IMG/VR virus record: IMGVR_UViG_3300037312_000757
Length of the DNA stretch: 64,000 nt
Origin: a virus
Lineage: Duplodnaviria; Heunggongvirae; Uroviricota; Caudoviricetes
Strand: one strand, 5' to 3'
In this document: positions 1-64,000 of the stretch, piece by piece
Layout of the letters: each line of letters begins with the position of its first letter
Position numbering within the stretch: the stretch's first letter is position 1
The notes under the pieces: generated by a model
Told to the model about the DNA's origin: nothing
What the model saw: only the letters and a program-made list of their open reading frames with translations
Database searches by the model: none
Made by a program: the position numbers and the translations under genes

Positions 1-69
1 GACGCTGTCCGCAACTGGGGTAGCCAATATGACGCAAAGATTGCCGAACTGCGTTCACAGTTGGTTTAA
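1..69 (+). CDS. 3' end of a gene truncated by the window edge
   Basis: Open frame DAVRNWGSQYDAKIAELRSQLV-TAA, followed by a hairpin terminator. Confidence 0.6.
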   Translation, partial: DAVRNWGSQYDAKIAELRSQLV

Positions 70-80
70 TTAGTAGTCCT

Positions 81-108
81 GGGTGAGTTTCACTCACCCA
101 TTTTCTTT
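81..108 (+). terminator. Intrinsic terminator
   Basis: GGGTGAG-tttca-CTCACCC followed by a T-rich tract. Confidence 0.65.
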
Positions 109-118
109 ATTTCCAGAT

Positions 119-1447
119 ATGCCAAACAAGACACTTAAAGACATGAGCCAGGACGAGCTGAAAGATCTTCGTTCAAAGCTCCAAAGTCAAATTCAAGCTA
201 AGGGTCCACAGGCTACCGAAAAAGAACAAAAGCTGCTCGACATCGTCCACAAGATGCTGGACGATACTGTGGCAACCGCAAATACCAACAAGCAGCACAG
301 CGTTCTAGGTAGTCACGCCCAAGCTGACATGAGCAAAGGTCAGTACCGTTCTTTGAATGACAAGTTCGAAGACGGTTCCACTGAAATCTGGTTCGTCAAG
401 CCAGGTTACAAGAAACTGTACAGCCAAGGCATTTCTCATATGCGCGCTGACGGGGTCAATCCTCCAAATCCACAAGATTTGGAACAAACACACATCCACC
501 TAGGCAATGTCGCCGACACCAACCTCAAGCGTATTTTCGCTATGATGCAAGGTGATGAGTGGTCACCAAACGGCGAAGCTCGTGAACTGATTCGTGGCAA
601 GCATCTCGACCATACTTCAATGATTCCTGGTGACGTGATTGTCACGCCAGATCGTGCAGTTATGGTTGACCGTAACGGTGCTTTCTATGACATTGGTACT
701 GAAAAGCCAGTACATGAAGACTTGGACTTCTCCGCAATCATCGAGGGCCGTATGGACTTTTCTGTTGCGTCTGAGATCCTTTCTGAAGACGAGATGATCG
801 ATGAGTTTTACAAAGACGCACCAAACCCAGAAGGCTACAAAGAAGGTCAAACCGTCTTTTGTGGTTCGCAATCAGGTGCATTCATCCGCACATATCGCGA
901 CGATGAAACAGGCACTTTGATGGCAGCAGTCAAGTCATCACGTGGCGGCGTTACTGCGTTTCCATATGACAAGATTGCCACCAAGAAGCCAAGCATGTTC
1001 AACCGTATGAGCAGCTACATGATGGGTGAAGGTCTGCAACACGGCAAGAAGGTTTACTACCAAGGCAAGAGCGGGAAGATCGTTGACTATGTTCGCGGTG
1101 ACAAGACTCACATCGTAGTTGAATTGCCAAACGGTCAAATGGATTCATTCCCAGTAGCTGGTTGTTCATACACACCAGTAGCCGAAAACATTGCTGACGC
1201 TGGCTCTGCTGGTGCAGTCAATGCGGATGGTGCTGTTGTGGAAGCCCCAGATATCAAGATGATCAAGCGTTATTACTTCATGACGCGTGGTACACCTGAT
1301 ACGGAGAAGCCGAAGTTCGGTCTTCGTGAAGACAACAACGGTGAATGGTATCTGCCTCGTTACAACACAAGTGGCGCCGGTTTCGATCGCAATTTCACAA
1401 CTTGTGTTCGCAGCTTTGGTGAGCCATACAAGGTAGTCAACGTTTAA
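119..1447 (+). CDS. Multi-module protein, probably virion-associated (YodL-like module, two SH3/KOW-like repeats, C-terminal WYLPxYNTSGA module)
   Basis: ATG at 119. The motif LKRIFAMMQG...HTSMIPGDVIV resembles YodL. The C-terminus is shared with 60480..61079. Confidence 0.6.
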   Translation: MPNKTLKDMSQDELKDLRSKLQSQIQAKGPQATEKEQKLLDIVHKMLDDTVATANTNKQHSVLGSHAQADMSKGQYRSLNDKFEDGSTEIWFVKPGYKKLYSQGISHMRADGVNPPNPQDLEQTHIHLGNVADTNLKRIFAMMQGDEWSPNGEARELIRGKHLDHTSMIPGDVIVTPDRAVMVDRNGAFYDIGTEKPVHEDLDFSAIIEGRMDFSVASEILSEDEMIDEFYKDAPNPEGYKEGQTVFCGSQSGAFIRTYRDDETGTLMAAVKSSRGGVTAFPYDKIATKKPSMFNRMSSYMMGEGLQHGKKVYYQGKSGKIVDYVRGDKTHIVVELPNGQMDSFPVAGCSYTPVAENIADAGSAGAVNADGAVVEAPDIKMIKRYYFMTRGTPDTEKPKFGLREDNNGEWYLPRYNTSGAGFDRNFTTCVRSFGEPYKVVNV

Positions 1448-1455
1448 GGACTGAC

Positions 1456-1908
1456 ATGCGTATTGATGAAGTCTTCGGTGATCAAAACGTCCCAACAAAT
1501 CAGGTTCGTAACGAAGCTAATACTTTGGTCAAGGGCATCTGCTCTCAAGCAGATGTTGACCTGATTACAAGCTTCCGTGATGGAAATATCTACATGGAAG
1601 TGAGCCTGATTCGTTTGCCAAAAGAACTACGCAAGCAGGGTATTGGGTCTCAGATCATGAAAGCGCTTTGTCAATTCGCAGATCAAAAGTCAATCATCAT
1701 GGCCTTGTCGCCAACCTCGGAATTTGGAACCAGCAAGGCTGCGTTGACTAAGTTCTATCGTTCTTTTGGCTTCGTTCCCAACTCGGGGCGATCCAAGAAC
1801 TACCAAGTGATGAACACAATGATTCGTTACCCAAAAACAACAGAATCAATATATGAAACTATTTGTTCAATAGGTTGCCACTATTCATACACAAATGGCA
1901 ACCGGTAA
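1456..1908 (+). CDS. GNAT-family acetyltransferase
   Basis: Acetyl-CoA motif A (LRKQGIGSQIM) and motif B (LTKFYRSFGF). Confidence 0.8.
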   Translation: MRIDEVFGDQNVPTNQVRNEANTLVKGICSQADVDLITSFRDGNIYMEVSLIRLPKELRKQGIGSQIMKALCQFADQKSIIMALSPTSEFGTSKAALTKFYRSFGFVPNSGRSKNYQVMNTMIRYPKTTESIYETICSIGCHYSYTNGNR

Positions 1909-1964
1909 GCTACACTTCACTTACCGTGTACGTAAAAGAACAAAGTATCCTCTAAGGAGCAGAC

Positions 1965-2666
1965 ATGCGTTACAGCGAATTCGCCACGCTGACTGAGGCA
2001 CCAAAAGATGACATGGGTGATCTCGTCAAGCAGCAATATGGCGAAACAACATACGGCACTTGGACCATCAAGTATAACAAGATGCCAAACAAAAATGGGA
2101 AGTTCGGGGCAAATGCTTTCCACGTCCGCAACGAACCAATCAAAGTCGTAGCTGACACACACGAACAAGCGATGGCCGAAGTCAAACGCAAGATCGACTT
2201 CATCCAGAAGGCAAACGACACAGCTCTGAAGTTCAGCAATGCAACGCTTGACTTCAACGTTGAATTCACTCGTGACGTTATCAGTGAAACTGGAGTCACC
2301 GGCGTACGTCTCGCAAAGTCAGGCGATGGCGTGTTCCTGATTGTCTGCGGTCAAGAATACTTTGAAGCGTTCGGCAACGAAGTTTTTGGCACTGGCAACG
2401 ATCGCTTCATCCGCTTGTTTGATCGCAAAGTCAACAAACAAGTCGATGGTAACAGCACCGCCGGCGTTCTGTACGGCGCAAAAGTCACAGCAAACCAGAT
2501 CAAGTCTCTGGGTCTGCAACCGTTCGGTCGCTATGCAGTTGAATTCGAGAAGGATGATCCTGAATACGGCCACAAGATCTATCGTCTTGTGTTTGACAGC
2601 GTGACGCAAAGCAAGAGCGACAAGGTTCGCTTGCACAAGCCAGGCTTGACTGTTGCAGTATATTAA
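1965..2666 (+). CDS. Hypothetical protein with capsid-targeting-like N-terminus
   Basis: SD AAGGAG; starts MRYSEFATLTEA. Confidence 0.7.
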   Translation: MRYSEFATLTEAPKDDMGDLVKQQYGETTYGTWTIKYNKMPNKNGKFGANAFHVRNEPIKVVADTHEQAMAEVKRKIDFIQKANDTALKFSNATLDFNVEFTRDVISETGVTGVRLAKSGDGVFLIVCGQEYFEAFGNEVFGTGNDRFIRLFDRKVNKQVDGNSTAGVLYGAKVTANQIKSLGLQPFGRYAVEFEKDDPEYGHKIYRLVFDSVTQSKSDKVRLHKPGLTVAVY

Positions 2667-2682
2667 GCATCTTGAATGAATA

Positions 2683-2705
2683 GAAAGCCGCTATATGCGG
2701 CTTTC
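2683..2705 (+). terminator. Intrinsic terminator
   Basis: GAAAGCCGC-tatat-GCGGCTTTC then T-rich. Confidence 0.75.
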
Positions 2706-2723
2706 TTCGTGATTGAAATTTGC

Positions 2724-2729
2724 TAAATA
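2724..2729 (+). promoter_or_regulatory. T4-type late promoter core
   Basis: TAAATA about 25 nt upstream of a CDS, directly after a terminator. Confidence 0.5.
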
Positions 2730-2755
2730 TACCAGTAAACATTAACATGGTAGTT

Positions 2756-3163
2756 ATGATGAATAAGACACCCGCCCAAGTTCTCCGCGAGAGTATGGAC
2801 CTGATTAACAGCGTTACTACTCCTCAAGTCGTTGATGAAGCAGCTGAACCTGATTATCAGTTCGAATACACAATCACCAACCCATTCTTCGATATGGAAG
2901 ATGAAAATTCTCCTGAGGAAATCGATGTTGGTGTTCGTGCAAGTATTTTCGGAAAAGACCGTCCAGCAACATTCGATGCCCCTGCTGAATACGCTGAAGT
3001 TGAACTCGAAGCCGTTTATGATCTCGAAAACGGTCAAGATATCATCAAGCAAGTTTCAGATCGTGATATCGAACGACTGAAGCAAAAGGCTCGTGAATAC
3101 TTCGATGAAAAAGCCGATGAGGCTGCAATCGATCGTTACGAGATGAGCCGCGACGATTACTAA
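2756..3163 (+). CDS. Acidic hypothetical protein, late-expressed
   Basis: In-frame ATGs at 2747/2756/2759; D/E-rich. Confidence 0.7.
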   Translation: MMNKTPAQVLRESMDLINSVTTPQVVDEAAEPDYQFEYTITNPFFDMEDENSPEEIDVGVRASIFGKDRPATFDAPAEYAEVELEAVYDLENGQDIIKQVSDRDIERLKQKAREYFDEKADEAAIDRYEMSRDDY

Positions 3164-3171
3164 ATAGATGT

Positions 3172-3303
3172 ATATAAAGTTTTCGCCTTAGGACCGTTGG
3201 TGTTAAAGCCAACGCAGGCGTCATTGGCGGTTACAGCCATAGTCTACTGATTCGCTACCAGTAACTAGAAAGTGATCGAAAGCCAGTCTTGCAGCTGGCT
3301 TTC
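3172..3303 (+). ncRNA. Candidate structured small RNA
   Basis: TAAATA at 3161. Stems CGCCT/AGGCG, CGTTGG/CCAACG, TGGC/GCCA, TACTG/CAGTA. Terminal hairpin GAAAGCCAG/CTGGCTTTC. No credible ORF. Confidence 0.5.
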
Positions 3304-3352
3304 ACCTTTTCTACTTCCCTTCATGCTAAAATGGCACACCATCGAGGTTGCC

Positions 3353-3646
3353 ATGCTCAAACGCATTTACAGAAAATTCCTGTTCAAGATCCTGTTCCGC
3401 GGGAAATATGTTGAAATAAACATACCCGATCGTATTCGCATCACGCCCGTGCTTCTGGGTTTATACGGGGTTCGACATGATTATCATGGTAATACAGTTC
3501 CACATTTACAGAAATGGTTATCAGAACATATGGAAGGTCCATATGAAGTGTGGTTGACGTACAGCAGCATCTACGTGAAAGTGCTTCTTGTATCAGACGC
3601 GATACTCATCAAGCTGTCGGATCCATTAAATGATACGCCAACGTAA
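3353..3646 (+). CDS. Hypothetical protein (small W..E..GP...DA..KL family)
   Basis: SD GAGG before ATG 3353; C-terminal motif resembles the 49-52 kb paralogs. Confidence 0.65.
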   Translation: MLKRIYRKFLFKILFRGKYVEINIPDRIRITPVLLGLYGVRHDYHGNTVPHLQKWLSEHMEGPYEVWLTYSSIYVKVLLVSDAILIKLSDPLNDTPT

Positions 3647-3801
3647 ATGAATCTTACATTTTCATAAACACTTGCATTGCCGTAAGCTTTTTGTTAGACT
3701 AAATTTTGCCACTTCCTCTTGCAAATGGCTACCGTTCACTTACAATTGGCAGTGTTTTAGGTAACAACACTTTCCGGTAATCATTACAAGAGGATCTTAA
3801 C

Positions 3802-4215
3802 ATGCGCATTTCCCGTCTGGCTGTCGTTGGTATTGCTTCGATGGCCTTACTGTCGCTCGCAGCATGCGGCCACAACGATCAACCTCAAGCACAAGTCCAA
3901 CCGCAAGCGCAAGTCGTTCAACAAGCTCCGCAAGTCATTCAACAACCGGCTCCCGTCTACGTTCAACAACAACCGCAAGTAGTTGTCGCACAACCCGCTC
4001 CCGTTGTTGTTCACGACAACAGCGCTGCCAATCTGATGGCCGGCATGGCGATCGGCTCGATGATGTCGGGTCCTCGTGTTGTTCACCACTATCACGATGC
4101 TCCTGCTCCTGTCATCGTGAACAAGACGTATGTCAATCGTACGTATGTTGCTCCGGCACCTCGCACGTACACGACACGCACCGTGACCACCACGTCCTCG
4201 TATCGCCGTCGTTAA
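3802..4215 (+). CDS. Q/P/V-rich lipoprotein
   Basis: Signal peptide with lipobox LAAC; SD AGGA; terminator at about 4237-4263. Confidence 0.75.
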   Translation: MRISRLAVVGIASMALLSLAACGHNDQPQAQVQPQAQVVQQAPQVIQQPAPVYVQQQPQVVVAQPAPVVVHDNSAANLMAGMAIGSMMSGPRVVHHYHDAPAPVIVNKTYVNRTYVAPAPRTYTTRTVTTTSSYRRR

Positions 4216-4351
4216 GCAATCATCGGCGCGAGTAGAAAAGGCGAACCAAGTGTTCGCTTTTTTTGCGACTGTAATATTCGCAGTCTATAATAGGAGGTGC
4301 GTTCCTACGCTCGTTCAGCAATAGTGCTGGCGAACTCCATCCCAATAGATC

Positions 4352-4639
4352 ATGTTGCAATATCTCCAAAAGATTTTCGGTCTCAACTCAGTAGCTGAGG
4401 CACAAACAGCAGTTGCACTTTATGAAGTGAAGCAATACGCTGGCCCAGGTCTTCAAACAACCTGGTATACAACAGCAGTTCACGAAACAACCCACGGTTA
4501 CACCTTCGTGGACAAGCAGTCTGGAAACGCAGTGTTCGTGTCAGGCAACATCAAGATCACTGGCTTCACACCAGCGAATGTGCCATCAGAAGCTGAACAA
4601 GCTGCCACTGATACTTCAACAACAGCGACGGCTGCATAA
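4352..4639 (+). CDS. Hypothetical protein
   Basis: Own promoter TTGCGA-17-TATAAT (4263-4291) and terminator at about 4679-4702. Confidence 0.65.
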   Translation: MLQYLQKIFGLNSVAEAQTAVALYEVKQYAGPGLQTTWYTTAVHETTHGYTFVDKQSGNAVFVSGNIKITGFTPANVPSEAEQAATDTSTTATAA

Positions 4640-4710
4640 ACACATTCGACGAATCCTACGTCAAGTAGGCAAGTAACAAAGAGCGACGAAGGTCGCTCTT
4701 TTCATTTGGT

Positions 4711-4766
4711 GCTTGACATCATGTTCATATGAACGTATCATCATTACATGGCGAACGACAGGAGGA
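4711..4766 (+). promoter_or_regulatory. Stem-loop early promoter/RBS unit
   Basis: TTGACA-17-TATCAT, spacer dyad GTTCATATGAAC, GGAGG. Confidence 0.85.
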
Positions 4767-4772
4767 ATGAAC

Positions 4773-4958
4773 ATGTGGCACGGAGTGAAGCAAGTTGCAA
4801 AATCACATAGACTTCCCGAAGAAGCGTTCGTTCAGTTTGCCCGCGCAAACGAAAACAAGTACGGTTTGATTGACTGTGAAGCGGACAAGGAACCGATGGT
4901 GAACACGTGGTACTGTAATGACCTCGTCCGTGACTTCCGCAAACAATGGAGGGGTTAA
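4773..4958 (+). CDS. Hypothetical protein
   Basis: First gene of the cassette; SD GGAGG. Confidence 0.65.
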   Translation: MWHGVKQVAKSHRLPEEAFVQFARANENKYGLIDCEADKEPMVNTWYCNDLVRDFRKQWRG

Positions 4959-4960
4959 AC

Positions 4961-5335
4961 ATGAAGAACCCGTATCGCAATACGTATATTCGTGATTTGA
5001 ACATTCCTCGCTGGCCTCTGTTCCTGCGTGATGCGATGAAGGCGGTTGCTGATTTCCATCGCACCATTGTAATTGACGGTGTTCCCCGATGGCCGTCGAA
5101 CAATCAAGTCCCTCCGACCGACCTGCTCGAGCTCTGGCAGTACAAGGGCTTCCCGTTCGACTTCGAGAAAGCTGAGGCAACGCGTAGCGCAGAAACGTCA
5201 GCCTTCATCGACGAATACGTCAGAATCAACGCTGTTCGCAAGCCCAGCGACGAAGAACTCTTCGAGATGCGTGCTGCATTTGGACCTGGTACTACGGTCG
5301 TGAATGCTGTTACCGGCCAACGTATCAAAATTTAG
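4961..5335 (+). CDS. Hypothetical protein
   Basis: SD GGAGG; coupled to the upstream ORF. Confidence 0.7.
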   Translation: MKNPYRNTYIRDLNIPRWPLFLRDAMKAVADFHRTIVIDGVPRWPSNNQVPPTDLLELWQYKGFPFDFEKAEATRSAETSAFIDEYVRINAVRKPSDEELFEMRAAFGPGTTVVNAVTGQRIKI

Positions 5336-5344
5336 TCATAAATT

Positions 5345-5401
5345 GCTTGCAGCCATGTTCAAATGAACTTATCATCTGAACATGGTAAACAACAAGGAGA
5401 A
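5345..5401 (+). promoter_or_regulatory. Stem-loop early promoter/RBS unit
   Basis: TTGCAG-17-TATCAT; arms CCATGTTCA/TGAACATGG; AAGGAG. Confidence 0.85.
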
Positions 5402-5407
5402 GCAAGC

Positions 5408-5824
5408 ATGAAGACGCAAGTGACGCTCAAGAATGCAGAATTCCTCCAGCGCAAGGTTGAATTGATCGACTTGCTGCGCGTAAAGCTTGGTGCGGATCGT
5501 GTGGTGATCGCCGAAGAAGATGTTTTTATCCTCAACCTGAAATGCGCCGAACTCGAACAAGCGTTCGAAGCTGAAGGCCTTGGTAACATGACGGTTATGG
5601 GCATCAATCGCGAGAAGGGTAACCACTTCTTGTGGGAAGATGACAACGAAGGTGGTTACGGAGAAAATTACTTCTCACTCGAATGGGATGGCAAGACGCT
5701 GACTGCTGATTGCGGTGGCCACCCGATCAATGAGTGGACGGGCGCATGTGCAGCCGCGTCGGCGTGCTCTATGCGGACGAATTCGGCCAATAAGTATAAA
5801 CTGCTTGACACCATGTTCAGGTGA
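5408..5824 (+). CDS. Hypothetical protein
   Basis: ATG after the cassette RBS. Confidence 0.65.
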   Translation: MKTQVTLKNAEFLQRKVELIDLLRVKLGADRVVIAEEDVFILNLKCAELEQAFEAEGLGNMTVMGINREKGNHFLWEDDNEGGYGENYFSLEWDGKTLTADCGGHPINEWTGACAAASACSMRTNSANKYKLLDTMFR

Positions 5825-5860
5825 ACGTAATATCTGAACATGGTGAACGAGATAGGAGAA
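5803..5860 (+). promoter_or_regulatory. Stem-loop early promoter/RBS unit
   Basis: TTGACA-17-TAATAT; arms CCATGTTCAG/CTGAACATGG; AGGAG. Confidence 0.85.
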
Positions 5861-5865
5861 ACGAA

Positions 5866-6045
5866 ATGGCATACGACGCACGCGTCGACAGCATCGAACT
5901 TCGTCGCGCAATGCAGAAAATTGTCGAGCATGCTCGTGCTCCTCAAGGCTCGCCGTCGCGCATGTCGAAGGAAGAGCTGATGAAGCTCATCGATGTACTC
6001 GACGATGCGGTGGTCGATCCGGATTGGACGGTGTATTATCCGTGA
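5866..6045 (+). CDS. Hypothetical protein
   Basis: ATG after the cassette RBS. Confidence 0.6.
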   Translation: MAYDARVDSIELRRAMQKIVEHARAPQGSPSRMSKEELMKLIDVLDDAVVDPDWTVYYP

Positions 6046-6272
6046 TCTATTCCCTAGTCCATGATGGTTACGACGTGGAGCTTTATCGCTCCCGTCGCAC
6101 GCTTGCAAAAGCAATGGCACGTGAAGCCATGTGCCTTGAGCGAGATTCCGAAACGCCATCGACCGAAAAGGAAATCTGGCAAGCGCTTGGCAAGGAGCGC
6201 ATTGTCCGCTTCTACAAAGTCGACGCAAGTGACTGGACATACCGCGCAGAGCAGCAGCCAAGGCTGAAGTAA
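6042..6272 (+). CDS. Hypothetical protein
   Basis: GTGA overlap with the upstream stop; terminator at about 6293-6320. Confidence 0.55.
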   Translation: MIYSLVHDGYDVELYRSRRTLAKAMAREAMCLERDSETPSTEKEIWQALGKERIVRFYKVDASDWTYRAEQQPRLK

Positions 6273-6411
6273 CAAAGTTTTACACAAAAGACGAAGGGTG
6301 TGCGTTGGCACACCCTTTTGCCATCTATATTACCAAAAGTTGATGTGTTGATTGTTCATTTCATATCCGTAACATAACGGCTGCCATAGTAGTTGGCAAT
6401 TTAAAGAGGAA

Positions 6412-8469
6412 ATGAACATGAAGAAATTAACTTTGGCGCTGGCATTAAGCGCTGCCATAGCTACATTATCAGCATGTGGAGGAGGTGGAGGCAGTGATCC
6501 CAATAGCACCGTCCCAACGTCATCGACGGGCATGGCTGGAGCTCCAAGCTCAGCTAGTTCTCCAGCAGTAACGTCAGGTACTGGCTCCACAATCACAACT
6601 CCATCAAAACCAAGCGGCGGCTATAACGGCACAGCATCAGGTGGCTCAAGCACAGGTTCCGGCACGAGCACACCATCATCTACCACTTCAGTAACTGCCG
6701 GTTCAACTTCGACGCCAGCACAAACACCGTTGAATATGAATTGCTCAGTTGCTGGTACAGGCGCTCCCACGTCGAGTACACTAGTCACAGCCGATACACC
6801 AAGCTCTGACAAGACGCGTCTGTATCCACTCAATACTGCATTCACGATCAATTTGTCAGCTGCACCATCAGCCGCTGATACGCTGAATTGGTCAGTATTC
6901 GACACAGTTGGTAATGCGGTTGCAACGGGTTCTGTTCCAGTCGTTGCAGGTGGTAACTCAGTCAGCCTGAGCTGCAAGTCATCACTCGCTGGCTACTTCG
7001 CAGTCACTGCTTCACTATCAAAAGCTGGCGGTCAAGTGTTGCAAGCAGGCACACGCCCAAATGGTTTTGCCACATTTGGCGTGATCCCGAATATGTCGGG
7101 AGTGCTTGATACCCCCGTGTTCAGCAACTTCGAGCAGCATCGCTTCGGCATGCAGGGGTTCAACGACAATGGCCCCATGTTGGCTGCTCTCGGTATCAAG
7201 TCAACGATTGATGATCGTCAGCAGTCAGTGACTGAACCAAACGGCCCGAACACGTTCAATCCATCAACCTATCCGCTCGATCAGTTCTACACGTCTGGCG
7301 ACGTGATGCGTATTGTGCGTCTCGATGGTATTCCAGCTTGGGCAAGTCCAACAGGTGCAGTTTCGTACGGCACACTTCCATCTGATCTGAATCAATATCA
7401 GAACTATATGGCACGTGTCGGGACAAATACGGAAGCAATTCGCAGCTCATACTTCAAGACTCAGGCGAACAATTATTACCAAGTCACATGGGAGCCTGAT
7501 GTTCAGTGGAAGAGCAGCGACGCTGACTTCGTGACTCTGTACAAAACTGCGTATGCTGGTTTACATTCGACTGATCCTCATGCAGTTGTGATGGGCCCAA
7601 CTGATGCATTGATCGGCACCACGTTGACACACTTGCAAAAGCTGGCACCACTTGGCTTTGCGCAATACATTGACGGAGTTGCAACACACGGCTACTATGA
7701 TGCTGGCACGTCGCCATCTCACCCACCTGAGCGTCGTTCAACTGATAGTGATCCAGCAGTAGTCGCAAGTTCGTTGCCGAATACTGTTGCTGCCTTGAAG
7801 GCTCAAATGTCATCAATGAAACCAGGAATGAAACTGTTCCAAACAGAAGTTGGTATCAGTTATGACCTCGGTACTTCGTACGGTCCAAACTACCCAACAC
7901 CTAACGTTCTGTTTGCTCAGGCCGCGGTAGTTGCGAGAACACACATCATTCTTCTTGGTGAGGGTGTTGACCAGACTTACGTGTTCTATGGTCCAGATTA
8001 CAACGGTGAAGTTGGTTATGGTACGTTCTTCGACTTGTCCAATCCACAAGGTTCGTTCGGGACAACAAACATCAGTCCAAAGCCGGCAGCTATGGCAGTG
8101 TCAGCAATGACGCACGTGCTTGATGGAACGAAGACGCTTGGTCCAGTTAAGGGTATTCCTACTGGAGTGTATGGCTTTGCATTCCAGCAGCTTGGTGGCA
8201 ACAAAGTTATCACAGCGCTGTGGACACATGCTAACTCAGTATGGGATGCAAGTGTTGGTTTCAGCACCACGTACCAAGTTCCATACACACTCACAGTTGA
8301 CAGCCCAGGCACAAGTGGCACCGTACAGGTTGTTGACATGATGGGTAATGCAACAGCTATGCCATATTCTGACGGTAAGATCAAACTCAACCTGACTGAG
8401 GCTCCGGTCTACGTTGTCTCGAACAATCCATCGGTATCGGCAGCTAACGCAACACTACCTCCACAATAA
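6412..8469 (+). CDS. Lipoprotein with S/T/G-rich linker and clan GH-A glycoside hydrolase (GH39/GH5-like) domain
   Basis: Lipobox LSAC followed by GGGGGS. Putative acid/base VTWEP and nucleophile FQTEVG; TIM-barrel-like pattern. Confidence 0.7.
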   Translation: MNMKKLTLALALSAAIATLSACGGGGGSDPNSTVPTSSTGMAGAPSSASSPAVTSGTGSTITTPSKPSGGYNGTASGGSSTGSGTSTPSSTTSVTAGSTSTPAQTPLNMNCSVAGTGAPTSSTLVTADTPSSDKTRLYPLNTAFTINLSAAPSAADTLNWSVFDTVGNAVATGSVPVVAGGNSVSLSCKSSLAGYFAVTASLSKAGGQVLQAGTRPNGFATFGVIPNMSGVLDTPVFSNFEQHRFGMQGFNDNGPMLAALGIKSTIDDRQQSVTEPNGPNTFNPSTYPLDQFYTSGDVMRIVRLDGIPAWASPTGAVSYGTLPSDLNQYQNYMARVGTNTEAIRSSYFKTQANNYYQVTWEPDVQWKSSDADFVTLYKTAYAGLHSTDPHAVVMGPTDALIGTTLTHLQKLAPLGFAQYIDGVATHGYYDAGTSPSHPPERRSTDSDPAVVASSLPNTVAALKAQMSSMKPGMKLFQTEVGISYDLGTSYGPNYPTPNVLFAQAAVVARTHIILLGEGVDQTYVFYGPDYNGEVGYGTFFDLSNPQGSFGTTNISPKPAAMAVSAMTHVLDGTKTLGPVKGIPTGVYGFAFQQLGGNKVITALWTHANSVWDASVGFSTTYQVPYTLTVDSPGTSGTVQVVDMMGNATAMPYSDGKIKLNLTEAPVYVVSNNPSVSAANATLPPQ

Positions 8470-8470
8470 C

Positions 8471-8527
8471 ACTTGACGCCATGTTCATATGAATATACCA
8501 TGTGAACATGGTAAACAATAGGAGGAA
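8471..8527 (+). promoter_or_regulatory. Stem-loop early promoter/RBS unit
   Basis: TTGACG-17-TACCAT; arms CCATGTTCA/TGAACATGG; GGAGG. Confidence 0.85.
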
Positions 8528-8531
8528 GCAA

Positions 8532-8711
8532 ATGATTACGCCGTATCAATTCGCAATTCAGAACACAAAAGCATATCTTCGTGGTGCAGAAAATCGTCGT
8601 CTGGTGGAATCGCAGAGCCCGGATGCAATGAACACGTTCAAGGTTGCTGAAGTTCTGGCGATCGCGTTCATGAAGGATAAAAATGAGGTGCTGGCTGACC
8701 TCATCGTATAA
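8532..8711 (+). CDS. Hypothetical protein
   Basis: Single-gene cassette. Confidence 0.65.
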   Translation: MITPYQFAIQNTKAYLRGAENRRLVESQSPDAMNTFKVAEVLAIAFMKDKNEVLADLIV

Positions 8712-8726
8712 ACGGTAGTCGTCGAA

Positions 8727-8760
8727 AAGGGGAGCAAATGCAAGCATTTGCTCCCCTTTT
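8727..8760. terminator. Bidirectional terminator
   Basis: AAAAGGGGAGCAAATGC-aa-GCATTTGCTCCCCTTTT between convergent genes. Confidence 0.85.
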
Positions 8761-8775
8761 CGTTAGTTCTGATAA

Positions 8776-9060
8776 TCAATAAAACTGACCGCGGCTCTGA
8801 TATGTGGCCACTTTGTCTTGTTCAAAGCGTAGCTCCGTCTTGAGCCTTTCCACTTCGTCTGTTAGCACATCAACTTCGGATTCAAGCTTGTCAAGGATAG
8901 GCTTGATGTCGTTGAAGTAGACTTGGTGCATTTCCGCGTACAAGAAATGGCGTTCATCGTCAGTCATTCCACTTGACATTTCGTCGTGCTTGTCTAGACC
9001 CCAGTCATGTCGCATAGTCAGACACATGGCCAGCACGATTGGGTTATTCATCTCAACCAT
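8776..9060 (-). CDS. Hypothetical protein with C-terminal coiled coil
   Basis: ORF track; SD-like GGAAGAG. Confidence 0.65.
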   Translation of the reverse strand: MVEMNNPIVLAMCLTMRHDWGLDKHDEMSSGMTDDERHFLYAEMHQVYFNDIKPILDKLESEVDVLTDEVERLKTELRFEQDKVATYQSRGQFY

Positions 9061-9512
9061 TTTTCTCTTCCTTCATCTTTTCGATTTGTTTCTTTGTTTG
9101 GCGCTCGATCCATGACACATATGCAACAAAAGAGCCGACGATCAGCGCGAAGATAGCAACAATCATTTTCTTCTCAAGGTAGTAATACTTTTGACAGTGC
9201 GTCTCGATAATCTATTCCATTGGCGCCAATAATAATGACAGTCGCAACCACAACTACTGCCAACACTCCGAACGCCATACCGGTGATTTTCAAGGTTTCA
9301 TTTTTCATTTACGTTCTTCTTAATCGCAATTCGATGTAAAACTACTTTCTGTAATTCAACGAGTTTGCGTTCCAGAAGCGTAATGGGAATGACGCTCCGT
9401 TGACTAAGAGCCCCTACAAGGTGATTCTCGGATCGTTTCGACACCCGCGCAGCATGCACAGAAGCCAGACGCTTGGAGGCTCTTCTGCCTGACCAGCGAC
9501 GCTTTGGTTGCA

Positions 9513-9839
9513 TTATTGCTCCAGTGGGCCGTTCTTTGCGAACTCGCCAGTACCGTAGTAGTTAGCAAGCTTCTTTAATTTCTTGGCTTTCGCCTTCGAG
9601 ATACCTTCGGGCGTGACGCCAATTTTGTTGTTGACTAGAATGTCAACGATCGCAAGCACGTCGCCAATTTCTTGTTCAAGTTGTTGATACTTTGGCACCG
9701 CACCCGGTGTATCAGGATCAATATCGGTGAGACCAAAGCGTAATGCTTTGGATACGCACAGACCAACTTCCTTGCATTCTTCAGACAGAAGATGCAGGTT
9801 CATATTTATGTTGTTGAATTGTTCTAGTTCTTTTGACAT
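9513..9839 (-). CDS. MazG-like nucleotide pyrophosphohydrolase
   Basis: LSEECKEV...KALRFG...LEQEIGDVLAIVDIL: ExxE...ExxD metal-binding pattern. Confidence 0.6.
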   Translation of the reverse strand: MSKELEQFNNINMNLHLLSEECKEVGLCVSKALRFGLTDIDPDTPGAVPKYQQLEQEIGDVLAIVDILVNNKIGVTPEGISKAKAKKLKKLANYYGTGEFAKNGPLEQ

Positions 9840-9907
9840 GGGAAACCATGTTCCAAATAAAATGGCGGAACACTGTCCGCCATTTTACAGAACTATACCA
9901 ACCCAGC

Positions 9908-10372
9908 CTAATTGTTTAGCGCCGGATTCGGTGCATTGTTGCCAAGCATCTGCTCACGCAGCCACGCCACAAACTCGGCGCGCGCTTCTTCGTATGTCTT
10001 CTGCTTGCCTTCGATCGCATAGCTTAGATCGTCGAACGTTTGTTGCAGTTTGACTGCCTGCTTGCGTGTCATGCCCAGCAATGCAAGCATTGTGCGATCG
10101 CCGAACGTTTCCCAAACTACACCGCGTGAATCGATGCACTTCTGGAAATTGTCCAGCTTCATCTCGGCAATCTGCTTGCGTCGTGATGCACCGATCAGAT
10201 AACCGATTGGACACGAGACCTTACGGCCTTTGTACGTTCGTTCGTATTCGCCCATCACATAGAGCGATATATGCCCGTTTGCGACAGCATTGTACACCTT
10301 GATGATGGCGTCGTGATATGTGGCCGGGCACATGAAGCCGTCAATCTCGACCTTGTTAGATCTGGTGCTCAC
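9908..10372 (-). CDS. Hypothetical protein, distant paralog of 42738..43558
   Basis: CPIGYLI...LQQTFDD vs CAIGCLI...LQDVHD. Confidence 0.55.
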   Translation of the reverse strand: MSTRSNKVEIDGFMCPATYHDAIIKVYNAVANGHISLYVMGEYERTYKGRKVSCPIGYLIGASRRKQIAEMKLDNFQKCIDSRGVVWETFGDRTMLALLGMTRKQAVKLQQTFDDLSYAIEGKQKTYEEARAEFVAWLREQMLGNNAPNPALNN

Positions 10373-10796
10373 TTTCTTCCCCTTTGTCAAGTTCTGGATT
10401 AGGGTAATCAGGACGGTTCGCCAACAACGATTCGAGAAATTCGTCGTAGGCGAGACGTGCTTCTTGCGCATCGAGTCGCTCTTTTGGAAGTCCCTGCGTG
10501 CGATGCGCATCCAGCAGGTTCCAATACGAAATGAGTTCGATGATTTCGTTCATCTCCATACCGAATGCACGTTGAAGCACAACTTGCATATTCACATGAG
10601 GAGATGACGTGACGATGAACTTTTGAAACTCTTCGTCGGTAAGCATGTGGCCGACCGGTCCACGTTTGTCGACTCGACTGTTGGGACCAAGTTCAACATA
10701 TTCGGGAAAGCCAAAGCTGATCTCACCGTACTTGAGTGCGTCACGCAGCTCTTGCAGACCAGCGTGGTAGCTTTTGGGGATGACTTTTGCTGTCAT
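10356..10796 (-). CDS. Hypothetical protein
   Basis: ORF track; ATGA overlap. Confidence 0.6.
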   Translation of the reverse strand: MTAKVIPKSYHAGLQELRDALKYGEISFGFPEYVELGPNSRVDKRGPVGHMLTDEEFQKFIVTSSPHVNMQVVLQRAFGMEMNEIIELISYWNLLDAHRTQGLPKERLDAQEARLAYDEFLESLLANRPDYPNPELDKGEESEHQI

Positions 10797-11083
10797 TTGA
10801 GCTCCCGGCATGCTGCGGTGATTGCCATCAGGATCTTCGGATCTTTTGTGTACGGAAGCAGACCTGAAAGGAAGTCGACAAACGTATCTTGCGACGCGGT
10901 GATACGACGTGCAAGATCATGAAATCCGGCCTTGAATTCTGCTTCGTCTTCTGTGCAGTATTCGCAGACGCCAGGGTCGCCCTGGATCACTTTGGTGAAG
11001 ACGGGGCAGTCGGGAGCACTGTATTTGCAACCGTGTGTTGCGCAACAGTGCGTCTTATGCACGCCGTACTTAGCTTGATCCAC
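10793..11083 (-). CDS. Cys/His-rich hypothetical protein
   Basis: HCCATHGCKY...CPV...CEYC; first gene of a cassette. Confidence 0.65.
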   Translation of the reverse strand: MDQAKYGVHKTHCCATHGCKYSAPDCPVFTKVIQGDPGVCEYCTEDEAEFKAGFHDLARRITASQDTFVDFLSGLLPYTKDPKILMAITAACRELK

Positions 11084-11088
11084 ATGAA

Positions 11089-11140
11089 CCTCCGTTCGTT
11101 ACCATACTCACATGGTAACTTCATATGAACAAAGGATCAA
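11089..11140 (-). promoter_or_regulatory. Early promoter/RBS unit (degenerate stem)
   Basis: TTGATC-17-TACCAT, dyad TTCATATGAA, GGAGG. Confidence 0.75.
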
Positions 11141-11598
11141 CAGTGTTTCAGGATGAATGCTACGAGGTCAGAATCATTGGTGGGGAGCTTTTCATATCCC
11201 CATTCACCGTCATCACGCTCGCACCATACGCGAATTGGTAAGTCGGCCCAGAACGTTTTCAGTTCTTTGGTCGTGTTGATCATACCAGGCAAAGTTGGTT
11301 CAAACTTGATTAGTTCCGCACCAACGAACTGGAAACTACGTGACGAGAACAGCTTGCCATGTGTATTGTACATCTTCTTCCACAACTCAGGACACATCAC
11401 ACCACTCAACGCCAAACTGCACGGTTTTGACTTTGTCCTCGCCAAGGTTTGATAATGGATCATGATCGGAATATCCATTATCCACTTGTCACCTATGCGT
11501 TGAATGCTGTAGAAACGGCGATGATGCTTGAGCGATCGCATGTCGTTCTTCATGCGCTGATCTGTGTAACGATAGTCCCAGTATTTCAGCTTATTCAT
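11137..11598 (-). CDS. Hypothetical protein
   Basis: ORF track. Confidence 0.6.
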   Translation of the reverse strand: MNKLKYWDYRYTDQRMKNDMRSLKHHRRFYSIQRIGDKWIMDIPIMIHYQTLARTKSKPCSLALSGVMCPELWKKMYNTHGKLFSSRSFQFVGAELIKFEPTLPGMINTTKELKTFWADLPIRVWCERDDGEWGYEKLPTNDSDLVAFILKHC

Positions 11599-11884
11599 TT
11601 GATAGTATCAAGGCGATCGCGTCAGCGTCTTGACCAGGCAACAGGATAACTGGTTCGTTTTGATCGTTAAAGGCAACACGAGTGATCGTGAAGCCTTTCG
11701 TATTCATCCATCGTTGCGTGTACGACAACGCTTCTTTAAGCGTTGTACAGTTGAACTCGCATTGAAATTCGTTCTCCAAATAGCAGACGCGCCAGCCTGG
11801 CGTTAGATCGTCTACTTCATATCCGTCATTGGCGTCAAATTGGAGGACGTGGAGTTCTTTTTCTTTTTCTGGGTATCGTGTCAT
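11591..11884 (-). CDS. Hypothetical protein
   Basis: ORF track; overlapping operon. Confidence 0.6.
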   Translation of the reverse strand: MTRYPEKEKELHVLQFDANDGYEVDDLTPGWRVCYLENEFQCEFNCTTLKEALSYTQRWMNTKGFTITRVAFNDQNEPVILLPGQDADAIALILSNE

Positions 11885-12267
11885 GTGTATGTCAAAACCG
11901 TTTGCAACTCTACTAGCTCGTTGCGCTCGATTTTAACACACTCATTGCCATCCTCGGGGTTCGGATAAACCACGATTTGGCGATCGATCCACGAACCTTG
12001 CAGCTCTTTCACGATCATGAACGCGTCTTTGAAGAACTCGTACGTATCAGGAATGCTGCCATTCGGGAACTCGCGTCGATTCAAGCCGACGATACCATTC
12101 GACTGCACGAACGCAGATAAACCCTCCCTACCATTTTCCATAGGGACGATCACGCTCCATTCCTTCTCGTTGACCTTGATGATGTTGTAGGTTGATTCGG
12201 GAGGGATCTGAGGGGCACCCCAGTTGAATGCCCGCAGCTTGACGAAGTGTTTCTTTTTCTTTGCCAT
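11881..12267 (-). CDS. Hypothetical protein
   Basis: Likely start MAKKKKHF at 12267. Confidence 0.6.
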   Translation of the reverse strand: MAKKKKHFVKLRAFNWGAPQIPPESTYNIIKVNEKEWSVIVPMENGREGLSAFVQSNGIVGLNRREFPNGSIPDTYEFFKDAFMIVKELQGSWIDRQIVVYPNPEDGNECVKIERNELVELQTVLTYT

Positions 12268-12292
12268 GTCAGATCTCTGTGTGGCGGTCGCG

Positions 12293-12481
12293 TTATTCGT
12301 CGTATTCGTTCGTTGCTTCGAGATCGCCCGCGAGCACAATGATTTCCTTGCCCGATGTGATGCTTTCGACCAGCACTTCGGTTGCATGACCCTTGATTGC
12401 ACCCAGCCTCTTCACGCGCACATCAGCGCCAGTGCGCCGGAAACGATACGTGTTGTTTGCGACGACGTCTTGCAGTTGCAT
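12293..12481 (-). CDS. Hypothetical protein
   Basis: SD AGGAG; promoter TTGACT-17-TATCAT at 12547-12575. Confidence 0.6.
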   Translation of the reverse strand: MQLQDVVANNTYRFRRTGADVRVKRLGAIKGHATEVLVESITSGKEIIVLAGDLEATNEYDE

Positions 12482-12619
12482 GGTTGTTCTCCTTTTTGGG
12501 TTCCTGATTATACGCGTTCTGCTTGCTTGTGCAGCAGCTATTCATATGATATATGGTGCTTAGGCGCCAGTCAAGCGAAAGGCGAGACTAGTCTCGCCTT
12601 TGTTACCACTTCACTTGCT

Positions 12620-13810
12620 TTACTGGGTGACGCTTACACCGTAGTCAGCGTTCATGCTGTCGATCTTGCCCTGGAAAGGGATGATCCAGTTGATCCATGT
12701 ACCGCCACCAGGAAACTGACTGTTGCCGACGTAGATTTGTGACGAGTTGCTGCCGACCGTCTTCTCGATGTCACTGTAACCGTACACGCTTGGACCGTAT
12801 GTAAGATGCACGTTCGTCGTGTAGATAGCACCGTTGACCGTCAACACGTCCAGCGTCGTCTCGTACTGTGGATTGTACGGTAGTTGTGTTTCGCTTGCCT
12901 GGGTGAACGTGTTGTCACCAGCATTCTTGAAGATCGTCGGAATGAACGGGTTGGGATTGTTTGCGTTCCCATCGGGAGCAGTGCCGGCCAGGAACAGATC
13001 AAACTTGCCAGTGTTGTTGAAATCAATCAACTCAGTCGTATAGATCTGCGTATTCTTGCAAGCAGCGCACGTCAGGCGTGTTGTGCTCTTGGTGAACGTG
13101 CCGTCGCCGTTGTTCACCAGGAAGTAAGGCATACCTGACACAATCGGATCAACTACCACCACGTCAGCATGGCCGTTGCCGTTAAAATCAGCGGCGGAAG
13201 CACTGTGGAAGAAACCGGTGAAGGGAAGTGTCACGTTCGTGTACTGGCCGTTCGGTTGACTGAGCAGAATGTGTGGTTGTTCACCCGAGAACGGAGGAGC
13301 ATCGAAGCCATGGCATGCAAAGAACACGTCAGGCTTGCCGTCACCGTTGAAGTCAGCCACAACAGCTTTGCGTGGATGCAGGCAACCGACGTTGTTGGAC
13401 AGAATGTCCGACGTGTGATCGACCCACGCACCATTCACTTTCTTGTAAAAGTGAATGTGGCCGTACTTGTTGACTGTAGACGGATCTTGTGAATTGTATT
13501 CAAGGCTGTGCGTCACCATCGAATACGTACCGTCCTGGAAGAAATCGGCGAATGCAACAGCATTACCAGCGCTTACTTCGCTTGGCAGGGATTGTGGGCC
13601 AATTGCTGCGGCTGCGGTGATCTTGTTGAGGTATGACGACTTCTGCACCGGGATGGGCGTTGCCGGCGTGGGATTGCTGGGTTGCGACGGGTTGCTTGGA
13701 TTCGAAGGTGTCGAGGGATTCGACGGGTTTGCGGGTGTCGAGCTGCCACCGCCCCCACCACCACACGCGGTGAGAAAAGCGGCTAAGAGTACCACCAGGT
13801 ATTTTTTCAT
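12620..13810 (-). CDS. Lipoprotein with FG-GAP/VCBS repeats
   Basis: Lipobox LTAC followed by GGGGGG; P/S/N linker; repeats ADFNGDGKPDV, ADFNGNGHADV, IDFNNTGKFDL; promoter TTGACT-17-TACCAT at 13842-13870. Confidence 0.8.
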   Translation of the reverse strand: MKKYLVVLLAAFLTACGGGGGGSSTPANPSNPSTPSNPSNPSQPSNPTPATPIPVQKSSYLNKITAAAAIGPQSLPSEVSAGNAVAFADFFQDGTYSMVTHSLEYNSQDPSTVNKYGHIHFYKKVNGAWVDHTSDILSNNVGCLHPRKAVVADFNGDGKPDVFFACHGFDAPPFSGEQPHILLSQPNGQYTNVTLPFTGFFHSASAADFNGNGHADVVVVDPIVSGMPYFLVNNGDGTFTKSTTRLTCAACKNTQIYTTELIDFNNTGKFDLFLAGTAPDGNANNPNPFIPTIFKNAGDNTFTQASETQLPYNPQYETTLDVLTVNGAIYTTNVHLTYGPSVYGYSDIEKTVGSNSSQIYVGNSQFPGGGTWINWIIPFQGKIDSMNADYGVSVTQ

Positions 13811-13896
13811 CTGACTCTCCTATAGAGTTATTAGCAACAAGATGGTAAGGTGGTACCATTGCCAAGTCAACAGAAAGGTGAACAATTACCAATCAC

Positions 13897-13927
13897 AAAA
13901 AGAGCGAGCATATAGCTCGCTCTTTTC
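13897..13927. terminator. Intrinsic terminator
   Basis: AAAAGAGCGAGC-atata-GCTCGCTCTTTT. Confidence 0.8.
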
Positions 13928-13943
13928 TTACATCAGTTGATGC

Positions 13944-15347
13944 TTACACACCAAGCTGATCGTAACGCGGCGTCATCAGCGCTTCGCGCATGATGTCAAC
14001 CGGTGTCACAGTCGTGCCGCTCAGGATCGAGCGCAGCGTTGCCGGGCTGTAACCCGACACCAGCGCCGTACCACCCTGATCGAAGCGCACCGGAACGTTG
14101 CCTTCGCGAGCGTTCAGGTTCCACCAGATGATGTTCGGCAGTTCGTAACCAGCCGCTTGGAACAGCGTGCGAGCGGTTTCGAACAGCGTGCTGCCTGCAT
14201 GCGACGCGTTGAACTCCATGTCGCTCAGCACCATCAGGTATTTCGGCATGTCAGCATGCGCAACTTGGTTGCGTTGTGCCACACGCAGAATTTCCTTGAA
14301 CGCCGCTTCGAGGTTCGTGCTACCACCCCAGTGAGCGTGACGCATCTGATGCTGCTTTGCGACGATGTCGCCCTTCAGCACTTCGATCGACGGGCTCGTC
14401 GAGAACGTCAGGAACATGTCCTGGAACGGGCCCGTTTGCTTGTCTGCAATGTACAGACCAAGCGCGATTGCCATATCCATGCACGTCATGCTGTTCGAAC
14501 CACCAACCGGGCACGTCATCGACGCCGACACGTCCACCATCGGGAGGATTTTGTCATCACCGAGGTAGTTCGGCAGAGCATCCCACTGCGCCTTCGATAC
14601 CGCCACGTCACCGTTGTGCATGCCCTTCAGCACGTCATACGGATACACAGCAGCAGCATTGATCTTCGCTTCGCCCTTGCTCAGAGCGTCCTTGTACTTC
14701 GCGTAAGCATCAGCAGCGTTGCGGCCGAATGCCTTCTGGTAACGCGAAGCTGCCAGCGACGGGATCTTGCCGAACTCGATCGAGTTCCAGTCCTTCGCGC
14801 ACATCTTCGTTTCCACGACGTTCGTCAGACCAGACAGCAGCGTGCGGTACGCACGCGGCGTCAGGCCCATGAATTCGCGCAGCTCGTTCGCCACCTTCGA
14901 GTGCTTCGACTTTTCACGCGGCATCCACTTCGCGCACAGCGCATCACCATCCTTCAGCGCACGGTCGATCAGTGCGAACGACGCATGCTTCAGACGGTCA
15001 GTCGTCAGGACGAACAGGTCATCCCAGCGGCCATACACCGGCACGAACGGCAGCAGGAGTTCTGCGTCGTTCGGGTGGTTCGCTTCCAGGAACGACAGAA
15101 GCGACTTGAACGTTTGACGTTCACCGAGACCACCACGGATGTCTCGAGCATATGCCAGGCAGCGCAGTGTCAGGCCACGGTCGGCAGCATATGCGCGTGC
15201 AAACGCACCCGTGATGTCCTTGCCGCGGCTTGCGCCGATCGAGAAGAACAGGTCCACGACTGCGTCGAGGCTGGAAATCAGTGTCGCCGCGCCATTCGCG
15301 GTTTGACCGTAAACTTCAGTTTGTTGAACAGCTTGCTTGAACGACAT
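13944..15347 (-). CDS. DUF2828-type vWA-domain protein (TROVE/Ro60-like architecture)
   Basis: N-terminal T.NGA, RDIRGG.GER, GRWDDL, AKW.PRE; vWA MIDAS VDVSASM, WGGSTN, LSDMEF, VSGYS. Confidence 0.8.
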   Translation of the reverse strand: MSFKQAVQQTEVYGQTANGAATLISSLDAVVDLFFSIGASRGKDITGAFARAYAADRGLTLRCLAYARDIRGGLGERQTFKSLLSFLEANHPNDAELLLPFVPVYGRWDDLFVLTTDRLKHASFALIDRALKDGDALCAKWMPREKSKHSKVANELREFMGLTPRAYRTLLSGLTNVVETKMCAKDWNSIEFGKIPSLAASRYQKAFGRNAADAYAKYKDALSKGEAKINAAAVYPYDVLKGMHNGDVAVSKAQWDALPNYLGDDKILPMVDVSASMTCPVGGSNSMTCMDMAIALGLYIADKQTGPFQDMFLTFSTSPSIEVLKGDIVAKQHQMRHAHWGGSTNLEAAFKEILRVAQRNQVAHADMPKYLMVLSDMEFNASHAGSTLFETARTLFQAAGYELPNIIWWNLNAREGNVPVRFDQGGTALVSGYSPATLRSILSGTTVTPVDIMREALMTPRYDQLGV

Positions 15348-15597
15348 ATGATTTCTCCTTTTTCTTGGTTAAACGGGGCTGGCCTTTTGGCACACGTTGT
15401 TGATTTCAGCCCCAACAATTTCATCTACAAAGTAGGCTCAACTCTACAGATGAGTCGCCAAACAGTCAACAAAAGAATTGCCACTTTATTGAAAATTGGT
15501 GTTCGTTGTTTTGCCCTACGAACCGTTGAACGAACATTGCAGTCTGCACTCAAAAAGAAAGCGATGCAAGTATAATTTGCATCGCTTCATAAAAATA

Positions 15598-16116
15598 TCA
15601 GTACGCTAGTTTCGGCGACCGATATGAGGGGATTCCGTCCAACTTGTCGACGTTCACCAGGTGAATCTGCCGACCAGTGTCTCTATAAGTAAGAGTCACG
15701 TCTTGCACTACGTCATCAAGTAACGCAATGTTTCTCGCATCCGGGTACATCGCGTTTGCGAAGTTGATGAAGCCTTGCTGCTTTCCACGTGTGTTGATGT
15801 AATCAGTGACACCCTGCCCAACTGATCGTGGATCAAACCAGCGATCACCAGTGAACTTGGTGTCGATCTTCATCATTTCAAGCACAGATGGCCATGTTGT
15901 TATGCTTATGCCGAACGCATCTGCGAGGCCAACTTTGATCTCTTTCTCGAAGATTTCTTTGTCCGCATCGTTGTAGATGGCGAAACTAAAAATGCCGACC
16001 TCGGTGATCTGGTGCTCTTTCAACCAGTCACGCACTTTCTGAACATTGGTGAAGTAACGATCGTGCCAACTGACGATCACTGTTTCTTCCAAATCCAGAA
16101 AGACTTTGTCGTACAT
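15598..16116 (-). CDS. HAD-superfamily phosphatase-like protein
   Basis: Motif I-like FLDLEET; motif IV-like LLDD. Confidence 0.5.
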   Translation of the reverse strand: MYDKVFLDLEETVIVSWHDRYFTNVQKVRDWLKEHQITEVGIFSFAIYNDADKEIFEKEIKVGLADAFGISITTWPSVLEMMKIDTKFTGDRWFDPRSVGQGVTDYINTRGKQQGFINFANAMYPDARNIALLDDVVQDVTLTYRDTGRQIHLVNVDKLDGIPSYRSPKLAY

Positions 16117-16302
16117 TCATTCCTCTTTGAAAGTGATTTCGACGAATGCTTCTCGAATACGGTAGCGCCGTGCATCACCACAAGCATCACGCATCCGTTC
16201 CAGTTTTGTTTCTGCTTGTGCCAGCGTCCAGTAAGGACCACCGACAACTTTATTCAGATCACGACCAACTGTATCAACAATGAAATACGCGTCAACGTTC
16301 AT
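16117..16302 (-). CDS. Hypothetical protein
   Basis: ORF track; abuts the next gene. Confidence 0.55.
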   Translation of the reverse strand: MNVDAYFIVDTVGRDLNKVVGGPYWTLAQAETKLERMRDACGDARRYRIREAFVEITFKEE

Positions 16303-16501
16303 GAGACCTTACTCTTTGCGTGCAGTACGGCAAGATTATGTGTCTAAGCCACCAACTTGTAAAGCAAAATCTGCAACAAAAATACTTGTTCAGCAAAGTT
16401 TGCTTGTTCGCTGCATCCCGTCTCATCGTTCAATGAAGAACGGTTGCCATATTCGCAATACTACACGAAGACTGGCAACCGTCAAGCAAAAAATGGCAAG
16501 C

Positions 16502-16951
16502 TTACTTGAACGTAACCTTGAAACACACCTTGTTGCGAACCGTGTCGATGGCGTTACCCAGGAAGGAATCGCTGAGTGGTTCACCACCGCCAATTCTGGC
16601 GTTGTACTTGCGAATGCGACGTTCGGTCTTCCAAGTTTGCAGTTTGACACCGACGAAGCCGACGATCAGCATGATGTAAAAGATTATTGCAACGACTGCT
16701 GGCCCTTCTGCTCTTGGTATCGTTGCGTGTGTTCGCGAAGCGACCCATACCTTGTAGAAGTAATACAACATGTCACCAGTGCAGAACAACGCCGCTCCAA
16801 GGAGAGCGATAACGCACGACAAGCGTAACATGCCCTTCATGACTTCTTTCATGTAAGAGCAGAAACTCTTCTCGTCATCTTTCCATGCGTCACCGAACTC
16901 AGTCGCCAACCAATAATGCCAGCTGTTCTTTTTCAGTGTGATCGTTTTCAT
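16502..16951 (-). CDS. Membrane protein (2 TM)
   Basis: Two hydrophobic segments. Confidence 0.65.
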   Translation of the reverse strand: MKTITLKKNSWHYWLATEFGDAWKDDEKSFCSYMKEVMKGMLRLSCVIALLGAALFCTGDMLYYFYKVWVASRTHATIPRAEGPAVVAIIFYIMLIVGFVGVKLQTWKTERRIRKYNARIGGGEPLSDSFLGNAIDTVRNKVCFKVTFK

Positions 16952-17388
16952 TCTTCTTCTCCTCGTCTGTCTGCAAATACCGCGTCAGGTGAAAGCTCAG
17001 GTTCGTCATCAATGAGCTTCTGCAGGGTTTCTGCATATTCCATCAATGCGGTTGCCGATACTTTTGTGACCATGTGTTGTCCGCCAAATCGAACGCCGAC
17101 AATATGCCCTTCAATTGTAATTGTCCATGAATGAACAATCAATGCCAGTTTGCTCAGTTCGGCAAAGTCATCTGGCTTCATCATCTCAGCCCACACCTTT
17201 GATGACGAAGATTTGCTGCGTGTAATCAACTGGTAGTGATAGAAAACTGATGTGCGAACAAGGTGGTTTAGACTGTGCTCAAAGCAGTGATTCGTGATGT
17301 TGGAAGCGTCTGACTGCGTAATATACGCTTGCCAGTATCTCTTCAACTCGACGATCGACTGCTCGAGATTACGTTTTGATTGGCCCAT
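16948..17388 (-). CDS. Hypothetical protein (may be two genes, second starting MMKPDD)
   Basis: ORF track; start uncertain. Confidence 0.45.
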   Translation of the reverse strand: MGQSKRNLEQSIVELKRYWQAYITQSDASNITNHCFEHSLNHLVRTSVFYHYQLITRSKSSSSKVWAEMMKPDDFAELSKLALIVHSWTITIEGHIVGVRFGGQHMVTKVSATALMEYAETLQKLIDDEPELSPDAVFADRRGEEE

Positions 17389-17587
17389 GCTTCTTGTCCA
17401 GTGCCGCGAACAGCTTTTGTTCAGGGCTTGCGTGTCCTGCCAGGAATTCGTCGTACAGCTTGCGCAGCGATTCGGGCATCTGCTTGGACAAACCAGCATC
17501 GAAGGCATCGATTAGTTCGCGATTGCCCTTGTTGCTGGTCATTGCCCAGCTGACAAACATCTTCATGTTTCCGTTATTAGAGGCCAT
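17369..17587 (-). CDS. Hypothetical protein
   Basis: ORF track. Confidence 0.55.
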   Translation of the reverse strand: MASNNGNMKMFVSWAMTSNKGNRELIDAFDAGLSKQMPESLRKLYDEFLAGHASPEQKLFAALDKKHGPIKT

Positions 17588-17969
17588 GTTCTAGGTGATC
17601 GAATTGTTCTTGCAGTTGTTCGACGAATGTCGCCAGCTCTTGTATCGTAAGTTTTAACCTGCTCGTGTTCATAGAAACGCTTCCACCTGAACACGATACA
17701 AAGCCAGGAAAAACTTGCGACATGAAAAACTGCGAACCTTCACGTGACCGGCGAGTGATATAGTCCCACTCACCAGGCTTCTCAATCAAGTACAGATACA
17801 GTGAACTGGTGGAGTCCTTGTTCAGAGTGTCGATCATCCACACTGCATGATCGATGCTTTCACGTATGGCCGCATCTAAACGCTGACAATCTCGTGGTGA
17901 CAGTTCGTCTCGTTCTCCAAGCTCCTTCAGTACTTTGAGGGCTATGGACGGACTAAACAGTATCTTCAT
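17577..17969 (-). CDS. Hypothetical protein
   Basis: Likely start MKILFSP. Confidence 0.55.
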   Translation of the reverse strand: MKILFSPSIALKVLKELGERDELSPRDCQRLDAAIRESIDHAVWMIDTLNKDSTSSLYLYLIEKPGEWDYITRRSREGSQFFMSQVFPGFVSCSGGSVSMNTSRLKLTIQELATFVEQLQEQFDHLEHGL

Positions 17970-18195
17970 CGTCGTCCTCGTCGTCACGCGACAGCTCTTC
18001 TTTGCGGTTGTGAGCGGCGATGACGGCGTCAAGCTCCGTCCGCCCGAAACCGACAATGTGTTCACCGATAGCGTTGCACCACAGGATCGCTTTGTATTTC
18101 TTCTCGTCGACCTCACGCCATTCGTAATCGACCTCAGCACACGATGACGTGAGCCTGGCTGCTAGATCGATCGTCATACCTTCTCTACTATACAT
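17953..18195 (-). CDS. Hypothetical protein
   Basis: First gene after the 18207 element. Confidence 0.55.
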   Translation of the reverse strand: MYSREGMTIDLAARLTSSCAEVDYEWREVDEKKYKAILWCNAIGEHIVGFGRTELDAVIAAHNRKEELSRDDEDDDEDTV

Positions 18196-18206
18196 GAATG
18201 CTCCAG

Positions 18207-18251
18207 TTGCTTTATCGTTCATATGGTAAGTTCATATGAACGATAAAGCAA
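18207..18251 (-). promoter_or_regulatory. Stem-loop early promoter with perfect 19-bp inverted repeat
   Basis: TTGCTTTATCGTTCATATG / CATATGAACGATAAAGCAA, 7-nt loop; TTGCTT-17-TACCAT. Confidence 0.85.
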
Positions 18252-18291
18252 GAGCACGGATACCCGTGCTCTAAAGTAGTTTGTACCTGCT

Positions 18292-19158
18292 TTACTGTAC
18301 TGCGAATGTTTTCGAATTGTAATTGTGCTGCATCACTTTTTCTTTGCCGTGCTTGACGAGTGATGTGAGTATGTTGCTCAGATCGGTGACAGTCCCACTT
18401 ACTGGAATCGTATGCGGTGCGTTGTTTTTCACTTGATCCCATTGTGGATGGCTGACAAAGCGGGTCATCACGATGCCGACGTCATGCGATTTAGCTAGAC
18501 TGATCAAGTTATCGCGATTGTGATCTGCTTCAATAAACGTAAGGTTCAGTTCATTTCCAAAGCGCTGTCGGATCGTAGTGCGCTGGCTGCCTATCAAGCC
18601 GAATATGAGGACCTTTGATCGCATCTTCCGGCGCACGTCTTCTGGTGTGACGATCTGTAGACGTCCGCGTTCACCACGTGTCACTTGTACTTGCTCGATC
18701 ATTGATGCCATCTTCGTGGCGAACATTTCTTTCGCCATCGTTTCAAGCTGCGGGCCTATTTGCTCAGTGAAGAAACGTTGAGACCAGATGCTCGTCAGTT
18801 GATCTAACGGCATACTGTACAGGTCTACTAGAGGGGTTTGAAGAGCTTCTGGCGGGGAGGACGTAACTAGTTCAAACTGCGGAACTTCTCGTTGTGTCTG
18901 GGGCTCTTGTGGAGAATCTGCCTGTTCTTCTTGTGATTTCCGGAGCTCCCGTATTTTGTCCATGTATTCGTGAATCCATGGGACGCGTGCTAATGCATCC
19001 AAGTTGTCACGCCAAAGTTCTTCAGGCAGAACTTGCTGTGCTTCGCGTACTGCTCTGATCACTGATGCTTCGGGGTACAACCTTATGTATTCAATTGCCG
19101 CTTCAGCTACTGCGAGCTTATGAACATGTTTCCAGTGAATGCGTTTTTCTTCACTCAT
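18292..19158 (-). CDS. Hypothetical protein with C-terminal DUF2325-like domain
   Basis: VLIFGL...DVGIVMTRFVSH.QW; promoter TAGACA-17-TATACT; 5' leader hairpin at about 19178-19210. Confidence 0.6.
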   Translation of the reverse strand: MSEEKRIHWKHVHKLAVAEAAIEYIRLYPEASVIRAVREAQQVLPEELWRDNLDALARVPWIHEYMDKIRELRKSQEEQADSPQEPQTQREVPQFELVTSSPPEALQTPLVDLYSMPLDQLTSIWSQRFFTEQIGPQLETMAKEMFATKMASMIEQVQVTRGERGRLQIVTPEDVRRKMRSKVLIFGLIGSQRTTIRQRFGNELNLTFIEADHNRDNLISLAKSHDVGIVMTRFVSHPQWDQVKNNAPHTIPVSGTVTDLSNILTSLVKHGKEKVMQHNYNSKTFAVQ

Positions 19159-19276
19159 TTGACTTCACTCCTGATTATCACGCCACGCGGTACCCACCGT
19201 GGTGGCGTGAATCAGTATATGCGCGATACTACGCAATGTCTAGCAGTAAAGTAGAAGATTCACCTTTAAAGTAGCA

Positions 19277-19690
19277 CTAATCTTGCCTATACAAATGATA
19301 ATAATTAGGAGCCCAACCATGAGCGGGGCCGTAAAACATCCAAGCACGATTGGTATCATGTGCGCAGTGTCGCGTCGCTTGGCTAATGATCCCCTTCTGA
19401 TTCATTCGCGCAAATGACTGCTTGATCTGATCAACACGAATGTTTAGGCGAACTGCCAACTCTTCTGCGCAGAAACGATTGTTGCCAAGTTCAGATACCA
19501 CTGCATGAACTGTTTCAAGGACTAGCGAATCTAGTCGATCATTCGACCCTCGGTATCGTTTGAATTTTCGCTTTACACTTTGGCGCTTCTTTGAGTTACC
19601 AAAACGATTTACTTCATTCGTTACAAAAGATTGTTGTTTTGTTGGATCAGCCGCCTTACTCATCCAAATAACACGTTCATATCGTTCCAT
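19277..19690 (-). CDS. Hypothetical protein, possible HTH
   Basis: FCAEELAVRLNIRVDQIKQSFARM. Confidence 0.5.
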   Translation of the reverse strand: MERYERVIWMSKAADPTKQQSFVTNEVNRFGNSKKRQSVKRKFKRYRGSNDRLDSLVLETVHAVVSELGNNRFCAEELAVRLNIRVDQIKQSFARMNQKGIISQATRHCAHDTNRAWMFYGPAHGWAPNYYHLYRQD

Positions 19691-20066
19691 TTGATATATG
19701 GTTATTATTATTGTCTAAGCCTGGTGGGTCGCATTTCACGTTATAATGCCAAATATTATATCGTACCAATTTGCGATACAAAGCTACGTTTATCGTTTTT
19801 ATTATTTCTACCGCTTCTTTAAACAGATTAGAAGGCACAATAGTATATCCATCAGGCAACGTAAAGCCATCTATCGTTCTAAGTTTTGGCGAATGCAAAC
19901 AGTTCCACGCTTCTGCTGCTTCTTCTTTTGAAGCATACAATCGTTCATTGCTCAAACCACATTGTGTACATTTGAAGCGATAATTACGGCGGTGTCGGGG
20001 ATCAATAGAACGTACCACGCCTCTCCCGTTGCAAAGGCAACATGGTAGCAGCTCTTCCGCTTTCAT
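19677..20066 (-). CDS. Lar-like (restriction alleviation) zinc-ribbon protein
   Basis: ELLPCCLCNG...CTQCG...AAEAWN. Confidence 0.6.
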   Translation of the reverse strand: MKAEELLPCCLCNGRGVVRSIDPRHRRNYRFKCTQCGLSNERLYASKEEAAEAWNCLHSPKLRTIDGFTLPDGYTIVPSNLFKEAVEIIKTINVALYRKLVRYNIWHYNVKCDPPGLDNNNNHISNGTI

Positions 20067-20128
20067 CTGTAACCTCTAATTATGTCACTGCGGTGATGGT
20101 CTCTCCCGATTTTAAGCATTCACATTGT

Positions 20129-20566
20129 TCAAGTATGCTCTTCATCATGAGAGGCTGATTTCTCTTGCGCCCCCGTTTTCCATCTAGAGAACCTGTTGGC
20201 GAACATACGGAGTTCTGATATTTGTGCGTCTAACTCGCGTATGAATCCGGACCATGCTCCCCAACGCGCCGACAGCTCCTTTCTCGAAGCGGCCTTTTCT
20301 TGTACTCTAGCACGCAGATTTGTTATTACGCGATTTAATACGTCGTCTCCGTCGTTAAACCTAACATTTGTGCTACAAATCGCAGCTTCCGGCGTATCAT
20401 AATAGCCTTGTAAAACGTTTGCTCTAGGAAGCAAGCCAAGCGTAGCTGTACATTGCGTACATGAAATGCAATATTTTCTATTGGTGGGGACCAAGATCAG
20501 CTTAAGGCTTCCACCACAATACGCGCACGGTTTCAGTTGCGAATCATATTCACTTAACATCAACAC
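20129..20566 (-). CDS. Lar-like zinc-ribbon protein
   Basis: LKPCAYCGG...CTQCTA. Confidence 0.55.
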   Translation of the reverse strand: MLMLSEYDSQLKPCAYCGGSLKLILVPTNRKYCISCTQCTATLGLLPRANVLQGYYDTPEAAICSTNVRFNDGDDVLNRVITNLRARVQEKAASRKELSARWGAWSGFIRELDAQISELRMFANRFSRWKTGAQEKSASHDEEHT

Positions 20567-20660
20567 TCCTCAAATCACCTTCAATTATAGCTGAAGATGA
20601 TTTGCCGTGCTGCTGGCACGATGAGCCACAATTGTGGCTCACAGGTGAATTCACTATAGG

Positions 20661-20750
20661 TTATGCGGTTACTTTCTTCTTGCCAGTCACTACCAATGCA
20701 AGACCAAGCATCGCGGGGAATGTGAACGCAATCAGTGGAATTAAGTACAT
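20661..20750 (-). CDS. 29-aa hydrophobic peptide (below ORF-track cutoff)
   Basis: SD GGAGG; MYLIPLIAFTFPAMLGLALVVTGKKKVTA. Confidence 0.6.
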   Translation of the reverse strand: MYLIPLIAFTFPAMLGLALVVTGKKKVTA

Positions 20751-20753
20751 GTC

Positions 20754-20810
20754 GCCTCCTGCTTTCTTATGGTAGCCACATGGTATGTTCAAGTGGCTAC
20801 CAAATCAAGC
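20754..20810 (-). promoter_or_regulatory. Stem-loop early promoter, variant arms
   Basis: TTGATT-17-TACCAT; arms TGGTAGCCAC/GTGGCTACCA. Confidence 0.8.
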
Positions 20811-20811
20811 A

Positions 20812-21213
20812 CTATCGCTTCACTGGCTTGGGAAAGCGATTGACTGGCAGAGGTTTCCAGTAGATGTCACGCTTTTCGTTGGTGCTGGGGTCGGAAAGGT
20901 ATGTGCGTCCGTTTAGATACGTCGCGTAGGGTTTTGAACGAGGGTTGTCATCGAGGAAATAGAAATTCCCTGTATGAACGCATGGCTGCCCGTATAACCC
21001 GTTATTGTCGTTTGCGTCAAACCAGATCACCGGAATTGACGCATTGTCCAAATGTTCGAGCCGGTCGGGGTGATGTTCCCAAATCGACAACCAACCACCT
21101 TCGATCATCTCGAGCACTTCATCGGCTATTCGCTCGTAACCATCATCGTCACCAGTCCTGCCGATATTGCGCTCGATCACTTCGATGATGGTGTTCTTGT
21201 CAATCAGGGCCAT
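20812..21213 (-). CDS. DUF551-like protein
   Basis: GWLSIWEHHP...VIWFD...HTGNF...YW; paralog of 24746..25033. Confidence 0.5.
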   Translation of the reverse strand: MALIDKNTIIEVIERNIGRTGDDDGYERIADEVLEMIEGGWLSIWEHHPDRLEHLDNASIPVIWFDANDNNGLYGQPCVHTGNFYFLDDNPRSKPYATYLNGRTYLSDPSTNEKRDIYWKPLPVNRFPKPVKR

Positions 21214-21225
21214 TGCGCCTCCTTG

Positions 21226-21591
21226 TTACGTGACTTCCTGGTTTTGCTGTTTGCGTCTAGCTTTGCCAAGCTCACGAACGGCCAGCAGAGTGCGGTCGCA
21301 GAAGCCAGGCGGGTATTTGGTGAGTGAGCCAACTTCTGAACATAGGATGACTTCCTTTTCATTATTCGCATTCACGAAGATGAATTGAATATCATCGTGT
21401 TCCAATTCGCCACGCACTACGCGGACGCGAAGCTCATTGATCAGCAGTTCACTGCCAACACGGATAACAGTGTCCATGCCCAGCAGCGTCTTGCGATCCT
21501 TGGTGATGGCAACGTAGGCGTCCACATGTTCCGTCAGAACACCATCTGGACAAACCTCGCCTTCGATAGGATCATAATGAATATAAAGCAT
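21226..21591 (-). CDS. Stand-alone DUF3696-like protein
   Basis: VGSELLINELRVRV..GEL...I.FIF...G.L..YPPGFCD. Confidence 0.45.
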   Translation of the reverse strand: MLYIHYDPIEGEVCPDGVLTEHVDAYVAITKDRKTLLGMDTVIRVGSELLINELRVRVVRGELEHDDIQFIFVNANNEKEVILCSEVGSLTKYPPGFCDRTLLAVRELGKARRKQQNQEVT

Positions 21592-21594
21592 CGG

Positions 21595-21650
21595 AACCCT
21601 CGGTTGTTGACCTTGTTCAAATGGTAACTTCACATGAAGCAAATATCAAG
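21595..21650 (-). promoter_or_regulatory. Early promoter/RBS unit
   Basis: TTGATA-17-TACCAT, dyad TTCATGTGAA. Confidence 0.75.
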
Positions 21651-21846
21651 ACAAGCTACCATTCATTAATGCTTTTTGTCCGGCAATCCATGCGTTTTGC
21701 CACATGATCCACTCTTCTTGTACCGGCTCCCATTCGTAGTCCGGCCCAACACGATCGAGCAAATGTGGTCGTCGTTGTCGATAAATGCGCTGAAAGTGTT
21801 CGAATTCATTGCGCATGACTTCGAAAGTTCTTTCAGGTGTCAACAT
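21646..21846 (-). CDS. Hypothetical protein
   Basis: ORF track. Confidence 0.55.
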   Translation of the reverse strand: MLTPERTFEVMRNEFEHFQRIYRQRRPHLLDRVGPDYEWEPVQEEWIMWQNAWIAGQKALMNGSLS

Positions 21847-21925
21847 AAGCTCCCTCAGCAGAAACCAATAATAATAACACCACGTAGATGAACCTACGTG
21901 GTGTCTGCTGAGATCAGGTAGCAGC

Positions 21926-22324
21926 TTATTCTTCGATCGCCTTCTTGTGCGATATCAGCTCAAACGCGAGTTCACCCCAGGCAGCGCCCATGTCTTGTTC
22001 GATGATGTTGCGGAACGGATTTGTACTCCGCGACGGACTACGAGCCGCACGCATAGCTTCGTCTTGCGTGACTTCGCAGAGTGCGTTGAACTTATACATA
22101 TCGTCGTATTGCGTACACTTGCCTGCTTCGAGCAGCTTCAGCAGTCTTGCGGCCGCGATGCCTTGTGCAATAGTACGCGACGTGCTTTCAGCCCAGCCCA
22201 GCGCATACAGCGGATCGGCCAGAAACGATTCCGCAAATTTGGCCTTCGCATCGTCGCCAGTCTTGACTTTATCTTGCAGCTTGCGCGTGATCGCCTTCAA
22301 TGCTTCCGTTGCCGTGCTTGCCAT
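21926..22324 (-). CDS. Hypothetical protein
   Basis: Cassette gene; SD GGAG. Confidence 0.65.
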   Translation of the reverse strand: MASTATEALKAITRKLQDKVKTGDDAKAKFAESFLADPLYALGWAESTSRTIAQGIAAARLLKLLEAGKCTQYDDMYKFNALCEVTQDEAMRAARSPSRSTNPFRNIIEQDMGAAWGELAFELISHKKAIEE

Positions 22325-22331
22325 GTTTGTT

Positions 22332-22388
22332 TCTCCATTGTCGTCTACCATGTTCCTATTGTGCATTCATATGGCTACTACGTCAAGC
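22332..22388 (-). promoter_or_regulatory. Early promoter/RBS unit
   Basis: TTGACG-17-CACAAT; leader ATGGTAGACGACAATGGAG. Confidence 0.75.
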
Positions 22389-22444
22389 AATTTTCATATG
22401 GCATGAAAGCCACCGAAGTGGCTTTCAATTGTGAAAGTGCTCGC

Positions 22445-22714
22445 TTAGACGAACTGGCTCATCGCATCTGCTGCGCGATCAAGCGCGTCCACTGCGTCTT
22501 GCATGGAGTCGGTAGCTTGTTCCATGCTGCTGACGAGGCTGTCCAATTCGTCGTGCAGTTCGCGCAGTTCGTCGCGAAGCTTGTCCATCTCCGCCATCTT
22601 CGCAGCAATCTTGGCACGTGCTTGGCCGATGATATCACCCGGCAACGGGGTGGGTTGCGTTTCTTCTTCGGCACCAGCATACACCTTGATGGTGTCACCC
22701 TTGTTCTCGCTCAT
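22445..22714 (-). CDS. Coiled-coil protein
   Basis: Heptad pattern; SD GGAGG; terminator at about 22405-22426. Confidence 0.65.
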   Translation of the reverse strand: MSENKGDTIKVYAGAEEETQPTPLPGDIIGQARAKIAAKMAEMDKLRDELRELHDELDSLVSSMEQATDSMQDAVDALDRAADAMSQFV

Positions 22715-22723
22715 ATCACCTCC

Positions 22724-23032
22724 TCACCAGTCAGATTTCATGGGAAATGCTTTGTCAAGCAGACCGTATAATACGTAAAGCGGCTCGCTATCGGTTGCGC
22801 CGAAGTCGCTCCACGTTTTCATAACCACTTGCGTTGCTTTGCGAACTTGACTGCGCGCAAGCGTGCGAGCGTCTTCGTCAAGTGCGATGTCGGGTGTGTA
22901 ATACGTGCGAAGTGCATCTGAGAACGCTTGAGCGATCTTACCAGCTGCTTCTTCTGCACCTTCCATGCTGGTGAAAAGCTGCCAGTCAGATGCGGTGGTC
23001 GGAATGCCTTTGAGAATCGATGCCATCGTCAT
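22724..23032 (-). CDS. Hypothetical protein
   Basis: Cassette gene. Confidence 0.65.
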   Translation of the reverse strand: MTMASILKGIPTTASDWQLFTSMEGAEEAAGKIAQAFSDALRTYYTPDIALDEDARTLARSQVRKATQVVMKTWSDFGATDSEPLYVLYGLLDKAFPMKSDW

Positions 23033-23033
23033 T

Positions 23034-23090
23034 GCTCCTGTGTTGTCTACCATGTTCAAATGATACGTTCATCTGAACATGGTTGCAAGT
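23034..23090 (-). promoter_or_regulatory. Stem-loop early promoter/RBS unit
   Basis: TTGCAA-17-TATCAT; arms CCATGTTCA/TGAACATGG. Confidence 0.85.
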
Positions 23091-23093
23091 GTT

Positions 23094-23381
23094 TTAACGA
23101 CGGATTTGAACGTTGTCTGCTGACCCTTCTTCACGCGTATTCCAGACGATACACGTTCCGAAGACCTTCGGGATGGGCAAACGCAGAATTGCGTTACCGT
23201 AATTGGGGCCGCCCTGTTCTTCGGCGAGCTTTATGGAATAACGAGTCGCTTCCAGCTTGCGCTCAACTGACTTGCGAGAAACTGAGCCTTCGGGCCAACG
23301 GTTAGCTTCAGCTTCGACCTTGTTGAGAGCTTGATTCAGCGCTCGGATATGCTTGCGAACTTTCGGCGTCAGATTTGCCAT
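23094..23381 (-). CDS. Hypothetical protein
   Basis: Single-gene cassette. Confidence 0.6.
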   Translation of the reverse strand: MANLTPKVRKHIRALNQALNKVEAEANRWPEGSVSRKSVERKLEATRYSIKLAEEQGGPNYGNAILRLPIPKVFGTCIVWNTREEGSADNVQIRR

Positions 23382-23387
23382 TTCTTC

Positions 23388-23446
23388 TTCTCCTTGCGTT
23401 CTTATCATGTTTCAAATGATAAGTTCACTTGGTGAAGAAGTCAAGC
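23388..23446 (-). promoter_or_regulatory. Early promoter/RBS unit
   Basis: TTGACT-17-TATCAT; AAGGAG. Confidence 0.8.
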
Positions 23447-23653
23447 AGATGATTTGCGGTATTTGTATCCCCAGCAGAATGCCCAGGGTCCAACGATCAG
23501 TCGCCAGAAAGATTCACCTTCACTACCGACCACATGATTCAGACTGAATACATGGTACAGTCGAGTACGATAGCCATCACGTTTGTTGTGTTTGGTGTCA
23601 TACCAGCAGCGTTGACGCAGGTTTTTACCACGCGTAGCTCGTACGAAGATCAT
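23441..23653 (-). CDS. Hypothetical protein
   Basis: ORF track; ATGA overlap. Confidence 0.5.
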   Translation of the reverse strand: MIFVRATRGKNLRQRCWYDTKHNKRDGYRTRLYHVFSLNHVVGSEGESFWRLIVGPWAFCWGYKYRKSSA

Positions 23654-23901
23654 CGCAGTCCCTTTGCCAAAGCTAGACGGGAAATAGGCCGATCACGAAC
23701 TGGCGACTCAAAGCGTTGCCAGCCACTGATCACAATTCGAGCATCTTTCCGCACATGATTGGGCAAGTCTGCAATCATCTTCTCGATGATTTCGAGATCC
23801 TTGCTGCCAGAAATATTGCCACCGTAGAAGACTTCCAGGCGACCATGACCGGACGCGTTATCTGCGTGCCACGTATATGAAACGAAGTATTTGTTGCGCA
23901 T
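23650..23901 (-). CDS. Hypothetical protein
   Basis: ORF track. Confidence 0.6.
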   Translation of the reverse strand: MRNKYFVSYTWHADNASGHGRLEVFYGGNISGSKDLEIIEKMIADLPNHVRKDARIVISGWQRFESPVRDRPISRLALAKGLR

Positions 23902-23931
23902 AGCTTTTGTTATGAGTAACCCCGATTGCCA

Positions 23932-24195
23932 TTATACGGCAAATCGGTCAGCGCAACAACAGAACTGGCTACTTAATGGCATCCATTCATGCTCGTAATG
24001 CTCTTGAACGAGTTGAGGATCGGTGCCAGTTTGCTTCGCGATAAAGTCACGAAGCTTCGCCAAATGCGCTTGGTTACGCACACGCAACGGTGAATTGACA
24101 GGAAGTTGAAGAAGAATACGATATGATTCCTGTGCGAGAGCAAGCACTTCATCCATATGAATCTCCGTTATTTTCATAATACATAGTACGTTCAT
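23932..24195 (-). CDS. Hypothetical protein (true start likely downstream of the promoter)
   Basis: Promoter TTGATT-17-TACTAT with dyad TTCATATGAA at 24183-24211. Confidence 0.5.
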   Translation of the reverse strand: MNVLCIMKITEIHMDEVLALAQESYRILLQLPVNSPLRVRNQAHLAKLRDFIAKQTGTDPQLVQEHYEHEWMPLSSQFCCCADRFAV

Positions 24196-24212
24196 ATGAA
24201 ACAGAAATCAAG

Positions 24213-24410
24213 CTACAGACCGTTTAGATGACGCTTTAGATCATCCAGATTGTCGAACAGTTCACCTTTGTGCCTGCTACTGCTTGGTCGGTATTGATAC
24301 TTTTCGCCAAGCTTGATGATGTTGCCGACCATGTTGTTACCCAAGTAGACTTCAACACGTCCTGCATGGATCTCTTTGAAGGTGAAAATGCTATCGTCAT
24401 CGTCGATCAT
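24213..24410 (-). CDS. Hypothetical protein
   Basis: SD GGAG. Confidence 0.6.
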   Translation of the reverse strand: MIDDDDSIFTFKEIHAGRVEVYLGNNMVGNIIKLGEKYQYRPSSSRHKGELFDNLDDLKRHLNGL

Positions 24411-24419
24411 TCCGCTCTC

Positions 24420-24659
24420 CTAGAGCATCTTTGTCACCACTTTCACATTGGGCATGCGATCGTAAAACGGTTGACACTTGATGCAATACTTGCAGCCAGG
24501 CGCTGCTTCACGTCTAGCTTCTGGGATAGGGTCGCCACAGTCGTGGCATACTTTTGATGATTCACCTTTGTGAATCATCATGCGGGCTAGGGCGATCGCG
24601 TTGTCGACGATCGCTTGCGCATTTTCTTGTTCTTCGTCCGGCCTACCGTAACCGCTCAT
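24420..24659 (-). CDS. TraR/DksA C4-type zinc-finger protein
   Basis: CHDCGDPIPEARREAAPGCKYCIKCQ. Confidence 0.85.
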   Translation of the reverse strand: MSGYGRPDEEQENAQAIVDNAIALARMMIHKGESSKVCHDCGDPIPEARREAAPGCKYCIKCQPFYDRMPNVKVVTKML

Positions 24660-24745
24660 GTGATAATTCCAAAAATGAACGCCACATTATACAATGTGAC
24701 GTCCTTTGTTGCAGGAAGATTACAAAGCAGAGTTCATCAGGTAAC

Positions 24746-25033
24746 TTACAACACGGGCAAAGCTTCGTGTTCACGCCAGAACAAAGCCTGCGGGGTATCG
24801 TGCTTGTTTGTGCTAGGATTCAGCTTGAACTGATACAGGCCCAGCCCACCGTTTTGAAAGTGTGCCGGCGTCTTGTCCGTACCGTACACGAAGTATCCGC
24901 TGTGGTGTCGATTCTTTTCGACGTCGGGGTCTGTCATGTCACACCATACCACGATCTTCGACATCTTCGGATTCTTGTCGTTCGCCGGTGGAAGCTGCTC
25001 GTGAATCGAAATCCAGCCATTCAAACTACTCAT
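24746..25033 (-). CDS. DUF551-like protein
   Basis: GWISIHEQLP...VVWCD...HSGYF...FW. Confidence 0.55.
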   Translation of the reverse strand: MSSLNGWISIHEQLPPANDKNPKMSKIVVWCDMTDPDVEKNRHHSGYFVYGTDKTPAHFQNGGLGLYQFKLNPSTNKHDTPQALFWREHEALPVL

Positions 25034-25041
25034 ACACCTCC

Positions 25042-25497
25042 TTATCTGTTTTTGCCTTGCATTTCAGCCGAAACGATAGCTCGAGCGTTTCTGGTGCTAT
25101 CAACCGTGTTCCAGTAACGATCCTTGCAGCTACGCTTGCCAGGATGCGTTTTCTGATTGTTACAGAAAATTTTGTGATACGTGGTCTTCTTATGCATCTT
25201 GCGGCAGTTAGGACAGGCGATCATGTCACCAACTTTTGCTGCCTTCGCAATATCATACAGATCACGCTTCTCTTGATACGACTTTTGACGATCAGCTTCA
25301 CGCTGTTCATCGGAGACAAAGCCGACATGGCGATTGCGTTGATGCACTCCACGCATCGCTTGTGCAGCTTCTTCCTTCGCCCGGAACGGGAAGATAACAA
25401 AGCCACCGTCAGGAGTTTCGGCAAAGTCTTCGTCTGTGAGGATCGAGTCCAAGTACTCAGCTTCCGTGCCGTCATCATTCCAATCGTGACTCATCAT
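25042..25497 (-). CDS. Hypothetical protein with Cys-rich C-terminus
   Basis: CPNCRK...FC...CKD; promoter TTGACT-16-TATCAT at 25523-25550. Confidence 0.6.
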   Translation of the reverse strand: MMSHDWNDDGTEAEYLDSILTDEDFAETPDGGFVIFPFRAKEEAAQAMRGVHQRNRHVGFVSDEQREADRQKSYQEKRDLYDIAKAAKVGDMIACPNCRKMHKKTTYHKIFCNNQKTHPGKRSCKDRYWNTVDSTRNARAIVSAEMQGKNR

Positions 25498-25560
25498 CTT
25501 CTCCGTCGTTCGTATGTGTGTTATGATACTTTCACTTGGCTACAAGTCAAGCGAAACGTT

Positions 25561-26019
25561 TCATTTCAACATAAGTGCTTCGAAGTGGTCGAACGGCATG
25601 ACTGTAGTACGTGAGCGAACACTTGGGTCTGTTATATCTTGTTTGAATCGTTCAACAGATGCTTGATCGGTCTCTTCTGCATAACCCACGGCCAGAAATA
25701 CCACCTTCTCTATAAGCGGTATGCAAGCATTGGTTGGAGGCCTAGCGTAAAGATCACTTACCACGTAGATGTGATCGTAATTGAAATAACTCTCGGGCTC
25801 GAGACCTTGCAAACCAAGCAATGCTTGATTCAAGTCTGAACCGCCTCGCCCCAACGTGCTGAGCATCTCGGCTTTGAGCCCTTGGGCCGAACGCGGATTG
25901 CACCGTATTTCAGTATCGAAGCACGCAATATCAGCATTCATCACGTATGCAAGCTTGATGGTGCGCTCGATCAGTTCCATCGGTGTGCTACCCGAAACAT
26001 CCAAGTAAACGAGATCCAT
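25561..26019 (-). CDS. Stand-alone vWA-like protein
   Basis: YLDVSGS...GRGGSD...VVSDL. Confidence 0.6.
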   Translation of the reverse strand: MDLVYLDVSGSTPMELIERTIKLAYVMNADIACFDTEIRCNPRSAQGLKAEMLSTLGRGGSDLNQALLGLQGLEPESYFNYDHIYVVSDLYARPPTNACIPLIEKVVFLAVGYAEETDQASVERFKQDITDPSVRSRTTVMPFDHFEALMLK

Positions 26020-26070
26020 TCTGTTCCTCCCAAAGTTGAAGGCTGGTTCTAATCAGGACCAGCCTTGCTT

Positions 26071-26601
26071 TTAGCCGTACTGCTTGAGTGCTGCGAGCTG
26101 TTCGGGCGTCAGAAGCTTCTTTGCTTCCTCCGCAAGGGCACGCTGACGCTTCTTTTCGTCAGCTTCTTGCTGTAGACGGCTGAAGCGCTCGACTACAGCA
26201 TCGACTTGCCACTGTTCGGATTCAACGGACAGAACGTCGCGCTCGAGATTTGCATCGCGCCAGTCTTCCATATCTGCCGCACGCTGGCGACCGAACGTGA
26301 ACACAACCCCCGGCAGGCCAGCTTCGCTACGCATGTAGGCGTAGGATTCGGGCAGGCTTGCATATACATCGCACATGACGTCCATACCCTTGTTCTCGAG
26401 TTCCTTGCACTGAACCATCAGGCCGAACAAGAGTGCCGGCATTTCTGCACGGCGCGCCGCCTTCGCTTCTGCTTCGCGACGCTCACGTTCAGCACGGTCC
26501 GCTTCGCGATCGGCTGCGGTTTTGCGACCCTTGCGAGGTTCGCCCGTCAGCGTTTCCAGCGGAGTTGCGGTCGTTACATGCTTGCGTTCAACTGCTTTCA
26601 T
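26071..26601 (-). CDS. Hypothetical protein
   Basis: Single-gene cassette. Confidence 0.7.
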   Translation of the reverse strand: MKAVERKHVTTATPLETLTGEPRKGRKTAADREADRAERERREAEAKAARRAEMPALLFGLMVQCKELENKGMDVMCDVYASLPESYAYMRSEAGLPGVVFTFGRQRAADMEDWRDANLERDVLSVESEQWQVDAVVERFSRLQQEADEKKRQRALAEEAKKLLTPEQLAALKQYG

Positions 26602-26605
26602 CTTG

Positions 26606-26664
26606 TTCTCCTTTGTTCATCTACCATGTTCAAATGATAAGTTCATATGAACATGATTGCAAGC
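26606..26664 (-). promoter_or_regulatory. Stem-loop early promoter/RBS unit
   Basis: TTGCAA-17-TATCAT; CATGTTCA/TGAACATG; AAGGAG. Confidence 0.85.
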
Positions 26665-26665
26665 G

Positions 26666-26974
26666 TTATTTGTAGCAGTTCTCGATCTTCGCTTGGATGC
26701 TCTTGATGTACTTGTCTTGATCCTTGCTGTCAACTGTGACGTCTACCGCATTGTAGCTGCTCATCGAGCCGACAAACACATACACCGTGTCCTGATAGCG
26801 ACTGAAGCCAGTCACACGGCGACCATCGACCGTGGCGCGCATCGAGACTTGGATCCAGCACGGTGGAATGGACGAAGCACTGGCGCTATCACCAAAGGAC
26901 GGGTTGACTGCTGCACCCTTCGCCATAGCGTTTGCGGAAAGGACGATAGCGAGCATGGCGATGATTGTCTTCAT
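26666..26974 (-). CDS. Secreted hypothetical protein
   Basis: Signal peptide; promoter TTGTAA-16-TACCAT with arms AGCCATATGG/CCATATGGCT at 26996-27029. Confidence 0.65.
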   Translation of the reverse strand: MKTIIAMLAIVLSANAMAKGAAVNPSFGDSASASSIPPCWIQVSMRATVDGRRVTGFSRYQDTVYVFVGSMSSYNAVDVTVDSKDQDKYIKSIQAKIENCYK

Positions 26975-27225
26975 TTAATCTCCGAAATGAACGAAAGCCA
27001 TATGGTAGCACCATATGGCTCATTTACAAGCGGATATCGTTTATGCCGCTTCTTTCTGTGGTGGGGTTTGCTTTGGCTTCTTGCGGCTTATGATGAAAGT
27101 GGCATCAGGTTCATCTTTCTTGAAAATTGCCATCCAATTTTCCGCAGTTACCTGGAGGCACGTTCGACACAGCGTCCAGATGCCAGTGGTTGGGTTGTAT
27201 TTCCACAACCCAGTTTCATGTTCGG

Positions 27226-27666
27226 TCATGAGAAATAATCCTCCGCTTGTTGCCAACTATAGACTTTCGCCCACCTGTATTCACCCTTAAACCACTCTAC
27301 CGCTTCGCTTCTTGGCATAGCGATGAAGCTCAACTTCACATCATCAGCTTCCAGCGGATACACGTCATCACTACTATACAGATTGCTGACAACAAAAAGT
27401 TCAGCTGCTCGCTCTTGAAAGTATGGATCACGCACAACTGAAGCCAGCACGTTACCTATAAATGCACTAGCGGTAAAAAACCGGTCGTGATTCTTGCTGA
27501 TGATTACGCGTGCAATACTTGGCAGCATAAAAGGAGTCACCATGTGCGTGTCAAAGAACGAGACTAATGAGTTGTTGCGTTCTGCAAACCACAGCGCTTT
27601 GTTTACCAAAGCCAGATTGCTCGATTCAGACGCATCAACTAACGAAAGCTTCATGTTGCGGTTCAT
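27226..27666 (-). CDS. Hypothetical protein
   Basis: ORF track; start approximate. Confidence 0.5.
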   Translation of the reverse strand: MNRNMKLSLVDASESSNLALVNKALWFAERNNSLVSFFDTHMVTPFMLPSIARVIISKNHDRFFTASAFIGNVLASVVRDPYFQERAAELFVVSNLYSSDDVYPLEADDVKLSFIAMPRSEAVEWFKGEYRWAKVYSWQQAEDYFS

Positions 27667-27721
27667 CTCGTTCCCTGCATGAGTAAGGTGTAGATTATAG
27701 CTGCAGGCGTTTTGTTTTACA

Positions 27722-28006
27722 CTACTTAGAAGCAACAACACACGTACCAAGCAGTTTCTGTCCGGCCTTCAGCGCAGCGACGTCATTGTGGTAGACAAAA
27801 GCAACCAGCTTCACTGCTGCGTCTTCTTCACGGATCGAGATGTCATCACTGTCACGAATGTGTGCGATAACGTCTTCTTCGGGTTGGCCATTGATGCGGC
27901 CTTCTTGAATCATGGAAACCATCTGTGCAGCGTCACCACATGTTGCAATCGGAGCAGCCACCACATTCACAGAAACTAGCGCAAGCAAGAGTGCAGCAAT
28001 CTTCAT
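27722..28006 (-). CDS. Secreted hypothetical protein
   Basis: Signal peptide; CGDAA...C pair. Confidence 0.65.
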   Translation of the reverse strand: MKIAALLLALVSVNVVAAPIATCGDAAQMVSMIQEGRINGQPEEDVIAHIRDSDDISIREEDAAVKLVAFVYHNDVAALKAGQKLLGTCVVASK

Positions 28007-28252
28007 CTAATCCTCATATTTGTTGTTCACCGTAAGCCAAATGATAAAATCACCTGGCTGGTGAATCAACTATTTTGTGAGGACTATTTCGACATGAGCG
28101 CCAGCGTCAGGCATTGCACGGTGCCTTTCACTTCGACAAACAGCGTGGTCGGATCACCATATTCAGATTCGAGAAATGCACAACGCTCAGTGTACGTGGT
28201 ATCACCGAGCAAGTCGTGTTGTAGATGCTCACCTACAGTGAGCAAGCTTTTG

Positions 28253-28690
28253 TCAAGCATTGTCGTCATCATATCCCTCTTTCTTTCGTACTTCCTTGAT
28301 GTGTCGGCAAAACTGCGGGCGCCGCATTTGAAAGCCCACGCATTCGCAACGCCACACATCTCCTTTGCGGGATACAGTGTACGTGTTGCCCTTACTGCCA
28401 GCAACGTCCCAGGTTTGAATGTCTTCCGCGGGGCGGGCAAGCTTGCCCGCCAGGTTGAACGCTTTGCCTGTTTCGTCCAACAGAGACACGATATGCTTGA
28501 TTGCGATCACCGCATTCGGGTGATCCTGCTTGCCGGTGAACACGCGAATAGTGCCTTCAGGGTCCCATTCTGCGCTGCGTACCAACTTTCCTTCGACCAC
28601 GTGATCGACGAAAGGGGGCTTGAAAAACTGCCAGCTCGTGTCTTCGCGAATCGTTACGCGGACCATCGAATTGTAAGCAGGCAGTTTCAT
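28253..28690 (-). CDS. SWIM-type zinc-finger protein
   Basis: VAGSKGNTYTV...WRCECVGF...CRHI; promoter TTGATT-16-TAGAAT at 28720-28747. Confidence 0.7.
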   Translation of the reverse strand: MKLPAYNSMVRVTIREDTSWQFFKPPFVDHVVEGKLVRSAEWDPEGTIRVFTGKQDHPNAVIAIKHIVSLLDETGKAFNLAGKLARPAEDIQTWDVAGSKGNTYTVSRKGDVWRCECVGFQMRRPQFCRHIKEVRKKEGYDDDNA

Positions 28691-29133
28691 GATGACCTCG
28701 GTTCGTTTGTGATGCTTCTATTCTACGTTCATATGGCGTAGAATCAAGCTAGAATCACTTCCGTTCCTTGCGTTCTCGGGTGAAATCAACAAGCGACATT
28801 TGACATTGATCCACCTGTCGCGCAGCTTCGCGTAGATTGCCAGTTGCGCGTTGCAAATTCAGCAACAACACATCTTCATGTGTCATGGTAGTACCAGCAG
28901 GTTGCTTGTCTTCGTACAGCAATGGATGGAAATGCAGCGGCCAACATTGAGTGCGGTTGATAAGACGGAACTGAACAGGTACGTCGCCATCGGGATCAGC
29001 TTCAAACTTGAGACTGATCAAACCGTTGATCAGTTCACTTAGTTGATCGAGGTCTTGCTGAGAACAAGGAGCCCAACCACCAGCACTTAGGTTTCGAGAC
29101 TCGAGAAACGCATTTACTTTCGTATCGAATTCA

Positions 29134-29598
29134 TCACGTGACATTTTCCACCTCCGTTTGATCGAATACAATGAGGCAATGTGAAACCGAATCACCAAAC
29201 CGCGCTTTGATGATCATCTTGATCAAAGTGTCAAGGCTCTCAAATTCTATCGAATCAAGTTGCGGCCCACTTTCGGGCCGTTCGCATAGCATGTACGCTT
29301 CGAGGCAATCCTTCATGGATTCGATCTGCACATTCCGTTCAAGGAACGACGTTAGCTCCACCAAAGCGTTCACACCGCTTACATGTCTCTTCGAGAACTG
29401 GCTCGGTAGCGCGGGAGTGACGACGTAAATTTCACTCTCCTCTAGGCCACAATCACCAGCGTATCGCCAGTGAACGTCGTAATCTAAACCTTCCAAGCTT
29501 TGGAGGTCCTGTAGGACCTTTTCCGGCTTATCACCGTCCCAGTTGATTTCTTGGTTCGTTTTGAGGTTCTCGATTGCGCCGTAGACTAGATTTTCCAC
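29134..29598 (-). CDS. Hypothetical protein
   Basis: GTG after GGAG. Confidence 0.6.
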   Translation of the reverse strand: MENLVYGAIENLKTNQEINWDGDKPEKVLQDLQSLEGLDYDVHWRYAGDCGLEESEIYVVTPALPSQFSKRHVSGVNALVELTSFLERNVQIESMKDCLEAYMLCERPESGPQLDSIEFESLDTLIKMIIKARFGDSVSHCLIVFDQTEVENVT

Positions 29599-29602
29599 GT
29601 AA

Positions 29603-29657
29603 TTCTCCGGTAAAGGTCATATTCATATGATACATTCATATGAATATGACCACAAGC
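29603..29657 (-). promoter_or_regulatory. Stem-loop early promoter with perfect 16-bp inverted repeat
   Basis: GGTCATATTCATATGA / TCATATGAATATGACC (29615-29651); TTGTGG-17-TATCAT. Confidence 0.8.
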
Positions 29658-30200
29658 CTACATCTTGTCGTACGTTGTTTCCACGTAGATGCCGAGTTCC
29701 TTCTGCTTCTCGATCGACCAGTCACGTGCTTCGTAGCACATTTCTGCGGTGAACCAAGCGAAGTGGCATTCTTCCTTCTCGATCTCGAAGAAGTTAGCAA
29801 GCGCTTGATATGCATCACTGCGGCTCATCTTGCCACTGCGCCACAGCTTTTCGAATGGATCTTTCGACAGCTTGCGAGCTTGACGCGTTTCTTCGTCAGC
29901 CAGCGTACCCAGAGGAATGTTGGTTTCCGGGTGCAAACCCACGTATGATCGGCAGTCATTGCACAGATAGACGTAGGGCCAATCACCGTACTCTTTGCCG
30001 TTGTAGACGACGCTGTTACGTTCCAGCGTGATATGTGTACCACCGCATAGATGGCACTTGGTGGGGATGGGGAGCGGATTCAATACCCGCTTCACGGCAT
30101 CAGGATTGGGGCTGGCAGGCGTCCAATGGTTAGTCTGGTGGTAGTTCTTACCAGGACGTGCTTTCTTCTTCATCTGTTCTTGCCATTCGTAGAGTTTCAT
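29658..30200 (-). CDS. DUF3268-family zinc-finger protein
   Basis: CHLCG...YLC..CRSYVGLHP.T.IPLGTLAD...R..R...FE.LW...MSRSDAY..LA...CHF..F. Confidence 0.75.
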   Translation of the reverse strand: MKLYEWQEQMKKKARPGKNYHQTNHWTPASPNPDAVKRVLNPLPIPTKCHLCGGTHITLERNSVVYNGKEYGDWPYVYLCNDCRSYVGLHPETNIPLGTLADEETRQARKLSKDPFEKLWRSGKMSRSDAYQALANFFEIEKEECHFAWFTAEMCYEARDWSIEKQKELGIYVETTYDKM

Positions 30201-30206
30201 CCACCA

Positions 30207-30262
30207 ACCCCTTGTAAATTATCATGTTCACATGGTACATTCAAGTGAACATGAACGCAAGC
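30207..30262 (-). promoter_or_regulatory. Stem-loop early promoter/RBS unit
   Basis: TTGCGT-17-TACCAT; TCATGTTCAC/GTGAACATGA. Confidence 0.85.
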
Positions 30263-30263
30263 C

Positions 30264-30698
30264 TTACAGGTGGTCGTTTTGCGGATCGTTCAGTACCGTG
30301 TCGATCACAGGCTTGATTGCGTTGAACGTGAACGGGCGGAAAGAGAACACCGAATATGGAGCACCAGCACAGTATCGACTGCAGAAGCGTTCAACTTTGA
30401 ACAGTGGTCCATTTTGGCACGTGTCAATAGTCTGCTTGATAGTCTGCTGCTTTGAATCGAAATACTTGTAGTTGATGAACAGATATGGCTTCGTGGCCAG
30501 CTCAGGGGTCGAGACTGGACTCACACACTCAACCGTGATCCAGTCCAGACCACGGCTCTGAAACGTGGTATTGTACTCGTTGCGGAATTGATCGCGAATG
30601 AATGAATTTTCACCCATGTCAACAAAACTCGGCGATGCAGGAGATTGTCCACAACCAACAAGGCTCAGTGCAGCTATTGTTATTATCGCTCGTTTCAT
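30264..30698 (-). CDS. Lipoprotein
   Basis: Lipobox LVGC. Confidence 0.65.
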   Translation of the reverse strand: MKRAIITIAALSLVGCGQSPASPSFVDMGENSFIRDQFRNEYNTTFQSRGLDWITVECVSPVSTPELATKPYLFINYKYFDSKQQTIKQTIDTCQNGPLFKVERFCSRYCAGAPYSVFSFRPFTFNAIKPVIDTVLNDPQNDHL

Positions 30699-30992
30699 TT
30701 AAAGGTTACAATAGATCTCCACAGTTCCTATTCGAAAGCTTCGCTTATGAAAGTGGATAGGGTTGTCGTCTTTGATGGACACCCGTTCGGTGCCATCTGC
30801 TTCTACGATGGTAAATTCTTTGCTTTCGTTTATCAATGCCAGAAAGGCATCTAGGTGGCGACTGGCAAGTTCGTTATTGGGGAAGAGGGAATTGTGCTGG
30901 ACATTGGCGCGTATTATGTCATCGTGACACAGGAAGTAATACCTAGTGCCATCGTTGAACGCAATAGTGGAGAGTTGGTTGTAGAAATCCAT
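30699..30992 (-). CDS. Hypothetical protein
   Basis: ORF track. Confidence 0.55.
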   Translation of the reverse strand: MDFYNQLSTIAFNDGTRYYFLCHDDIIRANVQHNSLFPNNELASRHLDAFLALINESKEFTIVEADGTERVSIKDDNPIHFHKRSFRIGTVEIYCNL

Positions 30993-31181
30993 GACCTCTG
31001 CCTGGGTTTGGTAGCTTTCTTTAATTGATTCATGAAGATCATTAGATAAAGTTAATAACCTCCATGAATTATCGTTGAATTATGGTAGCACCAATAAGAA
31101 GATAGCTACCATACAGACAGACCACAGTATGATAGCTATCAATGCTCTTAGGAAGGGTTTACTTGAGGGAGGTTCTGACAT

Positions 31182-31589
31182 TTACGCTGGTTGCATGAAC
31201 TGCAGAGCGATGTTTTTTGCTTTGTGGTACTGTTTGAGTTTGTCTTCGTAGAGGAAGACCATGTAGGCGAGTTGCCGGGTGTAATCGATGAACATTGCGG
31301 CTTCGTGTTCGATTTGTTTGATGTCATCGAGATTGGGGTGGATGTTGGTTCTGCGGAAGAGTTCGCCGGCGATGGTTGATCGCATTTCGACTTCGTAGTT
31401 GGAGGCTTGGTGTTCTTTGTTGAACTCGTTGGCCTTTGCTTTGTTGCTCAGGCTGCGGTATGCGTCTTGGATGAAGACGTCCCAACCGTCGAAGAGATCG
31501 GAGTTGGATGATTGGCGATTGAATTTGGTGGGGGTGAATTTGTATTCACCCAGGATTACTTTCATGATTGTGTTCAGCACATTCTTCAT
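31182..31589 (-). CDS. Hypothetical protein
   Basis: SD AAGGAG. Confidence 0.65.
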   Translation of the reverse strand: MKNVLNTIMKVILGEYKFTPTKFNRQSSNSDLFDGWDVFIQDAYRSLSNKAKANEFNKEHQASNYEVEMRSTIAGELFRRTNIHPNLDDIKQIEHEAAMFIDYTRQLAYMVFLYEDKLKQYHKAKNIALQFMQPA

Positions 31590-31646
31590 GTTATCTCCTT
31601 GTTAGATGAACGATTGCTTGCCATTGTAAATGAATGGCGATATGAA

Positions 31647-32039
31647 TCAAGCAGTGACGTGGAGTTTGCCGATGCCGTTGTGGAGGGTTTGTTCAAGCCA
31701 ATGCAAACCCAATGCCAACTGTTTGCGATAGCTTGGGCCAATGCAAGTGCGTTCGAGAGAGCTGATAACCTCGATGTTTGCCAGCCGCCCAGTACGGCGA
31801 AAGAGTTCAGTTTGCAGATGCAACGTGATACGATGCGCATAGGCTGTCATGGTCCGGTTGTTGACCTTGATCAGTTGCGTGGCGTCAGGTTGAGCGCACA
31901 ACAGCGTGGCGAGCTTTTCCACGAATTGCTCCCACTCAGCATAGTTTGCTTGTTGGGCGGGTTGTGGTTGCCCGTATGCAACGTTCACGAGTGCTGTCAT
32001 TGTGGTCCCCCTGTGCGATATCAAGTTAGTGCAAAACAA
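31647..32039 (-). CDS. Hypothetical protein
   Basis: Promoter TTGACT-17-AATAAT at 32064-32092; terminator at about 32105-32130. Confidence 0.55.
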   Translation of the reverse strand: MFCTNLISHRGTTMTALVNVAYGQPQPAQQANYAEWEQFVEKLATLLCAQPDATQLIKVNNRTMTAYAHRITLHLQTELFRRTGRLANIEVISSLERTCIGPSYRKQLALGLHWLEQTLHNGIGKLHVTA

Positions 32040-32147
32040 AAGATTTTACAACAACTAAACTTGATTATTGGTTCATTTGGCGCACCAGTCAAGCATAGAA
32101 TGAACGAAGGCCCCACACTGTGGGGCCTTCGTCTTTAGCTAACCAGC

Positions 32148-33680
32148 TTATGCTGCGAGCTTGTATTCAACAGGCTCAAAAGCATCAGCCGTAACGCCTG
32201 CACTAGCGCGTTCGCGAGCACCGTCAAATGCGTCTACTTCGTTGCAGAAGTGTTCACCATTTTCGAACACGACGTTGTGGATGATGGGTTCACCACCCCA
32301 CATCTTGCGGTCGATACTACGGATAGTACCGTCCGCTTCACGCACGTTGATGATGAAGCCTGACAGGGACTTCTTCTTGCTGTCGGTGATAGGTTCCTTC
32401 AGCAATGCAATCCAGTCGCCGTTGACGCTTGCGTCGCGGTTAAACGACATCGCCACAGCTTTTTGCGAGAACGAGAATTCGTCGCGACCAGCTTCGTGGG
32501 TCAAGCCACCGCCCATACCAAACAGGAAGCTACCGAACGACCAACCAGCGTCATCGCACGCAGCCTTGAGAATAACAGGGATGCTGTGCAGGTTGATACC
32601 GTCACCTTGCAGAACGCCGATGTATGGTACCAGTTCCTTGTAACCCAGCTTGTTGATGGTGTAACCGAAGGTGTCACCAGCCAGTTGCAGGATCTTTGGA
32701 ACTTCGACTTCAGGAACACCGCTGTCAGGACGCAGAACCAGCTTTGCGCCTGCTGCGCCGCATGCTTCGATGCGAGGCTTCAGCTCAGGGCCACCGAGGA
32801 ATTCGGTGATGAAACGGTATGCGTTGTAAGTGTCGATAACGACGCTAACGATCGGCAGCCCTTTCAGTGTACCGGCCTTCATGCGACGAACCTTTTCTTC
32901 CAACAGTTCGACCGCCATCACTGCTGCGCCGAAGTCGTTCTTGGTCTTCGCGTCTGAGTTGGCACACATCGTGCTGTGCTCAGTTGCGTCAACCGAACTG
33001 GTGTAGGGCTTCTTGGTGTTGTACAACTTCTTGATGTTGATGTTTGCGCGGCTGCAATCGCTGCCCGAGAACAGCATTGCGTGAGCGATTCCCGCCCATT
33101 GCGCAGCTTCATCGGAGTCAGCACCACGGTCACCAAAGTTGTGAAGTTGGTATTGCACCATAAACGGGTCAGCACCAGTCTTGACTGCATATTCCATCAG
33201 CTTTTCGTACACAGCACGGCTGATAGACGACACGGTCATGAACTTCCAGATGATACGTTGTACAACGGTTTCAACGTAGGATGGCAACCATGCAAAATCA
33301 GGATGGGTATTGACGACGGTCAAAACTGCGGTGTTCGGCAGAATGAGAGTGCCATCCGGCAGAGCTTCGATGCGCAGTGGGAGACGACCGTCAAACTCAT
33401 CAACAATCTTGCGCCAGCCTGCTTCATTGATATCGTAGCCTTGCTCGCCAGCTTCGAGAACTGCTTCGTCGATCATGGCGTGGGTGATGCGAATTGTTGC
33501 CAGGAACTTCGCAAGGTACGTGACACCAGACGTCACCAGAAGCTTGCTCACACCGTTTAGCTTGCGTGGAACCACGCTCGACTGCACGTAACAAACACCA
33601 ACAGGCAGTTGCTTGTAGTGACCGAACTTGTAGCTGTCTTGAGCCAGAATGAAGTTGTTGTTGAGAAGTGTTGCTGTCAT
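32148..33680 (-). CDS. nadV: Nicotinamide phosphoribosyltransferase
   Basis: DSYK.GH..Q, LHNFGDRG, EHSTM, VVIDTY, LRPDSG, QGDG, FGMGGGL, FSQKA, KKSLSG. Confidence 0.92.
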   Translation of the reverse strand: MTATLLNNNFILAQDSYKFGHYKQLPVGVCYVQSSVVPRKLNGVSKLLVTSGVTYLAKFLATIRITHAMIDEAVLEAGEQGYDINEAGWRKIVDEFDGRLPLRIEALPDGTLILPNTAVLTVVNTHPDFAWLPSYVETVVQRIIWKFMTVSSISRAVYEKLMEYAVKTGADPFMVQYQLHNFGDRGADSDEAAQWAGIAHAMLFSGSDCSRANINIKKLYNTKKPYTSSVDATEHSTMCANSDAKTKNDFGAAVMAVELLEEKVRRMKAGTLKGLPIVSVVIDTYNAYRFITEFLGGPELKPRIEACGAAGAKLVLRPDSGVPEVEVPKILQLAGDTFGYTINKLGYKELVPYIGVLQGDGINLHSIPVILKAACDDAGWSFGSFLFGMGGGLTHEAGRDEFSFSQKAVAMSFNRDASVNGDWIALLKEPITDSKKKSLSGFIINVREADGTIRSIDRKMWGGEPIIHNVVFENGEHFCNEVDAFDGARERASAGVTADAFEPVEYKLAA

Positions 33681-33706
33681 GATAAAATTCCTTTATCTAC
33701 GAAATG

Positions 33707-33725
33707 CCCCAAGTCTATCTCGGGG
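33707..33725 (-). promoter_or_regulatory. Leader hairpin with AUAGA loop upstream of nadV
   Basis: CCCCGAG-ATAGA-CTTGGGG. Confidence 0.55.
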
Positions 33726-33801
33726 ACTTTGGGTTAAAAGTTACTGCTGGTGCCAATTGTAAATTGTTTTTTAAATGGCACAATATCAAGGTGGCTAAAT
33801 T

Positions 33802-34905
33802 TTACTTAGCCAATTGGCCCTTTGCCCAGAGCAGCATGTCATAGTGATCTTCGAAACACTCAACACGCTTTACTTGGTGAATCGGGCGCCAGATCGCTTG
33901 CTTTGCGTCGTCGCGACCTTTGACCTTCGGCAAACCAGGAAACGCCTTGTCGTCGAGTAGAATCAACTGTGCTGTCGTGATAACGCGGCCACGACGTGAA
34001 CGCTTCTGATGAGCAAAACGCTTTTCAGTTACAATGCTACCACGCACGGCTAGTTCTGGTACCTTGATGCGTGTTTCTTCGACTAGTTCGCGGATAGCAG
34101 TGTCTACTACGTCAGCATCAGCAGGTTCCATCTTACCGTCAACCATTTCTGGTTCGGCACGCATGAATCCACCAGGCATTGCCCACAGACCCTTTCCAGG
34201 TTGTGACTTGCGCTCGATCATGAGCACATGGCCTGACTTAATCACGATAGCGTCGCCGGTCTGGAAGATCGGTGGGTACTTACTACCTGCACGGGTTGCC
34301 AGCTTGTAATTCTTGATGTAGTTGGCTTCCGCGACAATATAGTCGTAAGCTTCCGTGTGCATGAATTCTTCCAGAAAGCTGATCGTCGATTCTGGGCAGA
34401 CATGCCGGAAGAAGTCTAGGTTGTTCTTCTTGCTGAAATACAGCTCTCGAATGGTAGTCGCATCCAGCACATCGAATTGCGGCGTCAGGATAGGCGTACC
34501 CCATTGCGGGAACATGTTGAGATAGAAACTTGATTCGTCCTTGTTATGGCCGATCAGCTTCGTATTGCCGTGACAATGACCCTCGACTGCATCGGCGACC
34601 CATGTCGCCCATTGCGTGTTGTTATACATGCTGTTCTCGACAGACATGAAGTTCACATCGCAGTTGTATTTTTGCTTGAAATCAGCAGTGATGCGGCGAC
34701 CAACCTCGATCCGTTCGTCTTGATAGAACGGATTGTCTTCGTCGCGCGGCTGATTTGCCGAACCATAAATCAGGTTCAGCGTACCGCATTGCATGGCCGC
34801 TTCGCGCATTGTGCGCTCGTGAGCATTGTGCTGTGGCTGGCCACGAAGAATGAAGTTGATTGTGTCGACGCGTTCTGACGCAGGTGTGATGATGTTCATC
34901 GTCAT
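33802..34905 (-). CDS. natV: Bifunctional NMN adenylyltransferase / Nudix (ADP-ribose pyrophosphatase)
   Basis: RGQPQHNAH (HxGH variant), GSAN...NPF, YN..QW, GH.KD.SSFYL..FP, DAT.IR; Nudix box PGGF...AIRELVEET; DDA, FEDH. Confidence 0.88.
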   Translation of the reverse strand: MTMNIITPASERVDTINFILRGQPQHNAHERTMREAAMQCGTLNLIYGSANQPRDEDNPFYQDERIEVGRRITADFKQKYNCDVNFMSVENSMYNNTQWATWVADAVEGHCHGNTKLIGHNKDESSFYLNMFPQWGTPILTPQFDVLDATTIRELYFSKKNNLDFFRHVCPESTISFLEEFMHTEAYDYIVAEANYIKNYKLATRAGSKYPPIFQTGDAIVIKSGHVLMIERKSQPGKGLWAMPGGFMRAEPEMVDGKMEPADADVVDTAIRELVEETRIKVPELAVRGSIVTEKRFAHQKRSRRGRVITTAQLILLDDKAFPGLPKVKGRDDAKQAIWRPIHQVKRVECFEDHYDMLLWAKGQLAK

Positions 34906-34924
34906 AATTCCTATGAGAAAAAGG

Positions 34925-34949
34925 CGATAAGCGGTCTATCCGCAAATCG
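34925..34949 (-). promoter_or_regulatory. Leader hairpin with AUAGA loop upstream of natV
   Basis: CGAT-TT-GCGG-ATAGA-CCGC-TT-ATCG. Confidence 0.55.
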
Positions 34950-35060
34950 GTGAAACTTGAATTGTAAAACTGTGTAGGAGAACAACTAAAGATGCATTAC
35001 AGCGTGATGTCCATGGTTCCCATGAACTCTAGCAGCTTGAATCTTCTCTCACCGTACTTC

Positions 35061-35068
35061 TATTTATA
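35061..35068 (-). promoter_or_regulatory. T4-type late promoter
   Basis: TATAAATA. Confidence 0.55.
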
Positions 35069-35093
35069 AACGCACTTAATGAAACTGTCAAAA

Positions 35094-35351
35094 TTAGATT
35101 TCAACTTCATAACCTAATTCTGACCAAGGCTTAATGTCGCTCAGCTTGTCTTCAAGCGTCCAGTATTCCTTGATCGAAACAGTCTCACCTTGGTTTGTCA
35201 CCGTTCGTGTCCGCTCATAAATGTGATCGAGCCAAACAGTTCGGTCACGATACTTGATCGGAGTGAACGCGAAGACTTCCTTCCATTCAGTAAGTCTTGT
35301 TCGTTGCTGCCTTCTCTGGCGAATGCGGCCGGGTAAGATGTCTTCGAAGAT
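35094..35351 (-). pseudogene. Start-less paralog of 35382..35642 (pseudogene or non-canonical start)
   Basis: 85 open codons after AGGAGG with no ATG/GTG/TTG near the 5' end; WKEVFAFTPI...VWL..IYER...EY.TL.D.L. Confidence 0.5.
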
Positions 35352-35381
35352 GACCTCCTATTGCTTAGTTGCCAGTCTAAC

Positions 35382-35642
35382 TTAAAACCTGCTAAGATAG
35401 TCCATCAAGGTGGTATATTCCCACTCAACCGGGTGAGTAATCGACTCTACACGATAATCGGCATATTCCCATGTGACCTTCAACAACACTTGGCGTCGAT
35501 ACACTTTGGTGAGCCAATACCGCGTACCATTTATAACCACCGGCTTCCAAGCAAACCACTCTTTCCAAGGAGTGGTTATCTGCTCATATGGTATAGCATC
35601 CATTGCTGCTTTCCATCGTTGCTGATATTCACGCTTGATCAA
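35382..35642 (-). CDS. Hypothetical protein
   Basis: WKEWFAWKPV...YWL..VYRR. Confidence 0.65.
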   Translation of the reverse strand: MIKREYQQRWKAAMDAIPYEQITTPWKEWFAWKPVVINGTRYWLTKVYRRQVLLKVTWEYADYRVESITHPVEWEYTTLMDYLSRF

Positions 35643-36319
35643 GGAACAGTTGGTGCGTTGAGAGCGCGAGCTTCCTTGTCATCGCCAACAATACGTAGTG
35701 CCATCTGTTCAATGTCACGGATCTTTGACATCGTAGGCCAGTCAGAAGCCCAGAACGTTACTTCTTGGGTAACGCAATTAGTACCACCGCTACCTGAGCC
35801 GCAGTGAATCGACGAACCAGAAAAATAGTTAGAGAGCAACGTTGTGCGATTCTGATTCTTGTTTGCTGGCGGCGTAAATTTGATTTCTAGCTGTGCATGC
35901 CAACCTGGATATCCTCTCGGGGCACCTGGTTTGTCACCACCCCAGTTAGTCACACCACCAATTGGACACCCGTGTGAGTTTGAACGATGTTGACTATATC
36001 TCAGCAAACTTAGGGTGATCTCAGCAGGGCGACGCCATTCGTCATAATTGAATTGTTTCTTGTTTGTGACCCAATCATGATCGTGAGCATTTCGACAGAA
36101 ATATTCCCAGTTGTCGAACAAGAACTGCTTGAACTCGTCGAAATTGGTGATTTGCTCACGCATGTTCGTGAACCACGCAGTGCGTGCTGCTCTGATCTTG
36201 GCTGCTCGCTTTTGCTCTAACGAGGCGGCAGCCAGCACACGGAGATGGTTGAGGTATTCATCCGTGTGTTCAAACAGCAAACCCGTTCGGGGGCATTTCC
36301 AAGCTTGAATGATTGGCAT
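35639..36319 (-). CDS. Hypothetical protein
   Basis: ORF track; operon overlap. Confidence 0.7.
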   Translation of the reverse strand: MPIIQAWKCPRTGLLFEHTDEYLNHLRVLAAASLEQKRAAKIRAARTAWFTNMREQITNFDEFKQFLFDNWEYFCRNAHDHDWVTNKKQFNYDEWRRPAEITLSLLRYSQHRSNSHGCPIGGVTNWGGDKPGAPRGYPGWHAQLEIKFTPPANKNQNRTTLLSNYFSGSSIHCGSGSGGTNCVTQEVTFWASDWPTMSKIRDIEQMALRIVGDDKEARALNAPTVP

Positions 36320-36320
36320 A

Positions 36321-36899
36321 TTAGGAGATGAAATCAGGTAGTTGTTTGGAGTCGTCAGGGCACATGAGCTTCATTACCTGCATTTGATCCCACGAGTTAG
36401 CGAGTTGCGGCCAGTCTTTCTCGAGAACGAAGAACTGCATGAACACTTGCTCTTCGCCAGGATAGAATTCATGCACACTGCGCGACGCGGCCTGCACCCT
36501 GAAGCCTGTGCCCTTGAAGTAGGTGCTGGGTTCAAACCAATACGTCTTCTTCAATGTTTTTTCTTTCTCACCGTGCCATCGACGATGGTATGAATTCCGC
36601 GTTTTGAGGTCGTCGTGCCGAAGAATAAAGTTGGTGTTACACAGCCAGCCTTTGTAAGCTTCGCCGTTGAAGCGATATTGGCCGTGACTATAGCTGATTT
36701 TTATATGCGTGTCATCATCACGCCATGCACCTAGAGTAATGATGGGGCAACGTTCGGGGTCGAAGTCGCCCTGCTGGTCGGGGGAGTTGCGCCACGCGTT
36801 CAAGCAATAGTCGGACCAGTTTGCCATGACAAACCTACCGAGCTCGTCCATCGACTCGATGCGTGCTTGCGCCTTTTCGAATACTGTCTTCTTCGACAT
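36321..36899 (-). CDS. Hypothetical protein
   Basis: SD GGGAG. Confidence 0.7.
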   Translation of the reverse strand: MSKKTVFEKAQARIESMDELGRFVMANWSDYCLNAWRNSPDQQGDFDPERCPIITLGAWRDDDTHIKISYSHGQYRFNGEAYKGWLCNTNFILRHDDLKTRNSYHRRWHGEKEKTLKKTYWFEPSTYFKGTGFRVQAASRSVHEFYPGEEQVFMQFFVLEKDWPQLANSWDQMQVMKLMCPDDSKQLPDFIS

Positions 36900-36959
36900 A
36901 ACTCCCTCAAGGATTCTAAGTTATGCCAATTCTAACGCCGTTTGGCTAGTTTTGCAAGC

Positions 36960-38042
36960 TCAAGTGAACTTACCACCCAAGTCGAGTGGTGTTGATGCGA
37001 CCAACGGTTGGTTGTAGGTCTGGAACAGTTTCACCCAGTTGACAAATTCGGTGAGCTGCATCTTACGTGATGCATCCGTCACGAAATGCGGCTGGTAGAG
37101 GCCTAGGGCTTTCATCTTCTCGGTGCAAGCGTAGGTATCGATCATGTCACCAGTAAGTGCTTCTGACATCATCACGTTGGCTTTCTTGCCAATGATGCTT
37201 TCCAGTTCATTCAAGAACTGTTGCGTCGAAATGGGGTTGCCGGAACCGATGTTAATCACCTGAGACATAGGCTCAGAGCTGAGGTTCAATGAGCCACTAA
37301 ACCTAAGACGCGCCAACAGCTTTTCGACTGCAAACGTGACAGTTGATATGTGCGTAAAGTCGCGCGTGTTCTGTCCGAAATTGTAAAGCTGAATCGGCTC
37401 ATCGTTCAAGATCGAGTTTACGAACTTGTAAGGGGCCATATCCAAACGTCCATAGTCGCCAAACACAGTGAAAAATCGAAGCCCGATTGTTCGCATTGGA
37501 TAATTGGCCGAATATGAGTGTGCAACCAGCTCATTCGACCGTTTGGATGCGGCGTAAAAGTTCAGCGGTTTATTGACGTCAGCATCTTCCTTCATCGGAA
37601 GCGAAGCATCAGCGCCGTAAACACTGCTTGAAGATGCGTAGATGAATTCACGAACATTGCTACGGGCCGCAAACTCAATAACGTTGGAGAATGCCAACAT
37701 GTTTGATGTGGCATATTTGTGAGGACGAGTGATTGACGGTTGAACTCCTGTTGCAGCAGCAAGATGAATCACTGCATCAAAGTTCTCATAAGAGAACAAA
37801 CGTTCAACGTCTGCATGATTAGACAGATCACAGTTGTCATAACGCAGAGCAGGATTAGGTGTGCGATATGTGGCCAGCCGTTTGACACGCATTGACTTCA
37901 GCATGTCAAGTTGATTGGTGGTGTAGATATCACCCAAGTAGTCGCATGCGACTACGTTGTAATAGGTCGACAGACGTAGTGCAATGTGATGGCCAATAAA
38001 ACCAGCCGCGCCAGTAACGAGTATTTTTCTAATCATAAGCAT
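36960..38042 (-). CDS. NAD-dependent epimerase (UDP-glucuronate 4-epimerase-like)
   Basis: GAAGFIG, HLAA, SSSSVYG, YAASK, LRFFTVFG..GR.DMA, RDFTHI. Confidence 0.9.
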   Translation of the reverse strand: MLMIRKILVTGAAGFIGHHIALRLSTYYNVVACDYLGDIYTTNQLDMLKSMRVKRLATYRTPNPALRYDNCDLSNHADVERLFSYENFDAVIHLAAATGVQPSITRPHKYATSNMLAFSNVIEFAARSNVREFIYASSSSVYGADASLPMKEDADVNKPLNFYAASKRSNELVAHSYSANYPMRTIGLRFFTVFGDYGRLDMAPYKFVNSILNDEPIQLYNFGQNTRDFTHISTVTFAVEKLLARLRFSGSLNLSSEPMSQVINIGSGNPISTQQFLNELESIIGKKANVMMSEALTGDMIDTYACTEKMKALGLYQPHFVTDASRKMQLTEFVNWVKLFQTYNQPLVASTPLDLGGKFT

Positions 38043-38072
38043 ACTATACGGCAGTATGCTTGTTACTGCAAT

Positions 38073-38624
38073 TTAAAGGGTCGCTAGAGGGTCACTTAGA
38101 ACGATATGCCCGTCAGCACGCTTCATAATGTTGTCAGGATGCACATCAAACTTATGCGTGCCCTTGTTTATGCCGATAAGCTTCAGAGCAGCAACTAATT
38201 CTGGGTTTTCAGCAACCAAACTTCTTGCAAGCTTCTTGATCTGATCAGGTGTATAGCGACTCAAGTAGGTGTCACGTCCATTGATCCACTTGCAGCAGAT
38301 TGTCATCCAGGCTACAATTTGTTTGTACAACTTAGTTTTGTGGAATGACTCTGGGATGTCTTTCAATCGTTCGACTTCTGCAACATAGAAGCCGTCATGC
38401 ACTGTGAGAGTCTTGATATGAGGGATGTACGGGTTGGAGACGCCTTCGCACGCTTTAGCGTATGTCAGCCAACCATCGCTGGCTGCACCGATCTTAATGA
38501 CGTCGCCTTGTTCTTTTGCGAGCACAATTGCAGCAGCACCGCGTCCGATGATTGAATAACCATCTTGCTGTAGCTGTTGAACGGTCGCTTTCACGCTGGG
38601 TTGGGAGAGGTCGCAGGCTTTCAT
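38073..38624 (-). CDS. Protein kinase, T7 gp0.7-like
   Basis: IGRG.AA.V...VIKIG...DGW..Y...NP.IP.I...DVHPDNIM...LSDP; ATAAATA at 38631-38637. Confidence 0.65.
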   Translation of the reverse strand: MKACDLSQPSVKATVQQLQQDGYSIIGRGAAAIVLAKEQGDVIKIGAASDGWLTYAKACEGVSNPYIPHIKTLTVHDGFYVAEVERLKDIPESFHKTKLYKQIVAWMTICCKWINGRDTYLSRYTPDQIKKLARSLVAENPELVAALKLIGINKGTHKFDVHPDNIMKRADGHIVLSDPLATL

Positions 38625-38650
38625 AAACCATATTTATGAAAGCCAAGTGA

Positions 38651-39013
38651 TTACGATCGTTCGTCGATTGCTTCGGAAAGCTTGAAATGAATCTCGATCA
38701 TACCACCATAAGTGTTGACAAAATAGTCTTCACTTAGGTGTGTGGTGAACAATCCTTTGAGCTTGTTGAGCGACCAACCAAGTGGTTCATCGTCAAGAAC
38801 AACAACCGCAGCGCGTTCCGGGTATTCATTGTATTCGACTTTGGTTGGTGTCAGTCCAACGTGGGTAAATGCGGCCAGGATATTCTTCTTGGCTGCATTT
38901 TCGCGTGCTTCTTCTTTGTCAAACTCATCAATCTGAGCATCCAGATCAGCATCAACAGTTGCGTCTTCTGTGACACCGGCGAGTTTGCGTAGCCGACTTA
39001 GTGAATGTGGCAT
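38651..39013 (-). CDS. Hypothetical protein, probable virion component
   Basis: N-terminal LSRLRKLAGVTED. Confidence 0.6.
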   Translation of the reverse strand: MPHSLSRLRKLAGVTEDATVDADLDAQIDEFDKEEARENAAKKNILAAFTHVGLTPTKVEYNEYPERAAVVVLDDEPLGWSLNKLKGLFTTHLSEDYFVNTYGGMIEIHFKLSEAIDERS

Positions 39014-39160
39014 GTTAATCTCCTTTTGGCATGCCATTTTACACTAATGAATATTCCCGCGCGAATAAAACCGTATCGCGTAACCATACTTGACGCTTTC
39101 AAAGATGATTAGTCAAGCAGCAATGCAAGCGTTACACCTACTTACATTTTAAAAGCGTGG

Positions 39161-39168
39161 TATAAATA
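39161..39168 (+). promoter_or_regulatory. T4-type late promoter
   Basis: TATAAATA; a second TAAATA at 39184. Confidence 0.7.
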
Positions 39169-39233
39169 CATCTTCTCCGCCACTAAATATTCATGAGGGC
39201 TTGGCTGTCCTCATTTGAATAGGAGAAAACAAC

Positions 39234-39503
39234 ATGGCAGACATCACAACAAACGTTCAAAACGTTGCTGATCAAGCTACAGCAGTAGTGGACCAGGCTG
39301 CAGACGCAGCTAAGACAGCAGTTGCAGAAGTTGCACAAGCTGTCACAAACACAGCACCAGCAGTTCAACAAGTCGTAACAGAAGTCAAGGCAGACGTTGC
39401 GCAAGTTGCAGCTGACGTGCAACCAGTAATTGAAACAGTTAAGGCTCAAGGCTTTTTCGCAAAGATCATTGCCAAGATCCTGTCACTGTTCAAGGTTCTG
39501 TAA
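39234..39503 (+). CDS. Ala/Val/Gln-rich 11-mer-repeat protein with C-terminal amphipathic helix
   Basis: SD AGGAG; terminator at about 39537-39556. Confidence 0.75.
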   Translation: MADITTNVQNVADQATAVVDQAADAAKTAVAEVAQAVTNTAPAVQQVVTEVKADVAQVAADVQPVIETVKAQGFFAKIIAKILSLFKVL

Positions 39504-39561
39504 TCACTGTTAAATCATTTAGACCCAAATGATGATTGGGGGCCAATTGGCCCCCATTCCT

Positions 39562-40056
39562 TTATGAGTAGACTGTTTGCAACAGCCAAATCATTTTGTT
39601 GTCAATGTCAGTTAGTCTGCGCATCAACTCATAATCTTCATACGCTTTATCGATAGCTTGTTTCAAGCTTTCAACTTGCGCACGTTCCATCCCTTCGCAT
39701 TTATTATCATATGCTTCACCTAGTTCAAACTGAAGCTTCAGCAATGTCTTTGCCAAACCAAAGAAGTATTCGTTGTCAATCCAAATACCAAAACCAGCTT
39801 TTCGAATAGTCTCAAGCTGTTCTTGATTGTCAATCAAGACAGTGATCCAATATTTTGATGCATTAAACCAGCTTTTGACTGGGCGATAACCAATCATTTT
39901 TGGAATAGCACGTTCAAGCAAGGCGAAGTTCTGTTCTTCTTCTGTCATTTGTCGAGGCCATGACATCGGTTGAACATTGACTATGCTCTGAGCTATAAGG
40001 TTTGGAACCACCTTACGAATCATCGGTAGCATAACCTTCATGTTATCCTGGCTCAT
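39562..40056 (-). CDS. Protein with N-terminal gp23 Gol-peptide-like segment
   Basis: VMLPMIRKVVPNLIAQSIVNVQPMSWP. Confidence 0.65.
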   Translation of the reverse strand: MSQDNMKVMLPMIRKVVPNLIAQSIVNVQPMSWPRQMTEEEQNFALLERAIPKMIGYRPVKSWFNASKYWITVLIDNQEQLETIRKAGFGIWIDNEYFFGLAKTLLKLQFELGEAYDNKCEGMERAQVESLKQAIDKAYEDYELMRRLTDIDNKMIWLLQTVYS

Positions 40057-40391
40057 GAGCCACTCCGACGAATTGCTTCTTGGCGTTCTGTTTCATCCTC
40101 TGCATACGCATCAGCGAAAGCATGCATGAAACATTGCAGCTGATGCACGGACAAATACTGACGCATCGTGCGAACGAATTCTTCTGACATCTTTTGATCG
40201 AGAGCGATGTCATCAAGCTCTTCGACTTTACTCAACCATGCACCAAATTCCGCCATATCGGTGTCGCCATGGTCGACGTGTAGTGTGAAACGTGTCTGGT
40301 GGTGCGGATACACATTGAGCGTATCCAGGGGGCGCCATGATGTGTTTGGAACTTGGAGTTCTTTTAGTTCTTTTCTTACCGAGTTATCCAT
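40053..40391 (-). CDS. Hypothetical protein
   Basis: ORF track; ATGA overlap. Confidence 0.65.
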   Translation of the reverse strand: MDNSVRKELKELQVPNTSWRPLDTLNVYPHHQTRFTLHVDHGDTDMAEFGAWLSKVEELDDIALDQKMSEEFVRTMRQYLSVHQLQCFMHAFADAYAEDETERQEAIRRSGS

Positions 40392-40727
40392 CGAGTTCTC
40401 TTTAGAATGATTGCCCTGTTGTCAGTGGCAACCAGTCTTCGGATCATCTCGTATTGCTCGAATTTCTCTTCCCGGATTGCCATCAGCTTTTTCATTGTAC
40501 GTCTACTAGCCATGAAAAACAATTTATACCAAGGCTTGTCGACTGTTTCTTTGCGAATAGCCAAATCCGAATCAAGCGCTTCTTTCATTGCTTCACGCAA
40601 TGTTTCGCTCTCTTCGAGAATCTTGAATTCGGGTCTGCATCCGAATGAGGATCTGAAAAACTCTACTGCGGATGAACCAGGCCCTTCAGTTTCAAGGGCC
40701 GTGATATACATCCGCAGCGAGGCATTA
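40376..40727 (-). CDS. Hypothetical protein; C-terminus resembles 39562..40056
   Basis: FEQYEMIRRLVATDNRAIIL vs YEDYELMRRLTDIDNKMIWL; start approximate. Confidence 0.5.
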
Positions 40728-41390
40728 TCAGACAGGATCGGTACCTTCGCCACCTTGCTTGTCGTCCTTGCTTTCTTCTTTTTGTTCGTCGCTTGCTTCG
40801 TACTTGCGTGCCAGCACGTTGTCGATGTTGACTGTGCCGTCTGCATTGTGCGTCACACGAATGTCGGTCACCGTGGCAACGTCATCCACGATTTCTTTGG
40901 GCTTGCGAGCCGAGAAGCTGCCGTCACCGGTGATCTGACCGTCCTTCTTCAGTTGGTCGATCATGTCCTTCATCTTCTTGTCAGCTTCCTTTTGCTCATC
41001 CGTACGGCGGTCCCAACGATCGTTGCCTTCCGTGAGGTTTTCGAGCTCTTCGATCGTGCGCGTCTCGCTCACGTCGTAGTAGTCAGGTGCGTCGAAGTCG
41101 ACCATCGCATCATGGCGGTCCCACGCAGCTTGGGGTAGGAGGATCGTGATGCCGTGTTTGGCGATGAATGCGTCACGTTGGGCCACGTCTTTGTGCGTGA
41201 ACACGTAGATATCATGTCGGACCCGTTCGAATTCTGCTGTGAACTTGTCCATGAATTCCGTTTCGCGGCGGTCGATGAACGTGTCGTCATCTGCAGCCAA
41301 ACCTTCGTACCACTTGATGAGGAGAGGGGTGTTGCCGTGGCTGGCCGTCACAACGGTCATATCTGAACCGCTGAGGTATCCGTAAAGCAT
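40728..41390 (-). CDS. Acidic hypothetical protein
   Basis: SD AGGAG. Confidence 0.7.
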   Translation of the reverse strand: MLYGYLSGSDMTVVTASHGNTPLLIKWYEGLAADDDTFIDRRETEFMDKFTAEFERVRHDIYVFTHKDVAQRDAFIAKHGITILLPQAAWDRHDAMVDFDAPDYYDVSETRTIEELENLTEGNDRWDRRTDEQKEADKKMKDMIDQLKKDGQITGDGSFSARKPKEIVDDVATVTDIRVTHNADGTVNIDNVLARKYEASDEQKEESKDDKQGGEGTDPV

Positions 41391-41432
41391 TGATTGCTCC
41401 TGTGTTGACTAGTTTGCCTATTATAGTTTGGC

Positions 41433-41861
41433 TTACGAATTAGTCAACAGCACATAGCAGCCATTTTGCCCATTAAAGAAGTTTTGTATGTTGAGGTGGT
41501 ATGTACCAGGTGAAACCTTCAGGCTGTAAACTGGCACCTCAGGATCAGTACCCACGGCGTCACCAGTGTGAAGGCATATTTGGTAGAGTTTGTAACGACG
41601 GGCAGCCCAGCTTGAAATCATGTCGTTGTTCCAGACAAGACTTTCACCGTATGGAGTGATGCTGAACCAACATCTGAGCGACCAATCTTGTACGCGGGCG
41701 GTATGAATCACATTCACCATGATGTAGCTGTTCTCAGCTAAGGTGAATGGAATAGCAGCAACACGCATGGCTTCGATATTCAGATAGCCATCATCTTCTG
41801 GGTTTATGATGTCCCAGATCTGTTCAGGTTTTGTTGGATCGAAGTTAACGTCTTGTGTCAT
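41433..41861 (-). CDS. Late hypothetical protein
   Basis: ATAAATA at 41887-41893; ATG at 41861. Confidence 0.65.
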   Translation of the reverse strand: MTQDVNFDPTKPEQIWDIINPEDDGYLNIEAMRVAAIPFTLAENSYIMVNVIHTARVQDWSLRCWFSITPYGESLVWNNDMISSWAARRYKLYQICLHTGDAVGTDPEVPVYSLKVSPGTYHLNIQNFFNGQNGCYVLLTNS

Positions 41862-41920
41862 AGTTGAAATGGTGAAAGCCCGCACATATTTATGCGGGCT
41901 TTCAGTTACTGCTGGGGAGC

Positions 41921-42595
41921 TTACTCCCGAGGTTTCATGAAAGTGTGTCCACCTATTACAGCGATACGTTTAAACCTATTTGCCCAGGATGGATGAACCG
42001 TCCTTTGCGCATAGAAATTCAAAGCGCCTGGTACAACTGGATCAACTAGATTCTTCTGCACAATGTAAGCAGCGAGAACGCTGTCATACCACTGTTTGTA
42101 GATTTCTGGTCTAATATCACCGTTGCTATCACGCAATGGAATTTTACCAAGGTTTTGACAAACCCAACTAAACTGACATATGCCTGATGTCTTTTGACGG
42201 ACGATAGCGCATAATGTACCGGCATACTTGCCGCTGTCTAACCTATTTTTCACAACTTCTGTTACTGCCACTTTGTTCTGCAAACTTTCCGCTCGCGCTT
42301 CAAAGAATGCATTTTGTGCCAGACAGTACATTGTAGGGTCCGTTTCCTTCAAGTTCAAAACATAAGTTTCACTTAGGGACACGGTTGCCCGAACGTTGTC
42401 GACTTGCTGTTGCGGAGTCAGTGACGCTTGTGGTTGCAACGTCTCCTGCTGAACTGGCGATGACACTGGTGGTATCATTGCTAGTTCAGCTTTCGAGTTA
42501 TTAGGTCCAGCTTCAACATTAGGAGCCACAATAACTGCAACGGCCAAGAACGACAACATTGATAAGAAATGCTTCAACTTAATCAATGCTCTCAC
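41921..42595 (-). CDS. SleB-like cell wall hydrolase (Hydrolase_2) with N-terminal hydrophobic segment
   Basis: CLAQNAFFEARAE, AV.EVV.NR, CQFSW, GALNFYA, IGGH.F; TATAAATA at 42654-42661. Confidence 0.88.
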   Translation of the reverse strand: MRALIKLKHFLSMLSFLAVAVIVAPNVEAGPNNSKAELAMIPPVSSPVQQETLQPQASLTPQQQVDNVRATVSLSETYVLNLKETDPTMYCLAQNAFFEARAESLQNKVAVTEVVKNRLDSGKYAGTLCAIVRQKTSGICQFSWVCQNLGKIPLRDSNGDIRPEIYKQWYDSVLAAYIVQKNLVDPVVPGALNFYAQRTVHPSWANRFKRIAVIGGHTFMKPRE

Positions 42596-42737
42596 CTCTC
42601 TTCCGAAAAAGATAACGGGTCTGACACCGAAGTGATGGCAGACCCGATACATTTATTTATAGGATGTCACTGATGAGTAAAACCACCTTATAAGTGGATC
42701 ACTCGATAGGTCAATCCCTATATCGTCAGCGAAGGAC

Positions 42738-43142
42738 TTAAAGCATTAATGCAAAACCATGTCGCTCAGCAATGGCGTCCAATTCACTGGTCCATCTTTC
42801 AATGGGAATCACGTCATGAACGTCTTGCAGTTCAACTAGTAAGTTGACCACTGATTCATCATCGACATTCACGCCAGATTGTATAAGCGCATCAGCGAGA
42901 CATTGTTCGCTTGAACGCTTGATGTGACCTCGGGAACGAGGAAATAACAAACACACTCCCGTTCCTTCAATCTGTTGCTGATAGTGCTCTTCGGCGATCA
43001 AGCAACCAATTGCACATTTGTGGCCCCAAGGGCCGTAAAACAGAGGACGATCGTTGTCATCAGTTGAACGCCAATTTTGGGTCAATAGATGATTACGAAC
43101 CTTTTGGTAAATTTCTTGCTTCGACAACACGTAAGACCTCAA
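42738..43142 (-). CDS. Hypothetical protein (tandem paralog 1)
   Basis: LSKQEIYQKV..HLLTQ...CAIGCLI...LQDVHD. Confidence 0.7.
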   Translation of the reverse strand: MRSYVLSKQEIYQKVRNHLLTQNWRSTDDNDRPLFYGPWGHKCAIGCLIAEEHYQQQIEGTGVCLLFPRSRGHIKRSSEQCLADALIQSGVNVDDESVVNLLVELQDVHDVIPIERWTSELDAIAERHGFALML

Positions 43143-43558
43143 TACAGAGTGATAACGTCTGTATTTAAGCCATACTCACGTGCGATTGAAGTGAATCGTT
43201 CCTTCCATTCCCACTGACCGAAAATGTCATGAACGTTCTGCAGCTTGCTGAGGAAGCTGGGGATTTCCGGGTCGTCAATATTAACACAAGCGGCACGAAG
43301 TGCGCTCTCCAACGCCGCGATACCGATGTCCATCGACTGTGGAATGCCCTGCTTGTCTGTGCGACAAATGTATCGCACTGGGATTCCTTCCATGCGTGTG
43401 GTGTAGTATTCGTCACCGACCAAATTACCGATCGGACAACATCCACCACCATGACCACGATATGCACCGCCACCGCCCTTGAGAAGACCTGCCTTCGCTT
43501 GGGTGAACAGGTGATGTACTGCTTTGTCAAACAATTCTTGCTTCGTCAGGTACTTCAT
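43139..43558 (-). CDS. Hypothetical protein (tandem paralog 2)
   Basis: LTKQELFDKA..HLFTQ...CPIGNLV...LQNVHD. Confidence 0.7.
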   Translation of the reverse strand: MKYLTKQELFDKAVHHLFTQAKAGLLKGGGGAYRGHGGGCCPIGNLVGDEYYTTRMEGIPVRYICRTDKQGIPQSMDIGIAALESALRAACVNIDDPEIPSFLSKLQNVHDIFGQWEWKERFTSIAREYGLNTDVITLY

Positions 43559-43580
43559 TTACGGCCTCACTGCCAGAAAA

Positions 43581-43656
43581 TGGAGCGTCCACCAGGAATC
43601 GAACCTAGGATCCCAAGTTTAGAAGACTCGTATTCTTTCCATTGAACTATGGACGC
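43581..43656 (-). tRNA. tRNA-Arg(TCT) with encoded CCA
   Basis: GCGTCCA...anticodon loop CTTCTAA...GGTTCGATTCC...TGGACGC-T-CCA, 76 nt. Confidence 0.92.
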
Positions 43657-43718
43657 CTATGTCTGTGCATTACTGCACTGCCATTGCATTCTAGCAATAT
43701 GGCAACTGAAAGCAATTA

Positions 43719-43940
43719 TTATTTGCCAGTTATAGAACTGAGGATTGATCTGCGGCTATCTACTTTGCCGTTGGTGCGGAGGGTTGGTGGGATACCACCT
43801 TTGTCTACAACGTTGCCAAACTTCTTGGCTTGCTTTGGTGTCTCGTCAACACCCACGTCACAAGTGGTGTTAATGCCTGGCACAATAGTACCGAGTTCGT
43901 CAAGACGTGTGCGGAATGGTGCGAAGTCATTAATGTTCAT
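43719..43940 (-). CDS. Small late protein, probable virion component
   Basis: TATAAATA at 43946-43953; starts MNINDFAPFRTRLDE. Confidence 0.6.
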   Translation of the reverse strand: MNINDFAPFRTRLDELGTIVPGINTTCDVGVDETPKQAKKFGNVVDKGGIPPTLRTNGKVDSRRSILSSITGK

Positions 43941-44004
43941 GTTTCTATTTATAAGATGAACATCAATGGCTGGCACGATGCCAGGGAAGGCCCCTGGCAT
44001 CCGT

Positions 44005-44349
44005 CTAATTCAGCTTAGAACAGCTTATGGTAAGCTCCTGAGTGTGGCTCAGAGCCTGCGATGTAATGCGAACGGAGGACGCTTGGCAGCTCGCCAGAAA
44101 AGCCTGTGGGTCTTTTGGAGCTTCCGTGATTTTCACGTCATTTCGGATCAAATTCCATGCAGCGGCTATAAGCCCGCTATCCACGTTCACAGCAATCCAC
44201 ACAACGAAAAAGAAAGCCAGTAGCTGCGGCAATCCCATTCGCTTGAACAGGTCACGATCATCTATCGCCCATACTGTGCCGATAGTACCAGCAGAGATGA
44301 CTAGCGATACTCCAGTCGTACATGCAATAAACTCAATGAACGGTGTCAT
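44005..44349 (-). CDS. Membrane protein
   Basis: Two hydrophobic helices. Confidence 0.6.
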   Translation of the reverse strand: MTPFIEFIACTTGVSLVISAGTIGTVWAIDDRDLFKRMGLPQLLAFFFVVWIAVNVDSGLIAAAWNLIRNDVKITEAPKDPQAFLASCQASSVRITSQALSHTQELTISCSKLN

Positions 44350-44587
44350 GTGACTGTTTGCATGTGATGATGAACGTTTGCATGTCGTTCTGTTGAGTGA
44401 CTTGATACCGCATGGACGGGAAGTCGCAGTTACGCATGAACGCCGACGCAGAGTTGTTCACTGTTTGATAGTTATTCGCGCCAGCTTCACATCCGGTAAG
44501 CGACGTGATCAGCACAAGCAGGATCATGCAAACAAAGATAGGCATAAGCTGCTTGATCGTTGCTTTGAATGATGGATTGAGCGCCAT
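44333..44587 (-). CDS. Putative lipoprotein
   Basis: Lipobox LTGC. Confidence 0.55.
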   Translation of the reverse strand: MALNPSFKATIKQLMPIFVCMILLVLITSLTGCEAGANNYQTVNNSASAFMRNCDFPSMRYQVTQQNDMQTFIITCKQSHDTVH

Positions 44588-44588
44588 A

Positions 44589-44894
44589 TTAGTGAATAGT
44601 TGGAGGAGTATCGCTGTAGTAAAGCTCGTTCATCGCTTCGATGATCGCAGGGTCCGTGACTGTGACTGCTTTGTAATTGCCTTGCGCATCAACGCTCAAG
44701 AACACATCACCATTTTCACCTGCTTCTTCGAAGGCTTTGATGTATTCAGGGTCTTGCATTGCAGCCAGCACACGTTCTTTGATGAGTGCAATCTCGTCTT
44801 CGGTGTAACCACCGCGTGAGAGAATGTCTTCAATGTGTCCGTCTACGTCGAAAGACATGTCCGTCTCGTAATCGTTGTTATCGTCGTCAAACAT
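44589..44894 (-). CDS. Acidic hypothetical protein
   Basis: Promoter TTGCAT-17-TATAGT at 44923-44951. Confidence 0.65.
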   Translation of the reverse strand: MFDDDNNDYETDMSFDVDGHIEDILSRGGYTEDEIALIKERVLAAMQDPEYIKAFEEAGENGDVFLSVDAQGNYKAVTVTDPAIIEAMNELYYSDTPPTIH

Positions 44895-44972
44895 TAGGTG
44901 GTACCTTTAAAGTTGCATTATCACTATAACGATTGGCAACCTCGAATGCAACATGTATTTGCCACATATGGC

Positions 44973-45101
44973 AAAAGCACCATTGCGGTGCTTTGTTTTG
45001 GATCCTCAGCGCATTTCAAGCTGCGCTGAGGACACTCCATCCCATGCCAATGAACAGTGCTTGAAGTATTCAATAGCAATCGCGCCAGATCAGTAACGCG
45101 A
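44973..45101 (-). ncRNA. Candidate small RNA
   Basis: Promoter TTGTAA-17-TAACAT (45108-45136), three hairpins, terminal hairpin AAAGCAC/GTGCTTTT. Confidence 0.45.
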
Positions 45102-45150
45102 TGCCAAATGTTACACATACTTACTGTACATTACAAATAGATTATCACAT

Positions 45151-45642
45151 TTAAGTGGTAATTGTTTCGATGACTTCGTCAAACTCACCGATGTCAGGTG
45201 CTTCAAATTGCTTGAACATGTTTGACAATACGTATGCAGGGATAACCTTACCTTGCGACAGTCGGTCTTCGTTCTGGGTGCGTGCCTTGACCAGGTCTTG
45301 TGGCAAGTTGAATACAACTGCACGCTTCTTATAGCTCTTAGGAATACGAGCCAACTTCTTCGCACGAGACTTGATAGTCAAGTTAGTTTGATCCCAGATA
45401 ATGTTCTGTTTGTGTGCGATCGCGGCAGCCAAACGGATATCGAACTCGCTCTCGACTTCCGAATACTTGAAGTGATTGAACGCTTCAGTATAGTTGAGAC
45501 CCATTGCTTGGCCCCACTCAACGAAGATAGCGTCTGTGCTGAGCACAACATATGCGCGATCAGTCTTCTCAAGATAGTTCTTGATCCAAGTACTCTTGCC
45601 CGAACCCGCCGGTCCGATCATCATGATCATATCGTTAAACAT
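45151..45642 (-). CDS. P-loop kinase (AAA_33 / polynucleotide kinase-like)
   Basis: MIGPAGSGKST, LSTD, IIWDQTN...R, IP..VL..M...FE.P. Confidence 0.8.
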   Translation of the reverse strand: MFNDMIMMIGPAGSGKSTWIKNYLEKTDRAYVVLSTDAIFVEWGQAMGLNYTEAFNHFKYSEVESEFDIRLAAAIAHKQNIIWDQTNLTIKSRAKKLARIPKSYKKRAVVFNLPQDLVKARTQNEDRLSQGKVIPAYVLSNMFKQFEAPDIGEFDEVIETITT

Positions 45643-46210
45643 CGAACAGATAGTCCTTTATTATTTGAATTGGTTGATCTGCTAGTAACACTTCAAAGTG
45701 ATTAAATGGGACTGCTACATATTCCGGCGCATCCCACGCCGTTTGACTCTTGATGGTCACTGCTCCATCATTTGCTTCAGTAAACATTGGGTTACCACCC
45801 TCAGTGGTAACCATACTCAGCGTAGGACAACCGAGAGGTGAATTGCGTAATGAAGTCAGCAATGGACTGTTAGTGCTGATTGTTTCAAACATCGCATGTG
45901 GGTTGAACCATTTAATAAGTTCCGCCGCCTTATTGCCACCAAAGGGAGTGCCCATTGTGACTACACGATCAACTAGGTTAGTCTTTTGTGCGATCAAGGA
46001 TGCGATGGCACCACCCAAGCTATGAGCGACAATGCTCACATGTTCGCCACGTGCTTTAAGCCGTTTTACTTCTGCGTCAATGACTAAAGAGATGTTCTCG
46101 CTTACGCTGTATGACAGGAACTCAGCCTTATGTGGTGGCAAGTTCTCTTGAATACGTTTGAACGTGGCAGGTGTCGAAAAGGCACCATGCACATAGAGAA
46201 TTGTTTTCAT
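45635..46210 (-). CDS. Alpha/beta hydrolase
   Basis: YVHGA, AHSLGG, MGTPF.G, NDG.V, NHFE. Confidence 0.85.
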   Translation of the reverse strand: MKTILYVHGAFSTPATFKRIQENLPPHKAEFLSYSVSENISLVIDAEVKRLKARGEHVSIVAHSLGGAIASLIAQKTNLVDRVVTMGTPFGGNKAAELIKWFNPHAMFETISTNSPLLTSLRNSPLGCPTLSMVTTEGGNPMFTEANDGAVTIKSQTAWDAPEYVAVPFNHFEVLLADQPIQIIKDYLFDV

Positions 46211-46250
46211 AGATTTCCTCCGTTTCATTATTTACAGCTCGTTCGGAGGG

Positions 46251-47513
46251 TTAAAAGTTAGTCTTAAACTTCTCACCAGTCTTGGTGCTTGTCACTTCAA
46301 CTTGTGGGAGGTACCAGTTCTCAATCTTGTCTTCGTCTATCTTGATGATCTGCGGATCGTTTTCAGCGTTGTTATAGTCTTTGCGAACTACCGAGAAAGC
46401 ACCTGTCAGGAATGCTTCCTTGTCAATCTCAACACCGTAAATGCGTGTGTCATTCTTATCGTTCGGATATGTGAACCCGTTATGGCGACCATAGTTATGA
46501 TTTTGGGCTCGCAAGCCAGCGGTGAACGCCAAATAGAACTTACTATTCACTTCAAACACATATCGCGCCGAGAACCATGAATAAGCAGAATTCAGTTCCA
46601 GAAGAGCAGAGGGTGAGCTCGGTTCCAGTGTGATGTCATGCGTGCATTCAGCAGTGCTAATGAAGCAGATATGCTTGTCATGGTATGAACGATCGTCAGT
46701 GCGGAATTTGTTTACTGCCTTTTCTGCTTCAGTAAGTGAGATCTCGGTGTCTTCAAGAATTCTAGCCACCTTTACAGTGCGAGCTTTGTCGAGAATTGGT
46801 TCATGTTCTTCGTCGCCTGACTGTGTGATAGCAACGATGTACGTCTTCTTTGGCTCCACTGCGATCTGATGCTTTTCGGTGTACGATTGGATACGATTAC
46901 GAAGATGCCATATAGTATGGCCACGATCATCCTTCTGGTCGTCAAACTCACCGTCATATTCACGGAACACTTCGTAGAAGGAGCCGTAGTACGTGCCGAT
47001 ACGACCGTCACGTAGTTCAACCTTGTAACCCGGCTTTACCGTCTTCAAGTTGACGGATAAGCCAAAGCGTTCTGTGTTCTTCACTGCGTCCTTGTACGGA
47101 TCGCTAGTGATAGGCAACAAAACATTGTCGGTTCCGTCGCGTCCCCATGCACAAGGAACCATGATTTCACCATTGATGACTGTGTTTTCACTCATAATCT
47201 CGATCACGTTTTCAACCGAGATTTCGAGTTCAAAACCACGTGGGTCTTCAATGCGAATGAGAGTTGTGCCATTACGGCCCCAACCACGGCGAGCTGAGTC
47301 TGCAATTCGGAAGCCAGATACTGGTTCGTTCTCGAAAACAACGGACTTCAGCTTGCTGCTTGACGTTGCTCGATCAATTGTTGCGATACGCTTCTTGCCA
47401 GCTGCATCTTCTCCGTAGGGAGTAAGATAGCCTAAAGGCGCACCACTTTCGGTATCACATCGGTAGAAACCAACGTATGCCTTGTCAAAGAGTTTGATTG
47501 TGAGTGAGGACAT
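46251..47513 (-). CDS. Hypothetical protein, large gene of duplicated module A
   Basis: YVGF...PLGYLTPY...IRIEDPRGFELEISVEN. Confidence 0.75.
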   Translation of the reverse strand: MSSLTIKLFDKAYVGFYRCDTESGAPLGYLTPYGEDAAGKKRIATIDRATSSSKLKSVVFENEPVSGFRIADSARRGWGRNGTTLIRIEDPRGFELEISVENVIEIMSENTVINGEIMVPCAWGRDGTDNVLLPITSDPYKDAVKNTERFGLSVNLKTVKPGYKVELRDGRIGTYYGSFYEVFREYDGEFDDQKDDRGHTIWHLRNRIQSYTEKHQIAVEPKKTYIVAITQSGDEEHEPILDKARTVKVARILEDTEISLTEAEKAVNKFRTDDRSYHDKHICFISTAECTHDITLEPSSPSALLELNSAYSWFSARYVFEVNSKFYLAFTAGLRAQNHNYGRHNGFTYPNDKNDTRIYGVEIDKEAFLTGAFSVVRKDYNNAENDPQIIKIDEDKIENWYLPQVEVTSTKTGEKFKTNF

Positions 47514-47560
47514 TTGTTTTCTTGTTATAAGTCCAAGTTCGTACGACTGAAACGGGCCGC

Positions 47561-47803
47561 TTATCGACATAGCGAAATCAACAAAGCGTAATTCGTGATC
47601 GCTTCGTCAAGTTCTGCCTGATGTTTTGCCGCGACGTCCGCTGCTGCCTGTACTTGTTCTTCTGCGATACGTTTCTTGATACGTTGAATTTCAAGCCACG
47701 CGTCCTTGACACCGTCGTTGTTGAAAATCAACTCAGCTTCAGTCGTGTCGGTATCGAGGTTTTTCCCGTTCTCACGGGCGATCTTGAGGTATTCTTTGGT
47801 CAT
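47561..47803 (-). CDS. 80-aa helical protein, small gene of module A
   Basis: W..IQ.IK..IA...NYALL..L.R. Confidence 0.7.
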   Translation of the reverse strand: MTKEYLKIARENGKNLDTDTTEAELIFNNDGVKDAWLEIQRIKKRIAEEQVQAAADVAAKHQAELDEAITNYALLISLCR

Positions 47804-47912
47804 TTCTAGTTGTTATTATTTGCCAAGCCTTGCCAGTCTACTACAGTTTCCTTTAGTGCAACACAAAGAATGGTAATGTACAATACGGCTTCAATATTTC
47901 ATGGAGGTCAAT

Positions 47913-49205
47913 GTGAGTGAACTAGAGTCAGGCGACCATCGCCTGATAGGTAAGGAACTTGACCTCTTCCACATTCAGGAAGAGGCAATCGGTAGCGTGT
48001 TTTGGCACCCCAACGGCTACACGCTGTTCCGTACCATCGAAAACTACATTCGCGAGAAGGTTCGCAAGGACGGATATCGCGAGGTGAAGACGCCCCAGAT
48101 GATGGATCGCAAGCTTTGGGAAGCGTCAGGCCACTGGGCCAAGTATCGCGAGAATATGTTCGTGGTTGAACAAAATGAAGAAGTAGTCCATAGCCCAGAT
48201 TGCGTTCGATACATGGATGATGGTAAGGGTGGTGACTATGCGGAGTTTTGTAATTGTGCAACCACGCCTTCATATCTGGCCATCAAGCCCATGAACTGTC
48301 CGGGGCATGTGCAGATCTTCAATCAGGGCATTACGTCATACAAAGATTTGCCAATCCGTTTGGCAGAGTTCGGTGCATGTCATCGCAACGAACCATCAGG
48401 TTCGCTACTGGGTCTTATGCGTGTTCGCGCATTCACGCAAGATGATGCACATATTTTCTGCACTGAAGATCAAATCAATGACGAAAGCGTCAAGTTCTGC
48501 AATCTGCTGTTGTCCGTCTATCGTGACTTTGGTTTCAACGACGTCAGCGTAAAGCTTTCCACGCGCCCTGCTGCTCGAGCGGGTAGTGACGAAATTTGGG
48601 ACAAGGCTGAAAAGGGACTTGCTGACGCAGCTTCAGCCGCTGGTCTCACGGTTGAACTGCAACCTGGTGAGGGTGCATTCTACGGTCCGAAACTTGAATT
48701 CACATTGACCGACAAGCGAGGCCGTCAGTGGCAATGCGGAACACTTCAGCTCGATCTAGTTCTGCCTGAACGGTTGGGGGCCAGTTACGTCACCACGGAA
48801 GGAACGTCCGCACACCCAGTAATGCTGCACCGTGCGATCCTAGGCTCTGTGGAGCGTTTTATGGGGATCCTGCTTGAACACGATGAAGGCAAGCTTCCGT
48901 TCTGGCTTTGTCCTGTTCAAGTCGGTATCGTTCCTGTCAACGAAGCGCATCATCAGTATGCGAAGAACTTGATGGAACAGCTTGACAATGAAGGCGTGCG
49001 TGTTGAGATGAATTCAGATGCATCACATTTCAACAAACGTATGAAGGGCTACTTGGGCAAGCGTGTGCCAGTAGTCATCATTGTTGGTGACAAAGAGAAG
49101 AATGACTATAACGCGACACTGCGTTATCGAGATGGTACGCAAAAGACGATGGCTTTGCGTTCTGCTGTTGATACGCTGGTCAAACAAAACAGACCAGGTC
49201 GTTAA
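47913..49205 (+). CDS. thrS: Threonyl-tRNA synthetase lacking N-terminal TGS/editing domains
   Basis: DHR.IG..LDLF, KPMNCPGH, CHRNEPSG, TQDDAHIFC, GEGAFYGPK, WQCGT.Q.D, MLHRAILGS.ERF, GDKE; GTG after GGAGG. Confidence 0.93.
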   Translation: MSELESGDHRLIGKELDLFHIQEEAIGSVFWHPNGYTLFRTIENYIREKVRKDGYREVKTPQMMDRKLWEASGHWAKYRENMFVVEQNEEVVHSPDCVRYMDDGKGGDYAEFCNCATTPSYLAIKPMNCPGHVQIFNQGITSYKDLPIRLAEFGACHRNEPSGSLLGLMRVRAFTQDDAHIFCTEDQINDESVKFCNLLLSVYRDFGFNDVSVKLSTRPAARAGSDEIWDKAEKGLADAASAAGLTVELQPGEGAFYGPKLEFTLTDKRGRQWQCGTLQLDLVLPERLGASYVTTEGTSAHPVMLHRAILGSVERFMGILLEHDEGKLPFWLCPVQVGIVPVNEAHHQYAKNLMEQLDNEGVRVEMNSDASHFNKRMKGYLGKRVPVVIIVGDKEKNDYNATLRYRDGTQKTMALRSAVDTLVKQNRPGR

Positions 49206-49207
49206 AG

Positions 49208-49234
49208 AAAAGGCCCGCAAATGCGGGCCTTTTT
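49208..49234. terminator. Bidirectional terminator
   Basis: AAAAGGCCCGCA-aa-TGCGGGCCTTTT. Confidence 0.85.
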
Positions 49235-50070
49235 TACTTCGGATCAGCTAGTGTGTACATCACTGCTTCTGAGCTGTCTTCAAAAATCCAACAATCACCT
49301 GTTGCTTTAATTCCTGAATTACAATTGCTCATAATCCAGCACCATTGTCGGAAAGTCATATCGTTCGGCAGATTGATGTTGCGACGAACTCCCATTGGTT
49401 CACACATCTTCACCACTGATCCCGAAATGTGCGTGTGATCAGCAATACGGGGCAAACACGCTGGCACATCAAGCTTGCCTACACGTTTCTCATAGGCATC
49501 CCACCATGCTTTAACTTCTGCGTAGTGTTCTTCTGCAACCATCAGCGTTCCGCGGAAGATGACTTCATCCGGGTTTTCATACCGATACGTGGACAAAGTC
49601 CAGGGAATTGCAGTATCAGTGAGTTGTGTCCACGTTGCGACATGGAAATACATTGCACGCATATCCAAGTCACATACTGCAACCAACTTTGTTCCTACGG
49701 GGACGGGGTGAAAGACTTCGGTGAACCGATCAGTCCAGTCAGGTTCACGTCCATAAACGTTATACGGTGAAACGGCCGCTACTGGATCGTTACTATCGCT
49801 AGCCTCAGCAACACAATCGTCATCGTCATCATAACGATGTTTATTGCGTGTGGGTTTCACCAGTATTTCATCACCTAGAAACCAGTCTTTGACTGCTTTA
49901 CCATAACGCTTGAATACGTTACCGCTTCGTGTTTTATTTGTTGTTTTTTTCTTTTCCATACCCAAAGAGCCCCAAAGCTGGTCTCTAAAAATCGCCAAAT
50001 CATCCAGATACGATCCACCCGGAAGGGTTTTGACGTGCGATCCTCTCCCTTGATTCTGCATCAAAGACAT
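49234..50070 (-). CDS. Tandem paralog 1 of 4
   Basis: WCWIMSNC...WIFEDSSEAVMYTL. Confidence 0.7.
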   Translation of the reverse strand: MSLMQNQGRGSHVKTLPGGSYLDDLAIFRDQLWGSLGMEKKKTTNKTRSGNVFKRYGKAVKDWFLGDEILVKPTRNKHRYDDDDDCVAEASDSNDPVAAVSPYNVYGREPDWTDRFTEVFHPVPVGTKLVAVCDLDMRAMYFHVATWTQLTDTAIPWTLSTYRYENPDEVIFRGTLMVAEEHYAEVKAWWDAYEKRVGKLDVPACLPRIADHTHISGSVVKMCEPMGVRRNINLPNDMTFRQWCWIMSNCNSGIKATGDCWIFEDSSEAVMYTLADPK

Positions 50071-50742
50071 TTAGGATTCCTTCGACAGCTTGTAAAGCAC
50101 AGCGTCGCTGTCTTCGGTGAAGAGCCAGTAGTCGTTGTTAACTATGTATGCTGGTCCGCAATTTTCTACAATCCAACGCCATTCAGCATGCTGTTCATCA
50201 CTAATGAAACCTGAATACAAGCCACGAGACTTCACTAGTAAGCCATCAAGGCGCATGCCATCCTTGAGTTGCGGAATTGACATGTTGATATCTGGAAAGC
50301 GTTTGCTGTAGACGTTCCACCACGTGAGGAACTGTTGCTTCAATTCTTCAGAGTTTACGAAGAATGTACCGTTATAATGACCATTCGGGTTCTTCTCGTC
50401 ACCATTGTGATCGACCATAACAGTCCAGCCTTCAGTTATCCGCTCTGCAGCAATCCACACAGCCAAATGTGAAAGTAGGGGTCGCAAGTGCAACGTCACA
50501 ACCGGAATCATTGTTTGACCATGCAGCGGACCAGACGGAATAGCTTTCACCCAGTCAAATTCAAGCCCACCAAATTCAGCCCAAGGGTTAGCTTTACAGT
50601 CGTTAGTGAAATTGAACTTGAATGACTTCATAGAAATCACCAGTGAATTTGACAATTCACTGTTTTCAATTTCGTCTTCATCTACACCCAAAGCCCAATC
50701 TCTGATCTTTTCGTAGGTTCGTTGCAGGACGTTGCGACGCAT
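50071..50742 (-). CDS. Tandem paralog 2 of 4
   Basis: WRWIVENC...WLFTEDSDAVLYKL. Confidence 0.7.
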   Translation of the reverse strand: MRRNVLQRTYEKIRDWALGVDEDEIENSELSNSLVISMKSFKFNFTNDCKANPWAEFGGLEFDWVKAIPSGPLHGQTMIPVVTLHLRPLLSHLAVWIAAERITEGWTVMVDHNGDEKNPNGHYNGTFFVNSEELKQQFLTWWNVYSKRFPDINMSIPQLKDGMRLDGLLVKSRGLYSGFISDEQHAEWRWIVENCGPAYIVNNDYWLFTEDSDAVLYKLSKES

Positions 50743-50745
50743 ATT

Positions 50746-51477
50746 TTATTTCTCTTCGTAAATTGGCGAAAGCTTAAAAAGCACTGCGTCGGCAGCATCA
50801 CCAAACACAAATGCTCGCTCAGTCACCCAGACTGGACCAGAGCAGTTCTCAATGATCCAAAACCACTGTTTAAAAATCGGGCCCCATGGTTCAGCTACAC
50901 GTGCATAATTGTTGTAGTTGAAGCCACGGTGACTGATTACCGTAGCATTAATGATAGCGGCATCTGGCAAATTAGGCAACAGATCGTTGCCACTTGTTCC
51001 GAAACGCTCGTTATATTTGGCTTCCCAATCGAGGAATCGTTCCATCAATCCTTTCGATGTGTACAGCGCGCCGAAGTAATATCGTTTCCATGTAGCAGTG
51101 TCAAATGATGCTTCAATCTGAAATCCGAACTCTTCATTTGGTACACCATGAAGTGTTTGCCAAACATGCACATTGAACATGAAACGTCGTGCATCTTCTC
51201 GCGTGACAACACTCAAATTTTCTGGGTTGCGCAACAGTGTCAACGGAATATCATTTTCAAGAAGCCATTCTTTGTGGCCACCCGCAATATGTTGCGCAGG
51301 AGTAAGTTCAGCATTCTCCTTACCGTCGTCTTCCTCTTCGGCTTCTTCGGCTTCTTCAACCTCTTCTTCGTACTCGACAACAAACCAACTACCAACCCAT
51401 TCGAAAATGTTTGACAGCATAGTGTCAAACGCCGCCCGCGCTTTACTCATCGTTGTTTTTCTCGGTGTGAATGTCAA
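50746..51477 (-). CDS. Tandem paralog 3 of 4
   Basis: WFWIIENC...FVFGDAADAVLFKL. Confidence 0.7.
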   Translation of the reverse strand: MTFTPRKTTMSKARAAFDTMLSNIFEWVGSWFVVEYEEEVEEAEEAEEEDDGKENAELTPAQHIAGGHKEWLLENDIPLTLLRNPENLSVVTREDARRFMFNVHVWQTLHGVPNEEFGFQIEASFDTATWKRYYFGALYTSKGLMERFLDWEAKYNERFGTSGNDLLPNLPDAAIINATVISHRGFNYNNYARVAEPWGPIFKQWFWIIENCSGPVWVTERAFVFGDAADAVLFKLSPIYEEK

Positions 51478-52264
51478 GGGTCAGCTTGTACATAATCAAT
51501 TCGCCCTTGTCTTTAAAGATCCAATAGTCTTCTGTGAAGAGAACTTTGTCTTCCGTGTTCTGCACAATCCATACCCAGCGATCGAACAGGTCATCAGTCA
51601 CAGTTGGCATACCATACAATGAACCAAGTTTCTGATTGTGACGGATCGGATAGCCGCTGATTTCAATGCTTTCGTGAATTTGTGGTAGTTGATTGTTTTG
51701 CCACTCGTTACCTTCGTAGCGTGATGAATAGCTTTCCCACCATTCGTTGAATGCTTCGAGTGCTTTGCCTTCACGGATCAACAATGTTCCTTTGTTGACA
51801 CCATGTCCCTGTTCATCCCAGATCACGCCATATTCTTTCTTCTCGGGTTTACAGCATGCCTTCCACACACTCACATGAAACATGAATGCAAAGGAATTGT
51901 CGCAAGTCATGACCGGTACAAACTTTTCACCGAGCGAAAAGAAACCACGGGGGAACTCGATAGGCAGTGCCCACTTAAAAGCTGGCACCAAGTATCCAGC
52001 ATTATTTGGATACTGCGGGTTAACTGATGGCCATGTCGTGGTGGCCATTGGCGTGCCCGTGAACGTGCCGATGCTAGGTGTACCTATTGGGTACGGGATG
52101 TAAGGATTATGTATGGTCTGACTGCTGATACCACCGATGTTATTGATGTTGCCAATAATCGATTCGTAATATTCCTGCTCCATCTTCCTCAGTTCGTTCT
52201 CAAGCTCATCCTGTTGTTTTCGCTTGGAGATTTGATCGAAGAGATCGCTTATTTTACTTTTCAT
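51443..52264 (-). CDS. Tandem paralog 4 of 4
   Basis: WVWIVQNT...WIFKDKGELIMYKL. Confidence 0.7.
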   Translation of the reverse strand: MKSKISDLFDQISKRKQQDELENELRKMEQEYYESIIGNINNIGGISSQTIHNPYIPYPIGTPSIGTFTGTPMATTTWPSVNPQYPNNAGYLVPAFKWALPIEFPRGFFSLGEKFVPVMTCDNSFAFMFHVSVWKACCKPEKKEYGVIWDEQGHGVNKGTLLIREGKALEAFNEWWESYSSRYEGNEWQNNQLPQIHESIEISGYPIRHNQKLGSLYGMPTVTDDLFDRWVWIVQNTEDKVLFTEDYWIFKDKGELIMYKLTLDIHTEKNNDE

Positions 52265-52341
52265 ATGGCTTGACGCCTCCTCATTTTTATTGTATATTGG
52301 CATACAAGTAAGCACCTATCAATATTTCTGTAGGAGAATCA

Positions 52342-53538
52342 ATGGACCAAAGCAAAACGATCGCAATCCTGCACCATTGCGTGAACGATGATCTGTTGCA
52401 TCTCCGCTCGTTGTTTCAGGCGGAAGGCTTCGACATCAGGATCGTAGGCGGCGCAGTTCGCGATATCTTGTGCGGTGAGACTCCCAAGGATATCGACCTC
52501 TGCACGGACGCATACCCGGACGAAGCTATCGCAATCTACGACAAGGCTGGCTTGAAGCATGTGCCGACTGGCATCGATCACGGCACCATTTCGGTTGTGA
52601 TGGACAGTGGAGTGTACGAAATCACCAGCTTGCGCTACGATACCGAAACTGATGGTCGTCATGCAAAGGTCACGTTCACGCGCCAGTGGTACGAAGACTT
52701 GGCGCGGCGCGACCTCACGATCAATGCAATGTCGATGACGTTCGACGGTGTGCTGGATGACCCGTATCAGGGCGCGCAAGACCTCGAAAATCATGTCGTG
52801 CGGTTTGTCGGTAGCCCCGAATTGCGCATTCAGGAAGACTACTTGCGCATTTTGCGTTACTTCAGGTTTGCTGGTCGTTTCGGCTACATGATGTTCCGCG
52901 AGGATCAGATCACCGCGATCAGCAAGCATGCATCAGGTCTTCGTCAAGTGTCACGCGAACGTGTGTGGCAGGAAGTCAGCAAGATGATGAAACACTTTTC
53001 GGCCAGCGCAGTATATGACGAAATGGGCAAGGCCGGTGTGTTGGCGTACTGCGATCTTCCACCGATCAGCGCAAAGAAGATGGAACGCTTGGGCAAAGCA
53101 TCTACCTTCTCGCAGAATGCGGCGGCTGTGTTCGCTACGTTGTTTGACAGCCCTGATGATGCTGTATCATATGCGAAGAAGCTCAAGATCAGCACGGACG
53201 ATATGAAGTTGATGAAGTTCGTCGCGCATGTCGTCAACAGCGGTACTGGTGGTGATCTGTTGACCGGGATGAAGTACGCGATCGCGATCGACAACGTTCC
53301 GTTCAACCACGTGATTGAAGCGTTGAAGGCGGTGGGTGAAGTTGTTGTTGCGTCACACTTGCAAGTCTGGAGACAGCCTAAGTTTCCAGTCAGCGGTGAT
53401 GACATGATTGCTGCTGGTATGAAGCCAGGGAAGGAAATCGGTCAAGCGCTTGACAATGCCAAGCACTTGTGGTTCATGAGCGATTTTACGGCAACAAAGG
53501 ACGACTTGCTCGCTCGCGTGTTGCCCAAGGAGGCATGA
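52342..53538 (+). CDS. cca: CCA-adding enzyme / class II tRNA nucleotidyltransferase
   Basis: VGGAVRD, DIDLCT, EITSLR, RRDLTINAM, EDYLRILRYFRF, SRERVW.E. Confidence 0.88.
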   Translation: MDQSKTIAILHHCVNDDLLHLRSLFQAEGFDIRIVGGAVRDILCGETPKDIDLCTDAYPDEAIAIYDKAGLKHVPTGIDHGTISVVMDSGVYEITSLRYDTETDGRHAKVTFTRQWYEDLARRDLTINAMSMTFDGVLDDPYQGAQDLENHVVRFVGSPELRIQEDYLRILRYFRFAGRFGYMMFREDQITAISKHASGLRQVSRERVWQEVSKMMKHFSASAVYDEMGKAGVLAYCDLPPISAKKMERLGKASTFSQNAAAVFATLFDSPDDAVSYAKKLKISTDDMKLMKFVAHVVNSGTGGDLLTGMKYAIAIDNVPFNHVIEALKAVGEVVVASHLQVWRQPKFPVSGDDMIAAGMKPGKEIGQALDNAKHLWFMSDFTATKDDLLARVLPKEA

Positions 53539-53804
53539 TGGCAAAGAAGAAAGAGGTTGGGCCGCCAGTTCACAGCATTGAAATTGACTTGTCAAAGGGT
53601 GATAAGCACAGTCACCCTGACATCAAGGCAGACGGCACGCTGTACTTGTGCCGTATCGGCGGAGGATGGTTTATGGGTGCATTTGACAGCCAGTGGTTCG
53701 GCCTCAGCTTCAAAGGCTGGCTGAATCCACACGGTCTGCAATTCGACACGCCCGGAACCAACTCATCAAAGTGGGAACGGGTGATCGAACTGCATATCGA
53801 TTGA
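53538..53804 (+). CDS. Hypothetical protein
   Basis: SD GGAGG; overlaps the cca stop. Confidence 0.65.
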   Translation: MAKKKEVGPPVHSIEIDLSKGDKHSHPDIKADGTLYLCRIGGGWFMGAFDSQWFGLSFKGWLNPHGLQFDTPGTNSSKWERVIELHID

Positions 53805-54518
53805 TCATCGTCGTCTGATGAGGAGCGCCTCGTTTGTAGGCGCTTCTTCTATTGGAATTGGCAAGCGAGGTAATGACATCAACTTGTCAATGTTGATGAT
53901 GCCGTCCAAGAACAGTACGCCACGAGTATGGTTGACTGGCATACTGCCGTGATCTAAATCAACTTCATTGAGCGCGAACGCGTTATTACCAACGCTGTAC
54001 GTCATCACTGTCCCATCAACGTCAACTACTGGGCAGCCGTTATCACCGGATGTGTCGGTCAATGCAAACTTGATTGCCAGATGTTTGTTAGCATCATGCT
54101 GCTCTTTCCATTGAGTGAAGTAATCTGTGTGTAATGGCAACGCCAGCCCCTCACACTGTAGGAGAATCACAGCACGCGTAAACAGGTGGTAAAGGGGAAG
54201 CAGAGGCTCGACAATACGTTGAACAGTCTCTAGAATTGGAGCAGAGAGATAACCATCATCCCATTGCCATGTTACTTGGTCGTTGAAGCGATTGACCAGA
54301 CTTGAGTTGACACGCCGTCCATCTTTCGTCGCATAGCGTGTGTTGATCGAGTAGACAAAATCGACACCACTGTATTCAGTTGAAGTGAACGAACTACCCT
54401 TGATTTTGCCGTCGAGGTACAGTTGTTTGGTATGATTCACCAACTGCTGTTGATCAGCTGGTGAAATGGTGAAGTCTGGAAGGATGAAACCGTATTGCTC
54501 AGGCAGTGTGCGTGTCAT
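53805..54518 (-). CDS. Putative 2OG-Fe(II)/cupin oxygenase
   Basis: LPLHTD...DHGS...R..L; TAAATA at 54524-54529. Confidence 0.5.
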   Translation of the reverse strand: MTRTLPEQYGFILPDFTISPADQQQLVNHTKQLYLDGKIKGSSFTSTEYSGVDFVYSINTRYATKDGRRVNSSLVNRFNDQVTWQWDDGYLSAPILETVQRIVEPLLPLYHLFTRAVILLQCEGLALPLHTDYFTQWKEQHDANKHLAIKFALTDTSGDNGCPVVDVDGTVMTYSVGNNAFALNEVDLDHGSMPVNHTRGVLFLDGIINIDKLMSLPRLPIPIEEAPTNEALLIRRR

Positions 54519-54526
54519 GCACCTAT

Positions 54527-55117
54527 TTAGTGGTGAGCAAACGGCGCATACCAGACGTCCCACTCATGCGTCTTGAGGTTGAAGTAGCGAAAGCCTTTTG
54601 CCAGCCACTGTTCAAAGTTCAGGAACTCTTCCTTCGCACCGTGTGCCAAATTGCGTGCATGCGCGGCAAGATAGTCGACGCGCAGGTTGTACACCGTGTC
54701 TTCGTGACCCTTCACCTTAGTGAACCTTGCTTGCCGCAAGCATTCAACCATGTCGTCATACATGACACTCGGATAGAATTCATTCACGAACATCATGAGG
54801 CGGTTGTGGATCCCATCGACGGTTTCGGTGCTAACCCAGTTGTCCTTGTGCAGGGCGAACGCCGCATTGACGACCCATTCATCATCGGTGAAGAACGATA
54901 CGTCGCAGTACGGCACTTTGCTACGCTTCACATAGTTGACAGCCTCAGCAAACGCCATCATCTCGTGGAACCCGCAGAACTGCTGTGGGGCGTCTGCCGT
55001 CCCACCATGAAGCTCGACAGTCGTATCGTTGTGATGCGCGACCAAGCCCCAGGAAAGCGTCCAGCGCTTGAATGCGTTGGGCGTTTGCTGACCACTACCG
55101 TCCATGAAAACGATCAT
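54527..55117 (-). CDS. RNase H-like protein
   Basis: FMDGS, HEMMA, FTDD, KVKGH, N..VDYLA. Confidence 0.75.
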   Translation of the reverse strand: MIVFMDGSGQQTPNAFKRWTLSWGLVAHHNDTTVELHGGTADAPQQFCGFHEMMAFAEAVNYVKRSKVPYCDVSFFTDDEWVVNAAFALHKDNWVSTETVDGIHNRLMMFVNEFYPSVMYDDMVECLRQARFTKVKGHEDTVYNLRVDYLAAHARNLAHGAKEEFLNFEQWLAKGFRYFNLKTHEWDVWYAPFAHH

Positions 55118-55350
55118 TGGTGGCCCTCCGGGCGCCCGTCGGTGTATTCGATCGTGTTACGCAGATCGAGAGCTTGCACCTTGGCGATTTCAGCCTTGCC
55201 AAACCAGATCACGAATTCACCCGGGTTGGCCGGCGAACGCTGCACTTTGACCTTCTTGCCAGCCTTGTGCATACGTCCTTCATTCTTGCCAATGTACTTG
55301 CTTTGCACATCAACCAACAGCTTTGCGGCGCGAGGAAGTTCGTAGGACAT
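55114..55350 (-). CDS. Hypothetical protein
   Basis: Cassette gene. Confidence 0.6.
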   Translation of the reverse strand: MSYELPRAAKLLVDVQSKYIGKNEGRMHKAGKKVKVQRSPANPGEFVIWFGKAEIAKVQALDLRNTIEYTDGRPEGHQ

Positions 55351-55357
55351 TTCATTT

Positions 55358-55414
55358 ACTCCGTTGCGTTTACCATGTTTCATATGGTATAGTCAACATC
55401 ATTGGCTGTAAAGC
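55358..55414 (-). promoter_or_regulatory. Early promoter/RBS unit
   Basis: TTTACA-17-TACCAT; leader ATGGTAAACG..GGAG. Confidence 0.75.
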
Positions 55415-55484
55415 ATTTTTCAATCAAATGAATGAAAAAGAGGCCCCGCTTGGGGGCCTTAACGTCACTCACCTTGCAAAACTT

Positions 55485-55991
55485 TTACAGCACGAACTCT
55501 TGCTTGTCGACGCGGATGCACTTCACGCTGTCGCACTTGTACGTGCGGATGATGACCTTGTTATCGAGACCGCCTTGCGAGTCCGGGTTGTCGCGCTCTT
55601 CGGGCATACCCGGGATATCACCATCGTACGGCTTGCCGTCAACCAGGATTTCCGACTTGCCTGCACCCAGGAAGATCACCTCGAGGTACAGTTGGCCCTT
55701 GTGCTCGATGAACGGGCTTTCCGGAATACGCGTGCCCCACTTGCGCGGTTGCAGTTCGAAGCTTGCGGGATCCTTGCCTTCCGCGATCAGGCGTCGCTCA
55801 ACCATGTTTTCGTAAGCGTTCGACTTCTTGTTTTGGAACACGATGACACGGTGACCCGTCGAACGCTTTGTCACGCGACCCTGGAAGGGGTTGGCCTTGC
55901 CGCCGGTGAGCTTGACCTCGGTCAGCGTATCGAGGCCGATGAACGATGCGCCGTTGACGTTTTCGAGGATTTGCTGGAGCTTGTGTTGCAT
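55485..55991 (-). CDS. Hypothetical protein
   Basis: Single-gene cassette; terminator at about 55438-55460. Confidence 0.75.
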   Translation of the reverse strand: MQHKLQQILENVNGASFIGLDTLTEVKLTGGKANPFQGRVTKRSTGHRVIVFQNKKSNAYENMVERRLIAEGKDPASFELQPRKWGTRIPESPFIEHKGQLYLEVIFLGAGKSEILVDGKPYDGDIPGMPEERDNPDSQGGLDNKVIIRTYKCDSVKCIRVDKQEFVL

Positions 55992-55997
55992 GTTTGC

Positions 55998-56056
55998 TTC
56001 TCCTTTGTTGTCTACCATGTGTCACATTATGAGTTCATTTGAACACACAGTCAAGC
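55998..56056 (-). promoter_or_regulatory. Stem-loop early promoter/RBS unit
   Basis: TTGACT-17-CATAAT; dyad GTTCAAATGAAC; leader ATGGTAGACAACAAAGGAG. Confidence 0.85.
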
Positions 56057-56069
56057 ACTAAATGAACAT

Positions 56070-56504
56070 TTATCCGATCGCAACCGGGAATTGGTGCTCA
56101 CGTGCAACGACGACCAACTCAAGCAAACGCGTCAACGTCCGCTCAACGTACTCTTCACTACGGCCCATAGAGATCACACGGCATCGACCAGGTTCTTGGC
56201 TGATGAACGGGTCGAGATACAGCGGTTCTTGCTTGCTCTGCAAGTTCAACAGCGTCATGAGACGCGCGTGAATCTCGTCCAGCTTGGACATATTCCACTC
56301 ACCCCACACGCTCACGTAGCCTTCTTCGTCGTAGTGTAGGAGACTTTGGTCAACTTGGCGAGCAATTGCCACTGCATTGGAATTGCTGAGATTGATCTCT
56401 ACGAAGGGTTCAGCTGCCCTGATCGAGAACCATTCCGGGTCATCAATCGGCTCCGGTTGGTAACGTTCCAGAGCAGCTTGTTCCATCCAGAAATTCACGC
56501 TCAT
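56070..56504 (-). CDS. Hypothetical protein
   Basis: Single-gene cassette. Confidence 0.7.
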   Translation of the reverse strand: MSVNFWMEQAALERYQPEPIDDPEWFSIRAAEPFVEINLSNSNAVAIARQVDQSLLHYDEEGYVSVWGEWNMSKLDEIHARLMTLLNLQSKQEPLYLDPFISQEPGRCRVISMGRSEEYVERTLTRLLELVVVAREHQFPVAIG

Positions 56505-56509
56505 CTCGT

Positions 56510-56564
56510 TCTCCCGTTGTTCACCATGTATCAAATGATAAGTTCACTTGAACATGGAGTCAAC
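56510..56564 (-). promoter_or_regulatory. Stem-loop early promoter/RBS unit
   Basis: TTGACT-17-TATCAT; dyad GTTCAAGTGAAC. Confidence 0.85.
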
Positions 56565-56566
56565 AG

Positions 56567-56932
56567 TTACTTGACATACTTCTTCACGCGCGGAGGATAC
56601 AGGGTGTTACCGCCGTTGATACGTGCGATTGCATCTTCGAGCCAGCGAATGCCATATTCAAGGCGAGGGATCGCAAACTTCATGACGTCGTCATTGTGCA
56701 GGGCGAAGAACAGATCGTTTCGGCTACCAGTACCAGGGACCGCACTTCCATCTTCGAAGCGATCGGGCTTCGTGAGAATCTCTTCGAGGTACTGCACACG
56801 GACGCCGAGACGCTCCTGCATGAGCGCGACGAACCTTTCAGGATCTACACCACCATTGACGACCATCACACCAGGCCACACGCAAACCTGGGTGAACCCT
56901 TCGTTCAGCTTGACGTTTTGTTCCTTAGCCAT
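56567..56932 (-). CDS. Hypothetical protein
   Basis: SD GGGG; ORF track. Confidence 0.7.
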   Translation of the reverse strand: MAKEQNVKLNEGFTQVCVWPGVMVVNGGVDPERFVALMQERLGVRVQYLEEILTKPDRFEDGSAVPGTGSRNDLFFALHNDDVMKFAIPRLEYGIRWLEDAIARINGGNTLYPPRVKKYVK

Positions 56933-56940
56933 GTTTCCCC

Positions 56941-57207
56941 CTATAGCAAGATGAATGTGAAATGAGAATTCGTTTGAACTGCATCGTGCCAGCAGGCAAC
57001 TGTCCCGTCGATGTTGTGCAGCGGTTCACCGCATGTTTTGAAATCACGCAACACGTCGGCAATATTGCCGACGTTAGTCAGCATGCCCGAAGCATGCAAG
57101 ATAGCGGTTGCGAGCGTTTCATTGTGCAGGTCAATGAGGTCCGAATACACACGCTTCGTGACACCGCCTTTGTTTGCATTTGCGTCTTCGATCACCATCA
57201 CAGCCAT
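56941..57207 (-). CDS. Hypothetical protein
   Basis: Cassette gene. Confidence 0.6.
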   Translation of the reverse strand: MAVMVIEDANANKGGVTKRVYSDLIDLHNETLATAILHASGMLTNVGNIADVLRDFKTCGEPLHNIDGTVACWHDAVQTNSHFTFILL

Positions 57208-57212
57208 GACAC

Positions 57213-57268
57213 GCTCCTTGTCGTTCACCATAGCATTATTGTGCATTCATATGAACGAGCAGTCAAGC
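57213..57268 (-). promoter_or_regulatory. Early promoter/RBS unit
   Basis: TTGACT-17-CACAAT; dyad TTCATATGAA; AAGGAG. Confidence 0.8.
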
Positions 57269-57374
57269 ACCAAATGAATCACGCAGTCAAAGAAAAAGCC
57301 ACCAACCTTTCGATTGATGGCCCTTCTTTGTAAGGACGTTCTCAATGAAAATACAAGCTGGTAATCACACAATA

Positions 57375-57731
57375 TCACCAGCGTATGCGTAAACCATATG
57401 TTACACGCGGTGGCTCGTTGTCGTCATATACACCAAGTCCACGGGGCACTTCCGGTGCCGACTTGTATGTGTCAACCCTGAACGACAGCGGGTGAGTTTT
57501 GAGCTTCTGCGTGACAAGTTCCCAGAACTTTGGCATCCGGAACACTTGGTATTCAAGTAGATGAATGTCTGCTGTCGGCGTGGGGTCGCCCGTCTTGCCA
57601 CCCGTGTAGATGTATTCGTACTTGCCATCCTCTGCAAGCTTGCGAATTTCGAGCCCCAGTAGGTCGATGAATTTGTTGAGGCTCGCCTCAGATTGCTGAG
57701 CAAGCTCTTTGGCTTCTTGTGCGGTGATCAT
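57375..57731 (-). CDS. Hypothetical protein
   Basis: ORF track. Confidence 0.65.
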   Translation of the reverse strand: MITAQEAKELAQQSEASLNKFIDLLGLEIRKLAEDGKYEYIYTGGKTGDPTPTADIHLLEYQVFRMPKFWELVTQKLKTHPLSFRVDTYKSAPEVPRGLGVYDDNEPPRVTYGLRIRW

Positions 57732-57732
57732 A

Positions 57733-58005
57733 TTACACCTTGTTAGCTTTTTCGTATTCCTTGCAGCGACGCTTCAGTTCCGCCTTGACGAGACGTGCCC
57801 CGTCACCCCTGTAACCAGCAGCGTTGCTGAGGAAATACAGGATAACGCTATATCCGTCATCGGCCCCGAACGAGTTGTTGATCGACATCAGACTGACCAT
57901 CGCGTTAAGGTAGGGTAGAGCGTGAGGATTGATTTTCTGCCAGTCCGAAAAGATGAACGAAGCGATTTGGCTGATCGTGCATTCTTTGAGACGTTCTGCG
58001 TTCAT
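57733..58005 (-). CDS. Hypothetical protein
   Basis: First gene of a cassette. Confidence 0.7.
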   Translation of the reverse strand: MNAERLKECTISQIASFIFSDWQKINPHALPYLNAMVSLMSINNSFGADDGYSVILYFLSNAAGYRGDGARLVKAELKRRCKEYEKANKV

Positions 58006-58010
58006 GCTCA

Positions 58011-58065
58011 ACTCCTGTCATTTACCATGTTAAGATGGTACATTCAGATGAACATGAACACAAGC
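58011..58065 (-). promoter_or_regulatory. Early promoter/RBS unit
   Basis: TTGTGT-17-TACCAT; dyad TTCATCTGAA; AGGAG. Confidence 0.8.
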
Positions 58066-58252
58066 ATTTAGTGGTCCGAAAATTCCACTAGATTCACTTG
58101 ATGAACAATGTTATGCTTCATCGCATTGTCGCTTCGAGTGACTTGTGATGCGTCAACTTACATCTTGGTTATGCCACCTTACGATGGCATAACCTGTGAT
58201 TCTTTGTTGCATTTGCAACACCTGCAACATTTGCTGCAAGTGCAACACGTGC

Positions 58253-58579
58253 TTACCAGCCTCGAGCGTCAGAGTACTCGTTGTACGTCGCGTCTGGTAA
58301 ACTCTCGAAGAAAGCTTCCTGTGCAGTTTGCATACTACCACGAGTGATATACTGCATTGCGTCATTGGTCCATTCTTCGACTGACATGCGATACGACTGC
58401 AAATACCGTTGGTCATCGTCGGCAAAGCCGACCGCTTCAACAATAAAGTTCTGATCGTTGACATCATCCTTCACGATCGATTGCCAGTCGTACTTGACTT
58501 TGTACTTGAACATAACGCCTTCACCGATACGATCGAATAGATCGTACATGTCTAGCTCGAGAGTTACTTCTTCCATCAC
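58253..58579 (-). CDS. Acidic hypothetical protein
   Basis: GTGA overlap. Confidence 0.6.
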   Translation of the reverse strand: MMEEVTLELDMYDLFDRIGEGVMFKYKVKYDWQSIVKDDVNDQNFIVEAVGFADDDQRYLQSYRMSVEEWTNDAMQYITRGSMQTAQEAFFESLPDATYNEYSDARGW

Positions 58580-59802
58580 ACAAAACCCTTGATCGTGTTG
58601 CCTGCCTTCGTCGTGATATCAATATGCATGAGATAGAAACGCTTTGCAGAGCTTTCAGGAATCTCAGTCGCGTATTCGTACTTTGTTGCCAACGATCGAC
58701 CTACGTGGTCTATTTCACGAACCACCAACCCAGTTGCCTGCGTGCGAACACTGTTGTTCCACGAGTTGCCGCTGTTCGGGCTGTGGGCCCAGTAGCAGCG
58801 ATCGGGATCTTGTCGATCCATCTTGAAGTTGAGATGGTGTTCTGCGTAATACTTCTTACCATCATCCGCTTCGACGAATGAACTAAACGGCTGGCGATAA
58901 CCGTCATGTAACTCGACTTCCTGCTTGATCTCTGCTTCGGTAATATCCACCTCAGACAAGAGGCCAACAGTGTATCCGGACAGCACATATGCCACTACTG
59001 GTCGATAACCATGTGCCGAAAGGTCTTCACAAGCTTGACGATTCAATGCCATAGCCGAAATCACTTCATTTTCGATCTCAGCAACCGTCAACTTCTTCTC
59101 GGCCTTCTTGGTGACTTCAATCACCTTGATCGATGGACGACCAACCAAGTACGGCTTGCCATTTTTCACAACCTTGACCACGTAACGTTTTGCGCCTTCT
59201 TCGATCTTCAGCGACGAACGGCGGTATGACAGGTTCCCATCCGTGTGAAGCGCAAGCATGTTGCCCAGATAGATACCACGTTCACCAGTCACCAGTTCGA
59301 CTTCGTCACCAATCGTGACTTCCTTCAACGGAATCACGGCAGCAACCTTCGTTCGCAACACTACCGAATTCTTGTACGGTTCACTGTTCGTCGGAAGCAG
59401 AATGTTCCGATTGCCATCACGACCCCACACACATTCAGCGATGATTTCGCCGTCATCGAGCAAGTTCTCGTTCATGCACATCACGAGGTTTTCGATCGTG
59501 ATTTCAAGTTCGAAGCCGCGCGGATCTTCAATCCGAACGTAGCTTGCCCCGCTACCGTTCCAACCACCGCTTCGACGAATTGCACGACCGATCTTGAAGC
59601 CGATCATTGGCTTGTTGTCGAGAATGACGCTGTTGAACGTCTTAGTGCTGCCATAGCCGCGTGCCCAGTTATCGACCGTATCACGACGTTTTTGTCCTGC
59701 TTCGTCGTCGTTGTACGGAGTCATGAAGCCAAGCGGAACTTCGTCTTGCGTGCGACGGCCTTGGAAGCCAACGTAAACCTGTTCAGGGATCTTGATTGCC
59801 AT
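58576..59802 (-). CDS. Hypothetical protein, large gene of duplicated module B
   Basis: YVGF...PLGFMTPY...VRIEDPRGFELEITIEN. Confidence 0.75.
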   Translation of the reverse strand: MAIKIPEQVYVGFQGRRTQDEVPLGFMTPYNDDEAGQKRRDTVDNWARGYGSTKTFNSVILDNKPMIGFKIGRAIRRSGGWNGSGASYVRIEDPRGFELEITIENLVMCMNENLLDDGEIIAECVWGRDGNRNILLPTNSEPYKNSVVLRTKVAAVIPLKEVTIGDEVELVTGERGIYLGNMLALHTDGNLSYRRSSLKIEEGAKRYVVKVVKNGKPYLVGRPSIKVIEVTKKAEKKLTVAEIENEVISAMALNRQACEDLSAHGYRPVVAYVLSGYTVGLLSEVDITEAEIKQEVELHDGYRQPFSSFVEADDGKKYYAEHHLNFKMDRQDPDRCYWAHSPNSGNSWNNSVRTQATGLVVREIDHVGRSLATKYEYATEIPESSAKRFYLMHIDITTKAGNTIKGFV

Positions 59803-59804
59803 GA

Positions 59805-60047
59805 TTATCGCGTGAGAGTCAGGAGGAATGCGTAGTTTTCTTCTGCGTCTTTGAGTTCTTCTGCGAACTGTTCATCGATCTTCTTGATCGCTTCTTGTTT
59901 CGCAGTAGCAATCTTGCGCTTCAGATCTTGAATGGTTTGCCAACCTTCCTTGATTGATTCACTTGACGCGTGCAGTTCAGGTTCGGAGACGTTCGACGCA
60001 TCACCGAGGCTCTTTTCACGGAGATTGGCGAGATAGTCAGTGGACAT
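59805..60047 (-). CDS. 80-aa helical protein, small gene of module B
   Basis: W..IQ.LK..IA...NYAFL..L.R. Confidence 0.7.
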   Translation of the reverse strand: MSTDYLANLREKSLGDASNVSEPELHASSESIKEGWQTIQDLKRKIATAKQEAIKKIDEQFAEELKDAEENYAFLLTLTR

Positions 60048-60072
60048 TTTTATAATTTAGGTTGTTGTAAAA

Positions 60073-60375
60073 TTATTTTGTTGCTACCAGTTCATCATTG
60101 ATGATGCTGTTATCATCTGCAACATCACCAATTGATGGTCCTGCTATGGGTCGCAGCCAATCATCAGGCGCATGGATTTCGGTGACTAGGCCGTAAAAAA
60201 CGTTGTCAGATGTAAACGCTTTAATTGGCGTTGCTGCCTTACACAACCAACGATCACCATACCCATCGTCATAGTCACCGGCGAATTCAATTACTTCCAA
60301 AACACGCCCAACATTTTCTGGGGCGGTGGCCTTAATCAGATAAGCGAGGTCTCCCGCCTTTACCCTGGTGTTCAT
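60073..60375 (-). CDS. Hypothetical protein
   Basis: ORF track. Confidence 0.65.
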   Translation of the reverse strand: MNTRVKAGDLAYLIKATAPENVGRVLEVIEFAGDYDDGYGDRWLCKAATPIKAFTSDNVFYGLVTEIHAPDDWLRPIAGPSIGDVADDNSIINDELVATK

Positions 60376-60479
60376 GTTGAATAGTTAAGTAGATAATATG
60401 TGACATGCAATGTAACACAAATGGCAACTTCAAATATGGCAAAAAGCCACCCTTAGGTGGCTTTCTGGTGTATTCTGGT

Positions 60480-61079
60480 TCAACTTAGTGTGACGGTCTT
60501 AGGTGAACCAAACTTTGCAGTCAGATCAGCAAGCGTGCTTCTGAACTTTGCGCCTGACGTATTGTACTGAGGCAAATACCAGCGACCCTTCTTGTCTTTC
60601 TTCATGCCAGCAGAGGCTGCCTGAGCGTCATCTACATTGAAGTAGTGCAGGTGTGTCATCTTGATGTCTGGCTTTGCTGGTGACGTTGCTGGTGCTTCTG
60701 GTGATGTTTTTTGATCAGCACCCTTCTTCATTGCTCGCAGGGCATCAAGTGTTGCCGCTGCTTTTTCACCATTGACATAGGATGCTTCTTTTGAATTCCA
60801 CATCAGGTCAAGGACATTGTTGGTGAATCGTGGAGCAGGATCCATCGTATTCCACTTGCGATACCACAAACCCTTTTGTCCATCCCAACCCAAGCGGTTT
60901 TCATTTGCCGCCCATTTCAGGTCAATAGGAATCTTAAAGTACGTGATGCGTTCACCTTGCTTACGCATGAAGTTGGGATCATCTTCATGACCCAACTCAT
61001 GTTGCAGCTCAGCGCGTTTAAATGAACGCTTTGACATACTGCCCCAGTCAGGAGCTTCAACAATATCTTTGTAACGCAT
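60480..61079 (-). CDS. Late protein with capsid-targeting-like N-terminus and C-terminal WYLPxYNTSGA module
   Basis: ATAAATA at 61099-61105; MRYKDIVEAP; terminator at about 60443-60465. Confidence 0.7.
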   Translation of the reverse strand: MRYKDIVEAPDWGSMSKRSFKRAELQHELGHEDDPNFMRKQGERITYFKIPIDLKWAANENRLGWDGQKGLWYRKWNTMDPAPRFTNNVLDLMWNSKEASYVNGEKAAATLDALRAMKKGADQKTSPEAPATSPAKPDIKMTHLHYFNVDDAQAASAGMKKDKKGRWYLPQYNTSGAKFRSTLADLTAKFGSPKTVTLS

Positions 61080-61101
61080 TTTACTCACCTAAAATGAGTA
61101 T

Positions 61102-61308
61102 TTATTGCAATTCCACGTTACCTTGCGATGTGATCACTTGGAAGTCCTTTTCGTTACGGGGACCTGGCAGTGATCGAGCGCCATGTGACAGCAACGGACC
61201 CATCAGGAATGCGACGATCGTCGGGAGAACGTGTCCATCCAATGTCAGGAAAACTATGATAGCAAAGAGGATGCCAAGGAATACGGCTGATTCAGTATCT
61301 TTCAACAT
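61102..61308 (-). CDS. Small membrane protein
   Basis: Two hydrophobic segments. Confidence 0.55.
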   Translation of the reverse strand: MLKDTESAVFLGILFAIIVFLTLDGHVLPTIVAFLMGPLLSHGARSLPGPRNEKDFQVITSQGNVELQ

Positions 61309-61485
61309 GTTGTTATTTTAATGAATAATTACTGATCCAACAGGACCAGCAGATTAGCAAGACATCCACCAAAGATCGCAGCAAGAAATACTTGAAATGT
61401 ATCAGTGGGGAAGAAAATCGCCGACAACAAACCAAACGAAGCCGCGCCCGCAGCGATGCAGGCGCATCGCATCATCTTCGAATAC

Positions 61486-61926
61486 TTAGGTTTTTGCATT
61501 TTGTTGTGCTATGATTTCGAGTTCAAGGTGACGCAACATGTTCGCTCGAGCATCACATAGGGCGTTGTGCAGTATTTCGCCATCTGCTTTGATGAAGCGG
61601 TTCAACTCCATAGTCAATGATGGAACATTGATGCACATACCATCATTCGTCACCATAGCTTGGCAGAAATTTGCCAGATCTTCGGGCCAATCTGCAATCA
61701 GGTGGATGCTGTCAAATTGCAGCAACCAAGCATGCAACTTTCGACGGAAGAGATCAAATGGAATTGGCACTGTGTTCAGCACCGGAATTACATTTTGGGC
61801 AACCCACGGCTTTGGGTTAGGACAAGGTAGAGCCTCGTAAAATTCGGAGCCGTCTTCAGCAACCAAGGCCATTGAAATCATCTCACCCTTGAAGTTGTTG
61901 AACTCCGTGTCGATCCATATTCGCAT
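61486..61926 (-). CDS. DEDD-type 3'-5' exoribonuclease (Rv2179c/DUF5051-like)
   Basis: IWIDTEF, ISMALVAEDG.EFY, ADW..D...F, HNALCDAR. Confidence 0.8.
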   Translation of the reverse strand: MRIWIDTEFNNFKGEMISMALVAEDGSEFYEALPCPNPKPWVAQNVIPVLNTVPIPFDLFRRKLHAWLLQFDSIHLIADWPEDLANFCQAMVTNDGMCINVPSLTMELNRFIKADGEILHNALCDARANMLRHLELEIIAQQNAKT

Positions 61927-62010
61927 GATTGTTATTATTATTTTAGTGGAACACAATGATACAACATTTCTCGAGCACCATAAATAAACAGATACTATTT
62001 TGAGGTCGCA

Positions 62011-62694
62011 ATGCGATATAACGAAATCATTACAGAAGCGAACTACAAGAATAAGTTCGACTCGACAAAGATCTATCCATCTCAAGCAGAGTTTGATCGT
62101 GCCGTTGCCAAATTTGGTGTATCAGGTGCTAACAAGGAAAGCAAGCCACAAGCAGGTGGTGCAGTTTACATCCTGAATCCAACAAAGGGTGTCATTGGCT
62201 ATAAGGTACCAAACAATGACTCACCGGAAGGTTATATCTGGTTTGCAGCGAAAGAACCGTTCATGCCTGCTGCAAAGGCGGCTGTACCAGCTCCTGAAGC
62301 TAAGCCAGTGAAGAGTGAACCAAAGGCTGCTCCTAAGGTTGAGAAAGCTACTGATGAACAATTGAAAGATGGTTTGCAAGACTTGTTGTCTCGTTTGGCG
62401 AACCAGAAATCAAGAAGTATGTGGGGAAACTATGACACAAACGAACCAGAGAAGGATCCATACTCTGGTGGTTTCCATGCTGGTATTCGTCATTGGGGCC
62501 ACTGGCAACTTCCTGACGATGCAGACCCATCGGACGACGAATACCAGGATTATGACTGGGAAGAGTTGTCGCATGAGTCAGGACGAGCGCTTCAAGAAAT
62601 TGTTCAGGACTTCAACAAGCGATACCCATCAATGGTGTTCAGTTGGAGCACTAGTGAAAAGAACTGGATTGATCTTTACGTAAAAGCCAAATAA
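62011..62694 (+). CDS. Late protein with capsid-targeting-like N-terminus
   Basis: ATAAATA at 61980-61986; MRYNEIITEA; terminator at about 62698-62722. Confidence 0.7.
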   Translation: MRYNEIITEANYKNKFDSTKIYPSQAEFDRAVAKFGVSGANKESKPQAGGAVYILNPTKGVIGYKVPNNDSPEGYIWFAAKEPFMPAAKAAVPAPEAKPVKSEPKAAPKVEKATDEQLKDGLQDLLSRLANQKSRSMWGNYDTNEPEKDPYSGGFHAGIRHWGHWQLPDDADPSDDEYQDYDWEELSHESGRALQEIVQDFNKRYPSMVFSWSTSEKNWIDLYVKAK

Positions 62695-62740
62695 CACAAG
62701 GCCTCCAAATGGAGGCCTTTTTCATTGTTCTGTCAGTTGA

Positions 62741-63259
62741 TTACTTCAGGTGTTCGTCAAATTCGTATGCGGTCCAGGGAGTAAACTGACCAGCCTTGAC
62801 AAAGTTTGGTACTTGGACACACCACACACCGTTGTTTTCGGTGTTGCCGAAATCGCTATGCAGTTTCAGCGTCGTGTACGCACCGATCTTGGGCATGTTG
62901 GGGAAACGTGTACCGATCAGAATCGCGAATAGCTCACCACGTGCTGACGTTGGTTCTGGGCAAGCAGCCACGAACTCATCTGTCAGTTGGTCTGGGCGGA
63001 TTTCCAGAGTAACGCGGAGGCCTGCATCCATCAGCTTGTTAGCTGTCTCGAATGCGCGTGGAATGTCCATATCCAGTGGATTACCAGCAGGGTCATACAT
63101 GAAACCGATCAAAATGTGGTTACATTTGTAATCGAGCGTCATTTGCTTGCACTCTTCATAGTCATATTGACCTGGTGCAATCATTGTGGGTTGCAAGAAA
63201 TGCTTAGTTGCTTCAATTTCCAAACCACGGAAAAAGCGGACTGGTTGTGTACGATCCAT
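62741..63259 (-). CDS. Hypothetical protein
   Basis: SD AAGGA; ORF track. Confidence 0.7.
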   Translation of the reverse strand: MDRTQPVRFFRGLEIEATKHFLQPTMIAPGQYDYEECKQMTLDYKCNHILIGFMYDPAGNPLDMDIPRAFETANKLMDAGLRVTLEIRPDQLTDEFVAACPEPTSARGELFAILIGTRFPNMPKIGAYTTLKLHSDFGNTENNGVWCVQVPNFVKAGQFTPWTAYEFDEHLK

Positions 63260-63352
63260 TTGAAATCCTTTGTTAAGTTAGTGAGTGTGATTTTACTGAT
63301 TAATGCGTAGTTGTCAAAATATCAACGGCGTATAGTGAATATGCCGTTTCTG

Positions 63353-63769
63353 TTATTTGATCCAGAATTTATTCTTGTCCGTGTACCACTTTGCGGTGAG
63401 TGTCATTGGCTTATGAGCTGCTGACTTCACTGCCGTCTTGATGACCGAAATGTTAGGCTGGTTGACCTTTGGCTGTACCAAGTCCTTTGGTTGCACCAAG
63501 GCACGCAATGATTGCATGATCTCTTCATCAATGGCCTTTTGAATCTCTTCAGCCATGATATCAGACATTTCACCTTCGAGGTCTTGTCTAAATCCCAGAC
63601 CTGCATCAAATGCGAGACGAAATGCAATTGCGACTTCTTCATCAAAGATATCAAAATTGTGGTAACAGCCACTCTTGTGATATTCGTAATCCGAATAGTC
63701 ATTCTGGCTTTGGAACCAGTCTTTTACTTCCTGGAGAGCTTCTTTGTCTCCCTCAATCCACAGCTTCAT
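63353..63769 (-). CDS. Protein containing two gp23 (major capsid)-like segments
   Basis: DLEGEMSDIMAEEIQKAIDEEIMQSLRAL and ISVIKTAVKS...LTAKW. Confidence 0.65.
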   Translation of the reverse strand: MKLWIEGDKEALQEVKDWFQSQNDYSDYEYHKSGCYHNFDIFDEEVAIAFRLAFDAGLGFRQDLEGEMSDIMAEEIQKAIDEEIMQSLRALVQPKDLVQPKVNQPNISVIKTAVKSAAHKPMTLTAKWYTDKNKFWIK

Positions 63770-63999
63770 TATGGTACTCGAACGTTAATTGCCCCGGTAC
63801 TACCTGGGGGACTTAGTAGTGGTACATATGGCGCATAGAAATAACCAGCATCGACCTTCTGTTCCCCGAATGTAAAACAGTAGCCACGTTTTACGTTATC
63901 GAACGCCAGGAAGAATTCCAATGCCACGTTATCACCCAACACTGAAATGTCATACGTCCACAGCTCACCATCAGACCTATGTTTGTTCAAATCCCAACC
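63769..63999 (-). CDS. 5'-truncated protein ending in a gp23 C-terminal motif
   Basis: DAGYFYAPYVPL; frame is open to the window edge. Confidence 0.6.
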   Translation of the reverse strand, partial: GWDLNKHRSDGELWTYDISVLGDNVALEFFLAFDNVKRGYCFTFGEQKVDAGYFYAPYVPLLSPPGSTGAINVRVP

Positions 64000-64000
64000 A

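Follow-up and report, generated by a model that had tools for sequence, protein, structure and literature searches.

Introduction

Many bacterial defences are triggered by the phage major capsid protein (MCP), among them Lit, CapRel, some Thoeris and some CBASS systems. Lit (e14) cuts EF-Tu between Gly59 and Ile60. In T4 the Gol region of nascent gp23 binds domains II/III of EF-Tu, which renders EF-Tu cleavable by Lit, and the Gol block has been described as the most conserved portion of gp23 (PMC3014915). The N-fist of gp23 comprises residues 66-91 and Met98 is located in the N-arm (PMC7136217); the Gol region (residues 93-122) is therefore essentially the N-arm. This arm is disordered in the prohead; not until expansion does it take up an ordered state, on the capsid surface, where it binds neighbouring subunits (PMC9958956). 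As related in PMC3012670, the N-terminus of gp23 also sends passenger proteins fused to it to GroEL (Snyder and Tarkowski 2005).

T4 also offers a precedent for short N-terminal peptides on unrelated small proteins, namely the targeting sequences of its internal proteins (IPI-III and Alt). These capsid-targeting sequences are about 10 residues long, unlike gp23 in sequence, bind the scaffold core and are removed by the gp21 protease.

Here we analyse P0001, a 164-aa ORF of a phage that encodes a gp21-type protease of its own. The source record is 523,836 bp (~524 kb) long with direct terminal repeats, and comes from rhizosphere metagenomes; the sequencing runs found to contain the stretch were two of rhizosphere DNA and none of RNA. 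The window is the whole 64,000-nt stretch analysed, corresponding to positions 232518-296517 of the source record on the minus strand; coordinates refer to the window unless the source record is named. Among cultured phages, Sinorhizobium phage Phosso has the most similar MCP (80% identity), followed by Agrobacterium phage Atu_ph07 (70%), which makes a rhizobial alphaproteobacterium the probable host. P0001 resembles the T4 Gol/EF-Tu/Lit system in having a homologous peptide, one that in T4 can act outside the folded capsid protein (PMC3014915). In contrast to T4, where the Gol region is part of the capsid protein and the host is E. coli, the peptide of P0001 is a natural tag on a non-capsid protein, likened to Gol by its sequence. 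The GroEL fusions likewise put a gp23 segment before an unrelated passenger, but these were engineered and, as that work is summarized by others, contained a longer piece of gp23 than the Gol block of P0001. The literature searched contained no description of natural non-capsid proteins with a Gol/N-arm block, and none of a phage countermeasure that works by capsid-peptide display or decoy.

The N-terminus of P0001 is homologous to the capsid N-arm

P0001 occupies positions 39562-40056 on the minus strand. Its N-terminal sequence is MSQDNMKVMLPMIRKVVPNLIAQSIVNVQPMSWP, positions 39955-40056 coding exactly for residues 1-34, and the tag itself, KVMLPMIRKVVPNLIAQSIVNVQPMSWP, comprises residues 7-34 (39955-40038, minus strand). 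Residues 7-35 align with positions 6-34 of the Pfam profile Gp23 (PF07068) at 25.5 bits (E 1.1e-5), against a family cut-off of 24.4 bits, and PHROG 138, 'major head protein', matches P0001 with an E of 1.6e-4. The genuine MCP gene of the phage (407 aa) lies at 117404-118627 of the source record (L002:1297-2520), behind genes for a gp21-type prohead protease and a coiled-coil scaffold; residues 74-101 of its product are identical to residues 7-34 of P0001 at 16 of 28 positions (BLASTP E 3e-9). When the 4159 ORFs of the genome were searched with phmmer, this MCP was the only other match to P0001 (E 9e-5).

The only matches among solved structures are T4 gp23 chains, with residues 9-35 of P0001 on gp23 95-121, inside the Gol region, and 13 of 27 residues identical; PNLIA, VQPM and the Met98 position are among the identities. 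An earlier note, made from the letters of this DNA, had given just this gapless alignment (about 13 of 27 identical) and proposed that a piece of the gp23 Gol region stands by itself at the N-terminus of an otherwise capsid-unlike protein, naming PF07068 and the phage's own MCP as checks. The alignment proved exact, the two checks gave significant matches, and the Pfam, BLASTP and structure-sequence matches together confirm that the segment is genuine.

P0001 is nevertheless a non-capsid protein. Measured by the full profile it is not a member of the Gp23 family: it covers just 29 of the 376 positions and the remainder is a helical bundle, so that homology to the family is confined to the N-arm block. 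Neither Pfam nor the AlphaFold2 model gave any sign of capsid likeness beyond residues 7-35, in agreement with what the note had said of the rest of the ORF. The model, computed from a nine-sequence alignment (mean pLDDT 80, pTM 0.70), is all-helical, with a confident five-helix bundle at residues 38-160 (39577-39945, minus strand; pLDDT 85-95) and a C-terminus reading LLQTVYS. Residues 1-27 have a pLDDT below 50 and no predicted structure. Searches with the bundle returned no assignment from the PDB (Foldseek, E >1) or the ESM Atlas (TM ≤0.36), and an exhaustive structural scan gave generic helical bundles only (Z ≤6.3); family searches found no match for it either. With its disordered residues 1-27 and its confident but unmatched bundle, P0001 is therefore best described as a novel helical domain preceded by an exposed peptide tag.

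Word-index homologue searches with the whole of P0001 and with residues 1-40 recovered P0001 alone, a peptide-pattern scan of viral contigs with P0001 gave no match, and megablast of the P0001 region against phage genomes was likewise negative.

P0001 is the last of four genes in a unit among accessory genes

A GGAG ribosome-binding site, read from the sequence, is found at 40063-40066 (minus strand), 6 nt 5' of the P0001 ATG. The ATG shares bases with the stop codon of the preceding ORF (ATGA), and the two are therefore probably translationally coupled. This upstream ORF (40053-40391, minus strand, 112 aa), in the same unit as P0001, has no family match and is missing in a relative (locus L007 of genome G001) whose MCP is 99% identical to that of this phage. 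Further upstream, 40376-40846 (minus strand) encodes a distant, tag-less paralogue of the P0001 helical domain, with which it has the C-terminal motif Y-E-x-x-R-R-L-x-x-x-D-N in common. A GC-rich palindromic hairpin at 39537-39556, 3' of the P0001 stop codon and between P0001 and a convergent 89-aa plus-strand gene, is likely a terminator. A near-consensus sigma-70-like promoter (TTGACT, 16-nt spacer, TATAAT; 11 of 12 matches) is located at 41420-41447 on the minus strand, 30 nt 5' of a 220-aa ORF that leads the four-gene unit ended by P0001.

P0001 sits among accessory genes, ~139 kb away from the head module. Its syntenic block includes a NAMPT gene (32148-33680, minus strand, 510 aa) adjoined by a gene for a bifunctional NMNAT/Nudix protein (33802-34905, minus strand, 367 aa), both of NAD salvage; we take this pair (32148-34905) to resemble the phage NAD-reconstitution pathway reported as counter-defence. 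A 183-aa T7 gp0.7-like kinase is encoded at 38073-38624 (minus strand; phrog_15752, E 2e-14); its L007 counterpart is 84% identical, and the syntenic block of a third relative (L010) lacks it.

The syntenic ortholog of P0001 in L007 (L007:8550-9080, 176 aa) is 38% identical to P0001, which is the most diverged gene of the syntenic block, its neighbours being 44-84% identical. The tag is kept in this ortholog and is longer there (VGVQPMSQSTGSIF; Pfam 40.8 bits): the second half of the block (STGSIF) is present in L007 and has been lost from P0001. Exhaustive HMMER and profile searches recovered the tag-less homologues of the helical domain P0003, P0004, P0006 and P0007, the last being the positional ortholog in L010. 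Given the tag-less P0007 and the shortened block of P0001, the tag is dispensable for the carrier domain.

These data bear on whether the tag serves for capsid docking or targeting, in which case the orphan N-arm would bind the N-arm site of a neighbouring subunit or the prohead interior and the carrier would be packaged or attached. The T4 N-arm binds neighbours in trans after expansion and is inside the prohead earlier (PMC9958956, PMC7136217), and a prohead protease of gp21 type belongs to the T4-like head module of this phage. An L-x-E follows the tag both in P0001 (LLE, L46-L47-E48, inside the predicted helix 39-53) and in the L007 ortholog (LRE), a weak pointer, the motif being common. 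Such a role is hard to square with the accessory setting ~139 kb off the head module and with fast divergence (38%) opposite a 99% conserved MCP; moreover, each capsid subunit brings its own N-arm. We regard docking or targeting as unlikely.

The tag is found on at least three carriers

The N-terminal tag was seen on no fewer than 20 complete small ORFs from metagenomes, IMG/VR and cultured Phosso. Their carriers are of at least three kinds: the helical bundle of P0001, an alpha-beta-beta-alpha domain that we call LRW (a name given in this analysis to a family that has no published one) and a 226-aa Phosso protein. Tagged LRW proteins include P0005, P0008-P0013, L107:1285-1611, L137, L159, L194 and others; P0005 and P0008-P0013 are complete proteins of 102-136 aa in which the N-terminal tag precedes a ~50-aa alpha-beta-beta-alpha domain ending in F-x-L-R-W. 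Their genes lie in same-strand arrays of small genes, away from contig ends, and a complete 374-kb relative has one such gene among arrayed LRW paralogues. When IMG/VR was surveyed with a tag profile, 80 loci were recovered, of which 53 are MCPs and 13 are short but complete ORFs whose tag lies close to the N-terminus; the LRW motif terminates most of these 13. In Phosso (PV764938.1) a 226-aa tagged ORF at 182175-182855 has a third type of C-terminal part. In most orphans the tag begins no more than ~30 residues from the N-terminus, and AlphaFold2 left it unstructured on both carriers modelled (helical bundle and LRW).

The LRW family is large, with ~60 ORFs at E <0.01 in this genome alone, each with a variable N-terminal part before the conserved ~50 aa and the C-terminal motif D-A-x-x-F-K-L-[RT]-W. 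These ORFs cluster at ~41-43, 181-205, 213-218, 312-326, 369-376 and 459-470 kb of the source record. The domain has no family in Pfam or PHROGs, and the only proteins of similar structure are uncharacterised ones from phages, Atu_ph07 among them. P0001 lacks the terminal F-x-L-[RK]-W and is absent among the LRW HMM matches of the genome. It has the tag signature, N-terminal position and predicted disorder of the tag in common with the tagged LRW proteins, P0005 being the example discussed below, and differs from them in its 120-aa helical bundle as opposed to their ~50-aa carrier. P0001 thus stands beside the tagged LRW proteins as a sister architecture, outside their family.

Ten aligned tags have P11, R14, P18, A22, Q29 and P30 invariant and M12, I13, K15, I21, I25 and V28 near-invariant. 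P0001 has all six residues of each set and agrees with the consensus LLPMIRKVxPxLIAQDIVGVQPM. Mean pairwise identity of the ten tags is 64% over 25 core columns; outside the tag, the LRW-type orphans are just ~29-44% identical overall. The N-arm scarcely varies among 80 MCPs of the clade (67-99% identical overall), reading ILPVIRRVMPTVIANE[IL][VI]GVQPMTGPV. The signature of the tags, LPMIRK and PNLIAQ, is consistently unlike this clade N-arm, which marks the tags as an old, separate lineage, and the tag of P0001 is nearer to that of P0005 (23 of 30 identical, trailing PRQ included) than to its own MCP.

This pattern points to a conserved module under selection, not to duplication debris. The earlier note had named random decay of the segment in homologues as the outcome that would speak against it, and had suggested surveying related phages. 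Instead, the ortholog and many unrelated small proteins retain the segment, and the survey found the same tag on several carriers. The notion of an orphan segment needs amending in other respects: the segment is a real gp23 homolog, but it belongs to the LPMIRK/PNLIAQ lineage and is not a recent copy of the resident MCP, it is not unique to P0001, and blocks of the MCP other than Gol are displayed as well.

This conservation speaks against the view that P0001 is a neutral chimera, a functionless piece of capsid gene pasted by illegitimate recombination in a fast-shuffling region. Such an origin would suit the highly paralogous small-gene arrays, the missing tag in the tag-less homologues and in the positional ortholog P0007, and the block of P0001 being shorter than in L007. 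It would leave unexplained the invariant residues in at least ten tags whose carriers are otherwise dissimilar, a tag lineage that keeps its own signature with no drift to randomness, the consistent N-terminal placement, and ORFs that are intact in IMG/VR, in metagenomes and in a cultured phage. On balance a neutral chimera is improbable.

Other blocks of the capsid protein on small ORFs

Weak PF07068 matches in the genome led to three further small ORFs, each with a different conserved block of the MCP. In a 138-aa ORF at 63353-63769 (minus strand), whose N-terminal LRW-like domain is borderline (E 0.066), residues 63-92 (63494-63583) correspond to the spine helix, reading EMSDIMAEEIQKAIDEEIMQSLRAL vs IEAEIMAALAQEITAEIDQEILTSLRAL in the MCP. 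The C-terminal block (FYAPYVPL strand) is found at 63814-63900, DAGYFYAPYVPL vs DAAAYYCPYVPL in the MCP, in a 112-aa ORF whose 3' part occupies 63769-64000 (minus strand) and whose start lies past the end of the window. An A-domain (RGAG) block is carried by an ORF at 299664-300239 of the source record (minus strand). With the N-arm included, four different conserved MCP blocks thus appear on small proteins of this genome. Relatives show the same kind of arrangement: L012:583-921 combines a spine-helix block with an LRW domain (37.9 bits) and adjoins the tagged gene P0008, an ORF of the 453-kb relative G003 ends in IDVAAYYCPYVPLTSNGVI, and Phosso has DAAVFYTPYVPL together with an LRW domain.

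The spine-helix and C-terminal-block ORFs are adjacent in the window, in a block order that differs from that of the MCP.

The remnant of a broken second MCP gene was considered as a source of the fragments and rejected, since the pieces are 24-68 kb apart, not collinear and on different strands, and each is an in-frame fusion to a carrier domain. The idea that large genes of every kind have shed fragments was rejected as well: when all ORFs were compared with one another, most of the other similarities between a large and a small ORF extend over 60-130 residues and look domain-like. The exceptions were one 309-aa protein and one AAA ATPase, whose shared stretches are just 30-60 residues long. 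The ORF at 38651-39037 was tried as a mimic of the scaffold C-terminus (LRKLAGV vs ILRLAGL) and dismissed, the alignment not being significant.

Buried blocks such as the spine helix and the C-terminal strand, on similar carriers, cannot dock on a folded subunit, which counts further against capsid docking. Alternatively, the displayed blocks might modulate folding or assembly by pairing with folding intermediates of the phage's own MCP or that of a co-infecting relative. Acting on its own MCP, such a protein would delay or chaperone assembly; acting on that of a relative, it would bring about dominant-negative exclusion. The presence of four conserved MCP blocks on small proteins in one genome favours this idea, as do the near-invariant N-arm of clade MCPs, which would let a single mimic suit many relatives, and the fact that chaperonin and co-chaperonin genes were not found in the genome. 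However, the phage's own assembly would be poisoned as well, and a 99% conserved partner fails to explain the 38% identity of the orthologues. A modulator of MCP folding or assembly is, in our judgement, quite unlikely. Should the role be capsid targeting or assembly control, the reuse of capsid blocks as tags on accessory proteins would still mean that giant phages have a novel route of gene innovation.

A possible role in engaging readers of nascent capsid protein

The reading we favour, to which we give a probability of roughly 40%, is that the tag mimics the N-arm of nascent MCP and engages a host factor or a capsid sensor; both the partner and the role are what we infer. P0001 would then be a non-structural accessory protein made of a flexible MCP N-arm-derived peptide and a novel helical bundle, and the peptide a portable, selected module that evolution has put on the N-termini of several unrelated small phage proteins. 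Emerging first from the ribosome, the tag would show the same peptide as nascent, unassembled capsid protein; its constant N-terminal position fits a peptide that needs to be free or first out of the ribosome. It might then engage whatever reads that peptide, the reader in T4 being EF-Tu, coupled to Lit, and, going by the summary of the fusion work, GroEL also. The tag could bring the carrier domain to the reader or compete with capsid protein for it. Because of the gene setting (NAD salvage and the block with the gp0.7-like kinase), the likeliest use would be host takeover or the blunting of capsid-sensing immunity.

A decoy against capsid sensing is one version of this mimicry, and we assign it about half of the weight given to the whole. 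The earlier note had offered two suggestions of this kind, a decoy of Lit-like sensors and a repurposed EF-Tu-binding module; both would be compatible with the fast evolution of P0001 and its accessory-gene context. Some points weigh against mimicry. A faithful Gol mimic is expected to activate a Lit-type protease, not to block it. The tag is absent in the L010 ortholog P0007 and hence dispensable for the carrier domain, and with ~60 copies of the LRW carrier per genome, frequent chance chimeras are possible. A single co-fold of E. coli EF-Tu with the tag (residues 1-60 of the tag alignment) scored 0.00, which has no bearing either way.

A wider proposition, which we hold to be doubtful, extends the mimicry beyond P0001: the Atu_ph07/Phosso clade of jumbo phages, along with many uncultured phages, would encode 'capsid-peptide display' proteins that act as decoys for readers of nascent MCP. 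Small, stable carriers would expose those MCP blocks that are most conserved, namely the N-arm/Gol, spine-helix and C-terminal-strand blocks, and thereby saturate, misdirect or recruit such readers, be they EF-Tu and Lit-like proteases or other capsid sensors. If true, this would amount to decoying those immune systems that sense the structural proteins of phages. The idea is directly testable, because the cultured phage Phosso has the same architecture. A natural, portable copy of the Gol/N-arm also provides a handle on why this block of gp23 is both the most conserved and the one that binds EF-Tu.

Further observations on the locus and its annotation

The genome has just 14 copies of the octamer TATAAATA, which is the consensus of T4 late promoters; 12 of these lie within 120 nt upstream of a correctly oriented ORF start and none lies 5' of the MCP gene. 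The four copies in the window are at 42654-42661, 43946-43953 and 35061-35068 on the minus strand and at 39161-39168 on the plus strand.

In the second rhizosphere sample the phage is present at very high contig depth (~12,000). No variant letters were reported in the contigs covering the region. The contigs of this sample break repeatedly within 38000-43000 of the window, including across 39823-40177, which spans the tag; these breaks may reflect strain variants.

The GenBank annotation of Phosso starts CDS 276 at 182439, within the Gp23-like match at 182280-182546, and the metagenomic gene call P0002 begins with MPNLVAG, within the tag. Since gene callers trim the tag in this way, the tag family is probably under-annotated.

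Follow-up and report, generated by a model that had tools for sequence, protein, structure and literature searches.

A predicted threonyl-tRNA synthetase reduced to its catalytic core and anticodon-binding domain in a group of huge phages

We analysed a 64,000-nt stretch of DNA (the window) from a virus record of the Caudoviricetes (IMGVR_UViG_3300037312_000757) and describe here one of its plus-strand genes, whose predicted product is a core-only variant of the bacterial-type threonyl-tRNA synthetase (ThrRS, class IIa). We consider it likely that this protein is a working minimal bacterial-type ThrRS, passed down in one clade of huge phages, which would boost the supply of Thr-tRNA during infection without any editing of its own. 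A first-pass annotation, made from the letters alone, had already read the gene as an intact, phage-encoded and editing-less ThrRS, and that part of its interpretation stood; the two functions it had proposed by analogy, an inhibitor bypass like that of ObaO and an altered specificity like that of MST1, were not supported. The window is enclosed in a 523,836-bp record from a phage of soil origin, which has direct terminal repeats and a G+C content of 47%. When 20 kb of the window were compared with phage records by megablast, no match was obtained.

The open frame extends on the plus strand from 47901 to 49205 and, read from its ATG, encodes 434 aa, while an in-frame GTG at 47913 gives a product of 430 aa. 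The frame opens with ATG-GAG-GTC-AAT-GTG, in which GGAGG precedes the GTG by 5 bases. A GGAG followed after 5-6 nt by GTG is common to four related loci (L003, L085, L086 and L087), and at the position of the upstream ATG L085 carries CTG and L086 GTG. Since the spacing between the Shine-Dalgarno element and the GTG is kept in these four relatives and the upstream ATG is not, we considered the GTG, which was also the start chosen by the first-pass annotation, as probably the true one. Residue numbers of the phage protein refer below to the 434-aa form. As the genome carries a tRNA(UCA), an alternative genetic code was considered too, and rejected, given that code 11 yields a coding density of 86% and that the ThrRS gene showed no need of recoding. 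The coordinates of the gene and of its associated features are reported in Table 1.

Table 1. Features of the ThrRS locus, in positions of the window
Feature	Coordinates	Strand	Details
Promoter-like region (putative)	47820..47884	+	TTGCCA-16-TACAGT at 47820-47847; second -10-like TACAAT at 47879-47884
Shine-Dalgarno GGAGG	47903..47907	+	5 nt 5' of GTG; GGAG kept in relatives
DeltaN-type threonyl-tRNA synthetase CDS (predicted)	47913..49205	+	430 aa from GTG; alternative ATG 47901 gives 434 aa
Subclade-specific insert	48174..48272	+	residues ~92-124 (434-aa form); from alignment
Class II catalytic core (tRNA-synt_2b)	48276..48881	+	Pfam; Zn ligand codons inside
Zinc ligand codons	Cys133 48297-48299; His184 48450-48452; His310 48828-48830	+	from alignment
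HGTP anticodon-binding domain	48918..49184	+	Pfam; PF03129, E 6e-16
Bidirectional intrinsic terminator	49206..49235	.	also serves convergent minus-strand gene 49234-50070

The only Pfam matches in the protein were tRNA-synt_2b (residues 126-327) and HGTP_anticodon (residues 340-428). On the TIGR00418 (thrS) model it scored 484.3 bits against an equivalog cut-off of 383.65 (482 bits for the same ThrRS in a six-frame search of the genome), and the alignment covered model positions 167-563 of 565. As this alignment begins only at model position 167, the N-terminal third is absent from the phage ThrRS; in fact, neither the N-terminal TGS domain (N1) nor the N2 editing domain (tRNA_SAD), which we took together as the mark of a canonical full-length thrS, is present, and the loss of both had been proposed at first reading. 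N2 is the editing domain of ThrRS, and the N-terminal region is needed for thrS autoregulation (reviewed in PMC7373986). The score on NF003068 (186 bits, where the cut-off is 484) assigns the protein to the bacterial and not to the archaeal type. In a phmmer search against the PDB it was co-linear with the truncated E. coli ThrRS comprising residues 242-642 (1EVK/1EVL, E ~1e-130), so that its N-terminus almost coincides with the start of that engineered deltaN-ThrRS. The DHR motif is found at residues 12-14, 8 residues after the GTG start, and the open frame and the PDB alignment thus bear out the first-pass placement of the N-terminus about 8 residues before DHR. An AlphaFold (AF2) model had a mean pLDDT of 78 and TM scores of 0.83-0.90 versus the 1EVK/1EVL chains.

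We evaluated residue conservation by comparing the query with 26 other sequences, an E. coli-like sequence giving the numbering, and in a further alignment (A1). The equivalents of the zinc ligands Cys334, His385 and His511 are conserved throughout the comparison and do not vary in A1, which agrees with the earlier description of them as intact, and all of R363 and E365 (motif 2), D383, Y462, K465, Q479, T482, Q484 and R520 (motif 3) are kept. When we considered the positions with a conservation of 85% or more across 102 full-length ThrRS, the sole change was at F487, and it is restricted to a six-member subclade that includes the query; looser conservation thresholds added only conservative changes, at 466, 572, 581 and 583. 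The anticodon domain retains the counterparts of Glu600 and Arg609, and its conservative changes at 572, 581 and 583 are clade-specific. The anticodon-binding loop at about E. coli 573-580 departs from the bacterial consensus, for which reason the tRNA preference of the phage ThrRS may have changed relative to that of bacterial enzymes. We consider the phage ThrRS to be probably active as an enzyme.

For the gene of the window and four close relatives, pN was 0.08-0.17 and pS, which is saturated, 0.66-0.77, corresponding to a dN/dS of about 0.05-0.08. Such a low ratio at saturated synonymous divergence indicates a selected gene, not a remnant. A 5'-deleted fragment of a host thrS without function, or an assembly artefact, would likewise lack the N-terminus, and nothing else speaks for such an origin. 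We regard it as extremely improbable: the start point, the Shine-Dalgarno element, the GTG and the terminator are kept in the relatives despite the saturated synonymous divergence, the gene is located well within the 524-kb contig, which has terminal repeats, and the gene order around it is kept in those related contigs that extend far enough. These conservation data already refute the remnant or artefact reading.

The 12 best database matches were 58-80% identical to the query, 404-430 aa long and began at the same point. Three of them (P0004, P0008 and P0010) were traced to contigs of 327, 96 and 377 kb, respectively, with phage genes. In related contigs, too, ThrRS is the lone plus-strand gene; an 80-aa minus-strand gene lies upstream of it in L003, L006, L085 and L087, and a plus-strand gene for a CCA-adding enzyme lies a few kb downstream in L003, L006, L085 and L086. 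Two of these contigs show the gene order only in part, as the upstream module is missing from L086 and the contig L087 stops short of the downstream gene. A scan of IMG/VR gave about 17 more contigs with a truncated ThrRS of ~390-440 aa and the same start point, the upper bound of the protein length being longer for L068 and L082. These contigs are 30-608 kb in length (most of them 115-608 kb, four 30-49 kb). Full-length ThrRS matches in IMG/VR belonged mostly to host DNA at the margins of prophage records. A 386-aa truncated ThrRS with this start point, left unannotated, is also encoded by LR756504, the published 636-kb genome of an uncultured phage. We considered as members of a huge-phage deltaN-ThrRS clade the proteins that start 5-12 residues before DHR, measure ~385-435 aa and are encoded on a phage contig, and the protein described here is one of them. 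L006 carries in addition an extra core-only class II paralog; a 252-aa gene of the window (53805-54563), tried as the counterpart of that paralog, was not homologous to it.

The closest full-length proteins are alphaproteobacterial (Kiloniellales, Nisaea), with 54-57% identity, in line with the alphaproteobacterial look noted at first reading. In trees obtained by FastTree and by a quick IQ-TREE run, the query fell with moderate support in an all-truncated group adjoining alphaproteobacterial sequences. The free trees of both programs split the truncated forms into several lineages, and we therefore considered independent origins of the truncation. In an AU test, though, a tree uniting all 22 verified phage sequences was not rejected (p 0.169), and forcing 20 truncated sequences into one clade gave a log-likelihood 27.5 units above that of the quick free search; we therefore claim neither convergence nor repeated loss. 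The simplest reading is that one ancient truncation occurred and then spread among huge phages. The first-pass annotation had stated that closest bacterial homologs that are equally truncated and behave identically would speak against its interpretation. The closest homologs are indeed equally truncated, but they are phage and not bacterial, so that the truncation is a trait of the lineage and not a peculiarity of this phage. A cut-down design shared by the whole clade looks selected rather than broken.

ThrRS is a textbook example of a synthetase with post-transfer editing, its zinc site being unable to reject serine fully. The engineered E. coli deltaN-ThrRS reportedly aminoacylates yet mischarges serine (Dock-Bregeon et al. 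2000). As proposed at first reading, we looked for free editing domains elsewhere in the genome: a six-frame search of the whole phage genome found no TGS, tRNA_SAD, tRNA-Thr_ED (PF08915), YbaK/ProX or DTD (PF02580) domain, and any editing would have to be supplied by the host. The same type of search found no second tRNA-synt_2b protein, and tRNA-synt_1, _2, _1c and _1b were not found either; ThrRS is thus the only synthetase among these five families, which were the ones searched. ARAGORN predicted 58 tRNA genes and a tmRNA in the 523,836-bp genome. Three of them are tRNA-Thr genes, with anticodons UGU, CGU and GGU, and each has G1-C72, C2-G71, G35 and U36, the identity elements for E. coli ThrRS, as well as an encoded CCA. 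All three have ordinary 7-nt anticodon loops with NGU anticodons, and the one with UGU has a long variable arm. ThrRS is described, in general terms, as recognising the anticodon and the acceptor stem (PMC9976931). With cognate tRNAs of canonical identity encoded by the phage itself, the proposal of the first-pass annotation that the enzyme charges phage tRNAs can be rated as plausible. The predicted phage proteome has a threonine content of 6.8%, which is only a mild enrichment and counts, if anything, against the supply function proposed below.

As to the enzymatic activity, the mischarging, the benefit to the phage and the timing of expression, we infer the following course. The gene would be transcribed as a monocistronic message, from a promoter with a short leader to the bidirectional terminator, and the ThrRS core with its anticodon domain would most likely dimerise during infection. 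Threonine would be activated on the zinc site and then transferred to tRNA-Thr, the substrates being the three phage isoacceptors (UGU, CGU and GGU) and probably the host tRNA-Thr too, and the extra threonyl-tRNA would feed the translation programme of the phage. As N1 (TGS) and N2 are absent and the phage has no editing factor, the enzyme would not clear Ser-tRNA-Thr by itself, and either the lytic cycle, being short, would tolerate this product or the full-length ThrRS of the host would hydrolyse it in trans.

A more intimate use of the host enzyme can be imagined, in which the phage core pairs with the full-length host ThrRS, charging taking place on the phage subunit and editing on the host one. 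Trans-editing has a precedent in ThrRS heterodimers, namely those of Anabaena T2 with T1 (PMC4787780). The 54-57% identity to alphaproteobacterial ThrRS extends over the core that bears the dimer interface, and the phage genome encodes no editing factor, both of which would suit such a pairing. However, the sequence gives no specific sign of heterodimers over homodimers, and the engineered E. coli ThrRS core crystallises as a homodimer, and we regard a mixed dimer as unlikely.

Another function to be weighed is the replacement of a host ThrRS blocked by borrelidin or obafluorin, by an abortive-infection toxin or by phage shut-off, which the first-pass annotation had compared with the resistant paralog ObaO. 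Soil is a place where ThrRS inhibitors are made, the phage is a soil phage, and ThrRS is its sole synthetase among the families searched. ThrRS is not known to be the target of any toxin, which counts against this function. Precisely, the residues by which resistance could be recognised are in the sensitive state. ObaO has Ser463 and Met489, the changes G463S and L489M give resistance to obafluorin and borrelidin, and changes of Gly463 give borrelidin resistance too (PMC11252418). The phage protein retains Gly463 and Leu489, neither of which varies within the clade, the ObaO-type Ser and Met being absent; Tyr462, the target of obafluorin, is retained, and the strongly conserved core residues are as in bacterial ThrRS, with F487 as the sole change, in the six-member subclade. 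The comparison with ObaO is not supported, and we consider a bypass of this kind quite improbable. The altered specificity that had been suggested by analogy with MST1 was not supported either, because the three tRNA-Thr have ordinary 7-nt loops and the strongly conserved core is unchanged but for F487.

We also considered a non-canonical role, such as the binding of tRNA-Thr-like RNAs for regulation, the formation of another aminoacyl product, or serine mischarging as the selected output. Synthetase paralogs without accessory domains often gain new roles (PMC9437257), and the additional core-only class II paralog of the related contig L006 would fit this tendency. In the phage ThrRS, however, strong purifying selection has preserved every catalytic and zinc residue as well as the anticodon domain, the TIGR00418 score exceeds the thrS equivalog cut-off, and cognate tRNAs are encoded, which together leave a role of this kind very improbable.

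In the query subclade this core is extended by an insert of ~21-33 residues, on which the first-pass annotation had not remarked, located at the tip of a beta-hairpin between the ENMF helix and KPMNC. It occurs in six sequences, including the query, is variable in both length and sequence, and was not found in any other truncated or full-length ThrRS of the alignment. Despite this variability, the pattern H-x3-C-x(7-15)-C-x-C is invariant in all six, and corresponds in the query to His97, Cys101, Cys117 and Cys119. The AF2 model has a pLDDT <50 across the insert and is uninformative there. Since four invariant residues able to act as metal ligands stand within an otherwise variable loop, the insert suggests a candidate second metal site, namely a structural zinc. 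A different insert, without cysteine, is present at the same hairpin tip in P0063. A more far-reaching and, in our opinion, doubtful proposal is that the insert forms a second zinc or redox site on the beta-hairpin, beside the catalytic zinc ligand, replacing part of the lost N-terminal half (in gripping the acceptor stem, in gating serine, or in sensing metal or redox state), or else that the ThrRS forms a hybrid dimer borrowing the editing site of the host. If true, either the insert site or the hybrid dimer would be a previously undescribed solution to the discrimination between threonine and serine.

The surroundings of the gene support the first-pass view that it forms a transcription unit of its own. 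Minus-strand ORFs tile positions 43719-47803 and 49234-52315, flanking it on both sides, and ThrRS is, as had been stated, the only plus-strand gene locally. The divergent upstream spacer measures 97 nt and would leave a short leader. The promoter-like hexamers that we found there by a consensus scan (sigma-70-like) matched at 9/12 positions, which is not above the shuffled expectation, and a -10-like element located 15-30 nt 5' of the Shine-Dalgarno element recurs in four relatives; on this basis a promoter upstream of ThrRS is putative. The ATAAATA motif, enriched upstream of the genes of this phage, is missing from the ThrRS spacer.

On the other side, a hairpin stands directly 3' of the stop codon, with a GC core (GGCCCGC/GCGGGCC) between an A run and a T run, a predicted energy of -25.6 kcal/mol and z = -5.1, and equivalents with compensatory changes in five relatives, so that the terminator seen after the gene at first reading is well founded. 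Taken together, the lone plus-strand gene, its Shine-Dalgarno element with GTG and the terminator make a small ThrRS transcription unit a well-supported prediction from sequence. We looked for a Thr-leader attenuator (a short upstream ORF with many Thr codons, together with a terminator/antiterminator), by regular expression and by reading the upstream regions of this gene and of 20 related loci in three frames, and found none in this lineage. The spacer has no Thr run and an upstream Rfam scan returned no leader; the close relatives L003, L004 and L006 showed promoter-like elements only, and eight IMG/VR loci gave no Thr-leader either. A short Thr-rich ORF lies upstream in L022. Rfam matches to Thr_leader and Leu_leader were rejected, as both correspond to the downstream terminator.

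We compared the phage ThrRS with the known forms of the enzyme. The closest in architecture is E. coli deltaN-ThrRS (242-642; 1EVK, 1EVL, 1FYF, 1KOG and inhibitor complexes solved later), with the same two domains and boundary, ~48-49% identity and common active-site residues. Unlike this laboratory construct, the phage form is natural and conserved, and it differs by the insert of ~30 residues with His and Cys that precedes KPMNC and by a loop of the anticodon domain that has diverged. The crenarchaeal split ThrRS (ThrRS-cat plus a free ThrRS-ed; PMC7373986) is likewise a natural editing-less ThrRS, but there editing comes from a separate archaeal gene, whereas the phage genome has neither PF08915 nor PF02580. 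Yeast mitochondrial MST1 (3UGQ, 4YYE) is also an editing-less core with an anticodon domain (TM ~0.82), but it is only 32-33% identical to the phage ThrRS. Anabaena T2 (PMC4787780) is an editing-defective second ThrRS that makes Ser-tRNA-Thr and is rescued by heterodimerising with an editing-proficient ThrRS; its editing domain is degenerate but still present, and it serves a cell as a paralog for zinc starvation, whereas the phage ThrRS lacks the domain outright. As for the tRNAs served, MST1 acts on a tRNA-Thr that is unusual in its enlarged anticodon loop, whereas the loops of the phage tRNA-Thr are ordinary.

Among phages, the cultured jumbo phage Phosso of Sinorhizobium encodes a ThrRS (PV764938.1) of alphaproteobacterial type, 49% identical to the one described here; in contrast to the latter it is full length, with 640 aa and both TGS and tRNA_SAD, so that the truncation is not obligatory for phages. 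In the parts of the survey by Al-Shayeb et al. 2020 considered here (PMC7162821), huge phages are described as having synthetases distinct from bacterial ones, for which the charging of phage tRNA variants was proposed. The present phage resembles the huge phages so described in combining many tRNAs with a synthetase related to, and distinct from, the bacterial ones; those parts make no mention of domain loss in synthetases. Searches of the literature turned up no account of phage ThrRS with such an editing-less architecture.

As far as can be judged from its sequence, the phage protein is a natural editing-less form of a well-known enzyme, recurrent in huge phages. This has a consequence for annotation, since public phage records label such genes plainly as 'threonyl-tRNA synthetase' or leave them unannotated, which the present reading corrects. 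Compact and naturally optimised ThrRS cores, some of them with a Cys/His module, would also be useful in enzymology and synthetic biology. For the biology of these viruses, a large and old phage clade that keeps ThrRS under purifying selection without its editing domain amounts to a natural experiment on the fidelity that viral translation needs, and raises the question of how far viruses may rely on the quality control of their hosts.

The CCA-adding enzyme gene, 3′ of the truncated threonyl-tRNA synthetase (ThrRS) gene, kept that position in all four of the related contigs that extend far enough (L003, L006, L085 and L086). Upstream of the ThrRS, the AAA_33 gene was also present in L003, L006 and L085, and the alpha/beta-hydrolase-like gene in L006, L085 and L086. 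The window carries two copies of a gene pair, whose large proteins match the same PHROGs (phage protein families; phrog_2475, 6266 and 30990, function unknown). In L003 and L087, an additional conserved non-coding block lies between the 80-aa gene and the ThrRS; this block is missing from the window and gave no match in Rfam. The coordinates of these and of the other features considered are listed in the table.

Features in the window, in the remainder of the virus record (G000) and in related sequences
Feature	Location	Strand	Remarks
DUF2828 + DUF7788 protein	window 13944-15347	-	matches phrog_850 ('RNA-binding protein')
Nicotinamide phosphoribosyltransferase + NMN adenylyltransferase/NUDIX fusion	window 32148-34905	-	NAD salvage
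tRNA-Arg(UCU)	window 43581-43656	-	solitary
AAA_33/polynucleotide-kinase-like P-loop protein	window 45151-45642	-	upstream of ThrRS
Alpha/beta-hydrolase-like protein	window 45635-46228	-	upstream of ThrRS
Gene pair, 80 aa and ~410-440 aa	window 46251-47803 and 58576-60047	both -	two copies
CCA-adding enzyme/poly(A) polymerase family	window 52342-53538	+	PolyA_pol head, RNA-binding domain
tRNA-SeC(tca), 77 nt	G000:C1:190515-190591		outside window; ARAGORN call
tRNA-Thr(UGU), 85 nt	G000:C1:388999-389083		outside window
Non-coding block, ~240 nt	L003:5660-6000 and L087:1032-1367		
Class II synthetase core, 251 aa	L006:11564-12319	-	no anticodon domain
Full-length ThrRS region	L088, PV764938.1 401193-404608		Sinorhizobium phage Phosso

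Over the whole of G000, the 7-mer ATAAATA was ~17-fold enriched in the 70 nt 5′ of predicted genes and preceded 48 of the 584 ORFs. The motif, which is similar to the T4 late-promoter box, was not found 5′ of the ThrRS gene. Elsewhere in the window, the DUF2828/DUF7788 protein is compatible with a Ro60-like protein.

As regards the tRNA genes of G000, the main array is ~135 kb from the lone tRNA-Arg(UCU) of the window, and the tRNA-Thr(UGU) gene is located away from that array. The variable region of this tRNA-Thr is 14 nt long and able to form a GGG/CCC hairpin, which is unusual for a threonine tRNA. The tRNA called as tRNA-SeC(tca) has, as judged by eye, a tRNA-Trp-like anticodon arm and G73, and it may be an opal-suppressor tRNA. 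Genome-wide recoding of TGA was not evident in G000, since coding density is already 86% under code 11.

A second class II synthetase core was present on L006, a related contig of 96 kb; it gave weak matches to GlyRS, HisRS, SerRS and PylS, and no counterpart of it was found in G000. In the cultured phage Phosso (469 kb), the gene for a ribosome recycling factor is followed, after ~0.9 kb, by that for a full-length ThrRS, and this phage would offer a useful experimental contrast.

Follow-up and report, generated by a model that had tools for sequence, protein, structure and literature searches.

Why would a phage encode, apart from the gene for its major capsid protein (MCP), small genes that carry pieces of that protein? 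The question is raised by the end of the window (the window being the whole stretch of DNA analyzed, 64,000 nucleotides long), where a sequence-only reading had described two adjacent small genes built from scrambled fragments of gp23, the T4-type MCP. The window is the reverse strand of positions 232518-296517 in a 523,836-bp virus record with direct terminal repeats. The 524-kb genome is that of a soil phage whose DNA is present in rhizosphere metagenomes. By capsid protein, its closest cultured relatives are Sinorhizobium phage Phosso (469 kb, 80% identity) and Agrobacterium phage Atu_ph07 (490 kb, 70%); no paper on phage Phosso was found in the published literature. A six-frame scan of the genome with the Pfam Gp23 family (PF07068) placed the sole full capsid gene at genome 117404-118627 (407 aa) and found no second full-length PF07068 gene of the gp24-like kind. 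The stretch L001:1000-2800 was also seen in a second rhizosphere metagenome (run X2), where it showed no differences and had a Logan word depth of ~11,000-12,000, unusually high for a metagenome.

Two intact, coupled genes carry the capsid-derived pieces

The two small minus-strand genes were confirmed, with ORF B at window 63353-63769 and ORF A running past the end of the window. Their features, those of the adjoining DNA and those of a third capsid-piece gene in the window were as follows.

ORF A: window 63769-64000 plus 107 nt past the window end, minus strand; 112 aa, intact
ORF A carrier domain, in-window part: window 63898-64000 (domain aa 1-70), minus strand; paralogue of the ORF B domain
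ORF A MCP-derived tail: window 63805-63867, aa 81-101, minus strand; DAGYFYAPYVPLLS at its core; corresponds to MCP 337-357, the hairpin and P-loop together spanning about MCP 337-360
ORF B: window 63353-63769 (genome 232749-233165), minus strand; 138 aa, intact
ORF B carrier domain: window 63596-63769, aa 1-58, minus strand; beta-alpha-beta-beta-alpha, ending in the invariant FRLAFDA
ORF B MCP-derived segment: window 63470-63622, aa 50-100, minus strand; corresponds to own MCP 184-234
ORF B C-terminal tail: window 63356-63469, aa 101-138, minus strand; predicted to be disordered (pLDDT ~50)
Stem-loop: window 63324-63348, minus strand; directly 3' of ORF B
Near-consensus sigma-70-type promoter for the next gene: window 63290-63317, minus strand; after the stem-loop
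ORF C: window 39562-40056, minus strand; 164 aa, residues 7-34 corresponding to MCP 74-101; third capsid-piece gene in the window

The start of ORF A lies at genome 232411, beyond the window; its first 36 codons are outside, and aa 37-112 with the stop codon are inside. This start is found one base after the stop of an upstream unannotated 530-aa gene (TAAcATG), and the start codon of ORF B overlaps the stop of ORF A (TAATG). ORF A, ORF B and the 530-aa gene are translationally coupled.

The 530-aa protein had no match in Pfam, PHROGs, NCBIfam or PDB sequences; it contains a DSGGFQ motif, which may recall tRNA-guanine transglycosylase or DpdA. Just past the window end, genome 228870-232409 (L033:4871-8410) holds an HSP20 / AAA_28 / cREC_REC / ClpS block and then the 530-aa protein. 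On the other side of ORF B, window 63290-63348 consists of the stem-loop and then TTGACA-16-TAAAAT before a conserved 172-aa gene, which ends in a bidirectional terminator. This arrangement is like the "stem-loop plus early promoter" cassettes known from T4-type plastic regions.

The pieces are homologous to segments of the major capsid protein

Positions 169-198 of the Pfam Gp23 profile matched ORF B residues 63-92 (DLEGEM...SLRAL; E = 8.4e-4, 19.3 bits), and positions 301-326 matched the tail of ORF A (E = 5.6e-4, 19.9 bits), in which the motif DAGYFYAPYVPL is located at window 63817-63852. Compared with residues 184-225 of the phage's own MCP, ORF B was identical at 19 of 42 positions (BLASTP E = 9e-7; shuffle p<2e-4). 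Alignment of the ORF B family with an MCP profile by hhalign paired ORF B 50-100 with MCP 184-234 at 94% probability (E = 1.3e-7). In the reciprocal search, the B-family profile found the MCPs of this phage, Phosso and Atu_ph07 (E = 2e-6, 1e-6 and 5e-5, respectively). A capsid model of our own, built from 13 MCPs and with reversed sequences as the null (maxima, 7.5-8.3 bits), scored ORF A at 13-23 bits and ORF B at 17-19 bits; the 23 bits of ORF A stand against a reversed maximum of 7.5. At the level of segments, the similarity of both pieces to MCP profiles was significant and reciprocal, and the gp23 assignments that the sequence-only reading had made for DLEGEM...SLRAL in ORF B and for the ORF A motif are upheld.

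At the level of whole proteins, ORF B (19.3 bits) and ORF A (19.9 bits) fell below the curated PF07068 whole-protein cut-off of 24.4 bits, the real MCP scoring 271.7 bits. The complete HK97 fold (N-arm, E-loop, P-domain and A-domain; ~400-520 residues) is absent from both. Searches of Pfam, PHROGs and NCBIfam with ORF A and ORF B returned nothing except the weak Gp23 matches.

The sequence-only reading had also placed in ORF B a strand of gp23 in reverse order (NISVIKTAVKS..LTAKW). This stretch aligned with MCP 162-182, but with a shuffle p of ~0.04; there was no second profile match, and the tail was not conserved in orthologues. The term "scrambled" was not taken as established. The candidate reading in which the whole of ORF B reproduces MCP 124-242 colinearly in miniature was not adopted, being unsupported in 8 of 9 relatives and in profile comparison. 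The one exception is the ORF B orthologue P0005 (L023:4001-4342), in which residues 14-36, part of the carrier domain, resemble MCP 124-146 (11/23 identical; z 5.7), colinear with the helix match.

Across the 4159 ORFs of the 524-kb genome, only four small ORFs scored above the reversed-sequence null, namely ORF A, ORF B, ORF C (window 39562-40056) and an ORF at genome 299664-300239, and the PF07068 six-frame scan agreed. ORF C reached 25.5 bits with Pfam Gp23, above the 24.4-bit cut-off, and was identical to the own MCP at 16 of 28 positions by BLASTP. Of the four orphan gp23 segments counted in the sequence-only reading, the fourth is an A-domain piece in a different gene and not the ORF B strand. 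This fourth gene (minus strand, 191 aa; locus L039) lies ~3.1 kb before window position 1. Its similarity to Gp23 (profile 219-273; 20.7 bits, E = 3e-4) spans residues 80-136 and covers a helix and a strand of the A-domain. A paralogue adjoins it at genome 299054-299788 (phmmer E = 9e-8).

Adjacent MCP-like pieces in a genome without a second full-length PF07068 gene could be the remains of a frameshifted or decayed second capsid gene (gp24-like) that continues past the window end. What lies past the end, however, is the start of ORF A, 107 nt on, after the unrelated 530-aa gene. The pieces are in the wrong order, with a non-capsid domain between them; both ORFs are intact and coupled, and ORF B is conserved as such in relatives; and no further MCP similarity was found nearby in any frame. 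For practical purposes this explanation, which the sequence-only reading had named as one that would refute its own view, is excluded.

The pieces are retained in related phages at the protein level

An exhaustive HMMER and profile search identified nine orthologue clusters of ORF B, with 26-48% identity. In all nine, the carrier domain is present, FRLAFDA is invariant and the helix retains the gp23 signature AEI..EID.EI. ORF B was syntenic in L023 (a different 523,572-bp contig), L024, L027 and L028, the relatives with enough flanking contig, and thus in at least four related phages; there it stands directly after a 500-540-aa gene and downstream of the HSP20 / AAA_28 / cREC_REC / ClpS block. 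A tblastn search of cultured phages with ORF B gave no match, and the viral contigs searched with ORF B and P0006 contained no related loci.

The orthologue of ORF A in L023 has the same domain, with a short degenerate helix tail in place of the hairpin, which indicates that tails are exchanged between carriers. When ORF A homologues of similar length were searched for, only ORF A itself was found, and no orthologue with the same hairpin-tail architecture. Even so, among relatives with enough DNA, L027 alone is without the hairpin/P-loop piece; the others have it, each time on a different carrier or at the opposite end:

L024:4352-4588: 78-aa ORF; z 7.2, p<3e-4
L023:5181-5405: 74-aa ORF; z 6.5, p<3e-4
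Phosso gp170: at the N-terminus, ahead of the family domain; p<3e-4

Phosso gp163 lacks the carrier domain and has the spine helix preceded by a basic leader; in the same phage, a 226-aa ORF carries the Gol region. No such capsid-piece genes were detected in Atu_ph07 (490 kb) at the thresholds used, which implies that they are dispensable.

The 14-residue run DAGYFYAPYVPLLS is identical in ORF A and in a divergent gp23 (L008), with third codon positions agreeing at 4 of 14; likewise, 15 residues are identical between the helix of ORF B and that of the own MCP, and only 5 codons are. Since third positions are saturated while the peptides are identical, the pieces are old and have been kept at the protein level. 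A recent copy, gene conversion or a DNA-level homing footprint was rejected on the same grounds.

The ORF A piece is nearer to the foreign gp23 of L008 (16/21 identical) than to the own MCP (10/19); for the other pieces, all MCPs of the clade are at roughly the same distance. Conservation was compared column by column between the ORF B helix and the MCP helix, and the correlation was no better than in shifted controls (rho 0.24, p 0.13). The capsid-piece design is conserved, recurs on different carriers and is kept by protein-level selection.

The carrier domain belongs to an expanded family

AlphaFold2 predicted the same small beta-alpha-beta-beta-alpha domain in ORF A (pLDDT 81-93) and ORF B (pLDDT 72-83). 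In the ORF B model the domain is followed by a single long helix (aa 64-91) and a disordered end, and in the ORF A model by a disordered tail (pLDDT <50). By alignment the two domains are paralogous, that of ORF A being matched by the B-family profile at E = 1e-5. Searches of PDB and BFVD with Foldseek and of the ESM Atlas returned generic ferredoxin/ACT/Pcc1-like folds only (E>0.03), together with many small unnamed phage proteins, and no capsid protein was among the structural neighbors of the models.

The B-family profile matched 12 further small ORFs of this genome and Phosso gp170, and an iterated model of the carrier domain raised the detectable members in this genome to 23. Both domains are members of an expanded small-protein family of huge phages, defined by a ~60-90-residue domain that ends in an amphipathic helix with the motif D..hAhxF+L[TA][WF] and is detectable by profile in many small ORFs. 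Typical members of this family, with a C-terminal motif of the D..DAVAFKLTW type, end at the motif, and 21 of the 23 stop ≤14 residues after the domain, whereas ORF A and ORF B alone among the 23 detectable members carry long tails (43 and 84 aa), both of them MCP-derived. The A..F.LAF domain noted in the sequence-only reading does precede both pieces and is paralogous between them; it is a family domain and not peculiar to this pair. ORF A and ORF B are intact, coupled accessory genes that join a family carrier domain to capsid-derived peptides.

These observations bear on the view that the MCP pieces were captured by recombination and have no capsid role, the amphipathic helix or flexible tail serving the carrier's own function. 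Such a capture would suit a locus that is a plastic array of small paralogues with gene content varying between relatives, an ORF A tail that is unique to this genome, a helix whose conservation pattern does not track that of the MCP, and the lack of such pieces in Atu_ph07 at the thresholds used. It fits poorly with a gp23 helix signature kept in all nine clusters despite 26-48% overall identity, with the same hairpin on different carriers in three further phages, and with peptides retained while synonymous sites became saturated. Further, it is MCP pieces alone, out of the whole proteome, that form long tails on the carrier family. We regard capture without a capsid role as unlikely.

Promoter motifs suggest that the unit is not late

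Over the whole genome, ATAAATA was enriched ~20-fold upstream of genes, with a peak 25-30 nt before starts, and it precedes the genes of the head region; its commonest forms are CATAAATA or AATAAATA. It is probably the late promoter of this phage, judging from position and enrichment. The strict T4 late promoter TATAAATA showed no genome-wide enrichment. ATAAATA was absent before the unit formed by the 530-aa gene, ORF A and ORF B, which is preceded by a terminator hairpin and a TTGCGT-18-TATAAT site. Neither ORF A nor ORF B is part of the head-gene block; both lie among accessory genes. These motifs suggest that the unit is non-late in expression. They are consistent with the earlier proposal that the two genes are expressed before the MCP.

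The pieces correspond to contact elements of the T4 capsid

For residue mapping, the own MCP was aligned to T4 gp23 from solved structures. The ORF B piece corresponds to T4 gp23 about 272-313, a short acidic P-domain helix and the spine helix; the ORF A piece to about 440-460, a P-domain beta-hairpin running into the P-loop; and the ORF C piece to 93-120, the Gol region. ORF A and ORF B map outside Gol residues 93-122.

Section 13 of PMC9546572 describes three clusters of T4 head-length mutations (A268, A275, D285 and D287; T457, R460 and G461; A66, A94 and G97), and assigns all of these sites either to the quasi-threefold contacts between capsomers or to the interface with the scaffold. The three pieces include A275, D285 and D287 (ORF B), T457 and R460 (ORF A) and A94 and G97 (ORF C); G461 is one residue beyond the scored range of the ORF A piece, and A268 and A66 are outside the pieces. 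This overlap is suggestive, and it may be partly a detection effect, because the blocks of gp23 that profiles detect are the best conserved, and these blocks also hold the contact residues and the length mutations.

Proteins that assist in building the phage's own giant head might be expected to show this coincidence with determinants of head length. Acting as chaperones or caps for its capsomers at the quasi-threefold contacts, they would help to set curvature or size for a 524-kb genome. The own MCP is 64% identical to MCPs from 280-380-kb phages, and its similarity to those of phages with smaller genomes implies that capsid size must be set by something else. However, the genes are outside the head-gene block and lack the ATAAATA motif, the best match of the ORF A peptide is to a foreign gp23 and not to the own MCP, and at the thresholds used no such genes were detected in the 490-kb genome of Atu_ph07. 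A role in building the own head is therefore improbable.

Mimicry of capsid lattice contacts as the favored explanation

The explanation that we favor, tentatively, is that the two proteins mimic lattice contacts of the capsid. A small folded carrier domain would display a short peptide descended from a gp23-type MCP, the displayed peptides being lattice-contact elements of the capsid protein from near the quasi-threefold axes where capsomers meet. Each peptide may bind the partner of the same stretch of MCP, that is, unassembled gp23-type subunits or capsomer edges, and this binding would cap or divert the growth of the lattice. We lean toward co-infecting T4-type phages as the target, or toward restraint of free capsid protein, rather than toward a part in the virion, because the motifs make non-late expression of the unit seem likely and a foreign gp23 is the nearer match to the ORF A peptide.

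Several features were counted for mimicry and would be consistent with it: significant homology to the MCP, synteny, protein-level retention, recurrence, the unusual long tails, an ORF A peptide closer to a foreign gp23, overlap with the head-length clusters and the non-late look of the unit. Counted against it were the tails, which are predicted to be disordered or a lone helix, together with a helix whose conservation does not track that of the MCP, the absence of the genes from Atu_ph07 at the thresholds used and an ORF A hairpin architecture for which no orthologue appeared. A full-text search of the published literature found no account of phage genes in which parts of the phage's capsid protein are displayed.

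One of the closest known systems is the Gol region of T4 gp23, which activates the e14 Lit protease with EF-Tu. It, too, is a short conserved stretch of gp23, one that is active apart from the rest, and the ORF C piece is exactly this region (T4 93-120). Gol differs in being part of the capsid gene, from which it has been separated only experimentally, whereas the present pieces are separate natural genes with a carrier domain; in addition, ORF A and ORF B carry other regions, the P-loop hairpin and the P-helix with the spine helix.

Mimicry has a close rival, which we consider somewhat less probable. The proteins could be antagonists or decoys for host factors that recognize free capsid protein (of the Lit/EF-Tu, CapRel, Avs7 and Dsr1 kind) or for EF-Tu itself, with the peptide occupying the binding site of the sensor and the carrier domain blocking activation. 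The MCP is a widespread immune trigger according to PMC9712102 and PMC13581612, and a 29-residue piece of gp23 (Gol) is active alone with Lit, as cited in PMC9712102. A Gol-region ORF is present in the genome, the peptides are consensus-like and not own-like, and the unit is non-late by motifs and lies among accessory genes. Set against these points, Avs7 wraps around the entire folded MCP in a contact of 3,700 square angstroms (PMC13581612), and a peptide of 20-40 residues is unlikely to out-compete such a contact. An early free trigger peptide should moreover fire an abortive system and not block it, and there is no known sensor for the spine helix or the P-loop hairpin.

MicroProteins and dominant-negative fragments, small proteins that keep an interaction element and titrate partners, offer the mechanism that is proposed here for lattice-contact mimicry. 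ORF A and ORF B retain an element homologous to part of a larger protein, and the retained MCP elements are lattice-contact elements according to PMC9546572. The known cases differ in origin: they derive from transcription factors of eukaryotes or were obtained from engineered libraries of fragments. A search of the published literature found no phage-encoded case of the microProtein type built from a structural protein.

The internal proteins of T4 that bear a capsid targeting sequence are comparable in that small proteins, otherwise unrelated, have a link to the head through a short address peptide. In T4 this sequence is a signal of 10 residues at the N-terminus; it attaches to the scaffold core, and the head protease removes it. 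Unlike it, peptides of the ORF A and ORF B type are 20-50 residues copied from the MCP, at either end of the protein, in genes that do not look late; in ORF A and ORF B themselves they are internal or C-terminal, and by motif evidence no late-type ATAAATA stands before the unit.

Capsid-remodelling proteins of satellites (P4 Sid, SaPI CpmA/CpmB and PLE TcaP) are accessory proteins that bind the capsid lattice and alter or block assembly in conflicts between mobile elements. Unlike ORF A and ORF B, they are not known to derive from capsid sequence; they act on the helper phage.

If mimicry of lattice contacts is correct, it would represent phage-encoded targeting of capsid assembly or sensing with short copies of MCP contact elements. 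It would point to the surfaces of gp23 that are open to functional contacts before assembly, and would connect the classical head-length mutation clusters of T4 with sequences found in nature. Peptides usable at once as probes or inhibitors, both of T4-type capsid assembly and of capsid-sensing immunity, would be a further gain. Direct testing is possible, since genes of these kinds (gp163, gp170 and the Gol-region ORF) are present in the cultured Sinorhizobium phage Phosso. In a broader and more speculative form, for which we hold out only a slim chance, giant T4-core phages may run a natural peptide-display system, in which trans-dominant gp23 contact peptides made before the late phase would poison the assembly of rival T4-type phages or block host sensors of capsid, with tails swapped as the conflict evolves.

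Further small ORFs with possible protein fragments

Two small ORFs, at window 26433-26675 (plus strand; genome 269843-270085) and at genome 355381-355518, are possibly further fragment-carrying genes. Both match residues 256-279 of an unannotated 345-aa protein (genome 331455-332495), with 50-67% identity over 18-24 residues and E values of ~1e-3, near the reversed-sequence null. Two other small ORFs match an AAA ATPase (genome 48920-50053, phrog_1297): that at genome 146067-146243 (58 aa) matches its residues 132-160 (E = 1e-3), and that at genome 302330-302524 (64 aa) matches residues 45-77 (E = 7e-6).
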